A stretch of DNA of 64,000 nt from Actinomycetota bacterium (lineage in GTDB: Bacteria; Actinomycetota; Geothermincolia; Fen-727; JAQUKT01). The position numbers and the translations under genes were made by a program. The notes beneath the pieces are model-generated. The model was not told where the DNA came from and searched no databases. It was given only the letters and a program-made list of their open reading frames with translations. The stretch is taken from NCBI GenBank assembly GCA_028718945.1, contig JAQUKT010000001.1, positions 11,997 to 75,996 on the forward strand. The letters run 5' to 3'. Below are positions 1-64,000 of this stretch, piece after piece (the first letter of the stretch is position 1; each line of letters opens with the position of its first letter).

Positions 1-7
1 GCTTGCC

Positions 8-787
8 CTAATCCCCCCTGTTCCATGCAGTCATACGCAGCACACAGGCTAAAAAAAGCAAAACTCCAAAAGCAATCAAAACGAGTGATGATATCAGAGG
101 TCCAAAATAATCCTTGAAGCCAAGCCCACATCTGATAAGGTCGGTAGCATAGGAAACGGGACTGAACCAGGAAACTATCCTTGCCCAGTGAGGAAGTTCG
201 AAAATTGGAACAAATATTCCGCTCATGAACATCATGGGAAGCCGGATGAGATTCAAAAGAAGCATGACGTTCTGCGGCTGCTTTGAACCAAAAGTAGAAA
301 TCAGTGTTCCCATGTTCGCAATTGAAGCATTACCAATAAATATGCCTAAAAACAATACCCACGCATTTGAAACTCTCGAGCCGAAGAAAAGGATTCCCAA
401 TAAAAGGGGAACAACGGACATAATCAACCCAAAAACCACCGCAGATATTGTTTTGCCAAGAGCGAGCGCAGAAACGGAAACAGGCGCAAAAAGAATGCGC
501 TCGAAAGTCCTGTTAAGTCTTTCCCATGGCATGCTGAATGGACCAACAGTCGTGGTTGAGAAAAAAAGTGTCAGCGCAATCAATCCAGGAAACAGTGCAC
601 TTGCGTCAACATTTCTCCCAACCGTGAAAGCGAAAAATATGGCAACGGGAAAAAGTATCCCAAATATCAGAATCGCGGGTTTGAAGTAATAAATCTTCAT
701 GTCCTTGATCGCTATTGAAAAGGACTTCATAAGTTCACTAAGAACTCCAGGCTTTTGGGGGACTCCCGCATCAAGCGTGACTTCCAA
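8..787 (-). CDS. ABC-2 type transporter permease (polytopic membrane protein)
   Basis: 259-aa hydrophobic ORF with about 6 predicted TM segments. Its start overlaps the stop of the upstream ABC ATPase gene, the usual exporter operon layout. Confidence 0.6.
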   Translation of the reverse strand: MEVTLDAGVPQKPGVLSELMKSFSIAIKDMKIYYFKPAILIFGILFPVAIFFAFTVGRNVDASALFPGLIALTLFFSTTTVGPFSMPWERLNRTFERILFAPVSVSALALGKTISAVVFGLIMSVVPLLLGILFFGSRVSNAWVLFLGIFIGNASIANMGTLISTFGSKQPQNVMLLLNLIRLPMMFMSGIFVPIFELPHWARIVSWFSPVSYATDLIRCGLGFKDYFGPLISSLVLIAFGVLLFLACVLRMTAWNRGD

Positions 788-1742
788 AACTTGCCTCCCT
801 GTCTGTGAGTTTGACGAAAACGTCCTCCAGCGTGGGCTTGAGTGTATTCAAGCCACAAATCCTCAAGTCATTACTAAAAGCGAAATGAAACACGCACTCA
901 ATGGCTTCTTCTGGATCTCCCGTAAAAAGTTTATAGCTATCTTTCATTGGAACAATTTTATGAAAAGGCCCCAAGGAAACCAGTTGCCTTTGCTCATTCT
1001 CATCAAGAACTCTGTTGAACTCAACCTGAATAACCTGTGCCTCAGTAGCTTCCCTTCTAAGCCTCTCGGGAGTGTCAACTGCGATTATTCTGCCGCGGTC
1101 TATTACAGCTATCCTGTTGCAGAGCTCATTCGCCTCCTCCATATTGTGGGTGGTGAGAAAAAATGTGGTCCCATGATACTTGAGATTCCTGAGGAGTTCC
1201 CGAATTTCTCGCGATGAAGAAACATCTAAACCTGAAGTGGGTTCATCGAGAAAAACAACTCTTGGCGAATGAACGATCGACATGGCAATGGCAAGCCTCC
1301 TTTTCAACCCATAGGAAAGCTGCCCCGCCTTCTTTTCCGAGTATTCACTAAGCCCCATGGTTTCAAGCAGGTCCTGCATCCTGCTCATTCTTTCCTTCCT
1401 CCCAATTCCATAGAGCGAAGCCGTAAAGAGGATGTTGGCCGTAGTGGAAATCTCGGAGAATACATTCGATACATCAGGAACAATACCTACAATTGACTTG
1501 ACTTCGATTGAATTTCGAACTGAATCAAGCCCAAAAACCCTTGCCTCTCCGGATGAGGGGCGGGTGAGATTCAAGAAAAGCCGAATTGTCGTTGTTTTTC
1601 CAGCCCCGTTAGGACCAAGAAACCCGAAAATCTCACCCTCTTCTACGCTGAATGAAATCCCATCAACAGCGGTTACTGAACCGAAGCGCTTGGTAAGATT
1701 TAGAGCTTCGAGCGCTGGAGTTCCACTTTCCTTCTCTCTCAC
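771..1742 (-). CDS. ABC transporter ATP-binding protein (ABC-2 / DrrA-like)
   Basis: Walker A GPNGAGKTTT, ABC signature LSYGLKRRL, Walker B VVFLDEPTSGLD. Translationally coupled to the permease. Confidence 0.85.
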   Translation of the reverse strand: MREKESGTPALEALNLTKRFGSVTAVDGISFSVEEGEIFGFLGPNGAGKTTTIRLFLNLTRPSSGEARVFGLDSVRNSIEVKSIVGIVPDVSNVFSEISTTANILFTASLYGIGRKERMSRMQDLLETMGLSEYSEKKAGQLSYGLKRRLAIAMSIVHSPRVVFLDEPTSGLDVSSSREIRELLRNLKYHGTTFFLTTHNMEEANELCNRIAVIDRGRIIAVDTPERLRREATEAQVIQVEFNRVLDENEQRQLVSLGPFHKIVPMKDSYKLFTGDPEEAIECVFHFAFSNDLRICGLNTLKPTLEDVFVKLTDREASFGSHA

Positions 1743-2176
1743 TTCCCGCCTTTCCTAAGCCTTCCATATCTCTTCTGAAAATCAGCAAGAAGTTCGGACA
1801 AGCCATCAAGCCCGGAAGCCCACATATCAAGCGCCTCGTAACCGTCATCAGTGAGTGAATACACCTTTCGGGGTGGACCGGAAGTTGACTCCTCGAGAGA
1901 ACTCGTCATGAGTCCTTCCTCCTCCATAGATTTGAGCATTCTGTAAAGAACTGAAGGATCAGCGCAAAACCCCTTTGGCATGGATTCTCTAAAAGAACGG
2001 GCAATCTCATACCCATGAGAAGGCCCCTCAGCGAGGAAAAGCAAGATAAAGGCACGCGCAAGCCGGCGTGGAATCCCATCCGCGCAATCAGATACCAAGG
2101 CGTGTGAGCCTCGAGAGTGCCCGTGCGGATGCATACAAAATTTCTCATCCGATTTCTCGTTTTTGTACATATCCAA
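1739..2176 (-). CDS. PadR family transcriptional regulator
   Basis: 145 aa. Winged-helix region (HGYEIARSF...SVLYRMLKSMEEEGL) typical of PadR. First gene of a padR-ABC operon. Confidence 0.7.
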   Translation of the reverse strand: MDMYKNEKSDEKFCMHPHGHSRGSHALVSDCADGIPRRLARAFILLFLAEGPSHGYEIARSFRESMPKGFCADPSVLYRMLKSMEEEGLMTSSLEESTSGPPRKVYSLTDDGYEALDMWASGLDGLSELLADFQKRYGRLRKGGK

Positions 2177-2213
2177 TCACCCCCAACATGGTGTAGTGAT
2201 AGTATACTAATAG

Positions 2214-2226
2214 TGACAATTTGTCA
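2214..2226. promoter_or_regulatory. Palindrome TGACAA-T-TTGTCA immediately upstream of padR start; candidate PadR operator
   Basis: Inverted repeat seen directly in the sequence about 40 nt upstream of the padR ATG. PadR proteins typically autoregulate through such dyads. Confidence 0.3.
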
Positions 2227-2511
2227 ATAGCTTAAACTTCATTTCACCAAACAGAGCTGCACATTTAGAAATATTCCGTTTTCCAATGCCTACCGGCATT
2301 CCATGCGATACTTGAAGCAAAAATACTCAATCATGATATTCTATTCTTAGGAAAGCTTTCATGTCTCTTTTCAAGTCCGCCTCTTACATCCCATGCTCGT
2401 CATCCAAGTCAAAAGAAAGGCTTTGAAGATGCCAGCAACCATCTATGAATGAACCACTCGATCCTGTGTTATAATTCATTACGGATTTTCGCTCCTCATA
2501 GGACCTAATAG

Positions 2512-4140
2512 ATGAAAATGGATAACATCCCAATTGAAGATAGAAAAGCAATAGAACTGGGCATGAATCAGTTTGTTTATAGTGCCCTCGAAAATCTCAA
2601 GAAAAGGCGAGAGATAATAAACTTCCTCAACGTTTTTCCAGTTCCCGATGGAGACACCGGAACAAACATGTACGTTACCCTTCTTTCATGCTTCGAGGAG
2701 CTGAAAAACCGCAACGAACGCCCGATAAATGAACGCCTGAAGGGCATGCTTGATGGAGCAATCAAAGGTTCCCGGGGGAACTCAGGATTCATCCTCGCTC
2801 AATTCATTGAAGGGGCAATAAATGCTCTTGCTGACGGAGAATCAAAACCACTCTACGATGCAGCCCTCCTGACTGAATCAATAGAGCAGGGAGCAAAGGT
2901 TGCACGCGAATCGGTTCTTGAGCCCCTTGAAGGCACAATTCTGACTGTGCTTTCTGACATCGCCGCAAGTCTCAAAAGGGGGAAGCCTGAAAACATTTGT
3001 TTGCTTGTAAAGACAGCTCACGAAGAAGCATGCGAATCCCTCAGGCGAACACCGCTGATTCTAAAACCCCTTGCAGAAGCGGGAGTTGTTGATTCTGGTG
3101 GAGCAGGCATAGTTGCGATTCTTGAGGGTTTGATGGAAGCACTCGAATGCCCCTTTGAGTGCTTTGAGTGGAAAAGCTATGAGAAAATGGTGTCTCTACC
3201 ATCATACGATGGGCCAAAATGGGAAGTAGAATTCACGCTCGACATCAAGGCTGACAAAGCGAAGGCAAGAGCAAAACTCCTCGACGCCCTAAAGAAAACC
3301 GGTGAATCAGTGGTAGTCGCCGGCTCGAACCCTTTGAAGGTTCACGTCCACTGCGATCAACATGAGGAAATACTTTCTTTCGCGCGTACTCTCGGGAATA
3401 TCCGAGACCTGGATTTGCAAGAATTCCCTTCAAGAAAATCGTTCAACGAGGTGAAAACGAGCGCCCCCAATAAACTGGGCGTCATCGCTTTCTCCTGTGG
3501 GCCGGGGCTATCAAGTCTTTTCGCTGACCTCGGCTGTCAGGTGATTGAATCTCTGCCCGGGGCAAGACCGGGGACTTCGAAAATTCTTGAGAAAATAGGA
3601 CTTTTAGGATCTGAGTTCATTATCATTTTGCCAAATGACCCTGATTTGATTCCGTGCGCGATAAAAGCCGCCGAAATCTCACGTTCGCAGGGTCGCAATG
3701 TAGAACTAATTCCAACGAAGTCGCCAGTTCAGGCTATTTCTGCTCTCGATGAATTCACGGAAGGTGAAGAGATTTTTGAAATATTTGAAAAAATGAAGAG
3801 AGCTGCTTCAGAAACAGACTGGGGAATGGTTGCATGGGCAATAAGGAGTGTTCGCATCTTTGGTGTTTCAATAAAGGAAGGTGAATATTTCGGAGTTGCT
3901 TCCGGGAAACCTGTCGTATCGTCAAGTAAACTAACATACGCAGTCATCGAAACCTGCAAGAAAATTTACAGCGAAGGAAAGTGCGCGTCTTTTCTTTTCA
4001 TAAGTGGAGAAGAATTGTCAGAAAACATAAGTGAAGAAATAAGAGCAGAGATTGAAAACAATTTCCCTGGTGTCAATTCTGAGTGGCTCTACGGCGGTCA
4101 GCAGTATTATCCACTGCTGATTGGCGCTCGGAAAGCGTAG
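2512..4140 (+). CDS. fakA: DAK2 domain fatty-acid kinase subunit FakA (YloV-like)
   Basis: 542 aa. DAK2 signature DGDTGTNM near the N-terminus. The adjacent DegV gene completes the FakA/FakB pair. Confidence 0.75.
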   Translation: MKMDNIPIEDRKAIELGMNQFVYSALENLKKRREIINFLNVFPVPDGDTGTNMYVTLLSCFEELKNRNERPINERLKGMLDGAIKGSRGNSGFILAQFIEGAINALADGESKPLYDAALLTESIEQGAKVARESVLEPLEGTILTVLSDIAASLKRGKPENICLLVKTAHEEACESLRRTPLILKPLAEAGVVDSGGAGIVAILEGLMEALECPFECFEWKSYEKMVSLPSYDGPKWEVEFTLDIKADKAKARAKLLDALKKTGESVVVAGSNPLKVHVHCDQHEEILSFARTLGNIRDLDLQEFPSRKSFNEVKTSAPNKLGVIAFSCGPGLSSLFADLGCQVIESLPGARPGTSKILEKIGLLGSEFIIILPNDPDLIPCAIKAAEISRSQGRNVELIPTKSPVQAISALDEFTEGEEIFEIFEKMKRAASETDWGMVAWAIRSVRIFGVSIKEGEYFGVASGKPVVSSSKLTYAVIETCKKIYSEGKCASFLFISGEELSENISEEIRAEIENNFPGVNSEWLYGGQQYYPLLIGARKA

Positions 4141-4195
4141 ATAGTGATATTTCACACAGTCCATATTTTGAAAGTAACGCAAAAGGAGAGGTTGC

Positions 4196-5035
4196 ATGCA
4201 GAAAGTTGGCATCATAACCTGTAGTGGAGGATGCATTCCCCAGAGTTTTGTAGAGGAATATGCAATAGAGGTCATTCCTCTTACTCTGATTGTGAATGAA
4301 AATGTCTACAGGGACGGGCTCGATATATCAAAGGACGAAGTATATTCCGCATTGAAAAGGGACTTTTCCTCAGTCAGCACTTCCGCGCCATCTGTGGGCG
4401 AGTACGCTCAGGCATACAGGAAGATGCTTGAGCGCTTCAGTAAAGTCCTATGCATAACAATGTCCAAAGAACTGAGCCTTTCTTTCTCTTCTGCAGTCAA
4501 AGCAGCAGAAATGGAGAAGTCAGCCCAGGTGGAGGTGCTCGATTCCGAAACAGCAACAACAGGTCAAGGGCTCGTTGCAATGCACGCAGCCAGAGTCGCG
4601 AAAGAAGGTGCAGATCTACCAGAGGTCAGGAAGGAAGCGGAAAATGTCTCACAAAAAGTAATGGTCTTAGGAGTTCTCGACACGCTTTCCTACCTCAAAA
4701 AAAGTGGAAGAGCAAAATCAATCTCGGCACTAACTGCTGAAATGTTGAACATAAAGCCTGTCTTAATAGTCGAACATGGAGATGTGCACCTTTTCGCGAA
4801 AACAATCTCAAGGCAAAGAGGATTTGAAAGAGTTATGAAATCTATCCGCGAGTACTACGAGAAAAACGGTCCAATACACCTTGGTGTCTTCCACGCTATG
4901 GCAAGAGAGGAAGCCGACAAACTCGAAGAGCGAATAAGAAAGGAAGTTGAATGCATTGATCCCTTCATGGGGGAATTCACGCCTGTGTTGGGAAAGCACA
5001 CCGGACCGGGTATTGTTGGGGCAAGCTTCTATTGA
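4196..5035 (+). CDS. fakB: DegV family fatty-acid binding protein (FakB)
   Basis: 279 aa with DegV/EDD fold features. Immediately downstream of the DAK2 protein. Confidence 0.75.
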   Translation: MQKVGIITCSGGCIPQSFVEEYAIEVIPLTLIVNENVYRDGLDISKDEVYSALKRDFSSVSTSAPSVGEYAQAYRKMLERFSKVLCITMSKELSLSFSSAVKAAEMEKSAQVEVLDSETATTGQGLVAMHAARVAKEGADLPEVRKEAENVSQKVMVLGVLDTLSYLKKSGRAKSISALTAEMLNIKPVLIVEHGDVHLFAKTISRQRGFERVMKSIREYYEKNGPIHLGVFHAMAREEADKLEERIRKEVECIDPFMGEFTPVLGKHTGPGIVGASFY

Positions 5036-5047
5036 AATCGGCTTCTC

Positions 5048-5692
5048 TCATCCACATTGAGAGCGATACTCCCTGTCATCAATCAGTCTGGAAATGATGA
5101 CCTTCTTCTTCGGGACATACATGTTTTCACTCCCAACCTCAGGACTCCCCTTGAGCCTCCTTGCAAAACCAAGAACCATGGCACCAAAAGAAAAGAAAAT
5201 CCATGGAAATGGCTCGGGACGTAGAAGAGCCATCACAGGCCAGATAATCAGAGAAAACCCGTAGTACATTGCAAGGGTTCGGGTAAGCACTGCATATAGA
5301 TAGATTCCAAGAACAATAAAACTCTCCCAGGGAAGAAAAATTAGAAAAGCAGTAAGAGTAACCGCCATTCCTCTTCCGCCCTTGAATTTAGTGAATATAG
5401 ACCAGTTGTGCCCCACGATTACAGCGAGCGCGCCAAGAGACTGAACCATGAGGGGGAAACCAAGAATCCTGAAAACAGAAAGCACCAGCCCCATTTTCGC
5501 GCAATCGAGAAAAAATACCACCACTCCCGCTAATTTTCCCACCTCTTTGGTAACATTGCTGGCACCGAGATTGCCACTCCCAATTTTCCTCAAGTCCTTC
5601 CTGGAAATCATTTCGCCCGCAATGTAGGCGAAGGGAATGGAGCCAACAATATATGAAATTACTATTGAAATGACATACCCGACGAAACGCAA
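5048..5692 (-). CDS. plsY: Glycerol-3-phosphate acyltransferase PlsY
   Basis: 214-aa membrane protein with GSGNLGASNV motif. Uses the acyl-phosphate made by FakAB. Confidence 0.85.
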   Translation of the reverse strand: MRFVGYVISIVISYIVGSIPFAYIAGEMISRKDLRKIGSGNLGASNVTKEVGKLAGVVVFFLDCAKMGLVLSVFRILGFPLMVQSLGALAVIVGHNWSIFTKFKGGRGMAVTLTAFLIFLPWESFIVLGIYLYAVLTRTLAMYYGFSLIIWPVMALLRPEPFPWIFFSFGAMVLGFARRLKGSPEVGSENMYVPKKKVIISRLIDDREYRSQCG

Positions 5693-5784
5693 AAAACCTA
5701 CCCTTTCACGAACTTGAAACTACTCTGCTTTCCACCGAAGAGAATTCCCCTTCTGCCTCATTCATTTCCAATTCCCGGACTTTT

Positions 5785-6270
5785 TCATCGCCTGATGAAA
5801 ACTCCAGATTTTCCTCCCCTTTTTTCAATTAGTCTTATGTTTCGTATCTCTACCTGACGCTCAACAGACTTGCACATATCATAGAAAGCAAGCCCCGCAA
5901 CAGCCACGGAGGTAAGTGCCTCCATCTCGACACCTGTTTTCTCAGTTGCCGAAACCCTCGACACTATTCGCACTTTGTTTTCCTCATGATTCACCTCAAA
6001 ATCAACGTCTATGCTATCAATCCTTATAGGATGGCACAAAGGAATAAGTTCAGGTGTTTTTTTTGCCGCCATTACCCCCGCTATACGTGAAATAGAAAAA
6101 ACGTCTCCCTTTGGAAGTAATCCGTCAGTAATGAGTTCAAGTGTCTCTTGCGACATTGATACATAAGCCTCAGCAACCGCTTCTCTTCTGCTTTCATGTT
6201 TTTCCCCTATATCAACCATTTTTGCTTTCCCTTCCTTACCTATGTGAGTCAAACGGGGTTTCTCAGTCAT
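5785..6270 (-). CDS. moaC: Cyclic pyranopterin monophosphate synthase MoaC
   Basis: 161 aa. Conserved GDVFSISRIAGVMAAKKT...LCHP block. Confidence 0.9.
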   Translation of the reverse strand: MTEKPRLTHIGKEGKAKMVDIGEKHESRREAVAEAYVSMSQETLELITDGLLPKGDVFSISRIAGVMAAKKTPELIPLCHPIRIDSIDVDFEVNHEENKVRIVSRVSATEKTGVEMEALTSVAVAGLAFYDMCKSVERQVEIRNIRLIEKRGGKSGVFIRR

Positions 6271-6306
6271 TCTTAGACCTCCTAAAGAGTTTTCCTGTCT
6301 TCCAAA

Positions 6307-7284
6307 TTATCCACCAATTCTCGACATATGGTCATGAACATAAGCGCCAACTTCGGGTTTGAGATTCCGTTCTTTCATCTTCCGCTCGAGTTCCTTCCGA
6401 ATTACATCACGAATAGTTTCGACCTTTGCCCCTCCCCTTATCATACTTTTTATATCAACTCCATTTTCATCGAAAAGGCAGGTCTTGAGCCTTCCATCCG
6501 CGGTGACCCTTAGTCTGTTACACGTATCGCAGATATGACAACTCACAGGAGAGATCAAACCAATTGTTCCAGGAGCGCCCCTTATCCTGTAATACTTTGC
6601 AGGTCCCCATCCCTTTTCGAAATTGATAGGCTCAACTTTAGCGAAACTCTGAATTCTTTCGAGCACCACGCTCGATGGAATGTAATACGAGCCCTTCTCC
6701 CTGAAATATGGCATGTACTCTATGAAACGAACGTGAACCGGCATCTCAAGAGCAAGTTTTACAAATGGAAGAGGGTCATCATTGATTCCAGCAAGAACAA
6801 CCACGTTGATTTTCACCGGTTTCAAACCGACCTCGATTGCTTTTTTTATTCCAAGAAGCGGACGTGAAATATCACCAACTCTGGTTATCATGCGGTAAGT
6901 ATCCGGATCAAGCGAATCGAGGCTCACATTTACTCTGTTTACACCCGATTTTTTTAGTTCCGTCGCAAATTCCGCAAGAAGCACTCCATTCGTAGTAAGA
7001 GTCACACGAACCTTTGAGGAGAGAGAATCGAGTTTCTTCAAGAACTCGGTAGCACCCTTCCTTACAAGAGGCTCCCCTCCAGTAACCCTGATTTTCCTTA
7101 TTCCATTCTTTACGGCTACATCTGTGAAAAAAAGGAGCTCCTCGTAAGTGATTATGTCCTCATGCTTAAGAGGCGGAACACCTTTTTCTGGCATGCAATA
7201 GGTGCATCTCAAGTTACATCTATCGGTGATGGATAACCTCAGATAATCAACGCGCCTCTTCACCTGGCTTTTCTCATCTTCCAT
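6307..7284 (-). CDS. moaA: GTP 3',8-cyclase MoaA (radical SAM)
   Basis: CNLRCTYCMP radical-SAM cluster motif. 325 aa with MoaA C-terminal cysteines. Confidence 0.9.
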   Translation of the reverse strand: MEDEKSQVKRRVDYLRLSITDRCNLRCTYCMPEKGVPPLKHEDIITYEELLFFTDVAVKNGIRKIRVTGGEPLVRKGATEFLKKLDSLSSKVRVTLTTNGVLLAEFATELKKSGVNRVNVSLDSLDPDTYRMITRVGDISRPLLGIKKAIEVGLKPVKINVVVLAGINDDPLPFVKLALEMPVHVRFIEYMPYFREKGSYYIPSSVVLERIQSFAKVEPINFEKGWGPAKYYRIRGAPGTIGLISPVSCHICDTCNRLRVTADGRLKTCLFDENGVDIKSMIRGGAKVETIRDVIRKELERKMKERNLKPEVGAYVHDHMSRIGG

Positions 7285-7314
7285 CCATCTATTCCTTTTT
7301 TTCGCAGATCACCA

Positions 7315-9252
7315 TCAAAGGTCAATCGGAATAAACTCACCCGCCTGCTCTAAGTCATAACCACCCAGTCTATCAACCTCATTCTTGAACTCCTCACCTT
7401 TTATCTCACGACGTATGAGGTTGAAAGCCTCTGTCTCAGTGAAGGAGCGACGACCGAGCAAATCGTACCTCTCCTTTGAAACCGGAACAAAATCGAGACT
7501 AAGAGCCTTTGCAGATGCCATCGTCCCGAGCCCCGCATCCGCCGAATCGCTTTCAACAGCAGCAGCAACAGCCATGTGAGTGAAAACCTCCCTCTCATAT
7601 CCATTTATAGATGACGGCTTGATATTTTCCTTGAACAAGAGATAATCGAGAAGAATTCTCGTGCCGCTGCCACGCTGCCTGTTTATGAAAGACAGACCTT
7701 TCCCGGCAATATCTTTCAGGCTGTTGATATTCTTCGGATTTCCCTCTTTCACGATCAAACCCTGTGTCCTCCAGCAAAGGTTCATCAGAAAAAGCCGCTC
7801 GCTTGTTTGTTTCTCTTTTATGTAAGGAACGTTGAATTCGCCGCTTTTCGGGTCAAAAAGATGTATCCCCCCCATGTGGGCATAGCCGTCGATAACCGCG
7901 GCAATTCCACCAGCACTTCCAACGTTAACGGCAGAAAAAACAAGCCCATAATTGCGAAAAAGGAGACTTGAAAGAATGTCGAGGCCGTGGTCGTTGCTTC
8001 CAATCACCAAGACAACCCTTTCCGGATCAAACTGCTCGCCTTTCAGAAAAACCTCAACTTCATCCAGGCGCTCAATCCCTTCACAGCCTCTTTTGACGCG
8101 TATATATCCATCAGAGCGGACAAGTGACATCGATATGCCAGAACCCCTCGAAAGCGGAACGGCTATCAACTCCCCGGAAACCTCCCCAACCTTCACGCCG
8201 ATGAACTCATCGAAACCAGAACGCGAGGAAATTCTTCTTGCCACCTTTGCCCTTATTACCTTTTCCTTTTCTCTTCTCCTCCCAAGAAATTCGCGGAGCA
8301 AAGGCTTTAAGAATTCCTCGGCAGCACGCCAGTTCGCAACCGGGAAACCTGGCAGCCCGAGGACAGGTTTTCCACAGGCAACACCAAGAATGACGGGTTT
8401 GCCTGGCTTCATAGCAACCCCATGAATAGAAACTTTGCCAAACTCCTCAATTATTTTCTTTGTGAAATCTTCCCTTCCAGCGGAAGTTCCCGCATTGATT
8501 ATAACCGCGTCCGAACTTTCCAGCGCATTTTCAACAGCCCTCCTGATCTCATCCCAGTCATCCGGAACCAGTTTATTTCTCAATGGAAATCCGCCAAGGT
8601 GCTCAACCAAAGATAGGAGCGCCCATGAATTGCTCTCAATCACCTTTCCCTGCTCGAGCAAACATAGGTTCTCAACGAGTTCGGTCCCGGTTGGAATAAT
8701 TGCAACAATCGGCTTCCGCCTCACTGGAATTTTTTCAAGCCCCGAATTCAGAAGAGCTCCAACATCCTGTGCCCTTACCTGATGTCCTCCTGGAAGAACC
8801 ATTTCGCCGCGCGTAATGTCCTCACCAATTGGTCTTATGTTCTGCCACGGAACAGCGGGCTTGATTATCTCTATTGAGCCACTCTCCAGTTCATTGACAT
8901 CCTCAATCATTATGACAGCGTCAAACTCGGGGGGGACAGGCTCGCCAGTGTCGATATATTGAGCATTTCGCCCCAATTCAAAAACAGCCGGATTATCCTC
9001 GCTTGCCCCGAATGTCTCTTTTGCGCGGACCGCAACCCCATCCATCGCGGAGGAATTGAATGGAGGAGAGGAAATCAAGGCAAAAAGAGATTCTGCAGTT
9101 ATTCTCCCCACGGAGTTCCTTACATCCACAAACTCGGACTCGGTGGGAAAACACACACCTTCAAGCCTGCAAAGTGAAAGCCATCTGGAAAGCGCCTCTT
9201 CAAGGGGCGTATTTTCAAGAAAGATATTTCTACGCACAACCGCTCTCCTCAA
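7315..9252 (-). CDS. moeA: Molybdopterin molybdo/tungsto-transferase MoeA fused to C-terminal periplasmic-binding-protein-like domain
   Basis: N-terminal MoeA_N/MoCF (SAMDGVAV, GTSAGREDF) and MoeA_C regions, followed by a ~230-aa PBP-like domain. 645 aa in total. Confidence 0.8.
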   Translation of the reverse strand: MRRAVVRRNIFLENTPLEEALSRWLSLCRLEGVCFPTESEFVDVRNSVGRITAESLFALISSPPFNSSAMDGVAVRAKETFGASEDNPAVFELGRNAQYIDTGEPVPPEFDAVIMIEDVNELESGSIEIIKPAVPWQNIRPIGEDITRGEMVLPGGHQVRAQDVGALLNSGLEKIPVRRKPIVAIIPTGTELVENLCLLEQGKVIESNSWALLSLVEHLGGFPLRNKLVPDDWDEIRRAVENALESSDAVIINAGTSAGREDFTKKIIEEFGKVSIHGVAMKPGKPVILGVACGKPVLGLPGFPVANWRAAEEFLKPLLREFLGRRREKEKVIRAKVARRISSRSGFDEFIGVKVGEVSGELIAVPLSRGSGISMSLVRSDGYIRVKRGCEGIERLDEVEVFLKGEQFDPERVVLVIGSNDHGLDILSSLLFRNYGLVFSAVNVGSAGGIAAVIDGYAHMGGIHLFDPKSGEFNVPYIKEKQTSERLFLMNLCWRTQGLIVKEGNPKNINSLKDIAGKGLSFINRQRGSGTRILLDYLLFKENIKPSSINGYEREVFTHMAVAAAVESDSADAGLGTMASAKALSLDFVPVSKERYDLLGRRSFTETEAFNLIRREIKGEEFKNEVDRLGGYDLEQAGEFIPIDL

Positions 9253-10496
9253 TCAATCAATTCAACAATAACTTTTTGACCTTTTTCAATTCCTTCAGAT
9301 TCCTCCTTGATACGAACGAGCCCCACAGCCTTGGACAAAGTTCCTATGAGATTTGACTTCCCCGTAACCGGCTCCGCGTAAAGTCCTCCGTCTTCCCTTA
9401 AGTAAACAGGCACGAATTCCATTCTTCCGGTAATAGAAGAAATAGATTTTGTTATCACCGCCTCCACAGTCCTGGGAGGAAGTAGAAATGATTGATTTTC
9501 TCCTCTAAGTCTCAAAAGTACGGGCTTCACAAGCTCCCTCAGTACAATGAGAGCAGATGAAGGGTTCCCTGGAAGTCCGAATGCTGGCTTACCATCACAA
9601 ATCGCGGCAATCGTCGGTTTTCCGGGTTTCAGTTTGAGACCGTGAACGAGGATTCCTGGCTTGCCGAGCCTGGAAATAACCGTAGATGTTTCATCTTTCA
9701 TTCCCATGGAACTCCCGCCACTTATGAGGAGAACATCGCATGACGAAAGGGCAATTTCCGCAACTGTAAGAATTTTCTCGAGTTTATCCTCCACTATTCC
9801 AAAATGCTCAGACTCGCAACCATAGAACTCAACCTGAGCACAGAGAGCAGGCGTGTTGATATCCCTTATCTGCCCCACACCAGGCTCCTCTTCAGGCGGA
9901 ACAATTTCATCGCCTGTGGCAATGACGCCTACCCGTGGTTTCGAATAAACCTCCACCTCTGTTACGCCAAGCCCCGCCATTGCGCCAATGTGTGAGGGGT
10001 TGAGCGCTGTTCCGCGACTTATCAAAAGCTCTCCGCAAGAAACATCCCCATCGGCACGTACTATGTTCTCCCCAGGAGCAACTCCGCGTTTTACATCAAG
10101 CATTCCCCGAGAAAGTTCCGTATCCTCAACCATAACAACCGCATCAGCGCCATCAGGAATCATGCCGCCTGTGAATACTCTCATGGCTTTGCCTGACTCA
10201 ACCGATCTGGTGGGCATGCTTCCCATTGGAACTTCCCCGAAAAGTTCGAGGGGAACCGGCTGAGACTCCCCTGCTCCAACCACATCCGAAGAGCAGACCG
10301 CAAATCCATCCATCGCCGAACGCTCAAAACCAGGAAGATCTCTCTGGGCAATCAAGTCCCTTGCAAGAACTCTCTTCAAAGACTCCGAAAGCGAAACCTT
10401 CTCGGTTCTTGGTTCGAAATCTTTGAGTTCCGAAAAAATCAAATCAAGCGCTTCGGAAACCCCGATAAGTGAAAGGAAACTTTCTGGCATAGACAC
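9249..10496 (-). CDS. moeA: Molybdopterin molybdotransferase MoeA (second paralog)
   Basis: 415 aa. SAMDGFAV, GGSSMGMKD and MoeA_C features. Overlaps the upstream moeA-PBP gene by 4 nt. Confidence 0.85.
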   Translation of the reverse strand: MSMPESFLSLIGVSEALDLIFSELKDFEPRTEKVSLSESLKRVLARDLIAQRDLPGFERSAMDGFAVCSSDVVGAGESQPVPLELFGEVPMGSMPTRSVESGKAMRVFTGGMIPDGADAVVMVEDTELSRGMLDVKRGVAPGENIVRADGDVSCGELLISRGTALNPSHIGAMAGLGVTEVEVYSKPRVGVIATGDEIVPPEEEPGVGQIRDINTPALCAQVEFYGCESEHFGIVEDKLEKILTVAEIALSSCDVLLISGGSSMGMKDETSTVISRLGKPGILVHGLKLKPGKPTIAAICDGKPAFGLPGNPSSALIVLRELVKPVLLRLRGENQSFLLPPRTVEAVITKSISSITGRMEFVPVYLREDGGLYAEPVTGKSNLIGTLSKAVGLVRIKEESEGIEKGQKVIVELID

Positions 10497-11672
10497 TCAC
10501 CTTCTATTCTCTCTTAGTTCCTCTTTAGTTGTTGAATCTTCGCATTCCAGCACGTGAATCGCTGTTGCCTTGAAACTCGCGTATAGATTTTTTCCGGGTT
10601 TCATCCCTAATTCCTCAACAGAGCGCTTTGTGATTAGAGAAACAAGTGTAAAGGGGCAATCGAGAAAAACCCTGGTTGAGCTTCCCTGAAAATCAATCTC
10701 ATTTACAATTCCCGACACACAATTCCTGCTGCTCGAGTTGTGCCTGCTCTTCTCTGTCAAAAGTGTTATATCCTCCGGTCTCAAACCAAGTGTAACTCTT
10801 TGCGGGGGTTTGAGTGATTCCGCAACTTCAATCTGAACACCACCTACATCAACAATGCTCAATCCTTCTTTTGATTCCAAAACAATTCCCTCTAAGAGAT
10901 TCTCAAAACCAACGAATTGCGCCACGAATTTGTTCCTTGGCTTGAAAAAAATCTCACTCGTTCTACCGACCTGCTCTATTCTCCCCTTATCGAGTATGGC
11001 AATGCGGCTTCCCATTCTCGCCGCCTCAAACTGGTCATGGGTCACAAATATGGCAGTAATATTCTTCTTGCGAAAGAGCCTCCTCACATCTTCCTGCAAC
11101 TTCAATCTCAAGAGAGTATCAAGGTTCGCAAAGGGCTCATCTAAAAGGAGTAATTCCGGCTTCAAAACAAGAGCGCGAGCAAGAGCAACACGCTGTGCCT
11201 CACCGCCGGACAGAGTACGCGCATTTCTTTTCTCAAAACCTTGAAGACCAACGAGGTTTAGAACATCAGAGACTTCCGCCAAGCGCTCACTTAAAGGAAC
11301 ACGCCTTACTTTCAATCCATAGGCAACATTATCAAAGACACTTCCTCTGAACAGCATGGGATCCTGAAAAATCATAGTCATTCTTCTTGACGTCTCAATA
11401 CGCTCTTTTCCTTTCAGATTTTGAATCTCTTCCCCGAAGAAAAAAACTCTTCCCCTGGTGGGAGCTTCAAGCAGATTCAAAATCCTTAGCAAAACGCTTT
11501 TGCCCGCACCACTTGGACCAAGGACAACAAGAACCTCTCCCGTTTTTACAATAAGCGAACCAATATCGAGAACAACTCTTTCGCCATAACTTTTCAAAAG
11601 ATTTTCAACACGAACGGCGGGAATCTCTTGCTCACCCATGGATATAAGCTCCCGTAACACCCTCGCTTTCAA
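10497..11672 (-). CDS. Tungstate/molybdate ABC transporter ATP-binding protein (TupC/ModC-like, C-terminal TOBE domain)
   Basis: Walker A GPSGAGKS, signature LSGGEAQRVALARAL, Walker B LLLLDEP. C-terminal ~120-aa TOBE-like extension. Confidence 0.8.
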   Translation of the reverse strand: MKARVLRELISMGEQEIPAVRVENLLKSYGERVVLDIGSLIVKTGEVLVVLGPSGAGKSVLLRILNLLEAPTRGRVFFFGEEIQNLKGKERIETSRRMTMIFQDPMLFRGSVFDNVAYGLKVRRVPLSERLAEVSDVLNLVGLQGFEKRNARTLSGGEAQRVALARALVLKPELLLLDEPFANLDTLLRLKLQEDVRRLFRKKNITAIFVTHDQFEAARMGSRIAILDKGRIEQVGRTSEIFFKPRNKFVAQFVGFENLLEGIVLESKEGLSIVDVGGVQIEVAESLKPPQRVTLGLRPEDITLLTEKSRHNSSSRNCVSGIVNEIDFQGSSTRVFLDCPFTLVSLITKRSVEELGMKPGKNLYASFKATAIHVLECEDSTTKEELRENRR

Positions 11673-12273
11673 CTATGTCTCTTTCCTTTGTTGTCTGAAG
11701 TCGCGTGAAAAGAATATTTACTACTACGGCAATGAGTATAAGGACGAGACCCTCGGCAAGCGCGATGTCATAGTTCCCGATTCTCGTGCTCAAGACGATA
11801 TCAGTCGTAAGCATGCGCGTACTTCCCTTTATGTTCCCTCCAACCATCATGATCGCGCCCACCTCGGAAACGACACCACCAAATCCGCCAATGAGGGCAG
11901 CGACAACGCCAGAGCGCGCCTCACGAATTTTCATCAAAATCGCCTGAAATCTCGTGGCTCCCAGACTCTTCGCCTGCATGCCAATGCGACTGTCGAGCTC
12001 CTCGAGAGAAGCGTTCGTGAATCCGGCAATAATGGGCGCAGAAAGCACTACCTGAACAAGAATGAGCGCCGGAACTGTATATAAGAGATTCAGGAAGCCA
12101 AATGGTCCACTCCTCGAAAAAAGCAGGACAAAGAATACGCCCGCAACAACTGGAGGAAGACCCATGAAAGTATGGACTATTATCAATAGAGCTTTTTTTC
12201 CGGGAAACCTGAATTCAGCCAAAGCCATCCCGATTGGAATTCCAACAATCGCTCCAAACGCGGTAGCGGTCAT
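11632..12273 (-). CDS. Tungstate/molybdate ABC transporter permease (TupB/ModB-like)
   Basis: 213-aa membrane protein with an EAA-like loop. Overlaps the ATPase gene. Confidence 0.7.
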   Translation of the reverse strand: MTATAFGAIVGIPIGMALAEFRFPGKKALLIIVHTFMGLPPVVAGVFFVLLFSRSGPFGFLNLLYTVPALILVQVVLSAPIIAGFTNASLEELDSRIGMQAKSLGATRFQAILMKIREARSGVVAALIGGFGGVVSEVGAIMMVGGNIKGSTRMLTTDIVLSTRIGNYDIALAEGLVLILIAVVVNILFTRLQTTKERDIVESEGVTGAYIHG

Positions 12274-12390
12274 GTTGACAAGAAGAGTAATGCCGAGAAT
12301 TCCATAGAACTCGGGATCGAGCCTTATTATGAGTAAGAATGCTTCCTTAAAAGCCCTTAATATACTTTCCAGTTTTTCCTACCGCAACGC

Positions 12391-13265
12391 TTACAATTTG
12401 AGGCCGCCAAGTCCACGAGTTTGCTCCTTGGCACATGGGTGAAAAAGTTGAAATCCTTCTTTTTCGTATTTGCCGATGAGCTCCTGACCCTTTTCACCCG
12501 TAACGAACCAGGCGAACTCTCCTGCCCCCTCCGTATTGAGTTTGAGATCTGGAAATTCTTTGGGATTTACAACTATTACACTATACGGATTTACGAGAGA
12601 TTTATCTTTCTCGACAAGAATCTTGAGTTTAAGGGATTCACGCATGAAAATGAATGTCGCCCTGTCGCTTAGAGTGTAGCCCTGCTTTTCGGATGTCATC
12701 GCAAGAACTTCTCCCATTCCCTGTCCTGCCTCAACATACCAGGGCTTTCCATGGGGGTCTATTCCCGCTTCCTTCCACAGAGATAGTTCTTTCTTGTTGG
12801 TTCCCGAATCATCGGCGCGGCTCACGAATGTTACTCCCCTTAAGGCAATCTTTTTGAACGCTTCCACAGCATTCGTTCCTCCCTTTATATTAGCAGTGTC
12901 GCTCTTGGGTCCAACTATGACAAAGTCATTCCACATGATCTCAACCCTTTCCAGTCCATATCCTTTCTTTACGAATTCCTCCTCTGAGGACTTCGCGTGA
13001 ACAAGAAGAGCATCAGCATCGCCTTTCTCGCCCATCTTGAGAGCCTCGCCAGTCCCTACTGCAATAGTTCTTACTTTCACGTTGCAATCCTTTTCAAAGG
13101 CCGGTAGCAAAACATCCAGCAAGCCAGAATCCTGGACACTGGTCGTAGTGGCAAGAATAAGATTGCCCGGCTCTCCGCAACCAAAAAAAGAAGCGGAGAA
13201 AGGAATAGGAGAATAGCAAGAACAAAAACTGAACTCGACCTTTGCACTCTCTTTATTTTATACAT
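12391..13265 (-). CDS. tupA: Tungstate-binding lipoprotein TupA-like, reading frame interrupted at A7 homopolymer (13183-13189)
   Basis: Mature part carries the TupA-type ATTTSVQDSGLLDVLLPAFEK motif. An SD-preceded ATG at 13265 encodes signal peptide MYKIKRVQRSSSVFVLAILLFLSPLLF in a different frame. Adding one base to the homopolymer restores a ...LLFFGCGEPG lipobox fusion. Confidence 0.65.
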
Positions 13266-13575
13266 CCCTCCTCCTTCAAATGACAAAAGAAAATCTACAT
13301 TTTCTCAATGAAACTGACCACAATATAGAGCGCTCTTTCGGAGGTGGTCTTCTATCAAAAGTGCAGTAATTTCTTTGATTCAAACATAAAAAACCCGCCG
13401 TGCAAAAAGGCAGGTTTATCATCTTACCTCTCCTTTCCAAACACGGGAGGCACAACCGTTTCCAGTTGCACCCCATCGCCCTCGCGCCATTGCAGATGCT
13501 TTAGGCGCTTCAGGTCGGAGATATTTTCGTTAAACTAACAAAAACATGGAAAAATGTCAACAAACAAATCAAAGC

Positions 13576-13603
13576 GGGATCAGGTCTTGCAATGACACAT
13601 TTT
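13576..13603 (-). repeat. Copy of 28-nt repeat family (reverse orientation, C variant)
   Basis: GGGATCAGGTCTTGCAATGACACATTTT is the reverse complement of AAAATGTGTCATTGCAAGACCTGATCCC. It forms an inverted pair with the 14103-14130 copy. Confidence 0.7.
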
Positions 13604-14102
13604 CAATCCTTTTCTGCCCTTCCGCTTATTGAACAATCGCCAAGGGCAGCGTTTCCCACAATTATTTTTTCGAATTGACTTGCTCATTCCTTGTTTAGGA
13701 GAAACGGAAGCGGTTTGATCTACAAATCGAAAACGAAACATCAAACCCCGGATTATCGATATGTAGAGTAAAGCCCTATCACTTGTTGAGTAAACGGAAT
13801 AATCGACAAAGGATTGGACTGGAGTGAAATGGGAACTATTTCAAGAGATGGCTATGGCTCGCCCTTGAAGAGAAACCTATTCTACATCTATGAAAAGATG
13901 GGTTAGCCTCTTGGAAAGTTTCAACCCCTGAAAGCACTGCATGGAAGTAGGCTGCGTAAGAAAAGCACTTTTGACCTCATGGACTTTTTTGCCCCCACTT
14001 TCCTTTCAATCAGGCAACAGAACCCTCGAAATGCACGATGCAAGACTACGTTCTTCTCTTTTGGGCTGCTTTCAGCAAAGCAGACGACCGTGCTGGTTCA
14101 CT

Positions 14103-14130
14103 AAAATGTGTCATTGCAAGACCTGACCCC
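14103..14130 (+). repeat. Copy of 28-nt repeat family (forward, C variant)
   Basis: AAAATGTGTCATTGCAAGACCTGACCCC, directly 3' of the stop of the 14150-15238 gene. Confidence 0.7.
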
Positions 14131-14162
14131 ATTATCGGGGGTGACCCCATTATCGGGGGCGC
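14127..14162. repeat. 18-nt tandem duplication (CCCCATTATCGGGGGYGM x2) at the element end, overlapping the 3' end of the downstream gene
   Basis: Direct tandem repeat seen in the sequence. It produces the artefactual DPIIGGDPIIGG ORF on the plus strand. Confidence 0.6.
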
Positions 14163-15238
14163 ACTGGCTGGGGGGGTGCCTGAACCCTTATCGGCCAGGG
14201 GCGAAAAGAAATCAGAAAGGCTACGGCAGCCGCTATCGAAAAAACTATTAGCCAGTCCTTGGTGGGAAATTCATGCACAAAAGTCTCGAGCGCATTCTTG
14301 AAATTCTCAATTGTTGGAATGTTGATAATCCTTATGGCCGGGAACCAGACGGTAAGCATATACATAAGTATCCTGCCCGCACTAACGAAAATCATGGAAA
14401 GACCAAGAGCAATCCCTCCAAGGACAAAATTGAAGTGTCTTCCAGAACCAAGAACCACCGCAACGCCAACCACTATGCCAAGTGCCCAGCCGGTAATACC
14501 ATATTCTTTATGTGTCCACCATGCTATGCCCGCATAAGCACCGGAGCAAAGCGCGCCAGCGAGGGCTCCGTACAAAACCGATTTCAAATAAGACGGCTCG
14601 GGCGTTATTTCACCATCATACTCATCGGGCATCTGCATTGATACTATACCCTCACCGGGGATTCTCCTCTTTTTTCTTGGCGCATGCTTTCGTCTTGCTT
14701 CAACCCCCTCAAAAGGCTGTGTTGTGGGGAAACCTTCGGCGGTCAATACCGCCTTCTCTCTCATATCAACAGGAACCGCTCTTCTCTTTTCGCTTTCCGG
14801 AATAACCGGGGGGGCCTTCATAGGTGTTTCCCCAACTATTGCCGCTTGAGGGTGCTCCTTTGCAGACCTCCTTGCTCTTCTCCTGCCACCTTCAAGGTCG
14901 CCCCAGAACATGTCGGCTTCGAGGCTTTTTTCGGGAACACTTTCCATGGGTTTGGTTTCTTTCACAACAGGAACAGTTCCAGAAGGCTTCTCTATTGGCT
15001 TTCTTAAAGCCTTTTTCTCGACCTTCTTTTTCGCCTCTTCTTTGACCCCCGATGCATTTTCCTTCTTAGGCTTTTCCCTCACAACCATCCGGGCGGCAAT
15101 TTTTTCAAGTTCAAGCCTGTGGCATTCGGGGCAGTAGTTGGTGTCACGTGTTTCTATCACGCACTTCCTGCAGAAGTTCGCACCGCACGCCAAGCACGTA
15201 AGTTCAGCCTCGTTACCTGGATGCCATTTGCATTCCAA
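14150..15238 (-). CDS. Zinc-ribbon membrane protein (N-terminal CxxC zinc ribbon, Pro/Lys/Glu-rich linker, C-terminal 4-TM domain)
   Basis: N-terminal CKWHPG...CLACGANFCRKC...CPEC cysteine array, a low-complexity charged middle, and a hydrophobic C-terminal ~150 aa. Last gene of the sigma/repeat-protein block. Confidence 0.55.
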   Translation of the reverse strand: MECKWHPGNEAELTCLACGANFCRKCVIETRDTNYCPECHRLELEKIAARMVVREKPKKENASGVKEEAKKKVEKKALRKPIEKPSGTVPVVKETKPMESVPEKSLEADMFWGDLEGGRRRARRSAKEHPQAAIVGETPMKAPPVIPESEKRRAVPVDMREKAVLTAEGFPTTQPFEGVEARRKHAPRKKRRIPGEGIVSMQMPDEYDGEITPEPSYLKSVLYGALAGALCSGAYAGIAWWTHKEYGITGWALGIVVGVAVVLGSGRHFNFVLGGIALGLSMIFVSAGRILMYMLTVWFPAIRIINIPTIENFKNALETFVHEFPTKDWLIVFSIAAAVAFLISFRPWPIRVQAPPQPVRPR

Positions 15239-15473
15239 TTTCTATCCCCTTCACGAAAAGGCGCTATTCGATAGATGCTATCTATTATAAGACATTTCCA
15301 ATTCGCAAACCGTTGAAACGACACAGATACATACTCTCACCTCACCGCCGGAGAGCATGTTCTCCCACCACTTCTATCGAGTAAACTGCAAACTCGACCA
15401 AAATTGGGCTTTGAAGAATTTCACGGCAACAGAAATCTATACCGGATAAGAAAGACTTTGCGCCAAGGAATCA

Positions 15474-15502
15474 AAATGTGTTATTGCAAGACCTGACCCC
15501 AT
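15474..15502 (+). repeat. Solo copy of 28-nt repeat family (T variant)
   Basis: AAAATGTGTTATTGCAAGACCTGACCCCA, 4 nt after the stop codon of the 15507-18023 gene. Confidence 0.7.
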
Positions 15503-15506
15503 ACGC

Positions 15507-18023
15507 TCAAGGGTAAGGCTCGACAGCCGCACTTTTGAAAACACCGTAGCAGTCCGCCCGGTCAATTGGGAATTGTTTTTCGATCAAGGTTTTGAATGTA
15601 ACCCACCTCAACGCGCTTGCCGGATTGCTACCGGATGTATTCATGTTGAGCTGATCTACAAGCTTATGTAGGGCACCCAAACCGGGTTCGGTTCCAAGGG
15701 CAATCATCATCTGGCGAGAAGCTTCAAGTGCCTCGGGCGTTTTCATAGCATCTGCGATATTCTGCATTGCAGTGGGGTTATTCGCAAGCAGGTTAACAAT
15801 TGACATCACAAAGTTTCTTCCGTTAGTCGATTCAAGTATCGATGCAGTAGCCGCAGGATCCCCCTTGCCCATCAAATCACCTATGAAATCGGGGCAAGAG
15901 TTAACAATATTTGCGACTAATTGCGGGTCAATTCCGCCCTCCGCAACCGGTTTTACCAGGTCATATAACATTCCCTTGGGCCCGCCGGGTTCATAGCTCT
16001 TCTTGGTTGCCCTATTCATCGCTTCGTTCAGGGCACCAGCATCGAGATTTGCAATCAGGTTTGTGATAAACGTCTGGTTGTTGTTGATAATCGAGACGAC
16101 AAGGTTTGTGCTTATGCCAAAATCCGGGTCCATTAGTGCCTTCGTAAAATACTTCGTTGCCTCAGGCGATAAAGCCATCTGAGCCGGGTCCATGTTCTTG
16201 ATTACGCCAGAAATAAGCGCTTCTCCAGCATCCGTATTTATGGCGTTGCATAGAACAACGGGATTAAGGTTTGAAAGAAGCCCATCGATGAATGCTCCAT
16301 TGTTATTCACAATATATGCAACAGCCTTAGGGTCAAGAGCCTTCATCATCTTATCGGTGTTTTTCGGGTCTTGGGCGTTTACCACATTTGCTATGACCTT
16401 CGGATTGAGGAATGAGATGAGATTCGTGACAAACTCAATGTTGTTGTTAATGGCAACGGCAGTCCCGCTTGGGTCGAGTTTACCCATGAGTCTTGTAATG
16501 AATGTCTCATTGTTGTTAACCACACCCGCAATTACCTGAGGATTAAGCTTCGAAACCACATTTATCATGAAACTCGGGTCGCCATTCATACTTGAAGCCA
16601 GAGCATCGGCATCCAGTTTCCCTATCAACTTCGTGATAAACGCTCCATTGGCATTCACAACTCCAGCGATAACCGCCGGGTCGAGCCTTGCTAACATTCT
16701 GCTTGTCCACTCCCAGTTCTTGGCGCTCATCTCGTTTATTTTGTCTATATCGAGATACTTGAGAACACCCTTCAAGAATCCTGGATTTGCGTTTATTGCA
16801 ACAGCAGTTCCAGCCATACTCATGTTTCCCATCAAGCCCGACAGGAAAGCGCCATTTGCATTTACCGCATTTGCAATAGGCGTCGGATCAAGTTTTGCAA
16901 GGACCTGACACATCATCTCGGTATTGCTTGAAACTGCCCGTATGAGATCCGTGGAAAGATAACCGACAAGCGAACTTATGAATGGAGCCGAATTGTTCAA
17001 TATGCCCGCTATAACCCCGGGATCCAAATAACCTATCAACTTGGTCGTAAAATCGCTCGTTGTTCCTGTATTTTTCGCAAGTCCTGCAGGGTCCATCTTC
17101 GATATCAATCTCGTGAGAAATGCCTGATTGCTCCCGATTGTAGCAATGAACTCCGGACTTATGTTCATTGCGACATCGTATGTAAATTTATTTGTTTCAG
17201 GAGTTGACATCGAGAGCTGGTCGGGGTCCATATAGGACACAAGTTTCGTCAAAAACGCCTGATTTCCGTTTACCACTCCTGCAATAACTGACGGGTCGAG
17301 ATAACCCATAAGGTCCCGAATCATGTTCACATTACTTGCCATTCCAGCGCTCATACCTTCAGCGTCGATTTTTCCAAGGAGTTCAGTTATCCATGCTCCG
17401 TTGTTGTTGACAACCCCCGCTATTGTATCCGGACTCAGATATCCAACAAGCTCACTTGTAAATGTCGGGTCTGCATTCATGGCCTCAGCGGTAGTCGCGG
17501 GATCCGTATATCGAACAACCTCAACGAGGAAATCTCCATTTGCGTTTATCGCATCCGCGATAACTTTTGCGTTGAGATTTCCCACCAGAGAAGCGATGAA
17601 AGGCCCTGCCTTGTTTACGATTTCCGCGGTGATTTTCGGGTCCCCATTAGCCATCATTTCGTTTATGAACTTCTCGTTTTTATTTACAGCCTCAGCAATT
17701 ACCTTTCCATCGATGTAGCCCAGTAAATCCGAAATCCATTCGGGATTCTCGTTTACCGCGATTGCAGTTCCCTTGGGGTCTGAATACTTCATTACCTCAT
17801 TTATGAACTCAGGGTTATCATTTATCGCCTCGGCAACCGCCTTGACATCAAGAGAGCGAAGCATTGCAGCGGTTCCCTTGGGATTGCTGCTCATCTTTCC
17901 AATCATCTTACCAAGAGGGCTTCGGGTTGGAATGAAACCAACAGCGCCAACTGCCGCAAGTGCAACAACTACAATTAAGACCACCGCATTTACCAATGTT
18001 TGAATGCCCTTGTTATAGATCAT
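15507..18023 (-). CDS. Membrane-anchored 23-residue-repeat protein, paralog 1 (about 30 repeats, consensus LDPxVIAxAVNxNxxFIxxLIxx)
   Basis: N-terminal TM helix, conserved PLGKMIGKM segment, then periodic DPxVIAxxVNxN repeats across 838 aa. Low-complexity antisense ORFs occur throughout. Confidence 0.7.
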   Translation of the reverse strand: MIYNKGIQTLVNAVVLIVVVALAAVGAVGFIPTRSPLGKMIGKMSSNPKGTAAMLRSLDVKAVAEAINDNPEFINEVMKYSDPKGTAIAVNENPEWISDLLGYIDGKVIAEAVNKNEKFINEMMANGDPKITAEIVNKAGPFIASLVGNLNAKVIADAINANGDFLVEVVRYTDPATTAEAMNADPTFTSELVGYLSPDTIAGVVNNNGAWITELLGKIDAEGMSAGMASNVNMIRDLMGYLDPSVIAGVVNGNQAFLTKLVSYMDPDQLSMSTPETNKFTYDVAMNISPEFIATIGSNQAFLTRLISKMDPAGLAKNTGTTSDFTTKLIGYLDPGVIAGILNNSAPFISSLVGYLSTDLIRAVSSNTEMMCQVLAKLDPTPIANAVNANGAFLSGLMGNMSMAGTAVAINANPGFLKGVLKYLDIDKINEMSAKNWEWTSRMLARLDPAVIAGVVNANGAFITKLIGKLDADALASSMNGDPSFMINVVSKLNPQVIAGVVNNNETFITRLMGKLDPSGTAVAINNNIEFVTNLISFLNPKVIANVVNAQDPKNTDKMMKALDPKAVAYIVNNNGAFIDGLLSNLNPVVLCNAINTDAGEALISGVIKNMDPAQMALSPEATKYFTKALMDPDFGISTNLVVSIINNNQTFITNLIANLDAGALNEAMNRATKKSYEPGGPKGMLYDLVKPVAEGGIDPQLVANIVNSCPDFIGDLMGKGDPAATASILESTNGRNFVMSIVNLLANNPTAMQNIADAMKTPEALEASRQMMIALGTEPGLGALHKLVDQLNMNTSGSNPASALRWVTFKTLIEKQFPIDRADCYGVFKSAAVEPYP

Positions 18024-18064
18024 CTTTTAAGCTCCTGTGAACTTGTCAGTTCAATCCCTCCAAA

Positions 18065-20527
18065 TCAAAACGGACCCACTGGCTGACCAGCTGTCGTGCA
18101 AAGTCGAGCATCAACAATCTGGGTCCACCCCTCAATGTTAATCAAGCCCAAAAGCTGCAGCTGGCCAAAACTCCATATCTTCGTTATTGCATTGTCCTCG
18201 TGATGCCCGGTAGGTCCATGTATTACTTCCACTATGGTTTGTGGTGATATTCCGCCCGCGTTTTTGTTCAATAGCCCACTGATGAAGTTCCCGCTTTGTT
18301 CAAGTATGGGCGCTGTTCCATCCGGGTCCATACTTGCCATCAATGAACTTATGAAGTTTGTGATATCGGGTGCATCTTCAAGAATAGTCATGAGAATATT
18401 TGGGTCTATCCCTTGAGGAGGCGGAGCGAGCATCGCTTCCATCATTTCAGGATGCGCCCCCATCGCTTGAGCAAGAACATCGGTATCAAGATAACCAAGA
18501 AGTTTCTGAATCATCGGGATAACAGCCGGATTGTTGTTGAGGGTATCGGTGATGTCCGCGGTGTTTGAAAGCTCTGACATCTTAGCGATGAAATCTCCAT
18601 TTAGATTTATTGCGTTGGCTATGACAGCGGGATTCATATGACTCACCAAGTTTGAAATCCAGGTTGCGTTCGTATTCAATAGGTCTGCTATCATGTACGG
18701 GTCAAGGGCACCAGGTTGCAAGAGGCGCTCAACAAAATCGGTGTCGCTCATCTCAATTGAATTCGGATCTATACTTGCTATTACGCCCGTCAGAAATGCC
18801 TGATTGTTGTTTATTGCATAGGTTACTGTTTCTGGCTTTATCTCATGTAACAGACTGGTAATGAACTCCTTGTTCTCATTGATCATCTTTGCGGTTCCCT
18901 TTGGGTCCATTTTGTTCATCAGGTTCGTTATGAATGTCTGATTAGCGTTAACAACGCTTGCAATTACCGCCGGATCAAGATATTTGAGCATATCGCTCAT
19001 CATTTGCGGGTTTGCATTCACCGCGTTGGCAATAACAGTAGTGTTCAGGTTCTTGACCAGATTTGTAATGAATGTTCCATTGGAGTTTACAACCCCGGCT
19101 ATTACCGATGGATAAAGATACTTTGTTATATCAGATGCTGATCCAGTACTCGAATTCACCACAGCGGCAATGACAGCAGGGTCGAGCTTACTCACAAGAG
19201 CAGTCAAGAAATTACCCGACTGGTTGACGCTTTTTGCAGTTGCATCGACGGACATGAGCGGCATCATCTCTCCAATCCAGTTAGTATTAGAATTTACTAT
19301 TCCCGCTATGACCTTTGGGTCAAGCGCCGCAAGAGTTCCAGCCATCAAGTTACTCGTCGCATTCATCGCATTTGCTATCGCAACCGGATTGAGACGCGCT
19401 ATGACATCGGTCAAGAATTTCTCATTCTTCAAAACGGTTACCATCATGTCGGGGTCAGCGTTCCCGCTTGCGGCAACTATGAAATCGATGTTGTTGTTCA
19501 AAACGCTCGCAATAACTGTCGGGTCGAGTGAGTTTATCAAGCCAACCGCAAATCCCCCGATTTGATTCACGAGCCCTCCTATTGAAGCAGGAGAAAGCTT
19601 TTCCATCAACTTCGATGTTGAGGAAGTGTTGTTTACGACGGCGCTCAAAAGCTCAGGGGAAATATTTTCAAGCACGCCGCTAACGGTATTCGCGCTTCTA
19701 TTTACTATTCCCGCTATCACAACAGGGTCGAGTTTCTTTATCAAATTGATGCTCATCTGGGGGTCCTGGCTTGTTGCTCTTGCGATAATCTCTGGATTCA
19801 GTTTCCCCAATAGTTCAGTTATGAAGGGACCATTCTGGTTGACGATATCGGCAATCACATCGAGATTAATGTAGTTTATTACCTCTGAACTTGCGCTGGT
19901 ATTGGAGTTCATCAGGTTCGCTAAAACATCCGTTGATATAAGACCTACCGTCTCGCTGAGGAAAGCCTCGTTTCCGTTTACTGCGTCAGCAATTACCTTC
20001 GGGTCTATGTATGAGGTGACCTTATTCATGAACTCCGTATTGCCCACACCGCTTGTCGCTAATTTTTTCGCGTCAAGCTCACCAATCAGTTCTGTAATGA
20101 ACTTCCCGTTGGCATTTACCGCTCCGGCAATTACCTTCGGGTTCAAGTAATTGAGAAGCTCAACGACGAAATCCGTATTCGCATCCATGCCCTCACTCAT
20201 TGCGGAGGGGTCCATATAACTTATGAGCTCTGTAATCCACTTGCCATTCTTGTTTATAGCATCAGCAATAACTTTCGGGTCGAGAGCGGAAAGGGTTTTC
20301 GACATCATCGTCGGGTCCGCATTCATCGCGTTGGCAAGAACCTTCGGGTCAAGCTGCGAAAGTAAGCCGGATATCAAACCTTTCTGGCTTGCCATCTTTC
20401 CCATCAGCACGCTCAGAGGTGGATTCGAACTGGGTATCATCATGGTCACGCCCAAAATGAGCGATAGCAATAATGCCATAATTATTACTATATTTATAAG
20501 CCCTTGAACTCCTCTTGAAAGTAACAT
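18065..20527 (-). CDS. Membrane-anchored 23-residue-repeat protein, paralog 2
   Basis: 820 aa. Same architecture as paralog 1 (TM helix, PLSVLMGKM segment, repeats of exact 23-residue period). Confidence 0.7.
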   Translation of the reverse strand: MLLSRGVQGLINIVIIMALLLSLILGVTMMIPSSNPPLSVLMGKMASQKGLISGLLSQLDPKVLANAMNADPTMMSKTLSALDPKVIADAINKNGKWITELISYMDPSAMSEGMDANTDFVVELLNYLNPKVIAGAVNANGKFITELIGELDAKKLATSGVGNTEFMNKVTSYIDPKVIADAVNGNEAFLSETVGLISTDVLANLMNSNTSASSEVINYINLDVIADIVNQNGPFITELLGKLNPEIIARATSQDPQMSINLIKKLDPVVIAGIVNRSANTVSGVLENISPELLSAVVNNTSSTSKLMEKLSPASIGGLVNQIGGFAVGLINSLDPTVIASVLNNNIDFIVAASGNADPDMMVTVLKNEKFLTDVIARLNPVAIANAMNATSNLMAGTLAALDPKVIAGIVNSNTNWIGEMMPLMSVDATAKSVNQSGNFLTALVSKLDPAVIAAVVNSSTGSASDITKYLYPSVIAGVVNSNGTFITNLVKNLNTTVIANAVNANPQMMSDMLKYLDPAVIASVVNANQTFITNLMNKMDPKGTAKMINENKEFITSLLHEIKPETVTYAINNNQAFLTGVIASIDPNSIEMSDTDFVERLLQPGALDPYMIADLLNTNATWISNLVSHMNPAVIANAINLNGDFIAKMSELSNTADITDTLNNNPAVIPMIQKLLGYLDTDVLAQAMGAHPEMMEAMLAPPPQGIDPNILMTILEDAPDITNFISSLMASMDPDGTAPILEQSGNFISGLLNKNAGGISPQTIVEVIHGPTGHHEDNAITKIWSFGQLQLLGLINIEGWTQIVDARLCTTAGQPVGPF

Positions 20528-20581
20528 CCGAGTTTCCTCCGGTTATCCCTTCCTCCTGTCTTCCTCCTGTTAAAGTTTCCT

Positions 20582-23350
20582 CTAAAAACCTGGTGGCTTA
20601 GCCGTCGAAGAGTACTTCGTCCACAGATTCTCATCCATAGTAACCCACCCAATAAAAGTGTGAGCTTTTGCCGTCGTCGTAAGGCGCAAATTCTTCATTA
20701 GGGTTGGGTCATCCTCGAGCGTCGAGCACAGTACAATCGGGTCAAGTTTGGCAAGCAATTCGGGCAGAAGCTGCTGGTTCGAGTTTATTGCATCGGCAAT
20801 TACCCGCGGATCGAGATTCGCAAGCAACCGACCTGTCATCTCGGGATGCTTCCCCATCGCCTCAGCAAGAACAGCCGGGTCGAGGTAACCCGGACTTATA
20901 AGCGTTTTAATCAAATCCATGGTATTAGGTTGGTTAATAAGATCAGCCGTAATGCTCGGGTCACTGGTTCCCATGAACTCGGCAATGAAACTCCCGTTCG
21001 CGTTTATCGCATTTGCTACCACCTGAAGTGCGCTTGGATTAGCATCGAGCGCGGCAATTATCCTCCCCACAAAATCATTCGACCCCTGCTCGAGATGAAG
21101 TTCATGCTGCACATCCACCATTGCCTGTACATCGGTGCTTGCTATCATCTCACGAATAAACCCGGGATTTTCGTTTACAGCAGATGCAATCCTTTCGGGG
21201 TCGAGCCCTGAAATCAAATTCGAAAGGAATGCTTCGTTGTTGTTTACTGCCTCACCTATGACCTCGGCATCGAGGTTGTTCATCAAAGCAGTTGTGAAAG
21301 CGGTTGCTTCCTCACTTGCCCTGGTAAGAACAGCCGGGTCAAGGTATTTGATGACATTCTTCAAGAAAACCTTGTTCGCGTTTACCGCGGACGCTATCGC
21401 TGCCGGCGATAAGTATGGAAGCATCTTTGAGGTTGAATCGGGATTCGCGTTCATTGCGTTTGCAATTACCTGAGCGTTGAGATATTTCAAAAGATTTTTT
21501 ATGAACGTCGCGTTCGAGTTTATTATTGCCGCTGTAGTTGATGGGTCTCCTTTGCTCATTACTTTCGAAATGAATGGTCCATTCGAGTTTATGACACTTG
21601 CAAGCATGGCTGGATTCAGTTTCCCAACAAGAGCGGTTATGAAGGGTCCATTCTTGTTTACTATTTTCGCGGTAACTTGGGGGTCGCTCTTCGACATCAT
21701 CTTCTTCAAGAACTCGCCTGAATCGTTTACCACGCCAGCAATAACACTCGAGTCGAGATTGTCGAGAAGTTCCTTTGTCGAGTTTGGATTCGCACTCATT
21801 GCATCCGCAATCACCTTCGGATTCAGTTTTGGCAATAGGGAATTTATAAACGCGACATTCCGGTTGAGAATTGTTGCCGTTGCGGCAGGGTCCCCGGCAC
21901 TCATAACTTTTATGAGGAATTCCTGATTGTTGACTATCGATGCGACAAGGTCTGGCGATATTCCGCCAACAACCGCATAAACGAAATCCTCCTGTTGTTT
22001 GTCCATTGGCTTGGTCAGCTCAGCCGGGTCGAGATTCCTCACAAGTTCAGTCATGAACGCACCGTTTGCATTGAGCGCGCCGGCAATCGCAGCCGGGTTG
22101 AGCGCGCCAATTACCTTGAGCATGAATCCCTGGTTGTTTATGATATCCGCCATCACTGTCGGGTCTGCCGAGTTCACTACCTGAACGATAGTACTCACAT
22201 TTCCATTTATTATCCCTGCTATCACATTAACATTGAGATGAGAAACAAGCCTTGCTATCCAGTCTCCATTCGCATTCACCGCGTTCGCGATAGGAGTCGG
22301 ATCTGAGCTTCGCATCATTGCCATCAGGAAAGCTTCGTTCGAATTCACTACATTCGCTATCACGGTTGGATCAAGCCTTCCCAATAGAGCGCCAATGAAT
22401 GGACCATTGTTATTGACAATATATGCTGTTATCTTGGGGTCTGAATACTGCATCATCGCCTGAAGGAATGGACCGTTTTCATTCACAACATCAGCAACAA
22501 CAACAGGCGATATGTAGGAGATTAGATCAGTAATGAATTTGCCGTTCTCGTTTACTATATAGGCAATCACCTGTGGGTCGAGATATTTCATCAGGTCATT
22601 GCTCATTTCGGGATTTGCTGTTATTATCTCTGCAAGCATGGCTGGGTCGAGATTCCTGATAATATCTGCTATGAGTTTTCCATTTTTGTTTATCGGATAA
22701 GCCAAAGCTTTCGGCTCAAGCAGAGAAATAAGCTTCGTGCTCATCTCTGGATTCGCACCCATCGCATCAGCAATAACCTTTGCAGGAAGTGCGGAAATCA
22801 GTTCAGAAATAAATTCGGGGTTTTCATTCAGTGCCTTCGCCGTTGCCTTCGGATCTCCGCTTGTCATAATTCCCTCGAGGAGATATCTGTGATTCGCGAT
22901 TTCTCCGATCATTTTTCCCAAAGGAGTTTTATCTACCGGAACAATCGCGAATCCAGCAAATAGAATGGTGAAAAGAAGTCCTATTATCACCACAACATTC
23001 ACAAGTGTCTGAAGGTGTGGACCAAGTAGAAAGCCCCCTCCTGGTTGCGGCGCCCGTGCCTTTGCCCTGACCTGAGTAATTTCCGGCCTCGGAGCAACTT
23101 TGGGTGCAATCTGAACTTTTGCTTCGGCGCCAAGAGCGAGTACTTTCTGCCTGTACTCCTGCCTTGCGCGTGCCTGCATCGAAGGATGTTCGACAGAACT
23201 TATAGTTAGCGCTGTCTTGAGGATGAACTCTACCTCCGCTCTATCCTTTTGCTTAGCAAGGAGACTCTCGAGCTTTGTTCTATCCTTCGAAACTGCATCA
23301 AGAAGCTTATCAATCAGGTTGGCTGAACTATTGTCATCCAAGCTAACCAC
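20582..23350 (-). CDS. 23-residue-repeat protein, paralog 3, with ~130-aa cytoplasmic N-terminal domain and single TM (anti-sigma-factor-like architecture)
   Basis: 922 aa. Helical charged N-terminal domain, then TM (LVNVVVIIGLLFTILFAGFAIV), then PLGKMIGEI and the repeat array. Immediately downstream of the ECF sigma gene. Confidence 0.65.
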   Translation of the reverse strand: MVSLDDNSSANLIDKLLDAVSKDRTKLESLLAKQKDRAEVEFILKTALTISSVEHPSMQARARQEYRQKVLALGAEAKVQIAPKVAPRPEITQVRAKARAPQPGGGFLLGPHLQTLVNVVVIIGLLFTILFAGFAIVPVDKTPLGKMIGEIANHRYLLEGIMTSGDPKATAKALNENPEFISELISALPAKVIADAMGANPEMSTKLISLLEPKALAYPINKNGKLIADIIRNLDPAMLAEIITANPEMSNDLMKYLDPQVIAYIVNENGKFITDLISYISPVVVADVVNENGPFLQAMMQYSDPKITAYIVNNNGPFIGALLGRLDPTVIANVVNSNEAFLMAMMRSSDPTPIANAVNANGDWIARLVSHLNVNVIAGIINGNVSTIVQVVNSADPTVMADIINNQGFMLKVIGALNPAAIAGALNANGAFMTELVRNLDPAELTKPMDKQQEDFVYAVVGGISPDLVASIVNNQEFLIKVMSAGDPAATATILNRNVAFINSLLPKLNPKVIADAMSANPNSTKELLDNLDSSVIAGVVNDSGEFLKKMMSKSDPQVTAKIVNKNGPFITALVGKLNPAMLASVINSNGPFISKVMSKGDPSTTAAIINSNATFIKNLLKYLNAQVIANAMNANPDSTSKMLPYLSPAAIASAVNANKVFLKNVIKYLDPAVLTRASEEATAFTTALMNNLDAEVIGEAVNNNEAFLSNLISGLDPERIASAVNENPGFIREMIASTDVQAMVDVQHELHLEQGSNDFVGRIIAALDANPSALQVVANAINANGSFIAEFMGTSDPSITADLINQPNTMDLIKTLISPGYLDPAVLAEAMGKHPEMTGRLLANLDPRVIADAINSNQQLLPELLAKLDPIVLCSTLEDDPTLMKNLRLTTTAKAHTFIGWVTMDENLWTKYSSTAKPPGF

Positions 23351-23485
23351 TTCCTACCTCTCCACAAGCAAACCCAAAAAATTATCGCTCGAATAATAAT
23401 AACGATTTTGACTCTCAAAGGATACTGGTTTTCCTCAAAAAAGCGTGAAATTCACATGGGTAAATGGAACCGGCACGAAGTGAAA

Positions 23486-24052
23486 TCAGAGGAAACTTGA
23501 AGGACTCGACTGGGAAAGTATTCTGTTTAGGGCAAAAAGACCTCTTTTCTGAGTGGATTTGACTGCACCAACTGATACACCCATAATCTCTGCAATCTGA
23601 GCGTTAGAAAGATTATCGATAAACTTGAGAACTATTACTTCGCGCTGGTTGTGAGTGAGTCTTTGAAGGGCAAGATAGAGTCTTTCACTATCGAGGTCTG
23701 CCATTGCAGTTTCCATTGGATTGCCTTTCGCAGCAGGAGTAGGCGACTGCTCGTCAATAGGAACATTCTCCCTTCTTGACTCACTTCTGAAAAAATCAAC
23801 AGCGAGATTGTGCGCAATTCTGAAAAGCCATGACGAAAATGATACATCACGAGTCTCGTAGTATTGAATATTCTCGAACGCTTTCAAGAAGGTCTGTCCT
23901 GTAAGGTCCTGTGCGTCATTCTGATTTCCAACCTTGTAATAAATATATCTGAATATCTGATCAACATATTCATCGTAAAGCTCCCCAAATGCCTCCGGGT
24001 CGCGTTCTTTTGCTCTCTTCACAAGGTTTTGAATAGCGCTCTCTCTGGACAT
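23486..24052 (-). CDS. ECF-type RNA polymerase sigma-70 family factor
   Basis: 188 aa. Region 2 (DLTGQTFLKAFENI...WLFRIAHNLAVDFFR) and region 4 HTH (NAQIAEIMGVSVGAVKSTQKRG). Confidence 0.85.
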   Translation of the reverse strand: MSRESAIQNLVKRAKERDPEAFGELYDEYVDQIFRYIYYKVGNQNDAQDLTGQTFLKAFENIQYYETRDVSFSSWLFRIAHNLAVDFFRSESRRENVPIDEQSPTPAAKGNPMETAMADLDSERLYLALQRLTHNQREVIVLKFIDNLSNAQIAEIMGVSVGAVKSTQKRGLFALNRILSQSSPSSFL

Positions 24053-24317
24053 ACATGCTCCGTTCTACGAAAAAACTTATGCCCCTCCTGTCAGTCTATT
24101 TAACTTAAGTAAAAAAGCGTTAACCGAAGTATACTATACTTAAAAAAATTTTCAAATTTTTTTGTCAACACAAATGAATGGCACTCCCAATAAGCTGCAA
24201 ATAGTTCGCAACGGATGATACTCAAAAGTGTCAAATTTGAATATCACCCGACAAGAGCAGCTTTTACCTTAGAAAGGAGCTTGTTCCTTCCTCACGAAAC
24301 GAAGCCCATTGCTTTCC

Positions 24318-27300
24318 TCACCAGAGAGGAAACCCTATCACGTCATGCCCACCAGTCCAGCCATAGAAATCAAAATACATCGGTCGTTCGACGATTATTC
24401 CTTTATTATCTTCCCCGAGCGCAACCACTTTGGCGCCAGCATCCTTGCCCCAGCCAATAGAACCGTTCACATCAACCGTCACTCTTGCGTGACCGGGCAC
24501 AGCTAATTTCTGCTCCTTGTTCTCCCCACCGGTCAGCATGTAGGTTATTCTTACCTCGGCTTCCTTGTCACCCGGGTTCTGGATACTCAACCATTCCTGG
24601 AATCCTTGCATAGTTGTTCCCTCTGCAAAGTACCACTGAGAAGCAGTTGAATTTGCACCTATTACATCATGCCCCCCGGTTATGCCAACATAATCGAAGT
24701 AAATCGGGCGCTCGGCAATTATCGGCTGACTCGAGGTAATGCGCGCGGAAACATCATGCTCCCTTTCAACTGCACCATGAACATCTACTGTAACCCTGGA
24801 AGTCCCCAATACACTCAAGCTCTGAGCCTTGGTTTCACCAGTTTCAAGCATGTATGTAATCTTCACATCAGCCACATAGGTTCCAGGATTCAACAGGCAA
24901 ATCCATTCATCGAATCCCGAACGAGTGGTGCCCTCGGCAAAATACCAGGTCTCTGAAGGCGAAGTCGCGCCCATGCAGTCGTGTCCGCCAGTCCACATAT
25001 TTTTGTAGTTGAAATACATCGGTCGCTCGGCAACAATGCCTACATCCGAGGTAACCTTCGCGGCGCAATCAACTCCCGGTCCAAGGAACTGCTTGGCACT
25101 GATTGTTCTCCTCGACTTCGCAGGAACTTTAACGCCCTGAGCTCTTGTTCCTCCTCCGGTAAGCATATACTTGATTTCAACCGCCGCTTCATGTTCAGAA
25201 GGATTTTGGAGGCATATCCATTCCTCAAACTCGTCTCTGGTATTACCCTCAGCGAAATACCATTCTTTCGATGCACCAACAGCCCCCATGACATCGTGTC
25301 CGCCTGTCCATACTCCGTTATAGTTGAAATACATGGGTCGCTCGGCAACTATTTGTTTGTCAGAATCCACCCTTGCAGAAACATCCTTCTCTTTGCCAAC
25401 CACATCCTCCACGCGCACGGTCAGCCTGCTTTTAGCCGAGACCTCGAGCTCATGAGTCTGGTTGGGACCCTCCGAGAGCATGTAAGTGATGGTCACGCTT
25501 GCAGCAGTATCATTGGGGTTCATCAAGCAAATAAATTCCTGGAACCCCTGCCTCGTGGTCCCTTCTGCGAAGTAGAAAGTCTTGGGAAGAGTAACCGAAA
25601 ATTGGATTCCGTTCGATGTTCCAACTGGAGTTGTAATTGTCACATTACCCGTTTTTGCCCCCATAGGAACTTTTGCCCTTACGCTTGAATCAGACCATGA
25701 TTCCACATCAATGGCATCAACATTAGCGAACCTAACCTTGCTCGTGCCCTGCTCATCACCAAAGTTCTTCCCGCTCACAGTAACAGAGATTCCAGCAGGA
25801 CCGTTCAAAGGTGAAACCGATGAAATGTATGGACCTGCGGTGAACTGAACAGAATTGCTTTGCCCACTCGGCGTTGTAACTATTACTCCCCCGCTTGTCA
25901 CAGCCGCTGGAACTCTTGTCTCTATCTTCGTTTTCGACCAGGATTTTGCCTTTCCGGCATCCACACCCGCAAACGTTACCTTGCTCGAGCCCTGTGTCTC
26001 GCCGAAAGTGAATCCATTTATTGTGACAATCGTGGTTCCCGGTATCCCGCTCGATGGAGAAATAGATGTTATCTTTGGCAGAACCTTGAAGGATTTTTGG
26101 TTGCTTTCAACATCGTTGACAGTAACAATGACCGAGCCACTGGTTGCTTTTGCCGGAACACTTACAGTTATCTTAGTTGATGTCCAGCCTTCCACCTGAG
26201 CAGGTTCCCCATTGAATTTCACCGTGTTCGAACCCTTTGAAGCGCCAAACCCGGTTCCATTGATTGTTACGGAATCGCCAACTCTTCCTTCGGATGAACT
26301 CAACCAGTCGATAACCGGTGTAACGTTGAAGGGAATCAAATTGCTTTCTCCGTAAAGAGTCTGAACCTTCAATTGACCGCTTGTTGCATTCTCGGGAACA
26401 TTCACCACAATCCTGTTGTAGCCCCAGGTTGATGCGGTTCCAGAATCCACATTGTTGAAATATACCTTCCCATTTGCGCCCTGCACTTCCCCGAATCCAG
26501 AGCCATCTATGGTGACTGAATCCCCCACTTTTGCAGTTGTCGTTGAAGTTCCCGAAATCCAGGGGGTTATGCTCAAAACCGGGTCTTGCGTGCTTGCACT
26601 CGAGTTTCTCAAAACCCGAACAGGTCCAGTCCATGGCTGGAAAACCGCGGGGTCATCAGGAATCTTGAACTTGATATTTGTGTTATTCCATGAGACCATA
26701 AAGGCTTCCGGAACCATCTCGAGGCTCACATTTCCATCTTCATCCATCTTCTGCATTTTCACGCAGTTGTTAGGGTCATAAGGAAGTGGACTTGTCCCGA
26801 AATTCCCGCCATTTATCTCGATTTCATCACCGGTCTTGCCCGAGTCGGGTGAGAGTTTCTCAATCTTCGGGATGACATTGACATTCAATGGTGGTGCGCT
26901 CTCCTTTCCACCCGCTGTAACCGTCACTGGAACACCAATTCCTGGCTCTATATCAGGGGGAAGAGTGAACTTGATTTCCGTACGCGTCCAGGACGTGAAG
27001 CTCCCATCTGGAATCTGCCCGCCATTTACCTTTACATTGTTCGTATCGGTGCTTCTATTCCCTGAACCAGGGTCATTACCAAAACCGGTTCCGGTAATTG
27101 TAACCGCTGTTCCGTATGACATTTGCGTTGGGCTCACGTTAGTAATATTCGGAAGAACTGTAAAGGTAACACCATTTGAACTCCCCCCGTCATGAACAAC
27201 ATGAACATTTCCAGTAATGGCATTGTTCGGAACAACCGCTTTTATCTCGGTGCCGGTCCATGTATTAATTGATGCCTCCGTTTCACCACCAAAATATACA

Positions 27301-30300
27301 TGACCGTTCACGCTTGGCTGGCCCGCGCCGAAACTCGAGCCATTTATGGTTACCTCGGTGCCCGTTACCCCATTGCCTGGAACAAGTGGAGGAGTTATTA
27401 CCGGAGCGGCAAGGCTCTGGCTACAAACCTGAATTCTCCCAAAACTGCCGCATGAATATGCCTTTATCCTGTCAGTATCCCAGATGCTCGAGATGCCCAT
27501 AAGAGACCTGTTGACGCCCGTAGCGCTTTCAATTTCACCCCATGTTCCGCCTCCATTTGAAGTATAAAGCGCGCAGGCGGGCTCAGTTACAGCCGGGCTG
27601 GCTCCAACAATGAGGCCATTTCTTGTATCAGAATGCCCCGGGGCGCCAAAGGAAACTCCAAAAAGTTCATCGCTTACAGGACCTTCCTGAAAAACCCAGT
27701 TGTCTCCACCATCATCCGAGTACCAGATTGAGCCTCCTTCTCCAACTGCCCAGACATCGCTTTTACCGCCCATTGAGACATCATTGATTTTCACAGAGCC
27801 AGCGGGGGGATTTGCAGGAGTCTGCCAGGTTGCTCCTCCATCATCCGTCCACCTCACGCTTTCCGTGCTTCCCGCGGTTCCCCCAACCGCAACTCCACAT
27901 TCTTCGTCGAAGAAATCAACCGCTCTTAAATTCGCGGTTGGATTGCTCTCCTGTTCTGTCCATGTATCCCCTGAATCCGCGGAAATCCATATATGCCCGT
28001 TATCACCAACAGCCCATGCGTGAGTTGAATCTATGAAATCAACAGAGCTCAAATTATTTGAAACAGGCGGACTTGTTGCAGGTGACCATGTTTGACCGCC
28101 ATTGGAAGTTCTTCTGACAGTTGCGTTATCTCCAACCGCAATGCCTCGATAGACACCACCATCAAGATACATTGACACATCATTGAGATTCTTGTCTGTA
28201 ACGCTATCAGAGGGCATCCAGGTTGCCCCCGCGTCGGTCGTATAAAGAACAACTCCCTTTTCCCCGCAGGCAATTCCATTGTTTGCATCCGCAAATGACA
28301 TTCCATTGAGGTTATTCGCGGGGCCCTGAAGGAAGTTCCAGTTTGCGCCCTTATTCGTGCTACCAATTATCGTTCCATAATCCCCGGAAGAAAAGGCCCT
28401 TGAGAATGCTGATTCAAACCAGGAAGCGCGAAGATCGTTCCTGTTGAAACTCGACCCTGCGTCCCAGTTTGCTCCACCATCGCTCGTATAGTAAATATTA
28501 CCATCCGAGCCAACCGTTACTCCCTCGAAATTTGGTATAGCTCCATTGTAATCAATCGAGATATCCCTCAGGTTAACCGTTCCGGGAACAGCTCCCTGAG
28601 GATTCCAGGTTACACCGTCCCAGCATAGAACGGTTCCGGAATCTCCAGCCGCCCAGACATTATTCGAGTCATAGGCATCAATGCCATAAAGAGGAGGAAT
28701 CCCAGCAGCAAGCTCCTGATTGAAGGTTATGCCGCCATTTGTTGTGTGACAGATGATTCCTCTGGAAGAATCCTCGAAGCCAACCTCGAAGCCAACTGCG
28801 TAGAAATTGGAGGAATCAACAAAATCGGAAGCGAAAAGAGCGGAGGGAGATGGTATCTCGGAAATTGTATTCCACGTATTACCATCTGTGCTCCTTATTA
28901 TTGTCCTTACTTCTCCCACAGCCCAGCACTGATAGTTCACTCCATCATGAAGGGCAGAAACCGCGTTCAAACGATTGTTTGTCTGTGAGGTTTGCTCCGC
29001 CCAGTTATCGCCGTTATTGGTGCCCCCATATACCTTCCCACCATCCCCAACAACCCACGCGTAGTTATTCGTGGAATCTCCAAACTCAACTCCTCTCAAG
29101 TTATTGGCAGTTGAAGGAGGAGCCGCAGGGTCAGCCCAGTTCTGACCTCCGTTCGTGGAACGAATTACCCGTCCGTTTTCACCGCAGGCAATTCCTTGAG
29201 TTAATGAAACAATGTCAACACCAAAAAGGTCATCCGTATGCCCGCTCGAGGAGGCATTCCAGTTTGCTCCATTATTGTTTGTGAACCTTACGACGCCATT
29301 TGAACCAACTGTAGAGCCCGTATCATTTGAACCATTGTTACAAAGTGAAATTCCATAGAGGTCTTCAGTTGTCCCCGAAGTTTGCGTTTGAAACGCTACG
29401 TTATAGTGAAGTATGAATCCGGAGGAACCACAGAACCAGCCCTCGATAGCAGTAGGAAATGATATGTCATAAATTGTGTTCGTTGCTTGAAGGACGCTCA
29501 ATGTGTTCCATGTCGAGCCATCGGAAGTACTTATGACCAGCCGCCCGTCACCAACCGCGAATCCCGCAGGTCCTGAATACATCGAGATTCCCCTCAATTC
29601 AAGAGATGTCCCGCTCGTTTGTGGACCAACAGTTCCATTAAGATAGCGATAGAGCATCCCAGCCTGACCGCAAATCCATCCATTGCTCGAGTCGGTGAAA
29701 TCAAGAGCGAGGAAATCGTTTGTCGTTTTTTGAACCCCGGAATAAAGCGCCCATGAAGAACCCCCACTGTTTGTCCAAGCCATGAGCCTGCTCTCACCAG
29801 CAATGACTCCAGCACTCGCGTCCGTGAAATCAATCCCGTACAGGTTATTCGATGTCGGACTCGTTATTACTGACCATGTGCCATCCCTTCCTACGATGGT
29901 TCCATCTTGACCGCAGGCAAAAGCATTGTTCGAGGATACTGCGGAGACCGATTCGAGATTTTTCGTGGTGCTGGAATTCTCTTTTGTGAAAAGACCATTT
30001 CTCGCAAGATAAACAATTCCAGAATTTCCAACCACCCATCCGTATTTAGAAGCAGTATCAAAATCAATTCCGTTCAAGTTGTCCGTTCCCTCCAAGGATG
30101 AGATTTTCGTCCATCCTGGACCCGTTGAATCGTACTTCCACATCGTCCTGTTCATACCGGAAGCAAAAGCAAGTGAAGCACTTGAGAACGATATCCCCGT
30201 AAGGTCCCTTGTTCCCGAATCCATACTGACTGGAGAGCCAAATGATCCACCCGTGATGGGAACCCTGTAGCCCTCGGTTCCGCTTCCGCCAACCGCAAAG

Positions 30301-32774
30301 CCGTTACCGGACACGAGGTCTAAGTCGTAAAGATTTGGGGTTGGCGGTCCAACCTGAGCGGGAGCCTGCCATACACCAGCGAGAAGCTGAACATAATAAC
30401 CATTTGCACCAACCGCGTATCCATTCGCGGCATCGGAAAGATAAACGGAATTCAAATCGGGGGTTGGGGCTCCAACCTGAGCGGGAGCCTGCCATGCACC
30501 AGCGAGAAGCTGAACATAATAACCATTTGCACCAACCGCGTATCCATTCGTGGCATCGGAAAGATAAACGGAATTCAAATCGGGGGTTGGGGCTCCAACC
30601 TGAGCGGGAGCCTGCCATCCACTAAGGTATTGAATTGTAATTCCATTTTCACCGACTACATATCCATTGTTAGAATCCACGAAATAGACTGAATTTAATT
30701 TTTCAGAAGTCCACGCCGTGGTGTTGAACTCAATGGAATAATTAGTGCCATCATAATGAATAATCGTTCCTCCACTTCCTACCCAGTAAGCCGTGCCATC
30801 GGGGAGAGAAAAAACATCCTCGAGGTCAACGAGGCTCCAGTGGGGAGTAGCAGAAGAACCATCGAGGGTCTGCCATACAGTTCCTCCCTCTCCAACAGCC
30901 CAGCCAACATCCTTGTTGAGAAAATCTACGGAGAGAAGATTTGTGGCACCAGGGGTTGAAGCGGGATTTCTATCCGTCCACGTGGCAGTTGCGGGAATGT
31001 GAGTCGCCTGCCTTATATGACCACCATCTCCAACCCAAGTAATGTAATAAGTTCCAGGACTTCCGCTATCCTCGACGATTGAGACATCCCTGTTTGAGAA
31101 AGCGCCATCAGCAACAGGATTCCACACCGTCGCGCCGCCATCATTCGTCCAGACCGCCGCCCCATTCTGCCCGACAGCGAATACATAATTCGTTCCATCT
31201 CCCCCAACCTCAACCGCACGCAGGTTCTCTGGAGTTCCAGAATCCTGAGCTTTCCAGGTATTCCCATCTCTCTTTATGATTGCTCCGCCGCCACCAACAT
31301 AGTACTCGATGTCTGCATCGGGTTTTGCCACATCGTAAATGTCAAAGGGACCCCAGGTAGTGCCATTCCTCGTCTGCCAGATACCACCATCCCAAGCCGT
31401 AGCAAACCAGATTCCCGTTGTTTTAGAGAAAGAGACATCAGTGAAATTTGTGGTTCCAACTCCACTCGCATTTGTCCAGTTTGCCCCTCCGTTCGATGTG
31501 TATGCCAGAGTTCCGGAAAGTCCGGCAACATAGCCGCTCGCAGCGCTCTCGAACTCAACTCCAAGCAAATCCTGAGCAGGAGGTGGACCAACAGGGGTAG
31601 ACCATGCAGCAGGAGTGCCACCGGGTGGCGCGTCAGTTGTGTAGAAAAGAGCGCCTCCATCGCCACAAGCCCATACGAGATAATTTCCGCTTCCGCCTGA
31701 ATCATTGTAAACAAAAACATCATTGAGATTTGCAGCAAGTGCGGGACCCGCATTCCAATTAGAGCCACCATCTGTGGTATAAAGATTCACATTGTTTTCG
31801 CCAACAGCCCAGCCATAGTTCGCATTTATGAAATGAATGCCATTCAAATTACTTGTTGTGGTGCTATTCTGAACGGTCCATGAAGAGCCATCATAGAATA
31901 GGATTAGCCCGCGCTGTCCGGCAATCCAGGTGTGTGTTGAATCAAGAGAAAAAACGGCATTTGCCCCGAAATCAGAACTCCACGTGGTTCCCCCATCAAC
32001 AGTGTGAAGAATCGTTCCATCTTTTCCTCCAACCCAGGCTTCATCTTGAGATATCGCAAAAACGGAATTGAGTCTTTTCGTTGTCCCGCTTGCCTGAAGG
32101 CTCCAGGTTGTGCCCCCATCATTCGTCGCGATAATCACGCCGCCGTCCCCGACTGCCCATCCATTGTTAGAGTCAGCAAATGAGACATCGAGTAGGGCCA
32201 TGCTCGACCAGGATGCTCCTCCATCCACAGTCTTCATCACGATTGGCGACCAGGTCGAGGGCTTTTCTAAATCAAGCATATTCGCGCCAACCACTATGGC
32301 TTCAGTGTCGCTCGGCGCGAATACATCAAAGAAAACATTGGTGGTTTCTCCCATATAAACTATGTTCCATGTCCCAACACCAGTTGAATCCGTACACTTT
32401 GATATCAATCCCGAATCTCCAACTGCATAGCCAAGATTGGGACTGCGAAAGTAAACGCCACGAATTGTCAATAGATGAAGGAAAGGATCGTCGCCGACCC
32501 TTTGCCCCGTCCAGGTTGTACCACCATCAGTTGTATGCCAGCAATCGTAGAAGGTGGTTCCATCCAGTGATTGCTGCGGTTGTCCAACCGCCCAGCCCTC
32601 AACTCCGCCGGGCAAGAAGAAAATGTCTTCAAAATGGCTTTCAATAAGATCCTCCCTTTGAGGAGACCATGTGCCAGCAGCGGAAGCCGGAGAGAAAGAA
32701 AGCAAAGCCAGCAAAGAAGCACACAAGACCAAAGACAACAATGAAGTCCTTCTAAACCTTCTAAATACCTTCAA
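24318..32774 (-). CDS. Giant secreted protein (2818 aa): signal peptide, multiple Ycf48/BNR-type beta-propeller regions, 7 IPT/TIG domains, 4 C-terminal ~105-aa repeats of unknown family
   Basis: N-terminal signal peptide ending SPASAAG. Dozens of T/VDGGxTW Asp-box-like motifs. IPT-like P-x-I-x-x-S-P-x-x-G-x-x-G-T-x-V-T-I-x-G-x-x-F-G units. Four repeats starting WYFAEGTTRxGFxEWICLxNP and ending GGHDVxGA. Confidence 0.8.
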   Translation of the reverse strand: MKVFRRFRRTSLLSLVLCASLLALLSFSPASAAGTWSPQREDLIESHFEDIFFLPGGVEGWAVGQPQQSLDGTTFYDCWHTTDGGTTWTGQRVGDDPFLHLLTIRGVYFRSPNLGYAVGDSGLISKCTDSTGVGTWNIVYMGETTNVFFDVFAPSDTEAIVVGANMLDLEKPSTWSPIVMKTVDGGASWSSMALLDVSFADSNNGWAVGDGGVIIATNDGGTTWSLQASGTTKRLNSVFAISQDEAWVGGKDGTILHTVDGGTTWSSDFGANAVFSLDSTHTWIAGQRGLILFYDGSSWTVQNSTTTSNLNGIHFINANYGWAVGENNVNLYTTDGGSNWNAGPALAANLNDVFVYNDSGGSGNYLVWACGDGGALFYTTDAPPGGTPAAWSTPVGPPPAQDLLGVEFESAASGYVAGLSGTLAYTSNGGANWTNASGVGTTNFTDVSFSKTTGIWFATAWDGGIWQTRNGTTWGPFDIYDVAKPDADIEYYVGGGGAIIKRDGNTWKAQDSGTPENLRAVEVGGDGTNYVFAVGQNGAAVWTNDGGATVWNPVADGAFSNRDVSIVEDSGSPGTYYITWVGDGGHIRQATHIPATATWTDRNPASTPGATNLLSVDFLNKDVGWAVGEGGTVWQTLDGSSATPHWSLVDLEDVFSLPDGTAYWVGSGGTIIHYDGTNYSIEFNTTAWTSEKLNSVYFVDSNNGYVVGENGITIQYLSGWQAPAQVGAPTPDLNSVYLSDATNGYAVGANGYYVQLLAGAWQAPAQVGAPTPDLNSVYLSDAANGYAVGANGYYVQLLAGVWQAPAQVGPPTPNLYDLDLVSGNGFAVGGSGTEGYRVPITGGSFGSPVSMDSGTRDLTGISFSSASLAFASGMNRTMWKYDSTGPGWTKISSLEGTDNLNGIDFDTASKYGWVVGNSGIVYLARNGLFTKENSSTTKNLESVSAVSSNNAFACGQDGTIVGRDGTWSVITSPTSNNLYGIDFTDASAGVIAGESRLMAWTNSGGSSWALYSGVQKTTNDFLALDFTDSSNGWICGQAGMLYRYLNGTVGPQTSGTSLELRGISMYSGPAGFAVGDGRLVISTSDGSTWNTLSVLQATNTIYDISFPTAIEGWFCGSSGFILHYNVAFQTQTSGTTEDLYGISLCNNGSNDTGSTVGSNGVVRFTNNNGANWNASSSGHTDDLFGVDIVSLTQGIACGENGRVIRSTNGGQNWADPAAPPSTANNLRGVEFGDSTNNYAWVVGDGGKVYGGTNNGDNWAEQTSQTNNRLNAVSALHDGVNYQCWAVGEVRTIIRSTDGNTWNTISEIPSPSALFASDFVDSSNFYAVGFEVGFEDSSRGIICHTTNGGITFNQELAAGIPPLYGIDAYDSNNVWAAGDSGTVLCWDGVTWNPQGAVPGTVNLRDISIDYNGAIPNFEGVTVGSDGNIYYTSDGGANWDAGSSFNRNDLRASWFESAFSRAFSSGDYGTIIGSTNKGANWNFLQGPANNLNGMSFADANNGIACGEKGVVLYTTDAGATWMPSDSVTDKNLNDVSMYLDGGVYRGIAVGDNATVRRTSNGGQTWSPATSPPVSNNLSSVDFIDSTHAWAVGDNGHIWISADSGDTWTEQESNPTANLRAVDFFDEECGVAVGGTAGSTESVRWTDDGGATWQTPANPPAGSVKINDVSMGGKSDVWAVGEGGSIWYSDDGGDNWVFQEGPVSDELFGVSFGAPGHSDTRNGLIVGASPAVTEPACALYTSNGGGTWGEIESATGVNRSLMGISSIWDTDRIKAYSCGSFGRIQVCSQSLAAPVITPPLVPGNGVTGTEVTINGSSFGAGQPSVNGHVYFGGETEASINTWTGTEIKAVVPNNAITGNVHVVHDGGSSNGVTFTVLPNITNVSPTQMSYGTAVTITGTGFGNDPGSGNRSTDTNNVKVNGGQIPDGSFTSWTRTEIKFTLPPDIEPGIGVPVTVTAGGKESAPPLNVNVIPKIEKLSPDSGKTGDEIEINGGNFGTSPLPYDPNNCVKMQKMDEDGNVSLEMVPEAFMVSWNNTNIKFKIPDDPAVFQPWTGPVRVLRNSSASTQDPVLSITPWISGTSTTTAKVGDSVTIDGSGFGEVQGANGKVYFNNVDSGTASTWGYNRIVVNVPENATSGQLKVQTLYGESNLIPFNVTPVIDWLSSSEGRVGDSVTINGTGFGASKGSNTVKFNGEPAQVEGWTSTKITVSVPAKATSGSVIVTVNDVESNQKSFKVLPKITSISPSSGIPGTTIVTINGFTFGETQGSSKVTFAGVDAGKAKSWSKTKIETRVPAAVTSGGVIVTTPSGQSNSVQFTAGPYISSVSPLNGPAGISVTVSGKNFGDEQGTSKVRFANVDAIDVESWSDSSVRAKVPMGAKTGNVTITTPVGTSNGIQFSVTLPKTFYFAEGTTRQGFQEFICLMNPNDTAASVTITYMLSEGPNQTHELEVSAKSRLTVRVEDVVGKEKDVSARVDSDKQIVAERPMYFNYNGVWTGGHDVMGAVGASKEWYFAEGNTRDEFEEWICLQNPSEHEAAVEIKYMLTGGGTRAQGVKVPAKSRRTISAKQFLGPGVDCAAKVTSDVGIVAERPMYFNYKNMWTGGHDCMGATSPSETWYFAEGTTRSGFDEWICLLNPGTYVADVKITYMLETGETKAQSLSVLGTSRVTVDVHGAVEREHDVSARITSSQPIIAERPIYFDYVGITGGHDVIGANSTASQWYFAEGTTMQGFQEWLSIQNPGDKEAEVRITYMLTGGENKEQKLAVPGHARVTVDVNGSIGWGKDAGAKVVALGEDNKGIIVERPMYFDFYGWTGGHDVIGFPLW
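30346..30627. repeat. Near-identical 123-bp tandem repeat (2 full + 1 partial copy) inside the giant gene
   Basis: Copies start at 30346, 30469 and 30592 with only a handful of mismatches. Each encodes the 41-aa unit WQAPAQVGAPTPDLNSVYLSDATNGYAVGANGYYVQLLAGA in frame. Confidence 0.85.
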
Positions 32775-33316
32775 TTCCTTACCTCCCTTGACCTAAGCTG
32801 CCCCATGAAAACCCTTTAATAAAACCGCACCAGAAAGATTTTTTGAACCTTGAATTGTTTGTTACGAGGCACCCCAAAAATTGAAAATCAGCTTGCATAT
32901 CTCATCTTCACACTTCTTAAGAAATCCCCGAACCCTGCCAGTACCTAATTATATAACAATTATCTAATAAATATTACGAAAAACAATCCCTCACGGATAC
33001 CAAGCCCTGCTCCTTCGATTCCCAATCCCAAAAATGCCTGAAGGTAAAATTCAACTTTTGTTTATTTCGGTTCTCGTCAACAATACCTTTAATTTCGCAT
33101 ACGATTCAACCTGTCTCACTTCTAAGTTTAGTAATCAATCCAAATTGAATGACTTAGATTCAAAGACTTACGACAATTCAGTTTGACCAAAACAAAACAT
33201 CGTGTTATATTTGCTTGTATTGCTGATTCGCTCAGAAGATTTTTTCGAATCAGCGTGATTGTCACCCTGTATTGTTTCTAAACCTGTTTCGATATGAGAG
33301 GGTCTAAACAAAAACT

Positions 33317-34096
33317 GTGATTGAGTGCGAAAACAATTATAGAATCTCAAACATCAGGGGTAAGGTTATTTCATTCACGGGCGGGAAAGGTGGTGTTGGA
33401 ACCACTACAATTCTCGGGGAAATCGCCTACTTGTTTTTCAAACTTGGAACAGAAACAGCATGCGTTGATTTCGATATCCACAACGGAAGTCTTCACATGA
33501 AATTCGACATAACTCTCACAGACAGGATACACACGGTTTCTGACCTCATCCCGCTTGTTGGGGAACTCACGCCAAGAACTATTAGCAATGCGGTCTCAAG
33601 CACAACGAGGGGAGTAAGAATCCTTCCAAGGCCGGAATCGATCGAACAGGCATCTTTGTTATCATCATCGCACATTGAAGCGATGATAAAGTCATTTTCA
33701 TTAACATATCCTCTCGTGTTGATCGATACCCCCGCAGGAGCAAACCCGATAGCCGTTTCAACCTGCTCCGTATCGGATATAACCGTTCTAATAACGACTC
33801 CTGAGATACCATCAATCATAGGGACCAAAAGGCTTCTTGATACTTTTTCCTCTTCAAAAACGCCCTTTCCTCTATTAGTCGTAAACCGCTCTTTTGTCGG
33901 GAAAGACGCCCTCACTCTTGGTGAAATAGAGTCATTCCTGGGCATGCACACATCGGTCATCATTGCCGAAGACACTTTCAATACAAGGCGCCTGAGCGAG
34001 GAAGGGAGATTCCTTTCAGACGAAAAGACACCCGTTTCTCGCGGGATAAGAGCCCTCCTCAAAGAACTTTCATCCCTGCTCCAAATTCATTCATGA
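33317..34096 (+). CDS. tadZ: Tad pilus assembly ATPase-like protein TadZ/CpaE (MinD/ParA superfamily, ATPase domain only)
   Basis: Deviant Walker A GGKGGVGTTT. 259 aa with no receiver-like N-domain. Confidence 0.7.
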   Translation: MIECENNYRISNIRGKVISFTGGKGGVGTTTILGEIAYLFFKLGTETACVDFDIHNGSLHMKFDITLTDRIHTVSDLIPLVGELTPRTISNAVSSTTRGVRILPRPESIEQASLLSSSHIEAMIKSFSLTYPLVLIDTPAGANPIAVSTCSVSDITVLITTPEIPSIIGTKRLLDTFSSSKTPFPLLVVNRSFVGKDALTLGEIESFLGMHTSVIIAEDTFNTRRLSEEGRFLSDEKTPVSRGIRALLKELSSLLQIHS

Positions 34097-34186
34097 GTTA
34101 CGAAAATAATAGGTGACAAAACACCAATTGACACTCGCTTCAGTGGCTGCTAAAATTTTGCTTGTATTGCTTCTAAGGGAAGTTAA

Positions 34187-35401
34187 ATGGAAGAAACCGC
34201 AAAAGCAAAGTTCGCTCATTCTTTTAGCGCATCAACAAGAGAAGAAGTCCGCAAGAGAGTGCTCCTCGACTTATCAGCATCTGGCAAGAATTTTCATGAA
34301 AAAGAAGAAATCGAAAAAAGGGTAGAAACTGTCCTACTTTCAATGGGGCTTCTGCTTCCTTCAAGCCAGGTAGAAACGCTTTGTTGCGAACTTCATGATG
34401 AGCTCTTTGGAATGGGACCACTTGAGCCTTTCTTCAAAGACCCGGAAATCTCCGAAATCATGGTCAACGGCGCATCAAAAACATTCATTGAAAAAAGAGG
34501 AGTAATCGAACAGGCGAATATCAGATTTGAAAATGAGGCGAAAATCCTCGAACTCGTTCGGCGGGTGCTCGCTCCGCTGAACCTCAGGCTCGACGAGACC
34601 TCACCCATGGTGGACGCAAGGCTTCCGGATGGCTCCCGCCTGAACGCGATAATCCCCCCGCTCTGCCTGAATGGACCAACAGTAACCATCAGACGTTTCA
34701 GGGTTCAGTCATTCACCAAAAAAGAACTTGTCGAACTCGGAACTTTCCCATCCGAAATTGCATCTTTCCTGGAGAAAAGTGTCATAGAAAAAGCGAACAT
34801 TCTGATATCCGGCGGCACCTCGAGCGGAAAAACAACCCTCCTAAACGTTCTTTCATCCCTTATACCGAAACAGGAAAGACTAATAACAATCGAGGATGCC
34901 GCTGAGCTAAGGATTGAACATCCTCATGTGATATCCCTTGAAAGCAGACCGCCAAGCATCGAGGGAAAGGGTGAGATTACTGTTCGAGACCTTGTTAGAA
35001 ATGCCCTGCGAATGAGACCCGATAGGATAATAGTAGGAGAAGTAAGGGGTCCCGAAGCCTTGGATATGCTCCAGGCAATGAATACTGGTCACCCCGGTTC
35101 CCTTTCAACTGCTCATGCAAACTCACCGATTGACCTCGTAAGCAGACTCGAAACCATGGTTCTAACGTCGGGGGTCAACCTCAACATCGATGCGGTAAGA
35201 AGGCAAATTGCCTCCGCGCTCGACCTAATAATCCACATGGAGCGCCTGAGAGATGGAAGGCGCGTTGTTTCCGAAATAGTGCGGGTTTCTCAAGGAAGTG
35301 ATTCATCAGTGAGATTCGATCCGATTTTCCTTGACGCCAAAGGCAGGAATAGGAATGCAGAAGACGATTCCTCCACTCTCAGGAAGGAAAAAATCTTATG
35401 A
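34187..35401 (+). CDS. tadA: Tad secretion ATPase TadA/CpaF (VirB11 family)
   Basis: Walker [15 protein letters not shown], Asp box, Walker B, His box ([13 protein letters not shown]). 404 aa. Confidence 0.85.
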
Positions 35402-35476
35402 AAGAGCATAAGTTTGACTTCAATTGAAACGCAAGAATAGTTAGCAACTTTTTCGACTCTAACGAGAGGAGAGACT

Positions 35477-36409
35477 TTGAAAATCGTAATTTCATTTGTG
35501 TTCTTCCTCCTTGCTGTTTATTTCCTTGGAAGAAGGCAAATCATTGAAAGTCATGCAAAAGCGCGCTCAAGACTTACGAATCAACTCGGAAAAAGGAACG
35601 AGAAAAACAAAGCGTGGTATCTTCGAACAATAAATCTCCTGGTAGGCACTTTCCACAAGCATGCAGAGAAAAAGGGGGTCAAGAAGCTTTTTGAAGATTC
35701 GGGCCTTAAGTTTTCCTTCCGCACTTTCATCGTTACCTGGATTGCAATAATAATATTTGTGCCCTCATTTGCATTCGTGACGACAAGAAACATTCTCCTT
35801 TTTTTCATTGCTCTTTTTGCCTCCTACGGTGTCCCGTTGCGCGCTTTGAAGCACCTCGCGCAAAGAGAAAGGAGAAAAGCAAGAGAGCAATGTGAGAAGT
35901 TCGCCGGCGATATTGCTATCCATCTAAAATGCGGGGTACCGCTGAAAGATTCAGTAATGCTTTCCGCGAAAGGTACCTGTTCGCCTCTTTGCGACATGGT
36001 TGAAGAATTCGCGTCGAGAGTAAATCTTGGCGAAAGACCGGAGAGCGTTTTTCTTGAACTATCCGAACTACTCGAAGATGAGGACCTTATGTTAATCGCC
36101 CACTCAGCGATAATTTCAGCGGAAACAGGAGCCAACGCTCGCGAGGTGATGAACGCCATTGGTGAAGCTATCAGGGAAAGGGCAGCAATAAGAAGAGAGC
36201 TCCTTTCCCAAACCGTTCAGGCAAGAATGTCAAGCAAAATCGTCGCCGCACTTCCATTCCTCTTCCTAACAATAACAGCGGGCGTATCAGGTGAGGCAAT
36301 ATCAACTCTTTTTGGCACTCTCCCAGGTCTGATTATGGTTGCGGTCGGCATTTTGCTGGATGTTGTGGGCTTGCTATGGATGAGGAAAATACTAAATGTC
36401 AAGGTTTAG
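35477..36409 (+). CDS. tadB: Tad pilus inner-membrane platform protein TadB (T2SSF domain)
   Basis: 310-aa membrane protein with T2SSF-like topology, immediately downstream of tadA. Confidence 0.7.
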   Translation: MKIVISFVFFLLAVYFLGRRQIIESHAKARSRLTNQLGKRNEKNKAWYLRTINLLVGTFHKHAEKKGVKKLFEDSGLKFSFRTFIVTWIAIIIFVPSFAFVTTRNILLFFIALFASYGVPLRALKHLAQRERRKAREQCEKFAGDIAIHLKCGVPLKDSVMLSAKGTCSPLCDMVEEFASRVNLGERPESVFLELSELLEDEDLMLIAHSAIISAETGANAREVMNAIGEAIRERAAIRRELLSQTVQARMSSKIVAALPFLFLTITAGVSGEAISTLFGTLPGLIMVAVGILLDVVGLLWMRKILNVKV

Positions 36410-36412
36410 CAT

Positions 36413-37312
36413 GTGAGTTTAATAGTTCCCAACGAAAGGAGAAAAATGGAACTACTCGCCGGTTCAATGCTTTTTGCTTTGGCTCTCTTCTTTTTAGGCA
36501 AAGGGCTCTCAAGAAACGCGATAGCCGGAAAAAGACTGGAAAGGCTCCAGGGCAAAGAGAAAGTAAAGGAAGAGAAAAATCACAGAAAACTATCTTTCTG
36601 GGGAGTGATGGACGCTGTATCAAAGATTGTGCCAGAAAGAACAAGAAAAATGTTGATATATGATATTGAAATTCCAGAAGATGCGAAAAATCTGAGCACC
36701 AATCAGCTCCTTGGAATCAGAATAACTGCAATTGCAATCGTGCCACTTGTGACCCTGAGAATAGCGGGATTTGGAGTCGGAGGAATTCTTTTGTCCATTG
36801 CAAGTGGAATCTCATCATTTTTCGTCCCAAACATCATTATTAGGAAGAAAAGAAATGAGCATCTAAACAGAGCTAAAGCGGCTCTCCCTCAATCGGTGGA
36901 CCTGCTATATGCCTATGTCTTAGGAGGAAAAAATCTCCGTCAGGCATTCCAGGGAATGGCTAATTTTTCACCCGAACCACTTGGCCATTATCTGAAAGCT
37001 GCGTCAAGGGAAATCGAACTTGGCTCATCCCTCAAAGAAGCTTTCGAAAGGCTTGAAATCAATGTTCCCATTCCCGAACTATCAACTCTTCTCTCAAGCA
37101 TTTTGGAAGCGGAAAATAAGGGATTCTCTGTTTCCGACACCCTCTCAGTTCTTTCCCGTGAAATAAGGCTAAAAAGACGCGATGAATTACGGTCAAAAAT
37201 TTCAAAGGCTCCATTGAAACTCCTTGCCCCACTTGTTTTCTTGATCCTGCCAGCCTCAATTATCCTTACAGTAGGGCCAGTCTTTCTTGTAGCACTAAGG
37301 CGGGGCATTTGA
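36413..37312 (+). CDS. tadC: Tad pilus inner-membrane platform protein TadC (T2SSF domain)
   Basis: 299-aa paralogous membrane protein following tadB. Confidence 0.7.
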   Translation: MSLIVPNERRKMELLAGSMLFALALFFLGKGLSRNAIAGKRLERLQGKEKVKEEKNHRKLSFWGVMDAVSKIVPERTRKMLIYDIEIPEDAKNLSTNQLLGIRITAIAIVPLVTLRIAGFGVGGILLSIASGISSFFVPNIIIRKKRNEHLNRAKAALPQSVDLLYAYVLGGKNLRQAFQGMANFSPEPLGHYLKAASREIELGSSLKEAFERLEINVPIPELSTLLSSILEAENKGFSVSDTLSVLSREIRLKRRDELRSKISKAPLKLLAPLVFLILPASIILTVGPVFLVALRRGI

Positions 37313-37448
37313 TTCCTCTTTAAGAATGTCACATAGACAACATTGATAATAATTAACGGATAATAATCTTGACTAATCACTACCCTAATGCTATGCTTGT
37401 ATTGCTTGTTGTAATGTTCATTTGAAGTCAGGAAAGGAGGAGAATTCA

Positions 37449-37628
37449 ATGAACGAACTGGAAAGATTCCTCAGAGAAGAGGAAGCGCAAACAACAGCGG
37501 AGTATGCACTGGTAATCTTGGGCGCCGCAGCCGTTGCCGGGGTTCTTATTACCTGGGTTGGCGGTGGCGATACAATCAAGAAGTTTTTCAAGAAAATATT
37601 CGACAAACTCATTGAAGCAGTCGGGTAA
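37449..37628 (+). CDS. flp: Flp-family type IVb pilin
   Basis: SD GGAGG precedes ATG at 37449. The product MNELERFLREEEAQTTAEYALVILGAAAVAGVLI matches the Flp class-III leader plus TAEYALV core. Confidence 0.8.
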   Translation: MNELERFLREEEAQTTAEYALVILGAAAVAGVLITWVGGGDTIKKFFKKIFDKLIEAVG

Positions 37629-37630
37629 AG

Positions 37631-38143
37631 ATGCTCCAGTTAATATTGCTCATTGCCTTCAGCGGTGCCTCGATTTACTTCGACTTGAAATTTGGGCGGG
37701 TCCCCAATTTACTCTGTGGTGCTGGTCTTGCTACAGGACTCGCCCTATCGATTGCGACAAAAGGATTGAGCGGTCTTGAAGAAAGCATTATTGGTTCTGC
37801 TCTCGGCTTTGTAATCCTCATTATTCCATTTCTTCTGCACATGGTTGGCGGAGGCGACGTCAAATTTCTTTCCGCCGCGGGGGCAATCGTGGGTTGGAGA
37901 GCTCTATGGCCCTCCTTCCTTTTAGGCTCATTTATGGGAGGTGTAATAGCACTTCTTCTTATGGTATGGAAAGACCGGTCCTTGTTTCCCTTGAGAAAAA
38001 GAATTGTGCTCATCCTCAATGGAGTTTGGCATCAGCCTGAATCAATGAAGCAAACAACTCGTGTGCCATTGATTCCTTACGCACTGCCACTTTCGCTCGG
38101 GCTGCTCCTTTTCAATTCAATGTACAAGATAGTGGGAAGGTGA
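37631..38143 (+). CDS. tadV: Prepilin peptidase TadV/CpaA (A24 family)
   Basis: 170-aa polytopic membrane protein with conserved Asp-containing motifs (YFDLKFGRVPN...GGGDVKF). Confidence 0.75.
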   Translation: MLQLILLIAFSGASIYFDLKFGRVPNLLCGAGLATGLALSIATKGLSGLEESIIGSALGFVILIIPFLLHMVGGGDVKFLSAAGAIVGWRALWPSFLLGSFMGGVIALLLMVWKDRSLFPLRKRIVLILNGVWHQPESMKQTTRVPLIPYALPLSLGLLLFNSMYKIVGR

Positions 38144-38150
38144 CTAACTG

Positions 38151-38549
38151 ATGCTATTTCGCAGACTTGTTCGTCACTCGCGCGGCCAGGCTACAGTAGA
38201 GTTTGTGATGGTGCTTCCCGTGCTCCTGATTGTAATAGCCGCGGCGTTTCAGACTACCCTGGCATTGAACTGCTGTCTCATGGTTTCATCTGCCTCGAGA
38301 GAAGGAGCAAGAAGAGGCGCTGAGACAGGCGATTCTGAGGAAGCCAAAAACGCGGCTCTTGATGCAGCAAGCGGGCTCCCGGGGGAGAAACCAAACATCG
38401 ATGTTGATTTTCCCTACGGACACTCAAAGGGGCAACCAATCAGGGTGAGGGTAAGCCATAGGATGCCCATTTTAATTCCCGGGCTCGAACACATCATTCC
38501 AGAAGTCAGTTTCACAAAATCTACATCAATGTCGCTGGAAAGAGAGTAA
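38151..38549 (+). CDS. tadE: TadE-like pseudopilin
   Basis: N-terminal GQATVEFVMVLPVLLIVIAAAFQ TadE-type motif. 132 aa. Confidence 0.7.
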   Translation: MLFRRLVRHSRGQATVEFVMVLPVLLIVIAAAFQTTLALNCCLMVSSASREGARRGAETGDSEEAKNAALDAASGLPGEKPNIDVDFPYGHSKGQPIRVRVSHRMPILIPGLEHIIPEVSFTKSTSMSLERE

Positions 38550-38554
38550 ATGCA

Positions 38555-39382
38555 ATGTTTAAGCGGTTTATCAGAAAAGATGAAGGAAGCATTACGCCTG
38601 TTATGTTCTGCGCGCTTGCTCTTATCATTCTTCTATGCGTTTTCATAGCAGACTTCGGGATGTTTATCCTGACAATGCATAGAGCACAGGATGCCGCTGA
38701 TGCCGCTGCTCTTTCAGCCGTCCAGGAATCCTTTCCACTTTTCTCATCGGGCTCTAATCCCGAAACGGTTGCAAAAAGATATTCCCGTGAAAATGGTGCC
38801 TCGCTGGAAACGCTCGAGGTTTTTTCAGGAGGAACAAAGGCACAGGTTGAGGTATCGGTCAAGGTCAAATCGCTAATCCTTGAGAAGTTTGGAATCACGC
38901 CCGAAGAAGTCAGAGCAAAAGCGGCGGCGGAAGTTGATATGGAAGCACTTATCGCAAGCAATGATATATGGCTTGTTGACCCATCAATCATACGTGAGAT
39001 AGTTGCTTCGCTCGGACCTCTTTCAAATCACCAGTCCAGTGCAACGATGGTAGTCCTCCTTGCCCTTCAGCATCTTGGGGAACCCTATGTCTCTGGTGCC
39101 CAGGGTCCAAATAAGTTTGATTGCAGCGGTTTAGTCTATTATGTATATGCGCAAGTAGGAATTCGCCTGCCAAGAGTTACCTTTGACCAGGTTCGTGTCG
39201 GTAAAGCAGTATCCTTGGAAAATCTTGAGCCAGGAGACCTCGTCTTCTTCAGGAAAAACGGTCATGTGGGCATATACATAGGTGCTGGTCAGTTCATACA
39301 CGCGCCACGAACTGGAGATGTTGTCAAAATATCACCACTTTCAAAAAGAAAAGACATATCGGCTTGCCGAAGAATCATTTGA
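38555..39382 (+). CDS. TadG-like pilus assembly protein fused to C-terminal NlpC/P60 (C40) peptidoglycan endopeptidase domain
   Basis: N-terminal TM plus Tad motif (RAQDAADAAALSAVQ). C-terminal DCSGLVYYVYAQVG...GDLVFF...HVGIYIG...FIHAP Cys-His-His catalytic arrangement. Confidence 0.7.
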   Translation: MFKRFIRKDEGSITPVMFCALALIILLCVFIADFGMFILTMHRAQDAADAAALSAVQESFPLFSSGSNPETVAKRYSRENGASLETLEVFSGGTKAQVEVSVKVKSLILEKFGITPEEVRAKAAAEVDMEALIASNDIWLVDPSIIREIVASLGPLSNHQSSATMVVLLALQHLGEPYVSGAQGPNKFDCSGLVYYVYAQVGIRLPRVTFDQVRVGKAVSLENLEPGDLVFFRKNGHVGIYIGAGQFIHAPRTGDVVKISPLSKRKDISACRRII

Positions 39383-39402
39383 GAGCAAAAGTAAGCAGGC
39401 TT

Positions 39403-41100
39403 CTAAACAACAACCCTCAGTACTTCCTCTACTGAAGTTACCCCCTCCCTGCACTTCTCGAAGCCATCCATGCGCATTGTTTTCATGCCCTGCTCAACTG
39501 CAACCTTTTTGATATCGGCCGTGCTCGCTTCTTCGAGGGTGAGCTGCTCTATCTCAGCACTCGTAAGCATTATCTCAACAAGAGCAATCCTTCCTTTGTA
39601 ACCGGTCCCATTGCAACGAGGACATCCCCCCTTTTTCGGTCGGTAAAGAACGATATCCTCACCGTCATCACAGGGGAAACCCCATCTTTCGAGTAGTCCT
39701 CTCGACGGCTCGTATGGCTCCTTGCAGGCACAAAGTCTCCTGCCAAGCCTCTGAGCGAGGGTTGCCACAATTCCAGAGGCTGTGAGGAAGGGCTCAATTC
39801 CCATCTCTGTGAGCCGGGTAATAGCTCCCGGAGCATCATTGGTATGCAGGGTGCTGAAAACAAGGTGTCCTGTGAGCGCTGACTCAATTGCAATCTGAGC
39901 GGTCTCGAGGTCTCTAATCTCACCGATCATTATTATGTCCGGTGAAGTTCTCAAAATCGAACGCAGGGCATTTGCGAAAGTGAGACCCGCCTTGGTATTT
40001 ATCTGAATCTGGTTTATTCCTGAAAGTCTGTACTCGACCGGGTCCTCAACAGTAGTGATATTTTTTGTTTCATCATTCAAAACATTCAGAGTGGCATAAA
40101 GAGTCGTGGACTTCCCGCTACCAGTTGGACCGGTTACTAAGATTGCACCATTAGGTCTCCTGAACGAATTTTCATACTTTCCTAAAGTCTCGCCATCATA
40201 ACCCAAGTCTGAGAGCCTCAAAAGGATACTTGATTTGTCAAGGATTCGGAAGACTATCTTTTCGCCGAAAACTGTCGGAAGCACTGCCACGCGGAAATCT
40301 ATAGGCTTCCCGTCCACTACCCTTTCATAATGACCATCCTGTGGTATTCTTTTCTCGGCAATGTTCAAATCCGACATAATTTTCAGTCGAGAAGATAGGG
40401 CTGGAAATGTTTTGATTGGCAGGCTTTTCATATCGTGAAGAACACCATCAACCCTGTATCTGATAACCAACTCCTTTTCCTGGGGGTCGAAATGAATATC
40501 GCTTGCTCCGCTCTTTACTGCCTCACCAATCACAAAACTTACAAATCTCACTATAGGTGCATCATCCACCATGATGCCAAGTGCCTCTGCGATTTCGCTG
40601 TCGTCATAAGCTGTCTCCTCAGCTGATAGAATTTCCTGCACTTCTGTAGCTTCCCCTGCTTCCCTGTAGTATGTCCTGATAGCATCTTCGATATCGGTTT
40701 TGGTAGCCACTACGGGTTTAACAGGATGACCGGTATACATCTTTACATCATCCAGGGCAAACAAGTTTGTAGGATCAGCCATTGCCACAATGAGGATAGT
40801 GTCATCAAAAGCAATCGGTATAGTGAGGTACCTGCTCGCAATTTTCTCATCCAGAAGGGCAACAGCCGACATGTCAACGTGGTAGGACGAAAGGTCAATA
40901 AATTCAAGCCCTAAGTGATTCGCAATGACTTCCGTCATTTTCTCCTCTGTGATAAAGCCCATATCTATCAGATTTCGAGAAAGTGACTTGCCCGTTTCCT
41001 TTTTTCTTTCAAGAGCCTCAATTAGCTGTTCCTCGGCTACTACTCCTTCATCTATAAGGAACTGGGTAAGTGATTTTGATTTTTTCGCTGCTTTTGCCAA
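39403..41100 (-). CDS. Type IV pilus/T2SS assembly ATPase PilB/GspE family
   Basis: N-terminal GSPII_E_N-like domain, Walker A GPTGSGKSTTLYA, tetracysteine motif CxxC...CxxC, 565 aa. Confidence 0.85.
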   Translation of the reverse strand: MAKAAKKSKSLTQFLIDEGVVAEEQLIEALERKKETGKSLSRNLIDMGFITEEKMTEVIANHLGLEFIDLSSYHVDMSAVALLDEKIASRYLTIPIAFDDTILIVAMADPTNLFALDDVKMYTGHPVKPVVATKTDIEDAIRTYYREAGEATEVQEILSAEETAYDDSEIAEALGIMVDDAPIVRFVSFVIGEAVKSGASDIHFDPQEKELVIRYRVDGVLHDMKSLPIKTFPALSSRLKIMSDLNIAEKRIPQDGHYERVVDGKPIDFRVAVLPTVFGEKIVFRILDKSSILLRLSDLGYDGETLGKYENSFRRPNGAILVTGPTGSGKSTTLYATLNVLNDETKNITTVEDPVEYRLSGINQIQINTKAGLTFANALRSILRTSPDIIMIGEIRDLETAQIAIESALTGHLVFSTLHTNDAPGAITRLTEMGIEPFLTASGIVATLAQRLGRRLCACKEPYEPSRGLLERWGFPCDDGEDIVLYRPKKGGCPRCNGTGYKGRIALVEIMLTSAEIEQLTLEEASTADIKKVAVEQGMKTMRMDGFEKCREGVTSVEEVLRVVV

Positions 41101-41208
41101 CTTTAAACCCTCCTCATCTTGTTGGTCCGAAGTTGACCTTAAATTCTACATATCTGCTTAAATTATACGCCAAAAGAGCATGCAAAATCCTTTTGTATTC
41201 ACCTTGTC

Positions 41209-42711
41209 CTAATGGTCAAATCTTTTGTCAACCACATGAAGTTCTTTTGTCTCACTTCCGACTTTTAGCCGCTCGAGCATTTCCTCCATTGAAAGGAACT
41301 CAACCCTGTTTGGCTTTATATCGGCGCGCTCAAAAACCAACCTCTTGAGCTCTTCCGAAAGCACTTCAAATTCAGCATTTTCGCCCGGAACAACGTAAAC
41401 ATTCATTACGTCAACCTCGAATGGATCTCCACGAGCCTTGTCAATTTCAACCTGCCATTCCCTCACAGAAGGATGTTCGCTCAAGACCTCGCGAAAAGCA
41501 GAAACATTCACGAGGGTTCCTTTTATCTTTTTGAACAGTATTCCTTTAACTGCTCCCCCCCTCGATATATCACCAACTAATCTTGGAACTATCCTGCCAC
41601 ACATAGGGCAAGGCTCGTGAACTATTCCACCCTCTACAAAATCTCCGGTCCTGAATCTTAGAAGAACAGTTCCTTGACCTTCAAGACAACTATATACAAG
41701 TTCACCGCCCTCTCCATCTGGAAGCACCTCTCCTGTATCCGGGTCAACTATCTCAAGATAATCCATGTCGGGATAGGTGTGATAACCGGTATTTTCCGCG
41801 CCTTCGAGACACTCCGAGTAACTCTTCCGAGCCTCAGTAAACCCGAAAGCAGCAACAATCTTGAAATCCCTCGCGCCCATATCCTCGAGAAGAAGAGACA
41901 TCTTGTCTCTCATCCCCTCGGGAATTCTCTCCCCTGCTACAAGAACAATCTTAACAGAGGAGAAATCACAACGAGATTCCGCTGCGACGCGAAGTAAATG
42001 GTAAACATAAGATGGCATCCCAACGATGCCGGTTGCCCCCATGTTCTCAATAGCGGAAATTATTCTCGTTGTTCCAAGTATCCGACCCCCGCCAGCATGA
42101 ATTGAGAATACGCCTGAATCATCCAAAGCATTGGCGACCATCCAGAAACCAAGGTGGGGCGCGAAAGGCATCGCATTCACCACTCTGACTTCGGGATACC
42201 TGTACGCCTTACCAAATCCGCACAAATCGAGGATTCTTCTTCCCGCTTCATTCATCCTCAAAACATCATCACCTGCATAAGCAATCGGGGTTGGTAAAGC
42301 ACTGGTTCCAGCAGTGAACTGGATGTGAACCGGACCGAACTTCCTCCATAAACGATATTGCGGATAATACTCACCTCTTGTAAGCTTCGCGAGTCTGTTA
42401 CGAATGAGCGAAACCCCTTTGAGCTCTGTCACAGTTTGCTCGTCAGGCTGGAGGACAAAATCCTCCGGCCTTGCTGGATTCTCAGCAGTTGGCGCGAGGT
42501 CCTCCTTGCATGTGAATGGAAGCCTTCTCAAATCCTTCACTGTTCTTATTTCTTCCGGTTTCACTCCGTTTTCGTCAAACAACTTTCTGTAGAAAGGACT
42601 GTAAGGGTAAAGCTGTGTCCGGACAAAATAGGCAAGTTTCCGGTTCCTGTATTCTGCCTGCTCTTCAAAAGTCATTCTTTCCCAGTTTCTCGAAAAAATT
42701 TCTCTTGCCAC
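41209..42711 (-). CDS. Phenylacetate-CoA ligase-like adenylate-forming enzyme (PaaK / coenzyme F390 synthetase family)
   Basis: 500 aa. Adenylation-domain features and overall PaaK-like organisation. No specific substrate inferable. Confidence 0.55.
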   Translation of the reverse strand: MAREIFSRNWERMTFEEQAEYRNRKLAYFVRTQLYPYSPFYRKLFDENGVKPEEIRTVKDLRRLPFTCKEDLAPTAENPARPEDFVLQPDEQTVTELKGVSLIRNRLAKLTRGEYYPQYRLWRKFGPVHIQFTAGTSALPTPIAYAGDDVLRMNEAGRRILDLCGFGKAYRYPEVRVVNAMPFAPHLGFWMVANALDDSGVFSIHAGGGRILGTTRIISAIENMGATGIVGMPSYVYHLLRVAAESRCDFSSVKIVLVAGERIPEGMRDKMSLLLEDMGARDFKIVAAFGFTEARKSYSECLEGAENTGYHTYPDMDYLEIVDPDTGEVLPDGEGGELVYSCLEGQGTVLLRFRTGDFVEGGIVHEPCPMCGRIVPRLVGDISRGGAVKGILFKKIKGTLVNVSAFREVLSEHPSVREWQVEIDKARGDPFEVDVMNVYVVPGENAEFEVLSEELKRLVFERADIKPNRVEFLSMEEMLERLKVGSETKELHVVDKRFDH

Positions 42712-42896
42712 AAAATCACCTTCCGTTCAGTATTGTAACCTGCCAAATCTATTAGATACTATTTTAATTAACTCAGACAGAAATAACTAAGTGCTTGCGG
42801 TTGATAATTAGGTGATTTTATCTAATTTTGGATATGGAAAAACGACCAACACATGGTTATGTTATTATTCTTAGAACAAAAGAGGTATATGGGAAT

Positions 42897-43358
42897 ATGA
42901 AAAGGTTCTGCGTTCATGTAACGATATTTTCTACAGTGGTTTTTCTCCTTCTGGTAATGCAAGCAGGCTGTGGAGGAAAGCCCTCAAAGCCTTCAGTCCT
43001 CACATTCTCAAGCAAGGATTCAAAATCAGCCAAGGAATTCAAGCAAACCCTTGACAAGCTTAAGAAAAAATACGAAGGAAGAGTCGTTTTCATTGACTAT
43101 GACATGAAAAATACGAAGAACAAAAAAATCATCGAGAAGTATCATGTAACAATGGACCCCACTTACGTTGTGCTCAACGCAAAAGGCGAGGTAAAAGAGA
43201 CTTTTTTGGGAAAACCTTATGAAGAAATGCTCAGAGGCGCAATAGAAAGCTATATCCCGCACAAAGGAAAAAATGCGCCGCAAACATCTACTCCTTCAAT
43301 ATCAGTTCCCACCCCGCTGAGCACTGAGCCTATACCGGGCACCAAATCAACGCCTTAG
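42897..43358 (+). CDS. Thioredoxin-fold-like lipoprotein (no CxxC), hypothetical
   Basis: SD AGAGG precedes ATG at 42897. Lipobox LVMQAGCGG. Thioredoxin-like beta-alpha pattern (VVFIDYDM...YHVTMDPTYVVLNAKGE). Confidence 0.5.
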   Translation: MKRFCVHVTIFSTVVFLLLVMQAGCGGKPSKPSVLTFSSKDSKSAKEFKQTLDKLKKKYEGRVVFIDYDMKNTKNKKIIEKYHVTMDPTYVVLNAKGEVKETFLGKPYEEMLRGAIESYIPHKGKNAPQTSTPSISVPTPLSTEPIPGTKSTP

Positions 43359-43568
43359 GAATTTTCCTGAAAGATCAAATCTTTTCAAGGAGTGAAAAAT
43401 GCCTCATCGGGAAAGAGTAAACCCAAGTGATAAAAGAAAGCTTTTGGTCAATCTCACCATATCAGCAGTATTTCTTTCACTTTTTCTGTATGGTCTTCTC
43501 TCAGGCGGTTTTCATGAGGTATTCACAAATGGAATTCGAATTTGCCTTGACTGCATGGGCATAATCTG

Positions 43569-44462
43569 ATGCAAACTCGTCGCTATAGCCAGGTTCTTTC
43601 AACTTTAGCCGCAAACCCGTATATCGCATATTTCAAAACAAGGGTTATTTACCAGGGGAAGATCAAAGGGATTTGCTTCCCGGGTCTAAATTGTCATGCA
43701 TGCCCCCTTGCCATCTTCTCCTGCCCAATAGGAAGCCTCCAACACTCCATGGCAATCATGAGCCCTTCAGATAAACTGGCTCAAGTTAGCGGACAAAACC
43801 TCTCGGGGGGTTCTTCTTCACTTTCAGCATTTCTTTATGTGACCGGATTCATTGGTCTAATTGGCTCCATTGTGGGAAGGATACCATGTGGGTGGCTCTG
43901 CCCTTTTGGGTTTCTTCAGGACATTCTATATAAGATTCCCCTAAGAAAAATTCGCTTTCCGTCAAAAGTAAGATACCTAAAATACTTTTCCCTCTTTATC
44001 GTCGCGATGCTTATTCCATTCTTAACCGGAGTTCACTGGTTCTCGAGGCTCTGCCCGGCAGGGACGCTCGAGGGGCTTCTCCCCTTACGAGCCATACCTC
44101 CCTTCCCTTCCCTTCCCCCCGGCGGGTGGTTCGTCTGGCTCAAAATTTTTATTCTTGCTTTTATTATGCTCTGGTCAATTTTCACCTCCAGACCATTCTG
44201 CAGAGCAATCTGCCCTCTTGGAGCCGCACTCTCGCTTTTCAACCCGATAAGTCTTTATCGGATGGAAGTAAAAAGCGAAAGGTGTACGAATTGCGGAAAA
44301 TGCAAAAATGTTTGCCCCGTAGGTGTCGATGTAACCTTAGAGCCGAACTCACATGAGTGCATAAGATGCCTTACCTGCAAAAAAGAATGCCCGACCGGTG
44401 CAATCGATAGCGGTTTTCTTCTCTTGAAAACGAGAAAAAAGCAGGAGCAAAAAGCTAAATAA
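43569..44462 (+). CDS. Membrane-bound polyferredoxin (NapH/MauN-like 4Fe-4S protein)
   Basis: TM helices plus CxxCxxCxxxCP motifs (CTNCGKCKNVCPVG, CIRCLTCKKECPTG) and an N-terminal CHACPLAIFSCP. Confidence 0.65.
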   Translation: MQTRRYSQVLSTLAANPYIAYFKTRVIYQGKIKGICFPGLNCHACPLAIFSCPIGSLQHSMAIMSPSDKLAQVSGQNLSGGSSSLSAFLYVTGFIGLIGSIVGRIPCGWLCPFGFLQDILYKIPLRKIRFPSKVRYLKYFSLFIVAMLIPFLTGVHWFSRLCPAGTLEGLLPLRAIPPFPSLPPGGWFVWLKIFILAFIMLWSIFTSRPFCRAICPLGAALSLFNPISLYRMEVKSERCTNCGKCKNVCPVGVDVTLEPNSHECIRCLTCKKECPTGAIDSGFLLLKTRKKQEQKAK

Positions 44463-44511
44463 CAATAGAATTTCAGCTATCAGAAGAAAAAAGATCAATC
44501 ATATTCGCGCG

Positions 44512-44943
44512 CTACTTGAAAACGAACAGGTTCAGAAAAAGAAATACGAAAAACCCGACTGTAGCGCTGAAAACAAGCGATCCAATAGCTTTTCTCGTCC
44601 CCTCATTTATGCGAGTCATTACGAAGTCAAAGCCAAGCGCGGAAAATATCTCAAGCGCCCCAATTACAATCATCGGAATACAAATTATGCCCTTCCCGGG
44701 AAACCTATTCCACAACCAGACACCCATGAGCACAAGGAAAAAGCCCGAAAGGCAGAGCCCGAAGAATACCGTAAGCTGCTTCTTTGTATGGCAATTTCTT
44801 TTGCGTTGCAGCTCTTGCTGTTTTGCCTGCTTGTACTCAAAGGATTCACGAAAGGCTTTGTTTCTCTTTTCAAGTAAGCGTACGTATCCGGAAAAACCCC
44901 TCTTGAAAGTTTTAGATATCCTGTTTCCATTTGAACTGTTCAT
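44512..44943 (-). CDS. Small membrane protein (hypothetical), translationally coupled to upstream M23 gene
   Basis: 143 aa, basic N-terminus, 2-3 TM helices. ATGA overlap with the 44940-46580 gene. Confidence 0.45.
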   Translation of the reverse strand: MNSSNGNRISKTFKRGFSGYVRLLEKRNKAFRESFEYKQAKQQELQRKRNCHTKKQLTVFFGLCLSGFFLVLMGVWLWNRFPGKGIICIPMIVIGALEIFSALGFDFVMTRINEGTRKAIGSLVFSATVGFFVFLFLNLFVFK

Positions 44944-46580
44944 TCTATTACCTCCTTCGTTCCGACAACCTTTTCAGCACCTTCCTGAACTCCCGTTTTC
45001 ATTCCCCTGGATAAAATCTTGGAAGCGAGCCTTGATACAATTTCCTTCCCAAACCTTCCAAGTTTTTCTCTGAAGAAACGGAATTTAGACAAGAAGCCTC
45101 TAATCCCTTCACCGCCGAAAGCAAGAGAAAGAACTCCCATAAGAGCCCCTGTGGAAAACGCCGCGAAGCAATTAGCCCAAGTGACCGATGCTCCGCTCAA
45201 TTTACAGGCTGTTACGCTTACAATAACGCCAATTCCACCAGTTAGCCCAATGTGGGCAAGCCTTGTTGCGAATTTTATCCCCCCTTCTCTCATCAAGGTG
45301 ACCATACCCTCCTTCACAACCCTGCTTATTCCTCCCGAAAAGAAGCCTATGCAGGCAGCAATAGCAATTGAAGTCCAGCTTGGCCTGCTCCAGGTAATGC
45401 CGCACTTGAGTAGTTCAAATCCAAGAGAAAAAGACGCACTTTTCAGCCCCTCCTTCATGAACCCAAAAAGAGTGAGCTTTAAGAATCCCTGAGCAATCGC
45501 TCCAGAAAGAACCCCAACGCAAACAACGAATAATCCTGCCGAGGCGCCTGCCGTCAGGCCCGCGATGAAGCACGATAGGAAAATAGAGTTGCCGGGATGT
45601 GTTGCCGCAACATAAAAAGAAAAACCAATTGATGAAAGAGCAGCAACAGCAGCTGCTATCAGCGCAAATGTTGCGCTAACAGGAAGGAAAATCACCGCTA
45701 CGACAACTATACCTATTGCCACCACCGCAGCGCAAATTGCAGCAACCGTAGCCTGAACCCACCTGTTCCTCCAAACCCACAAGACTGCGGTTTTCGCTTT
45801 CCTTCCAACGAAACAAAGCCCGCTCCATATCCCCGAACCAGCAGCTTTGAGCCCCCTCAAACATAATGAACAACCGGAGCGGAGGGCATCATAAACCCCC
45901 TTGAAGGGACTCAAGCCCTTTGAGACAAAGGTCTTAAACCCATTCTTTATCCGGGTGAAGAAACCTGGACCACCACTTGAAGGCTCCGAACCGCCTACGG
46001 GATTCCTCACGGCTCTCTCGACAGGACACAACCTTATGAAGTCGCTTGCGTCTATTCCAGACATCAGGAGCCTTGGATCAATCGGAACACCATTCACAGA
46101 CGCGCTGAAATGAAGATGGCTTTGTGGACTGGAGTCGTCTCGTGTGCCGTAAACGGTCCCGATAACCTGACCGCGCCTAACCTTTTTGCCTTTCGAAACA
46201 TCTACGCGCTCGAGATCAAGATATGTTGTCTTTGCTCCACCGGAGTGCGCGATTGACACGAATCTTCCTCTCGGCAGTTCTCCTGTCCAGAGAACCTCTC
46301 CGTCGCCAGCCGATTTCACAGGAGTACCCTTTATGGCGGCAATATCAATGCCCTGGTGTCCACCCTCACCATAAGGTCCTGTTGGTTTCTCAAAGCCCCT
46401 GACTATTCGACCCCTCAAAGGCCATGAAAAGCCTGAAGGTGAAGCACTTGCGGGGACATTCGAGAACAAGAAAAGACAGGGAAGGGTAAGGAAAGCAAGC
46501 AAAATGCAAATTATTGTTTCGCGTTTTGTTTTACTAAAAATCATCTGAAAGTATCTTTCATGCTGGACTTTTCGCGGCAA
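44940..46580 (-). CDS. M23 family metallopeptidase fused to a C-terminal polytopic membrane domain
   Basis: Signal/TM, then M23 motifs (HQGIDIAA, GDGEV, HLHF), then about 300 aa of Gly/Ala-rich TM helices. Confidence 0.65.
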   Translation of the reverse strand: MPRKVQHERYFQMIFSKTKRETIICILLAFLTLPCLFLFSNVPASASPSGFSWPLRGRIVRGFEKPTGPYGEGGHQGIDIAAIKGTPVKSAGDGEVLWTGELPRGRFVSIAHSGGAKTTYLDLERVDVSKGKKVRRGQVIGTVYGTRDDSSPQSHLHFSASVNGVPIDPRLLMSGIDASDFIRLCPVERAVRNPVGGSEPSSGGPGFFTRIKNGFKTFVSKGLSPFKGVYDALRSGCSLCLRGLKAAGSGIWSGLCFVGRKAKTAVLWVWRNRWVQATVAAICAAVVAIGIVVVAVIFLPVSATFALIAAAVAALSSIGFSFYVAATHPGNSIFLSCFIAGLTAGASAGLFVVCVGVLSGAIAQGFLKLTLFGFMKEGLKSASFSLGFELLKCGITWSRPSWTSIAIAACIGFFSGGISRVVKEGMVTLMREGGIKFATRLAHIGLTGGIGVIVSVTACKLSGASVTWANCFAAFSTGALMGVLSLAFGGEGIRGFLSKFRFFREKLGRFGKEIVSRLASKILSRGMKTGVQEGAEKVVGTKEVIE

Positions 46581-46858
46581 AAACTATCTTAAGAAGCATA
46601 GCAAGCAAATTATAACCGACCAATTCAAGCAAGTCAACCAAAACCTACCTTTTTATCAAATTGAACAAAAAATTTCATCCGATAGAAGGATATTTTCATG
46701 AAAGGCTTTACTTCAAAGATTTTGTTTTCTATGATACTTGCCAAACCTGACGCAGGGCTCGGAATACCAGCATGGAAAAAACAAGGATTGCCTGTAATAG
46801 TACTCAAGGAATAAGTTTAATCTTGAATCGCATCTGAGGAATATGAAGAGGAGGAAAT

Positions 46859-48751
46859 TTGGACGCAAACTTGAAATACTTAGAACCGATAATGGAACAG
46901 GAACAATTCGACAAACTTGCTTGTCTGAACCAGCCGAAACTGTTCCAATTTGTCAGGGCAGCCTACGACATCTGCGAACCTGAACGTATATTCGTCTCAA
47001 CCGATTCCCAGAGTGACACCGAATATATACGAAGAATGGCGCTCGAGCTCAAAGAAGAACAAAAACTCAAGACCGCCGGGCACACCTGCCACTTCGATGG
47101 CCCCAAAGACCAAGGAAGAGATAAGGCTAACACCAGGTATCTCCTGCCTCCCGATATCCACTTGGGGAATCACATAAATTCGATGCCCCGCGAGGAAGGG
47201 CTCTCAGAGGTTCTGGACATATTCAGAGGCTCAATGAGAGGAAAAACAATGATAGTTCTTCTTTACTGCCTTGGACCATTGAATTCCATATTCGGCCAAC
47301 TCGCATGCCAGATAACAGACTCATTCTATGTTGCACACAGTGAAAATCTTCTTTATAGGCAGGGATATGAGGAGTTTAGAAGAGTATCGGGCAATGACCC
47401 GGAAATCTTTCGTTTCCTTCACTCAGCAGGCAGGCTTGAAAACGGCGTCTGCGCAGACATCGACAAAAGAAGAGTCTATATAGACCTCAAGACGAATACG
47501 GTTTACAGCGTGAACACTCAATACGGCGGAAATACAATGGGTCTCAAGAAACTCGCAATGCGCCTGGGAATATCAAAAAGCCTGCGTGAAGGATGGCTGA
47601 CGGAACACATGTTCATCGTTGGAGTTCATGGAAAAAATGAAAGGATAACCTACATAACTGGCGCCTACCCGAGCCTCTGCGGAAAAACTTCCACCGCGAT
47701 GCTTGAAGGTCAGACGATCGTTGGAGATGACATTGCGTACTTGAAGAAAATAAATGGTGAGGTGCACGCGGTAAATGTCGAGTGTGGCATATTCGGGATA
47801 ATTGAAGATGTAAACCCGCATGACGACCCTGCCATTTACAAAGCGCTTACGGAGCCCGGTGAGGTGATATTCTCAAATGTTCTTCTAAAAGATGGATATC
47901 CATACTGGACCGGAATGGGCAAGGAATTACCCAAAAGCGGAATAAACTACGCTGGTGAATGGTTCGAAGGCAAGAAAGACGGAAAGGGAAAAGAAATCAA
48001 ACCATCACATCCAAACGCGAGGTTCACCATCAGGCTCCAGGAACTCCCAAACTGCGACCCGAGACTCGATGATCCAGAGGGGTTGAAAATCGAGGCGATG
48101 ATTTTTGGTGGAAGAGACACGGACACCTCTGTTCCGGTTGAACAGGCTTTCAATTGGGCACACGGGGTAATTACAAAGGCTGCCTCACTCGAATCCGAAA
48201 CAACAGCCGCCACTTTGGGGCAGGAAGGCATAAGAGAATTCAATCCGATGTCAAACCTCGACTTCCTGGCTGCCTCTCTCGATACCTATATCCATAAATA
48301 CCTCGAGTTCGTAGAAGATCTATCTAACCCTCCCCTCATATTCTCGGTAAACTACTTCCTTACCGGAGAATCCGGAGAATACCTAACAGGGATGATGGAC
48401 AAAAAAGTCTGGATCCGCTGGGTAGAAGAGCGTGTTCATGGTGAGACTGGCGCTCTCCGCACCCCCACAGGACTAATCCCGCTTTACCACGACCTCAAGA
48501 GACTTTTCAATGACGCGCTTGGCAAAGAATACACCGAAGAGCAGTACCAGGAGCAGTTCATGCTCAGGATTCCACAGCTACTTTCAAAGATATCAAGGAT
48601 TGAGGAGATATATCGAAAAGAGTGGGGAATACCAGAAATCCTTTTTGCGACACTAAAAGAGCAGAGAGCAAGACTCGAAAATATGAGAAAAGAGTTTGGT
48701 GACTATATTTCGCCGCTCGTTTTGTCCCAAGCAAACATAGAGGGAAAGTGA
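46859..48751 (+). CDS. pckG: Phosphoenolpyruvate carboxykinase (GTP)
   Basis: 630 aa. Kinase-1a-like TGAYPSLCGKTSTAML and GGNTMGLKK blocks typical of GTP-dependent PEPCK. Confidence 0.8.
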   Translation: MDANLKYLEPIMEQEQFDKLACLNQPKLFQFVRAAYDICEPERIFVSTDSQSDTEYIRRMALELKEEQKLKTAGHTCHFDGPKDQGRDKANTRYLLPPDIHLGNHINSMPREEGLSEVLDIFRGSMRGKTMIVLLYCLGPLNSIFGQLACQITDSFYVAHSENLLYRQGYEEFRRVSGNDPEIFRFLHSAGRLENGVCADIDKRRVYIDLKTNTVYSVNTQYGGNTMGLKKLAMRLGISKSLREGWLTEHMFIVGVHGKNERITYITGAYPSLCGKTSTAMLEGQTIVGDDIAYLKKINGEVHAVNVECGIFGIIEDVNPHDDPAIYKALTEPGEVIFSNVLLKDGYPYWTGMGKELPKSGINYAGEWFEGKKDGKGKEIKPSHPNARFTIRLQELPNCDPRLDDPEGLKIEAMIFGGRDTDTSVPVEQAFNWAHGVITKAASLESETTAATLGQEGIREFNPMSNLDFLAASLDTYIHKYLEFVEDLSNPPLIFSVNYFLTGESGEYLTGMMDKKVWIRWVEERVHGETGALRTPTGLIPLYHDLKRLFNDALGKEYTEEQYQEQFMLRIPQLLSKISRIEEIYRKEWGIPEILFATLKEQRARLENMRKEFGDYISPLVLSQANIEGK

Positions 48752-48902
48752 GGGGTTTATCTTTGCCTTTGGAAGATTACCCATAGGTCAAACTCCTGCT
48801 TTCTGTTAGAAGCTCTAACGTCATCATTCACTCAGGCTAATGAATGGGTGTGCTTTCTGTGCTGCTTGGGAAACGGAAGACAATGCTCGATTAGTATCAT
48901 CT

Positions 48903-49664
48903 CTATGTTTTCTGCCAATTGGGCTGCTCAAGCGCTTTTAGCCATTGAAACAATATCTCAAGAACCCGCCCATCTCTTCTAAGACGGTGCCCTCCCCCTT
49001 GAAGAATCTTAAGTTCCTTGGGCGCACCAGCCATTTCGAAAAGCTCATATCCCTGCTCGACAGGAACAACCTCATCCTTTTCGCCATGAACAAAAAGCAA
49101 GGGGACAGGGCTTATTTTTGACACGAACGAAGTCGCATCATGGGAATCAATTTTTCTCTGCAAACCTGTTGAATCCAACGAAGCGTAATCATCGCGAATT
49201 ATTCCTGCAATTTTCGCACTCTCAATGAAACCAGAAAGCACCTCAGGCCTGAAAACATCTCCGAGCCTCGCTGGCGAAGCGAATGAAGCAACACCAAGTA
49301 AACCACCCTTGTTCGAAGCCGCATACCTCAATGAAAGCAAACCGCCAAATGAAAAACCCGCCATCACCCTTCGGTCAAAAAGTGAGGCGAAATTCATTAT
49401 CTCAATGAGGTCCTTGTACCATCCATCGGGGTCGAAACTTCCCTGTGAATCGCCCGTCCCGCGCATGTTCACAAAGAGAGCAGAATAACCCCCTTCATAT
49501 AAAGAGTCCGCAAGAGCATCGTAACCCGGGTCGCCAGGTTCTGATTTTGACAGCGGAATCCCGTGGCACAATACAACAAGTATTGATTCCTTTTTCTCAT
49601 GTTTCCAGATTTTACCCCGGAGTTTGAGCCCTTCCGATTCGATTGTTACTTTCTTCCCCTTCAA
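48903..49664 (-). CDS. Alpha/beta hydrolase (dienelactone hydrolase / esterase-like)
   Basis: GFSFGG nucleophile elbow plus HGxxD and Asp/His arrangement. 253 aa. Confidence 0.6.
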   Translation of the reverse strand: MKGKKVTIESEGLKLRGKIWKHEKKESILVVLCHGIPLSKSEPGDPGYDALADSLYEGGYSALFVNMRGTGDSQGSFDPDGWYKDLIEIMNFASLFDRRVMAGFSFGGLLSLRYAASNKGGLLGVASFASPARLGDVFRPEVLSGFIESAKIAGIIRDDYASLDSTGLQRKIDSHDATSFVSKISPVPLLFVHGEKDEVVPVEQGYELFEMAGAPKELKILQGGGHRLRRDGRVLEILFQWLKALEQPNWQKT

Positions 49665-49766
49665 GCTAACCTCAAAAGTGCACCTGATTACTATGAAACC
49701 CCAAAATACCTTTTTCTATATTATTATTTGAAAAAACTACTTGTAAGTAAAATAAGGCGAGGGAAA

Positions 49767-50915
49767 TTGAAAAAAGTTGCAATAGTTCGCTGTGAGAACT
49801 ACGACCCCGAACTCCTGAGACAAAAAACTAAGGAGGCATTTGAGCTACTTGGAGGAGCGAAAAACCTCGTTTCCCCCGAGGAGACTGTCTTCGTCAAGGT
49901 CAACGCCCTTGCTTCCTCTCCACCTGAAGAAGCCGTTGTGACCCACCCGGAACTCGCAAGAGCCGTCATCGAAGAACTTCTGAAAGTAACTCAAAAAGTC
50001 ATTATTGGTGACAGCCCCTCGGGTCCGTTCACACCATCTACCTTGAAGCGAATTTACAAAGGGTGCGGGTATGAGAAAATCGCACACGAAACCGGGGCTT
50101 CTCTTTCCTTTGATACAAGTGTCGAACAGGTAGAAGTCCCCGAAGGCAACGCGATAAAATCCGTATCACTCTGCAGGGCGATAAATGAAGCTGACCGCGT
50201 TGTTTCAATCTCAAAATGGAAAACCCACATGCTCACCGGAATAACCGGAGCAATAAAGAATATGTTTGGTGCAGTTGCGGGAATGAATAAAATTACATAT
50301 CACTCCCGCTTCAGCAGAGAAGAAGATTTTTCAGAGCTCCTTGTTGATGTTCTCCTCGCGAAGCCTCCCGATATCCACATTGTTGACGCAATCGTGGGAA
50401 TGGATGGAAACGGACCAAGAAGAGGGAACCTGAAACAAATGGGAATAATCGCAGCAGGGACCTGTGCCTTCGCACTTGACGCGGTAATGATGCGCCTCAT
50501 CAATCATGACATTAGCGAAAACAAACCACTTTTAGCAGCAATGAGGAGGGGTTTTCTCGACCCTGACCTTGAAGATGTGGAAATTCTCGGCGAAGACCCA
50601 AACTCCCTTGTGATAAACGACTTCATGATGCCGGACAAGAAGCAACTAAGTTCAAGGATCCCTTCTCCTCTCATGGATATCTTTGGAAGATGGCTTGCGC
50701 TCAATCCAAGACCAATCTTAGAAAATTGCACCTCCTGTGGCAAGTGCGTCGAGTCGTGCCCGGCAAAAGCAATCGAAATTGAAGGAAAATGCGCCAAAAT
50801 CAATCAAAAAAAGTGCATCAGGTGTTACTGCTGTCAGGAAATATGCGACTCAGAAGCAATCGAACTGAAAAAGCCTTTTATTTTCAAAATAGCAAGCAAA
50901 ATCGCAGGCGGATAG
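49767..50915 (+). CDS. DUF362 domain protein with C-terminal 2x[4Fe-4S] ferredoxin domain
   Basis: Probable TTG start at 49767 preceded by GGCGAGGG. The ATG at 49599 given in the ORF track would overlap the convergent hydrolase gene. C-terminal CTSCGKCVESCP / CIRCYCCQEICD. Confidence 0.6.
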   Translation: MKKVAIVRCENYDPELLRQKTKEAFELLGGAKNLVSPEETVFVKVNALASSPPEEAVVTHPELARAVIEELLKVTQKVIIGDSPSGPFTPSTLKRIYKGCGYEKIAHETGASLSFDTSVEQVEVPEGNAIKSVSLCRAINEADRVVSISKWKTHMLTGITGAIKNMFGAVAGMNKITYHSRFSREEDFSELLVDVLLAKPPDIHIVDAIVGMDGNGPRRGNLKQMGIIAAGTCAFALDAVMMRLINHDISENKPLLAAMRRGFLDPDLEDVEILGEDPNSLVINDFMMPDKKQLSSRIPSPLMDIFGRWLALNPRPILENCTSCGKCVESCPAKAIEIEGKCAKINQKKCIRCYCCQEICDSEAIELKKPFIFKIASKIAGG

Positions 50916-50919
50916 TCAA

Positions 50920-51735
50920 TCAAATAGGAGCCTCGATGGAAACTGGCTCGTTGAAATCAGAGAACTCTACATTGATGAAAACCTTCAGGATTTTCATTCC
51001 TAACTCCTTTATCTTCCCCGAAAAACTCATCTTTGTCTTCTCGAGGAAGAAAGTTTTTTCTTGAATCCAAACTTCCATTTTTGCTTTTGTTCCCTTGAAC
51101 AAGGAAGCATCGACGCCGGGCACCTTTACCCTTCCCACGTACTTTTCCATATCTACGAAAAACTCGAGATGATACCTGCCATCCTTGCGATCAACAAGTC
51201 TCAAATTCTCCGTGTATCGAAGATAGGAAGCAGCATCCACCGGAACAAAAACTCCGGCGGAGTCCGATTCGTCCTTCTCCGTCCAGCGCAAGGACCCGGA
51301 AGGTTTGACATAGGTTTTCTTGCCAATCTTTATTTCCTCGGTTGTCTTCCCACCGGTGGTGCTTTTCATCTGCATGCTCTCAGGAGCCTTGAAAAAGCCC
51401 TCAGACCTCGAACTGACCGATGTTATTACATCTCCCTCAGGCTCGGAAATGTTTATGTCGAGAAGAATCTCAATGTGCGACGATTCCATTTTCTTCTGCG
51501 AACGAATCGTTTTTTCGACTATGTTCTCAGGGTTAGAAAGAAGCTGTTCCCCGCAGCCAGTGAACTCAAGCAAAAGAAACGCGAGAAGAAGAAAAACGAG
51601 AAAAGGAAACTGGAAGACTCGCGTTAGTTCCCTTTGCTTCTTCTGAAGATTCCGATAACCTCGCATATTCCCAATTCTCTCTAAGCCTAACAAAAAATTG
51701 CTGAAGCCCGGGACAATCCTCTTCAACTCATCCAC
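50920..51735 (-). CDS. Hypothetical lipoprotein
   Basis: Signal peptide with lipobox LEFTGCGEQ. 271 aa, no recognisable catalytic motif. Confidence 0.45.
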   Translation of the reverse strand: MDELKRIVPGFSNFLLGLERIGNMRGYRNLQKKQRELTRVFQFPFLVFLLLAFLLLEFTGCGEQLLSNPENIVEKTIRSQKKMESSHIEILLDINISEPEGDVITSVSSRSEGFFKAPESMQMKSTTGGKTTEEIKIGKKTYVKPSGSLRWTEKDESDSAGVFVPVDAASYLRYTENLRLVDRKDGRYHLEFFVDMEKYVGRVKVPGVDASLFKGTKAKMEVWIQEKTFFLEKTKMSFSGKIKELGMKILKVFINVEFSDFNEPVSIEAPI

Positions 51736-51954
51736 ATTTAGCAGGCTGATTGAGGTCGAGTTTCCGCTTACCGCACTGCCGCCTCAACATATTCCCTAAC
51801 AGCACTGTACTGGCTGGCCTCGCGTCTCAGATAAGCGGATGAAAGAGCCGCCCTTCGACAAGAAAGCGCAATGACATTGGTAAAGGGGGAACCAACATCT
51901 ATTCCAAGAAAAGCTTCGTGTCCACCCATTTACTCACCCATGACATAGACCGAA

Positions 51955-53325
51955 CTACTCGATTATCTTTCTGTCCTCTTCGGCCGGATTCTCGAACTTC
52001 GAGTAAGACCCCATCCAGAGAAGTTCAAAGTGCCCGGTTCTGCCATTTCGATGCTTGGCAACATTTATCTCTGCGATACCCTTGAGGTCTTGATTTCTCG
52101 GGTCATCCACCTCGGGACGATAGATTAGAACAACCACGTCAGCATTTTGCTCAATTCCACCGGATTCCTTGAGATCCTCGAGGCTTGGCTCCTTTTTCGC
52201 TCCCTGAGCAGGTCTTCTGAGCTGAGATACCGCAATAAGCGGAACTTCAAGCTCCATTGCGATTACCTTGAGGTCTCGTGCAATTCGCGAAACATCCTGG
52301 GCTCGGTTCTCTGGCTTGGAACCATACATGAGTTGAATGTAATCAACTATGATTAGCCCGATGTTCTCTTTCGCTTTCCACTGCCTTGCAATCGTGCGCA
52401 TTTCCATGAGCTTGATATCGCCCGTATCGTCAATGAAAATCGGCGCGTTCGATAGAGTCCCACACGCGTGTACAATTTTTTCCACTTCTCTGTCGATCAA
52501 ATCACCGGTTCGATACTTAACCGAGTCAATGCGTGATTCCCCGAGAAGAAGTCTTTCAGCAATGTCAGTCTTGTTCATCTCGAGAGAAAATATGAGAACG
52601 CCTATTCCTTCATGAACAGCAGCGTGGTGTGCGATGTTCAGCGCAAAACTCGTCTTTCCCATAGACGTTCTACCGCCTATGATTATGAGATTTGATGGTT
52701 GAAGTCCGCAGGTTATGTAATCAAGGTCATAGAAACCAGTTGGAACGCCAGTAATCCGGGAACCCTTCTGCTGCGCCTCTGTCATCCTCTCGAAACTCTT
52801 TACCAAAGGGTCTTTGATATGGCTTATTCCTTCCCTTCTGAGCCGCTTGCCAAGTTCAAAAAGAGAGGATTCCGCTCTATCATAGAGAATTTCCGCTTCA
52901 TCTGATGTCTCGTATCCCATCGCAGCAACCCGATATCCGAGGTCTATCAGATTGCGACGAAGAGATGCCTGCCGGACAATTTCAGCGTAATGCCTCGCGC
53001 TGTGAGGATTCGGCGTGTGGTCAACAAGCATGTGTATGTAAGCCTTGTCACCAACCTCTTCAAGGATGCCACGCTTTTCGAGTTCCTCTGCTAAAACAAC
53101 CGGGTCTGTAACTGAACCCTTCGCGTAGAGCTCGACTAACACCTGAAATATCTTTCTGTGTGCATCCTTGTAGAAGTCCTCTGGAACAAGCAATTCCTGA
53201 GCAATTGCCACAGCCTGGTGTGAATATATCATTGAGCCGAGAACAGACTCCTCGGCATCGAGGTTATGGGGAGGCACGCGGTCAAAATTTGCTGCTTCAG
53301 CCGGCATTTGCACCTCAAGCCTCAC
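51955..53325 (-). CDS. dnaB: Replicative DNA helicase DnaB
   Basis: Walker A GGRTSMGKTSFALN, DnaB N-terminal domain. 456 aa, downstream of rplI. Confidence 0.9.
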   Translation of the reverse strand: MRLEVQMPAEAANFDRVPPHNLDAEESVLGSMIYSHQAVAIAQELLVPEDFYKDAHRKIFQVLVELYAKGSVTDPVVLAEELEKRGILEEVGDKAYIHMLVDHTPNPHSARHYAEIVRQASLRRNLIDLGYRVAAMGYETSDEAEILYDRAESSLFELGKRLRREGISHIKDPLVKSFERMTEAQQKGSRITGVPTGFYDLDYITCGLQPSNLIIIGGRTSMGKTSFALNIAHHAAVHEGIGVLIFSLEMNKTDIAERLLLGESRIDSVKYRTGDLIDREVEKIVHACGTLSNAPIFIDDTGDIKLMEMRTIARQWKAKENIGLIIVDYIQLMYGSKPENRAQDVSRIARDLKVIAMELEVPLIAVSQLRRPAQGAKKEPSLEDLKESGGIEQNADVVVLIYRPEVDDPRNQDLKGIAEINVAKHRNGRTGHFELLWMGSYSKFENPAEEDRKIIE

Positions 53326-53355
53326 CGCCTTTTTCTTTCCTGTCTAATACGCTTT

Positions 53356-53910
53356 TCAAGTCTCATTCTCTTTTTCCGACACTGCCTCTGTTTCGGAAGG
53401 TAGTTGTTCTGCTTCAACCTCGACCGGTTCCAAGGATTCCTCGGGAACAAAGCCCTCACACTCGACTAAAAGTTCCACCTGAAAATCGACATCAGGGTGG
53501 AGCCTCACCCGCGCTGAATAAGTCCCCACCGAGCGAATTTTTTCGTCAAGAAAAATCTTGTGACGGTCGATTTCCTCACCTAAAAGATCTGTCATCAACT
53601 CTGCTATATGCCTGTTCGTAACCGACCCGAAAAGCTTTCCCGTTTGAGAACACCTTACTTTGATCTTCAGGGGAAGCGAAGCCTTTATTCTTTCAGCAAT
53701 AGCCTCGTATTCTTGCCTTTGTTGCAGCGCCTTTTTCTCCAGAGCCTTTTTTCTCTCCTCGATTTCCTTCAAGCGCCCGCGCTCTACGGCCACCGCAAGA
53801 CCCTTTGGTATGAGGAAGTTTCGAGCATAACCACCCTTTACTTCCACAACCTCACCCATGCGGCCGAGATTTTCCATGTCCTGAACTAAGAGAACCCTCA
53901 AAATTCTCAC
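53356..53910 (-). CDS. rplI: 50S ribosomal protein L9 (with acidic C-terminal extension)
   Basis: MRILRVLLVQDMENLGRMGEVVEVKGGYARNFLIPKGLA N-domain. Extended Glu-rich tail (184 aa). Confidence 0.85.
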   Translation of the reverse strand: MRILRVLLVQDMENLGRMGEVVEVKGGYARNFLIPKGLAVAVERGRLKEIEERKKALEKKALQQRQEYEAIAERIKASLPLKIKVRCSQTGKLFGSVTNRHIAELMTDLLGEEIDRHKIFLDEKIRSVGTYSARVRLHPDVDFQVELLVECEGFVPEESLEPVEVEAEQLPSETEAVSEKENET

Positions 53911-53922
53911 CCCTCTTCAAGG

Positions 53923-54159
53923 TTACTTTCGAGGATAAGGAAGAAGCGCCATCTCTCTTGCGTTCTTTATCGCATTGGCAAGTTCTGATTGGTGAGAAGT
54001 GCACACTCCGGTCACGCGCCTTGGTCTTATCTTTCCTTTATCGGAAATGAAACGGCGAAGAGTAGGAATGTCTTTATAGTCTATGTATTCTATTTTTTCC
54101 TTGCAGAAATAACAGTACCTTTTCCTTTGCCTTCTAACATACCCGGTTTTCTCGTTCAA
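53923..54159 (-). CDS. rpsR: 30S ribosomal protein S18
   Basis: 78 aa. Conserved [31 protein letters not shown]. Confidence 0.9.
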
Positions 54160-54201
54160 CTTAAGCGAACACTCCCCTCAACACTCCTTAGACAAAAATC
54201 C

Positions 54202-54651
54202 CTAAAGCGGCAGGTAACCTCCCTCATCTCCCCCTTCAATCGGAGGGATATCTATATTATCCATTTCCCCGGCTATGCCTGCCGCGCCCTCGAATGCCCT
54301 TTCGTTAGGTGCCTCTCCGGCTCTCGGCAGAAATTGGACATTCTGGGCATTTACCTCAACCGCATACCTTTTCTGCCCGTCCTGAGTTTCCCATGTTCTT
54401 GACCGCAATTGACCATCAATGGCAACCGCGCGCCCCTTTCTCAAGTACTGATAACTTGTTTCCGCCTGCCTTCCAAAAACACTTATGTTGAAAAAATCCA
54501 CTCCCTCGACACGCTCCCCCTGCTCATTCGTGTAGGGCAAGCGGTTCACAGCAATGCCGAATCTCGTAACTTTTTTCCCAGAAGGCGTCATTCGCATCTC
54601 TGGGTCCCTCGTGAGATTCCCCACCAAGACAACCCTGTTAACCGAAGCCAT
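54202..54651 (-). CDS. ssb: Single-stranded DNA-binding protein
   Basis: OB-fold N-terminus MASVNRVVLVGNLTRDPEMRMTPSGKKVTRFGIAVNR. Gly-rich acidic tail. Confidence 0.9.
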   Translation of the reverse strand: MASVNRVVLVGNLTRDPEMRMTPSGKKVTRFGIAVNRLPYTNEQGERVEGVDFFNISVFGRQAETSYQYLRKGRAVAIDGQLRSRTWETQDGQKRYAVEVNAQNVQFLPRAGEAPNERAFEGAAGIAGEMDNIDIPPIEGGDEGGYLPL

Positions 54652-54655
54652 CCAC

Positions 54656-54946
54656 TTACTCCTTCTTCAAAACAAGCGTCTTCACGCGTAAAATTTCATC
54701 CCTCATACCAGCAGAACGCTCGAGTTCCGGAACTATCTCAGTTCCTGCCATAAACTTTAACACAGCGTAATGACCGTTATCCTGACGTTTTATGGGATAC
54801 TCGAGTTTTCTGGTCCCCCACATATCAATTCCGGTAACCTTCCCGCCGTGCTTATTGATTAGCACTTCCATCTCGCTCAGGACAGCTTTTGCCTGCTCAT
54901 CTGTAAGGCTCGGACTTAAAATGAACAAAGATTCGTAACTTCGCAA
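54656..54946 (-). CDS. rpsF: 30S ribosomal protein S6
   Basis: MRSYESLFILSPSL...KVTGIDMWGTRKLEYPI, 96 aa. Confidence 0.9.
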   Translation of the reverse strand: MRSYESLFILSPSLTDEQAKAVLSEMEVLINKHGGKVTGIDMWGTRKLEYPIKRQDNGHYAVLKFMAGTEIVPELERSAGMRDEILRVKTLVLKKE

Positions 54947-55238
54947 GAACAGCCTCCATTCAAAAAATGATATTCAAAAAAACGAAAAATCTCGCTTAAG
55001 CGTGCTGCATATTATAGCACCCGATTTCAGGGCAAGCAAACAAGGTTGGAAAAGCCTAATTTTCTTTGAAAACCACAAATTATTTGTCAATTTCCCAAAA
55101 AAGTAACATAAACCTTCGGAATGTCATTGGCAGATTCTTGTTGGATATTCTGATTGAAAATGCAAGCCGTATTATGATTTTGTCGCAGCATTATGATAAA
55201 TTTATTCTTGGTAGCTTTGCTCATGAACGGAGAGCAAG

Positions 55239-55502
55239 TTGAAACTAAAAAACGTTATGGAAGACCTCGTTGCGGAGTACGTTGATGAGGCAATTTCAAA
55301 CGATAACGACTTCTGCAAATGCGAGCGGTGCCGTCTTGACGTAATCGCGCTTGCCCTCAACAAACTCAAGCCAAAATATGTTGTCACAGAGAAAGGATAC
55401 GCTTACGCGCGCCTTGGCGAACTTCAGGCTCAGTTCCGAACAGATATGATTGTCGCAGTCAAAAAGGCGATGGACATCGTCAAGAAAAAAGCACGCCATT
55501 GA
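55239..55502 (+). CDS. comFB: ComFB-family late competence development protein
   Basis: 87 aa with the 4-Cys pattern (CKCERC...) and LVAEYVDEAI N-terminus typical of ComFB. Confidence 0.6.
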   Translation: MKLKNVMEDLVAEYVDEAISNDNDFCKCERCRLDVIALALNKLKPKYVVTEKGYAYARLGELQAQFRTDMIVAVKKAMDIVKKKARH

Positions 55503-56719
55503 GAGCCGGAAAAAGCGGTGAAAACTTGAATCCACATGAGAGCGAAACTCCAAAGCCTTTTAGATTTGAGTTCTGCAAAGAATGTGGTACGTGTTTCTCC
55601 CTTTGTCCCGTACTCTCCTTTCCCATAGAAAAGGCACAGGGCGAAATCAGAAAAGTCAAGTTTGGAGGAAGTTCCCCGGTTCTCTCAAAATGTACTGGCT
55701 GCATGGATTGCGACTTTTTCTGCCCTGAAGGAGCAAACCCGGCAGAACTAATCCTTTCAAGGTGGAGAAATATCAACCTCGAACGGAATCCCCTAATTCG
55801 CGCCAACTATTTTCTCCCTCATTCGAGACCAAACTTCAGAAGTTATGTAATCGAGCGGATGGGAAAACGCGAGAGGAAAATAATTGAATCCTGGAAGGAC
55901 ATGTCTCCCTCGAAACATATTTGTTATCCAGGCTGCAATATGATTGCAACCCCGCTTCTAACCCAAACAAAAGTGCTCGAGAAACTTGACATAAGAGGAA
56001 GCCTCGATGTCTGCTGCGGGGAGATGTACTGGCGAATGGGTCTTTTTGATGATGTTCGGACTTGCGCGGAAAAAACAACGAAATTTTTCCAGACACTAAA
56101 GGCAGAAAAGGTAACGATACTCTGCACGGCAGGCTATTATATGTTCACAGAGGTGCTCCCACATTTCGGAGGGGGATATCCATTCGAGATTGAATCGTAT
56201 CTCGAATTTCTTGACCGAGAAATTAGTGCCAGCGAAATAGAATTCCAGAGAACTCTCCCCATGAAAGTCACCATCCAAGAATCATGTTATGGCAAGCAAT
56301 TCGGGCATGAGTATATGGATATTCCAAGAAAAATTCTCAAAAGCGCCGGATGCCAGATTGTCGAGATGGAAAATTCGGGTGAAAAAATGCTCTGCTGCGG
56401 AATTGGAGCGGGCTTCAGCCCGGCAAGCGCCTACGACCCAATCAGAATGACACTCGCGGCTATGAGAGTACTGAGGCAAGCAAGAAAGACTGGAGCGGAT
56501 GCCTTGGTGGTGTATTGCTCTGGATGCCTTCAGATGCTCTCAACCGCACGGATTCTCTTGCCGCAAAGCCCGCCAATCTACCACATCCTGGAAATCATCG
56601 AGCTTGCAACAGGAGGAAATCCGGAGAAATCCTCACGAAAGTCAGGTTTTACCATGCTATCCGGCGTGGTGAGAAATCAGTTTCCTCTCCTGCTGAGCCG
56701 AAAGCGGCTTCCAGTTTGA
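55499..56719 (+). CDS. (Fe-S)-binding oxidoreductase subunit, GlcF/GlpC/HdrD family (2x 4Fe-4S + 2 CCG domains)
   Basis: CKECGTCFSLCP and CTGCMDCDFFCP ferredoxin motifs, then two CCG cysteine-rich domains (CCGEMYW, MLCCGIGAGF). Confidence 0.7.
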   Translation: MRAGKSGENLNPHESETPKPFRFEFCKECGTCFSLCPVLSFPIEKAQGEIRKVKFGGSSPVLSKCTGCMDCDFFCPEGANPAELILSRWRNINLERNPLIRANYFLPHSRPNFRSYVIERMGKRERKIIESWKDMSPSKHICYPGCNMIATPLLTQTKVLEKLDIRGSLDVCCGEMYWRMGLFDDVRTCAEKTTKFFQTLKAEKVTILCTAGYYMFTEVLPHFGGGYPFEIESYLEFLDREISASEIEFQRTLPMKVTIQESCYGKQFGHEYMDIPRKILKSAGCQIVEMENSGEKMLCCGIGAGFSPASAYDPIRMTLAAMRVLRQARKTGADALVVYCSGCLQMLSTARILLPQSPPIYHILEIIELATGGNPEKSSRKSGFTMLSGVVRNQFPLLLSRKRLPV

Positions 56720-57186
56720 GGATACATGGTAGAATGCAGCCCGTTTGACACATCAAAAGAAAACTACGGTGGGAAATAGGGACTCTCGGTAAGGGTTCAA
56801 GAAAGACAAAGATGCTTGATTAGTATATTTCAAGAGCAAGGGCTGTGCTTCTCCTCATTGCCCGCCTGGCATCGGATTTCACGGGGGCACGCTCAGAAGG
56901 CACCGTTTATGGTTTTTCAGTCAATAATTTGACCCCTTCTTGAAAACAATCAAATAACAGATGAAAAATTCAAAACATATCTTCTGTCATTGACAAAAAC
57001 GAAAAACTGTATTCTTTTATAAGAAGAACAATTCAAGTTCGCGTGAAGTATCGAGGAAGGAGGTCAAGTTGAAGAGATTTATGGTTCCGCGCGTAGCGCA
57101 CTGCGGCGAGGGTTGTTTATTGTAGTCCCGGGCAAGACGAAAAACTACCCATCGAGCGCTTGCCAGGAAGTTTCTTCCTGGCTTTT

Positions 57187-58338
57187 TTATGAAAGAATCC
57201 TCGTCGCAAGGTTCCACAGAAAACCGCGCACTATTTCTATGTTTGAAATATCGATGTTTTCAATCGTATCGGTTCCCCAGTGCCAGTTTGGAAGATTTCC
57301 CTCATCATCGAATGCCATTATGCTCATTGCGTGATATCCCCTTACGAGCGCCGGTGTTGCATCAGTTGAAAGAAGCCTGTATGAGGAGCGCCACATAGGA
57401 TAGCCTTTCTCTTTGATTACCTTTTCAGAAAGCCAAAGTAAAACTGAATCTGAATCATGCCCGATGAGCATGCCCTCCCTTTTGATATAGCAAAGATGGC
57501 CTTCCCCAAGATTGTCAAGATTTATTATTTTCGCATCCTTAAGCCGGCTACCATGCTTTTTCAAAAATTCAATCATTCCGGCAGTGCCGACCTCCTCAGC
57601 ACCAGTCGCAACGAACATTATCCCGGGAAGCCTTGATTCAGACTCGCTCAGCTTATCCATGAGCGCAAGCATGGCAACCACACCGCTCCCGTTGTCGTTT
57701 GCCCCAGGCGTGAAGTCCATTCTTATCTCCCTGTGTGCGAGGTTGACAAATGGAACAATAAGAAATGCCCCCAAGGCAGCTGCTGCAATCCAGAGACCAA
57801 AGTTCGCCTCTCCCTCAAGAATTCGAAGAGCCATATTCACCGCCGAGAGCAAACCAACTCCTATGATTCCGCCTATCATAAGGGAAAAGGAAATCCTGAA
57901 ATTCTTCACCAGTTTTGGATGGAATGAAAGTGCCGCTTTTGCACTGTCGTAGTGAGCAACAACAACCATGCTCACTTTTCCGTCTGAATCTGGAATCTCT
58001 CCGATGACATTCCGGCTCAAGCGATGAGGAAAAACTTTTGAGATTACGGGAATCGTCTCGAGGTCAATTGCAAAAAGGACAGCGTTGAGAAAAGCAATAG
58101 GGGCAGTATAAAGGACAAACCATTTTGAAAGAAAAGCGCACGAAATAGAAATAAAAAGATAAAACATGTAAAGATAGGAATAGGTATCAATCGTGAAGAA
58201 CTCCTGGGTTTTTGTGTCAAGCCCTCTCTCTTCGAATCTTTCCCTTATGTATCTCGCAGCTCTTGCTTCGGCAGGGCTCGAGGCTCCCCTCGGACCTATC
58301 TCAACCGTCAACTTCAAAAAGTCTTCCCGGATTCCCAT
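57187..58338 (-). CDS. M28-family metallopeptidase with membrane-spanning insert
   Basis: HYDS, NDNGSG and TGAEEVG zinc-ligand blocks. Two to four hydrophobic helices are inserted between them. Confidence 0.55.
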   Translation of the reverse strand: MGIREDFLKLTVEIGPRGASSPAEARAARYIRERFEERGLDTKTQEFFTIDTYSYLYMFYLFISISCAFLSKWFVLYTAPIAFLNAVLFAIDLETIPVISKVFPHRLSRNVIGEIPDSDGKVSMVVVAHYDSAKAALSFHPKLVKNFRISFSLMIGGIIGVGLLSAVNMALRILEGEANFGLWIAAAALGAFLIVPFVNLAHREIRMDFTPGANDNGSGVVAMLALMDKLSESESRLPGIMFVATGAEEVGTAGMIEFLKKHGSRLKDAKIINLDNLGEGHLCYIKREGMLIGHDSDSVLLWLSEKVIKEKGYPMWRSSYRLLSTDATPALVRGYHAMSIMAFDDEGNLPNWHWGTDTIENIDISNIEIVRGFLWNLATRILS

Positions 58339-58379
58339 CCCGATTTACCACCTTTGCTTCCACCAAGAATGGCAAGAAT

Positions 58380-58460
58380 GGGGTCAGGTCTTGCAATAAC
58401 ACATTCACTCATTATACACAAGGCAAGCGAAGAAATGTGTTATTGCAAGACCTGACCCCA
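58380..58460. repeat. Perfect 27-nt inverted repeat (two T-variant copies of the repeat family) with 28-nt spacer; stem-loop
   Basis: Left arm 58380-58405 is the exact reverse complement of right arm 58435-58460. It overlaps the last ~17 codons of the 58412-60088 gene. Confidence 0.85.
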
Positions 58461-60088
58461 TTTACCAACCAGCGAGAAACCTCGTCAAGCACATTTGTCT
58501 CAACTTTCGGGTGTGACATATATGGTTTCGAACCAGCTTCATCTATCATGTTCCCAAACCAGTGGTCAAGTCCATCAAAAGTGATAATCTTACTTTCAAA
58601 TCCTTTCCGCTTCTCCAGTGCTTCCATGAGCTCCCTGGCCTCCTCAACTGGAACAATTCTGTCGCTTGCGCCTGCCACGACCAAAACCGGAACTTCAAGG
58701 AGCTCAAGCGTTTGCAGGGTATCATGCTCCATGTGAGAGCGCATCCAACCGAGGAAAGGTTTGTGCTTGCCTATCGTTATTTTATCTACTGAACTTTCCA
58801 CCAGGCTTACGAGGTAATTGACCCATTCCCACTTTGATTCAAACTCTTCCTTCCCCAAATTTTCAGTTTTTCTTTCTTCATCAAGCATCCTCAAGAAAGT
58901 GTCAGGAAAATAAGGAGCGGATGGGGTGGCGATAAGGACACATGCTTGAATGTAGGGATTCGAGGACGCGGCAGCAGATGCAGAAATACCGCCTTCCCCG
59001 TAGCCAACAATACCAATTCTCTCAATATCAATATCTCCTCTCATCACCAAATAGTCAATCTTGGAATGGATATCCTGAACCTCTGTTTCGAGAGTATAGT
59101 ACCTGTAGTTTCCCTCGCTATCCGCTACGCCACGCCTGTCGCAGCTGAGAACCGCGAATCCCTCTTTTGCAAGTCTGTTCGCAAGTTGAGACAAAAAACC
59201 GCATCCAGTTCTATCCTGTGGTCCCTCATCTCCAACAAGAACAACTGCTTTGTATGGAGGTTTTCCGCGAGGGATCAGAAGAGAGCCTGCGAGTTCAATC
59301 CCATCAATGCTTGTTATCCTCACATCGAGGATTCTCCTTGCCCTCAAGGGATATGGCTTTGAAGCAGGTCTTCCGGGCCAGCCCTTTTTGAAAACCAGCC
59401 CCGTGCATCTGTCGCGTACCTCTACTATTTCGCCATTCCCATCGAATTTCAAAAGATAATTTATGCCGCTCGAGACAACTGCTACGGTTCGGTTTTTGGT
59501 CATTGTCGCAAAGGTCTCATAGAGCGACTTCCCTTGAGAAGGAATCATGGTCACCAGACGCAATTCCTTGCAATGAGACTCGAGTAATCTATCAAGCAGA
59601 ATCTGAAGAGAGCAAACGGATCCTCGCTCGAGAGGAAAAAAGTTCATTCCCGGATCAAAACCTGAAACATCCTCAAATGTCTGTAAGTCATCTCTAAAGT
59701 AGTTGTAACGTCCGATATCCGTTCTATCCAAACTTGCGCTGAAAATAGGACCACCTCTATCGTGCCCGCCGTAATATGCCAGCAAATATCCATTTTTCGA
59801 AATTTTTACCTCTTGCTCAAGAGTTGTCTCAAAATCGAGAAACGGGCGCCTGGTGGTGCTTTTATATATCACAAAATCATCATGTTCTTCCTTCCAGAAG
59901 CGCTCGCTTCCTATGACCTCATCGTTCTCGAGTATCGAATACCCCCTCACCGATATGCAGCCCTGAAGAAATGGAAAGAAAAGCGTGAAAAGCGAAACCG
60001 CAAGAACAATGGAAAAAGCGCGAAGTAGGCTATTTCTCTTTTTGCTTTTTGTTCGCCAAGACCTCTTTTGTCCCATCCTGTCCATCAT
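58412..60088 (-). CDS. S9/S15-like alpha/beta-hydrolase peptidase (dipeptidyl-aminopeptidase/acyl-aminoacyl peptidase-like)
   Basis: 558 aa. GYGEGG nucleophile motif with a C-terminal alpha/beta-hydrolase fold preceded by a beta-rich N-domain. The C-terminus is read from the inverted-repeat element. Confidence 0.6.
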   Translation of the reverse strand: MMDRMGQKRSWRTKSKKRNSLLRAFSIVLAVSLFTLFFPFLQGCISVRGYSILENDEVIGSERFWKEEHDDFVIYKSTTRRPFLDFETTLEQEVKISKNGYLLAYYGGHDRGGPIFSASLDRTDIGRYNYFRDDLQTFEDVSGFDPGMNFFPLERGSVCSLQILLDRLLESHCKELRLVTMIPSQGKSLYETFATMTKNRTVAVVSSGINYLLKFDGNGEIVEVRDRCTGLVFKKGWPGRPASKPYPLRARRILDVRITSIDGIELAGSLLIPRGKPPYKAVVLVGDEGPQDRTGCGFLSQLANRLAKEGFAVLSCDRRGVADSEGNYRYYTLETEVQDIHSKIDYLVMRGDIDIERIGIVGYGEGGISASAAASSNPYIQACVLIATPSAPYFPDTFLRMLDEERKTENLGKEEFESKWEWVNYLVSLVESSVDKITIGKHKPFLGWMRSHMEHDTLQTLELLEVPVLVVAGASDRIVPVEEARELMEALEKRKGFESKIITFDGLDHWFGNMIDEAGSKPYMSHPKVETNVLDEVSRWLVNGVRSCNNTFLRLPCV

Positions 60089-60654
60089 TCGAAGAATCCT
60101 CTTGATACTTCTTCACCCCTTCCGGAAACATTCATATTTTCGCATTGGAATTTGAAGCCCTCCTTGCTCGATAAATCACAAAAATCCTCTTCCTCAACAC
60201 TCATCCCGTAGTGATGCGCCACAATCCCCCCAATATTGCGAATGAGCGAAGCCTCTTTGAATCCCCTTTTGAGATCGCTGTGTATATCGTGCTTAGGAAC
60301 ATAGTTCTTCATTCCTTTCCAGCGAAGCCTGCTCTTCAGCCTCAAGAAAAGGTGCAGGGGAAAGAGCTCATGGTTTAAGGAAGGGCGTGCATCGATGTAT
60401 TCCATCAAAAGCCCTATTGCTCGAAGTTTCACGAGGCCAAAGGGAATCGGCGAGAGCTTTTCATAGATATCATTCACGCTCCTTTCGTCACTTTCGGCAA
60501 TCTTCAAGCAGGAACCCTTTGGAATTACTTTTTGCCTCAGGTCCTCGAGCTTCAAACGTAACAAGAAAGTTGCCAGGACGACGCCACTGATTACTCCAGC
60601 AATGAAGAGAAGGCAGAGGAAAAGCCGTTTCAGAAACAGGAAAACCCTTCTCAT
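60085..60654 (-). CDS. Hypothetical membrane-anchored protein
   Basis: 189 aa, single N-terminal TM. Overlaps the downstream gene by 4 nt. Confidence 0.4.
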   Translation of the reverse strand: MRRVFLFLKRLFLCLLFIAGVISGVVLATFLLRLKLEDLRQKVIPKGSCLKIAESDERSVNDIYEKLSPIPFGLVKLRAIGLLMEYIDARPSLNHELFPLHLFLRLKSRLRWKGMKNYVPKHDIHSDLKRGFKEASLIRNIGGIVAHHYGMSVEEEDFCDLSSKEGFKFQCENMNVSGRGEEVSRGFFE

Positions 60655-60759
60655 CTCACCGTCACCTTCTCATTACTCAGGTTCTACAATCATACCATCA
60701 AATAAGATGACACTTTTTCAAGCGATATTCAGGAAACAAAACTTTTTCTTGACCGGAAC

Positions 60760-62193
60760 TCAAAGCGAAAGGGCTTTGAGAAGAATTTTGCGCGCAATTG
60801 GGGCTGCAACCCTTCCGCCTTCCCCTGCGTTTTCAACAACAACCGAGATGGCCACCTTCGGCTCTATTGCAGGGGCAAAACAAATGAACCAGGAATGGGG
60901 TTTTGCGCCTTCAACTTCAGCCGTTCCGGTTTTCCCCGCCACATCGACACCCTCGATTTGAGCCGCAGTCCCAGTTCCCTTTTCCACAACATCAACCATC
61001 ATTTCTTCAAGTGTCTCGGCCGTTTCGGTGCTTATTGGTTCAAGCCACTTCTTGGGCGTAACCTGCTCAATTATCTTCCCGTTGTAGTCCTGGATTTCGT
61101 TCATAAGGAATGGCTTCATTATCACACCATTATTCGCCACCGCACACGCGACAAGAGCCATCTCAAGCGGTGTCGCAAGGTCATCTCCCTGACCAAAAGC
61201 GCTTGATGCAAGCGCGACCTTATCCATATCACTCGGCCGGTCAATCCTGCTATCAGCCACCGGTAGCTCGAATAAAATCTTTTGATTGAAACCGAAAAGT
61301 TCCGCAAAGTGAACCAGAACCTCTCCTCCGAGCCTCAATCCAACTTGAGCGAAAGTGATGTTGCATGAAACAGTTAGCGCTCTTCTGAAGTTGAGCCTTC
61401 CATGAGTCGTTCTGCCGTAGTCATAAATCGTGTATCCATGAACAGGGAGCTTGCCATTACAGGTGAATTCCGTTTCCGGTCGGGCAATTCCCGTCTCAAG
61501 AGCGGCAGCCGCCGTTATGACCTTGAAAGATGAGCCCGGTGGATAAAGCCCTTGAGTTGCCCTGTTCACCAAAGGATGCGTCTGGTCCTGCGTTAGATTC
61601 CCCCATGGGGTTTCTGTATCCCGACCGGGAAGAGGAATCACCACATTCGGGTCATACGTGGGGCTTGTTACCATTGCAAGAACTGCACCAGTTTTCGGGT
61701 CAATCACAACAGCCGCGCCTCTTCGACCCTCAAGTGCATCACTTGCTACCCTCTGCAGCCTCGAGTCAACCGTGAGCACTATCGAATTACCTTTCTTGCT
61801 CGCGCTGACAAGCCTGTTCAGCAAATTCGTGAAGGTTAGTTTTGAGCCCCTCCCCAAAAGTTCGTCGTTGAATCTTTCTTCAAGACCGGTGCGACCGTAC
61901 TTCCAGGAATCGTATCCCGTGATATCAGCAAAAAGTGAACCAGCTGGGTATTCTCTCTGATACCGATAAGGTGAGCTGCCCGCACCGACTTGCACGCATC
62001 TCGCTATCACCTGTTCGTCCGCGGTGATTATCTCTCCTCTTTGAATCCCGTATTCTTCTATTAGCCTCCTTTTGTTGAACGCATTGCCGCTTATCTCCTT
62101 AGCGCCAAATACCTGCACCCAGCTCAAGTTTACGACCACCATAAGAAGCAAAGCAATCAGAACTACGCAAAGTATTTTAATCTGCCTGTTCAA
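60760..62193 (-). CDS. Class B penicillin-binding protein (PbpA/PBP2-type transpeptidase)
   Basis: SxxK (SSFKVITAAAAL), SxN and KTG (KTGTAE) motifs. 477 aa with a short N-domain as in PbpA. Confidence 0.85.
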   Translation of the reverse strand: MNRQIKILCVVLIALLLMVVVNLSWVQVFGAKEISGNAFNKRRLIEEYGIQRGEIITADEQVIARCVQVGAGSSPYRYQREYPAGSLFADITGYDSWKYGRTGLEERFNDELLGRGSKLTFTNLLNRLVSASKKGNSIVLTVDSRLQRVASDALEGRRGAAVVIDPKTGAVLAMVTSPTYDPNVVIPLPGRDTETPWGNLTQDQTHPLVNRATQGLYPPGSSFKVITAAAALETGIARPETEFTCNGKLPVHGYTIYDYGRTTHGRLNFRRALTVSCNITFAQVGLRLGGEVLVHFAELFGFNQKILFELPVADSRIDRPSDMDKVALASSAFGQGDDLATPLEMALVACAVANNGVIMKPFLMNEIQDYNGKIIEQVTPKKWLEPISTETAETLEEMMVDVVEKGTGTAAQIEGVDVAGKTGTAEVEGAKPHSWFICFAPAIEPKVAISVVVENAGEGGRVAAPIARKILLKALSL

Positions 62194-63437
62194 CGCCTCG
62201 CCTCCTCTATTACTGACGAACTTCTCCTTGAGGCTCTATGCGAAATAACCAGAAGGAAAGCAAGGATGATAAAGTTTGCAAGAAGCGAGCTTCCACCATA
62301 ACTCACGAAAGGCAGAGTTATTCCTGTCAGTGGTATAAGCCTCGTTACCCCACCCATAATCAAAAACGATTGAATGCCCACAATACTTGTAAGACCTACT
62401 GAAAGTAGTTTGCCAAAATCATCGGGACATGAAAGGGAGATTTTCACCCCTCTCGCGACGAAAAGAAGATAAAGGATTACTACCGAAGCAGCACCCAAGA
62501 GGCCAAGCTCCTCACCCAAAGCGCTGAAGATGAAATCGGTTGTTACCGAGGGTATCAAAGTCGGATGACCAAGACCAAGGCCAGAGCCGGATACTCCTCC
62601 GGAGGAGAGCGCAAAGAGTGACTGTGAAATTTGATAAGACTGGTTTTCTATAGTTGCAGGGTTGAATGGGTCGAGCCATGTGCAAACCCGGGTGCGAACA
62701 TGGCCAAACCCAAGATAGCAAATATACGCGCCGAGAACAAAAAGGAGAAGGCCAAATACCACGTATGTCTTTCTACCCGTCGCGACAAAAAGCATCGCGA
62801 TGAAAATGCTGAAGAAAAGCAGTGAGGAGCCGAGGTCTTTCTGAAATATCATCATAAGAACGGAGATTCCCCACATCATAAGAAGTGGAACAAAATATTT
62901 GATTTCGGGAACCGTGATACCAAAAACCCTGTGAGTGCTTATCGAGAGCAGTTCTCTTTTCTCGGCGAAAAAAGCAGCCAGAAATATGACCAGCAGAACC
63001 TTTGCAAGTTCAGATGGCTGGAAGCTCAGCGGCCCAATTTTGAGCCAGAGCCTCGCTCCGTTGACCTCTTTTCCAATAATCATCGTTGATGAAAGCAGCG
63101 CAATCGCAATCAGCCCAAGTGAGTATTTGTACTGGGCAAGGAATTCGTAATTCTTGAAAAAAAGAATCACGAGAACAAATGAAAGGGCTGCGACAACAAT
63201 CCAGAGAGTCTGCTCGAGGGCAAGTTCAGGCTCGAGCCTTTCTATCAAAAGAACACCGATCATGGTGAGCGCTGCTGAAAGGGGAAGAACAATACTATCG
63301 GCAAGTGGAATCAGGAATCTCACCGCCAGATGAAGCACGATAAAAACGAAAGCAACAATTCCCGGGTAGATGAACCCGCGCGGCGAGATATGCCCATCGC
63401 GAGCAAGTTGAACTGAGGCAATCCCAAAGGCAAGCAA
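62190..63437 (-). CDS. SEDS-family peptidoglycan glycosyltransferase RodA/FtsW
   Basis: 415 aa with 10 TM helices and conserved SEDS motifs. Overlaps the downstream PBP gene. Confidence 0.85.
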   Translation of the reverse strand: MLAFGIASVQLARDGHISPRGFIYPGIVAFVFIVLHLAVRFLIPLADSIVLPLSAALTMIGVLLIERLEPELALEQTLWIVVAALSFVLVILFFKNYEFLAQYKYSLGLIAIALLSSTMIIGKEVNGARLWLKIGPLSFQPSELAKVLLVIFLAAFFAEKRELLSISTHRVFGITVPEIKYFVPLLMMWGISVLMMIFQKDLGSSLLFFSIFIAMLFVATGRKTYVVFGLLLFVLGAYICYLGFGHVRTRVCTWLDPFNPATIENQSYQISQSLFALSSGGVSGSGLGLGHPTLIPSVTTDFIFSALGEELGLLGAASVVILYLLFVARGVKISLSCPDDFGKLLSVGLTSIVGIQSFLIMGGVTRLIPLTGITLPFVSYGGSSLLANFIILAFLLVISHRASRRSSSVIEEARR

Positions 63438-63486
63438 TAACGCCAGAAAGACAATGAAAATAAGCTCCCTGTTTCGACCCCTGATG

Positions 63487-63984
63487 TCAAACCTCCTTGA
63501 ATCCGGCGGAGGAGACCACTTCTATCCTTACCTTCGAGCCCCTTCCAACCCTCACACCATAACCGGGTTTCTGACTCGTAACGGTCTCTGGCTCAACGTT
63601 CCTAAGTTGAATCAGTTCGGGCACGGGAACGAGACCTGCATTCTCGAGTTTCTCGAGCGCCTCATCGAGTTTCATTCCCAAAACACGTGGAACGATAACG
63701 GACCTCGTTTCCGCAAGCTTTTCGAGGTCTCTCATCGTTTCCTCGGCATCCTTTTGAGACTGCGCCTCGAGATTTCCCTTTACTTTCTCGCGCATCGAAT
63801 TCGGGAGAAACGAGATTTTCATTTCAGAAATGCTCTCAACTCTCGAAAGCCCCCAGAAAGGAAACCCGTGGTAAAGGGCAATTTCCCCATCCTTTTCACC
63901 AACAAAATAAGTCGTCTCATGAAGGTAATAAACTACCCCTAAAACAAGACCTATGAAGACAATTATTCCAAGGAGAATAGCCAC
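63487..63984 (-). CDS. Small membrane-anchored PASTA-domain protein
   Basis: N-terminal TM plus C-terminal PASTA-like unit (VPRVLGMKLDEALEKLENAGL...VRVGRGSKVRIEV). No kinase domain. Confidence 0.55.
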   Translation of the reverse strand: MAILLGIIVFIGLVLGVVYYLHETTYFVGEKDGEIALYHGFPFWGLSRVESISEMKISFLPNSMREKVKGNLEAQSQKDAEETMRDLEKLAETRSVIVPRVLGMKLDEALEKLENAGLVPVPELIQLRNVEPETVTSQKPGYGVRVGRGSKVRIEVVSSAGFKEV

Positions 63985-64000
63985 TAATCTTAAGATTCGC

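What the first reader, a model, noticed from the sequence alone, without database searches (positions are those of the whole stretch)
58380..58460. Perfect 27-nt inverted repeat of the same family forming a hairpin that supplies the C-terminal codons of a peptidase gene
Two T-variant copies face each other across a 28-nt spacer to give a perfect 27-bp stem. The S9-like hydrolase ORF (58412-60088, minus) reads through the spacer into the repeat. Its last 17 residues (...NGVRSCNNTFLRLPCV) are encoded by the element, and the palindrome makes a plus-strand ORF share the GVRSCNNTF peptide. This suggests an element insertion that truncated or replaced the native 3' end. Alternatively the hairpin acts as a terminator or RNA-stability element between two minus-strand genes.
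Basis: seen in the sequence. Interest (0 to 1): 0.5.

Follow-up and report, generated by a model that had tools for sequence, protein, structure and literature searches.

The report
Miniature transposon hairpin capping a gene
The perfect hairpin is a tiny non-coding mobile element, made of two facing end-repeats of a little-studied tyrosine-transposase transposon family, that landed in the last codons of a hydrolase gene and now supplies its final 15 amino acids and stop codon.

Summary
Arms 58377-58405 and 58434-58462 are a perfect 29-nt inverted repeat (reported as 27) around a 28-nt spacer. The hydrolase ORF (58412-60088, minus) ends inside it.

The repeated unit is a 26-27-nt sequence, GGGGTCAGGTCTTGCAATRACACATTT, with five copies in the window. 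The same sequence occurs in genomes of more than 10 bacterial phyla. In eight loci, pairs about 0.9-1.1 kb apart flank a ~280-aa IS200-like Y1/HUH transposase with a C-terminal HTH. This matches the "TIRtron/TIRYT" class (Di Nocera 2013; TIR motif GGGGWSAS), a cousin of REPIN/RAYT systems.

Close pairs are almost always tip-outward doublets (41 of 46). They show no target-site duplication, and spacers recur within lineages. The window's hairpin is therefore a miniature, non-autonomous doublet.

Hydrolase homology stops 3 codons before the element. A syntenic relative lacks the element and stops 5 codons after the same Trp. The insertion reading is supported. An intrinsic-terminator role is not (no U-tract).

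No transposase gene lies in the window.

Side finding: TIR tips often carry tandem "stutters" ending exactly after GGGGTCA, which suggests a nick site.

Verdict: new member of a known, poorly studied kind; moderate interest.

The parts
58380..58459 (.). Miniature TIR doublet: two family units tip-outward plus a 28-nt spacer, 80 bp. The perfect palindrome extends 3 nt further on each side, to 58377-58462.
   Evidence: The same tip-outward doublet architecture is seen in 41 of 46 close pairs in other genomes.
58380..58405 (+). Left arm (copy D): GGGGTCAGGTCTTGCAATAACACATT
   Evidence: 0 mismatches. Unit boundaries come from the position-by-position conservation of 171 copies.
58406..58433 (.). 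28-nt spacer or loop, unique to this copy. It contains the hydrolase stop codon (58412-58414, minus strand).
   Evidence: The spacer was not found in fetched loci or in JGI metagenomes.
58434..58459 (-). Right arm (copy E), identical to D. It lies inside the hydrolase ORF.
58412..58459 (-). Element-encoded 3' end of the hydrolase ORF: 15 codons (GVRSCNNTFLRLPCV) plus the stop.
58412..60088 (-). alpha/beta-hydrolase (S9/S33-like) gene, 558 aa. It is identical to an NCBI Actinomycetota MAG protein.
57187..58338 (-). Downstream M28 peptidase gene. Its start is 41 nt past the element, and its Shine-Dalgarno-like AAGGTGG lies outside the hairpin.
58364..58381 (+). 9-nt tandem repeat CAAGAATGG x2 abutting or overlapping the tip of arm D.
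13576..13601 (+). Family copy A (2 mismatches, G-variant), 44 nt from the 5' end of a Moco riboswitch.
14105..14130 (-). Family copy B (G-variant). With copy A it brackets a 555-bp non-coding segment (13576-14130).
   Evidence: There is no TIRYT relic inside.
14124..14159 (+). 18-bp tandem 'stutter' (TGACCCCATTATCGGGGG x2) made of the 7-nt TIR tip plus 11 nt of flank. The stop codon of ORF 14150-15238(-) lies in the second unit.
15475..15500 (-). Family copy C (solo, A-variant), 6 nt downstream of the stop codon of the 838-aa repeat-protein ORF 15507-18023(-).

Best explanation
The hairpin is a miniature, non-autonomous mobile element. It consists of two copies of the ~26-nt terminal inverted repeat (TIR) of a 'TIRtron', placed tip-outward around a short spacer. 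A TIRtron is a transposon-like unit whose only gene is a TIRYT, an IS200-like Y1/HUH tyrosine transposase with a C-terminal helix-turn-helix.

Inferred mechanism. In single-stranded DNA at a replication fork the two arms pair into a long stem. A TIRYT encoded elsewhere in the genome binds that stem and cuts it. The cut is probably between nt 7 and 8 of the TIR (GGGGTCA|GG). The doublet is then copied or moved without a target-site duplication, as proposed for REPINs and RAYTs.

Shown here. This copy lies in the last codons of an alpha/beta-hydrolase gene, 3 codons after the last conserved residue. The gene now takes its final 15 codons and its stop codon from the element.

Inferred consequence. 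The non-conserved C-terminal tail was swapped rather than the enzyme inactivated. A very stable stem-loop now sits in the hydrolase-M28 peptidase intercistronic mRNA. There it may affect mRNA decay or translation, but it is not a canonical terminator.
For: Identity of the repeat:
- The 22-mer core occurs exactly in at least 86 stretches of GTDB genomes from more than 10 phyla.
- 171 copies define a 26-27-nt unit with a sharp outer edge.
- Eight tip-outward pairs 868-1130 nt apart enclose a ~280-aa ORF. That ORF matches Pfam Y1_Tnp (47 bits) with weak C-terminal HTH hits, scores 75.5 bits on NCBIfam REP_Tyr_transpos against a cutoff of 80, has an invariant HUH motif and Tyr, and has E. coli TnpA_REP 4ER8 as its only solved relative.
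- Repeat-blind test: of loci fetched by protein similarity alone, 65 of 70 carry the TIR core upstream in the right orientation (wrong-orientation control 2 of 70) and 57 of 75 carry it downstream. A Legionella plasmid homologue at 41% identity has GGGTCAGGCCTTGC TIRs.
- Literature: TIRYT/TIRtron with TIR motif GGGGWSAS and TIRs dispersed as singles, dimers and clusters (PMC3733652); subclass 2.1 with HTH C-termini (PMC6006769). Our TIR starts GGGGTCAG.

Doublet as a mobile unit:
- 41 of 46 close pairs are tip-outward and none is tip-inward.
- Spacers recur within lineages and in both orientations.
- There is no TSD above chance.
- Doublets are mostly intergenic (33 of 41).

Insertion in the gene.

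Hairpin stability.

Nick-site inference: tandem duplications abutting TIR tips are about 20-fold enriched over random positions, and their mode ends exactly after nt 7.
Against: - No TIRYT gene or detectable relic lies in the 64-kb window. The rest of the genome could not be fetched, so a cognate transposase in this organism is assumed.
- No second copy of this exact doublet (same spacer) was found. Mobility of this particular copy is therefore inferred from the family.
- No close-strain empty site exists in the databases: the next homologue is 49% identical.
- Virtual excision does not regenerate an orthologue-like stop.
- TIRYT transposition has never been shown experimentally in the literature I could search.
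- Identical TIRs on opposite strands do not fit the IS608 single-strand excision scheme in any obvious way.
Confidence: 0.8

Rival explanations
1. A classical REPIN of a REP/RAYT system: two palindromic GTAG-type REP units, vertically inherited, with one domesticated RAYT per genome.
For: The doublet-forming-hairpin architecture is the same, and the associated protein is RAYT-like. Some doublets sit at orthologous sites in related species (L016/L046, L051/L061).
Against: The single unit is not itself a palindrome; only TTGCAA is self-complementary. It has no GTAG or CGTC tag. The protein scores below the NCBIfam REP_Tyr_transpos cutoff and carries an extra HTH domain. The same TIR core is shared across more than 10 phyla, unlike lineage-specific REPs. 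Di Nocera et al. separate TIRYTs from RAYTs.
Confidence: 0.08
2. A conventional MITE derived from a DDE-transposase insertion sequence, moved by cut-and-paste with a target-site duplication.
For: It has TIRs of about 26 bp, a small size and no coding capacity. An 'AT' dinucleotide flanks both ends of the window copy.
Against: The TSD length distribution over 52 elements matches the shuffled null. The only gene ever found between the TIRs is a Y1/HUH protein. The AT is explained by a weak flank preference and by the inverted-repeat extension.
Confidence: 0.04
3. A host-evolved regulatory hairpin (intrinsic terminator or mRNA stabiliser) that arose in place between the two peptidase genes and is not a mobile element.
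For: The stem is very stable. It lies between two co-directional genes. REP-like hairpins are known to stabilise upstream mRNA (background cited in PMC3733652).
Against: The arms are copies of a cross-phylum transposon end. There is no U-tract. The syntenic relative lacks any such hairpin. The stop codon lies in the loop, so ribosomes must melt the 5' arm. A secondary, exapted effect on mRNA is not excluded; it is compatible with the main explanation.
Confidence: 0.05
4. An assembly artefact: a palindromic chimera created when the MAG was assembled.
For: The source is a metagenome-assembled genome, and perfect palindromes can arise from fold-back chimeras.
Against: The flanks continue collinearly into two genes in the same order as in an independent relative. 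Equivalent doublets occur in isolate genomes (Collimonas L008) and in dozens of independent assemblies.
Confidence: 0.02

Closest known systems
TIRtrons and TIRYTs (TIR-associated tyrosine transposases; Di Nocera, De Gregorio & Rocco 2013, BMC Genomics 14:522). Most fall in TnpA_Y1 subclass 2.1 of Quentin et al. 2018.
   Same: A RAYT-like Y1/HUH protein with a C-terminal HTH is flanked by long TIRs that begin GGGGWSAS (ours begin GGGGTCAG). The TIRs also occur dispersed in the genome as singles, dimers and clusters.
   Different: The window holds only the dispersed TIRs (one dimer, one 555-bp pair, one solo) and no TIRYT gene. The specific 26-mer, its near-invariant 13-nt core across more than 10 phyla, the absence of TSDs and the tip 'stutters' are not stated in the texts I could read.
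REPINs and RAYTs (Bertels & Rainey 2011; Nunvar et al. 2010)
   Same: Two inverted short repeats separated by a spacer form a hairpin. The unit is non-autonomous, presumed to be mobilised in trans by a Y1 transposase gene that is itself flanked by the repeats. It is mostly intergenic.
   Different: REP units are themselves short palindromes with a GTAG tag. They are lineage-specific and vertically inherited. Here the unit is non-palindromic, and its core is shared across phyla.
IS200/IS605 family (IS608, ISDra2)
   Same: The same HUH/Y1 catalytic fold, a dependence on ssDNA and no target-site duplication.
   Different: IS200/IS605 ends are subterminal hairpins in direct, not inverted, arrangement. 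There are no long TIRs, and the transposase lacks the C-terminal HTH.
Bacterial MITEs that fold into RNA hairpins (Correia/NEMIS, RUP, ERIC)
   Same: A small TIR-bounded non-coding element inserted next to or into gene ends. It is co-transcribed and able to alter mRNA fate or add codons to ORFs.
   Different: Those elements are DDE-derived and make TSDs (for example TA for Correia). This family shows none and is tied to a tyrosine transposase.

Membership tests
TIRtron/TIRYT-associated TIR repeats (Di Nocera 2013) | The repeat is the terminal inverted repeat flanking a RAYT-like Y1/HUH transposase gene. | tested here: met
   Eight repeat-seeded loci have tip-outward pairs 868-1130 nt apart enclosing the gene. 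In protein-seeded loci, 65 of 70 carry the TIR upstream and 57 of 75 downstream, against a control of 2 of 70.
TIRtron/TIRYT-associated TIR repeats (Di Nocera 2013) | The TIR begins with the GGGGWSAS motif. | tested here: met
   GGGGTCAG. Positions 1-8 are 85-100% conserved in 171 copies. The motif is quoted.
TIRtron/TIRYT-associated TIR repeats (Di Nocera 2013) | The encoded protein has the HUH motif and a catalytic Tyr, and is longer than RAYTs because of an HTH C-terminus. | tested here: met
   H63-Y64-H65 and Y122 are invariant in 8 proteins. Pfam Y1_Tnp matches, with weak HTH_23/28/38 hits. The alignment to 4ER8 covers the HUH motif and the Y..NPV helix.
TIRtron/TIRYT-associated TIR repeats (Di Nocera 2013) | A cognate TIRYT gene is present in the same genome as the dispersed TIRs. 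| not testable with these tools
   None lies in the 64-kb window (best profile E = 0.29). The source contig and genome could not be retrieved.
REPIN (Bertels & Rainey 2011) | Two inverted repeat units separated by a short spacer form a hairpin and are replicated as a unit. | tested here: met
   Lineage-specific spacers recur in both orientations.
REPIN (Bertels & Rainey 2011) | The unit is a REP: a short imperfect palindrome, typically GTAG-tagged. | tested here: not met
   The unit has only a 6-nt self-complementary TTGCAA and no GTAG or CGTC tag.
REPIN (Bertels & Rainey 2011) | The associated protein is a bona fide RAYT (NCBIfam REP_Tyr_transpos equivalog). | tested here: not met
   75.5 bits against a cutoff of 80, and only residues 9-142 of 282 match.
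DDE-type MITE | Target-site duplication flanking the TIRs. | tested here: not met
   Observed TSD lengths were 0:38, 1:6, 2:6, 4:1, 5:1. The null gave 0:36, 1:10, 2:4, 3:1.
Rho-independent (intrinsic) terminator | A G+C-rich stem followed by a U-tract on the transcribed strand. | tested here: not met
   No terminator-like site at 58377-58462 on either strand. The stem is followed by AUUCUUGCCAUUCUUGG.
Any Rfam RNA family | Reaches the family's gathering score. | tested here: not met
   Only sub-threshold generic long-hairpin (miRNA precursor) matches, at most 36 bits against cutoffs of at least 48. There was nothing at gathering threshold.

The most novel reading that the evidence does not exclude
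The GGGGTCAGGTCTT-tipped TIRs mark a single, deeply conserved family of TIR-bounded Y1/HUH transposons that has spread horizontally across more than 10 phyla. Subclass 2.1 was previously thought to lack associated repeats and proven mobility. On this reading its miniature doublets are active MITE-like passengers. The tandem 'stutter' scars, whose mode ends exactly after GGGGTCA, map the enzyme's nick site in silico (GGGGTCA|GG). They also reveal a nick-induced fork-collapse and re-priming side reaction. This would be the first mechanistic handle on TIRYT transposition.
Probability: 0.35. Interest if true: 0.6.

Novelty: new member of a known kind. Interest (0 to 1): 0.4.

Why it matters
For this genome, the result explains an odd annotated C-terminus. 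The deposited 558-aa hydrolase carries a 15-residue tail of transposon origin. It also flags a very stable stem-loop inside a conserved cell-envelope/peptidase gene cluster.

More broadly, TIRYTs are almost unstudied: two papers in the searchable library mention them. Whether class-2 Y1 transposases are mobile at all is an open question. This survey gives concrete, testable material for it:
- a 13-nt TIR core that stays nearly invariant while the proteins diverge to about 42% identity;
- tip-outward doublets with no target-site duplication;
- a sharply defined breakpoint after nt 7 of the TIR.

Tried and rejected
1. Searched JGI metagenomes for the window-specific spacer to find sister copies or an empty site: 0 hits.
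2. Looked up the source contig through the exact hydrolase protein: not on record, so the rest of the genome was unavailable.
3. Made a global DNA alignment of the hydrolase/M28 junction with the 49%-identical relative: too diverged to be informative. I read the junction by eye instead.
4. Tried virtual excision of 80-86 bp in eight variants: none restores an orthologue-like stop. Tails of 13-28 aa after the conserved Trp result.
5. Tested whether the 555-bp A-B segment is a decayed TIRYT gene: tblastn and a TIRYT profile against the six-frame window gave nothing (best E = 0.29), and its interior matches no fetched locus.
6. Scanned viral contigs for the 22-mer: 0 hits. Plasmids hold few homologues.
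7. CRISPR repeat or integron attC readings were rejected. Copies are inverted rather than direct, spacing is irregular, and there is no GTTRRRY core.
8. Inverted-repeat extension beyond the GGGG tip is only mildly enriched (5 of 40 with at least 3 nt; 79 of 5000 shuffles reach this). The boundary was therefore kept at GGGG.
9. Searched paper text for the sequence strings: no relevant hit.

Full report
**1. The observation**

Window 58377-58405 and 58434-58462 form a 29-nt, 100% complementary inverted repeat with 28 nt between the arms.

The arms belong to a family. The 26-mer GGGGTCAGGTCTTGCAATAACACATT matches five places in the window with at most 2 mismatches: A 13576(+), B 14105(-), C 15475(-), D 58380(+) and E 58434(-). 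No match is expected in shuffles. A scan with the 13-nt core adds only one chance-level hit.

The doublet folds at -64.4 kcal/mol as RNA (z = -11) and at -32.8 kcal/mol as ssDNA (z = -10).

The 558-aa ORF 58412-60088(-) is identical to a deposited Actinomycetota-MAG alpha/beta hydrolase. It matches Hydrolase_4, Peptidase_S9, DLH and related Pfam families. It reads through arm E and stops in the loop. Fifteen codons plus the stop lie in the element. The shared GVRSCNNTF peptide in the antisense ORF 58212-58736(+) is simply the palindrome read from the other strand.

**2. What the repeat is**

The hosts included Methylomirabilota/Rokubacteria, Nitrospirota, Burkholderiales (including cultured Collimonas), Gallionellaceae, Atribacterota, Caldisericota, Thermotogae, Acidobacteriota, Verrucomicrobiota, Gemmatimonadota, Desulfobacterota-like lineages and Actinomycetota.

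Allowing 5 mismatches gives 171 copies. Their alignment shows a unit of 26-27 nt with a sharp outer edge at the first G and random sequence outside it.

The geometry of neighbouring copies is highly non-random:
- Of 46 pairs no more than 200 nt apart, 41 are tip-outward (GGGG ends outside) and none is tip-inward.
- Gaps run from -3 to 172 nt.
- Eight tip-outward pairs 868-1130 nt apart each enclose one ORF of about 280 aa.

That ORF has these properties:
- It matches Pfam Y1_Tnp (IS200-like; 47 bits) and has weak C-terminal HTH matches.
- It scores 75.5 bits on NCBIfam REP-associated tyrosine transposase, just under the cutoff of 80.
- It keeps an invariant HUH motif and a Tyr in RYxxLNPxR.
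- Its only solved relative is E. coli TnpA_REP, 4ER8.

**3. Match to the literature**

Quentin et al. 2018 (PMC6006769) place Y1 proteins with Bac_DnaA_C/HTH_23/HTH_28 C-termini in subclass 2.1. They note that 20 of the 26 'TIRYTs' of Di Nocera et al. 2013 belong there, flanked by inverted repeats with the consensus GGGG[AT][CG]A[CG].

Di Nocera et al. (PMC3733652) define TIRtrons and TIRYTs. They state that the TIRs form moderately abundant families organised as singles, dimers or clusters.

Our unit starts GGGGTCAG. The window's hairpin is therefore a TIR dimer of this class.

**4. A repeat-blind test**

The first set of loci was selected on the repeat itself. I therefore fetched 80 metagenome loci by protein similarity alone (39-49% identity to an Actinomycetes TIRYT). 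Results:
- 65 of 70 loci with enough flank have the 15-nt TIR core upstream in the correct orientation. The wrong-orientation control gave 2 of 70.
- 57 of 75 have it downstream, and 49 of 66 have both.
- The outer 13 nt GGGGTCAGGTCTT are at least 90% conserved. The inner half varies by lineage.

A Legionella plasmid homologue (41% identity) has GGGTCAGGCCTTGC TIRs.

In the repeat-seeded set, the proteins are 42-79% identical to each other while the TIRs are 81-100% identical (this figure is biased by how the loci were selected).

**5. How the doublet behaves**

- Spacers are shared between related genomes and occur in both orientations. Examples are the Atribacterota loci L014, L041, L048, L060 and L069, the Thermotogae loci L012 and L031, and the deltaproteobacterial pairs. 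The doublet plus spacer is therefore copied as a unit.
- Some doublets sit at orthologous sites in related species (L016/L046, L051/L061).
- The flanks show no target-site duplication beyond the shuffled null. This argues against a DDE-type MITE and fits HUH/Y1 chemistry.
- Doublets are mostly intergenic (33 of 41) and often lie a few to a few dozen nt past a stop codon. Only 3 of 41, including the window's, contain the stop codon of a long ORF.
- In the window, copies B and C also sit 19 and 6 nt downstream of stop codons.

**6. The insertion in the hydrolase**

In an alignment with 18 homologues the last invariant residue is Trp540. Homologues end 3-11 residues later with unrelated tails. 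The window protein continues LVN and then the element-encoded GVRSCNNTFLRLPCV.

The closest relative (P0002, 49% identity) lies in the same gene order: FtsW, PBP, hydrolase, hydrolase, M28 peptidase. It has no copy of the repeat. It stops 5 codons after the Trp, and a 55-nt spacer precedes the conserved ATGGGAAT start of the M28 gene.

Removing 80-86 bp in silico gives tails of 13-28 residues and no orthologue-like stop. The exact ancestral end therefore cannot be reconstructed, and at most a few native residues were replaced.

The M28 Shine-Dalgarno-like AAGGTGG lies outside the stem. No U-tract follows the stem. Rfam offers only sub-threshold generic hairpin matches.

**7. Mechanism: what is shown and what is inferred**

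Shown: family membership, the doublet architecture, the lack of TSDs, the position in the gene and the stability of the stem.

Inferred by analogy with REPIN/RAYT and IS200/IS605: the doublet folds in ssDNA and is processed in trans by a TIRYT encoded elsewhere in the genome.

Not shown: that this genome has a TIRYT. None is in the window, and the rest of the genome could not be fetched. It is also not shown that this particular copy is still mobile, since no sister copy was found.

**8. A side observation that bears on mechanism**

TIR tips are often preceded by tandem 'stutters'. Of 326 tips, 41 abut a perfect tandem repeat of at least 2 units, against 2.0 per 326 at random positions.

With a slightly looser criterion, 46 tips have a duplication spanning the tip. 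In 24 of these the unit ends exactly after TIR nt 7. Four more end at 'nt 9' where the flank begins with GG, which is also compatible with 7.

Each unit consists of 5-25 nt of outside flank plus GGGGTCA. Examples are L058, L064, L102, L106 and window copy B at 14124-14159. The left breakpoints show no common motif.

My reading is an inference. The enzyme nicks GGGGTCA|GGTCTT. When a replication fork collapses at that nick, or the end is mis-rejoined a few nt upstream, the segment ending at the nick is duplicated.

The window doublet's own left tip carries a 9-nt tandem repeat (58364-58381), with the boundary at nt 2.

**9. Verdict**

The element is a new member of a known but barely studied kind: a TIRYT/TIRtron-associated TIR dimer that works like a REPIN. 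The event itself is ordinary, a mobile element swapping a non-conserved C-terminal tail. The family-level features that came up on the way are more interesting than the hairpin and are directly testable: the cross-phylum 13-nt core, the absence of TSDs and the nt-7 breakpoint.

Noticed in passing
All fetched loci. In the window: 14124-14159 and 58364-58381.: Tandem 'stutter' duplications abut TIR tips: 41 of 326 tips, against 2.0 per 326 random positions. The modal unit is 5-25 nt of flank plus exactly the first 7 nt of the TIR (GGGGTCA), present in 1-4 copies. This suggests a site-specific nick or joining point between TIR nt 7 and 8. I did not find it described in the papers I could read.
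   Followed up: partly
L001-L086 (GTDB genomes), L091-L170 (metagenomes), L090 (Legionella plasmid): The outer 13 nt of the TIR (GGGGTCAGGTCTT) are at least 90% conserved across TIRYT homologues from more than 10 phyla, while the proteins diverge to about 40-50% identity. The 22-mer was absent from IMG/VR viral contigs, and TIRYT homologues are rare on plasmids. How the family spreads is open.
   Followed up: partly
window 13414-13532 (-) and 13576-13601: A Moco/tungsten riboswitch (Rfam RF01055, 67 bits) lies upstream of a periplasmic-binding-protein-like ORF (12391-13122, minus). TIR copy A sits only 44 nt upstream of the riboswitch 5' end, where its promoter should be.
   Followed up: no
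window 13576-15500: Copies A and B bracket a 555-bp non-coding segment with no TIRYT relic. Copies B and C, in the same orientation, flank a 362-aa ORF (14150-15238, minus) with an N-terminal B-box/zinc-ribbon-like motif and C-terminal membrane helices. Whether any of this is cargo or a composite element is unknown.
   Followed up: partly
window ~15507-23000 (-): Very large ORFs are built from dozens of degenerate 69-nt (23-aa) repeats. The repeat finder families D1-D10 have spacings in multiples of 69. The 838-aa ORF 15507-18023 is one of them. The function was not examined.
   Followed up: no
window 30337-30622: Two full 123-nt tandem repeat units, 97% identical, plus the first 40 nt of a third.
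   Followed up: no
L016/L046 and L051/L061 (Rokubacteria MAGs): TIR doublets lie at orthologous sites, with the same flanks, in different species-level genomes. Some doublets therefore persist vertically, as REPINs do.
   Followed up: partly
L089 against L087 (two assemblies carrying the identical P0002 hydrolase): The region downstream of the M28 peptidase differs between them. L089 has an extra HicA-toxin ORF. This is strain-level variation in the relative's locus.
   Followed up: no
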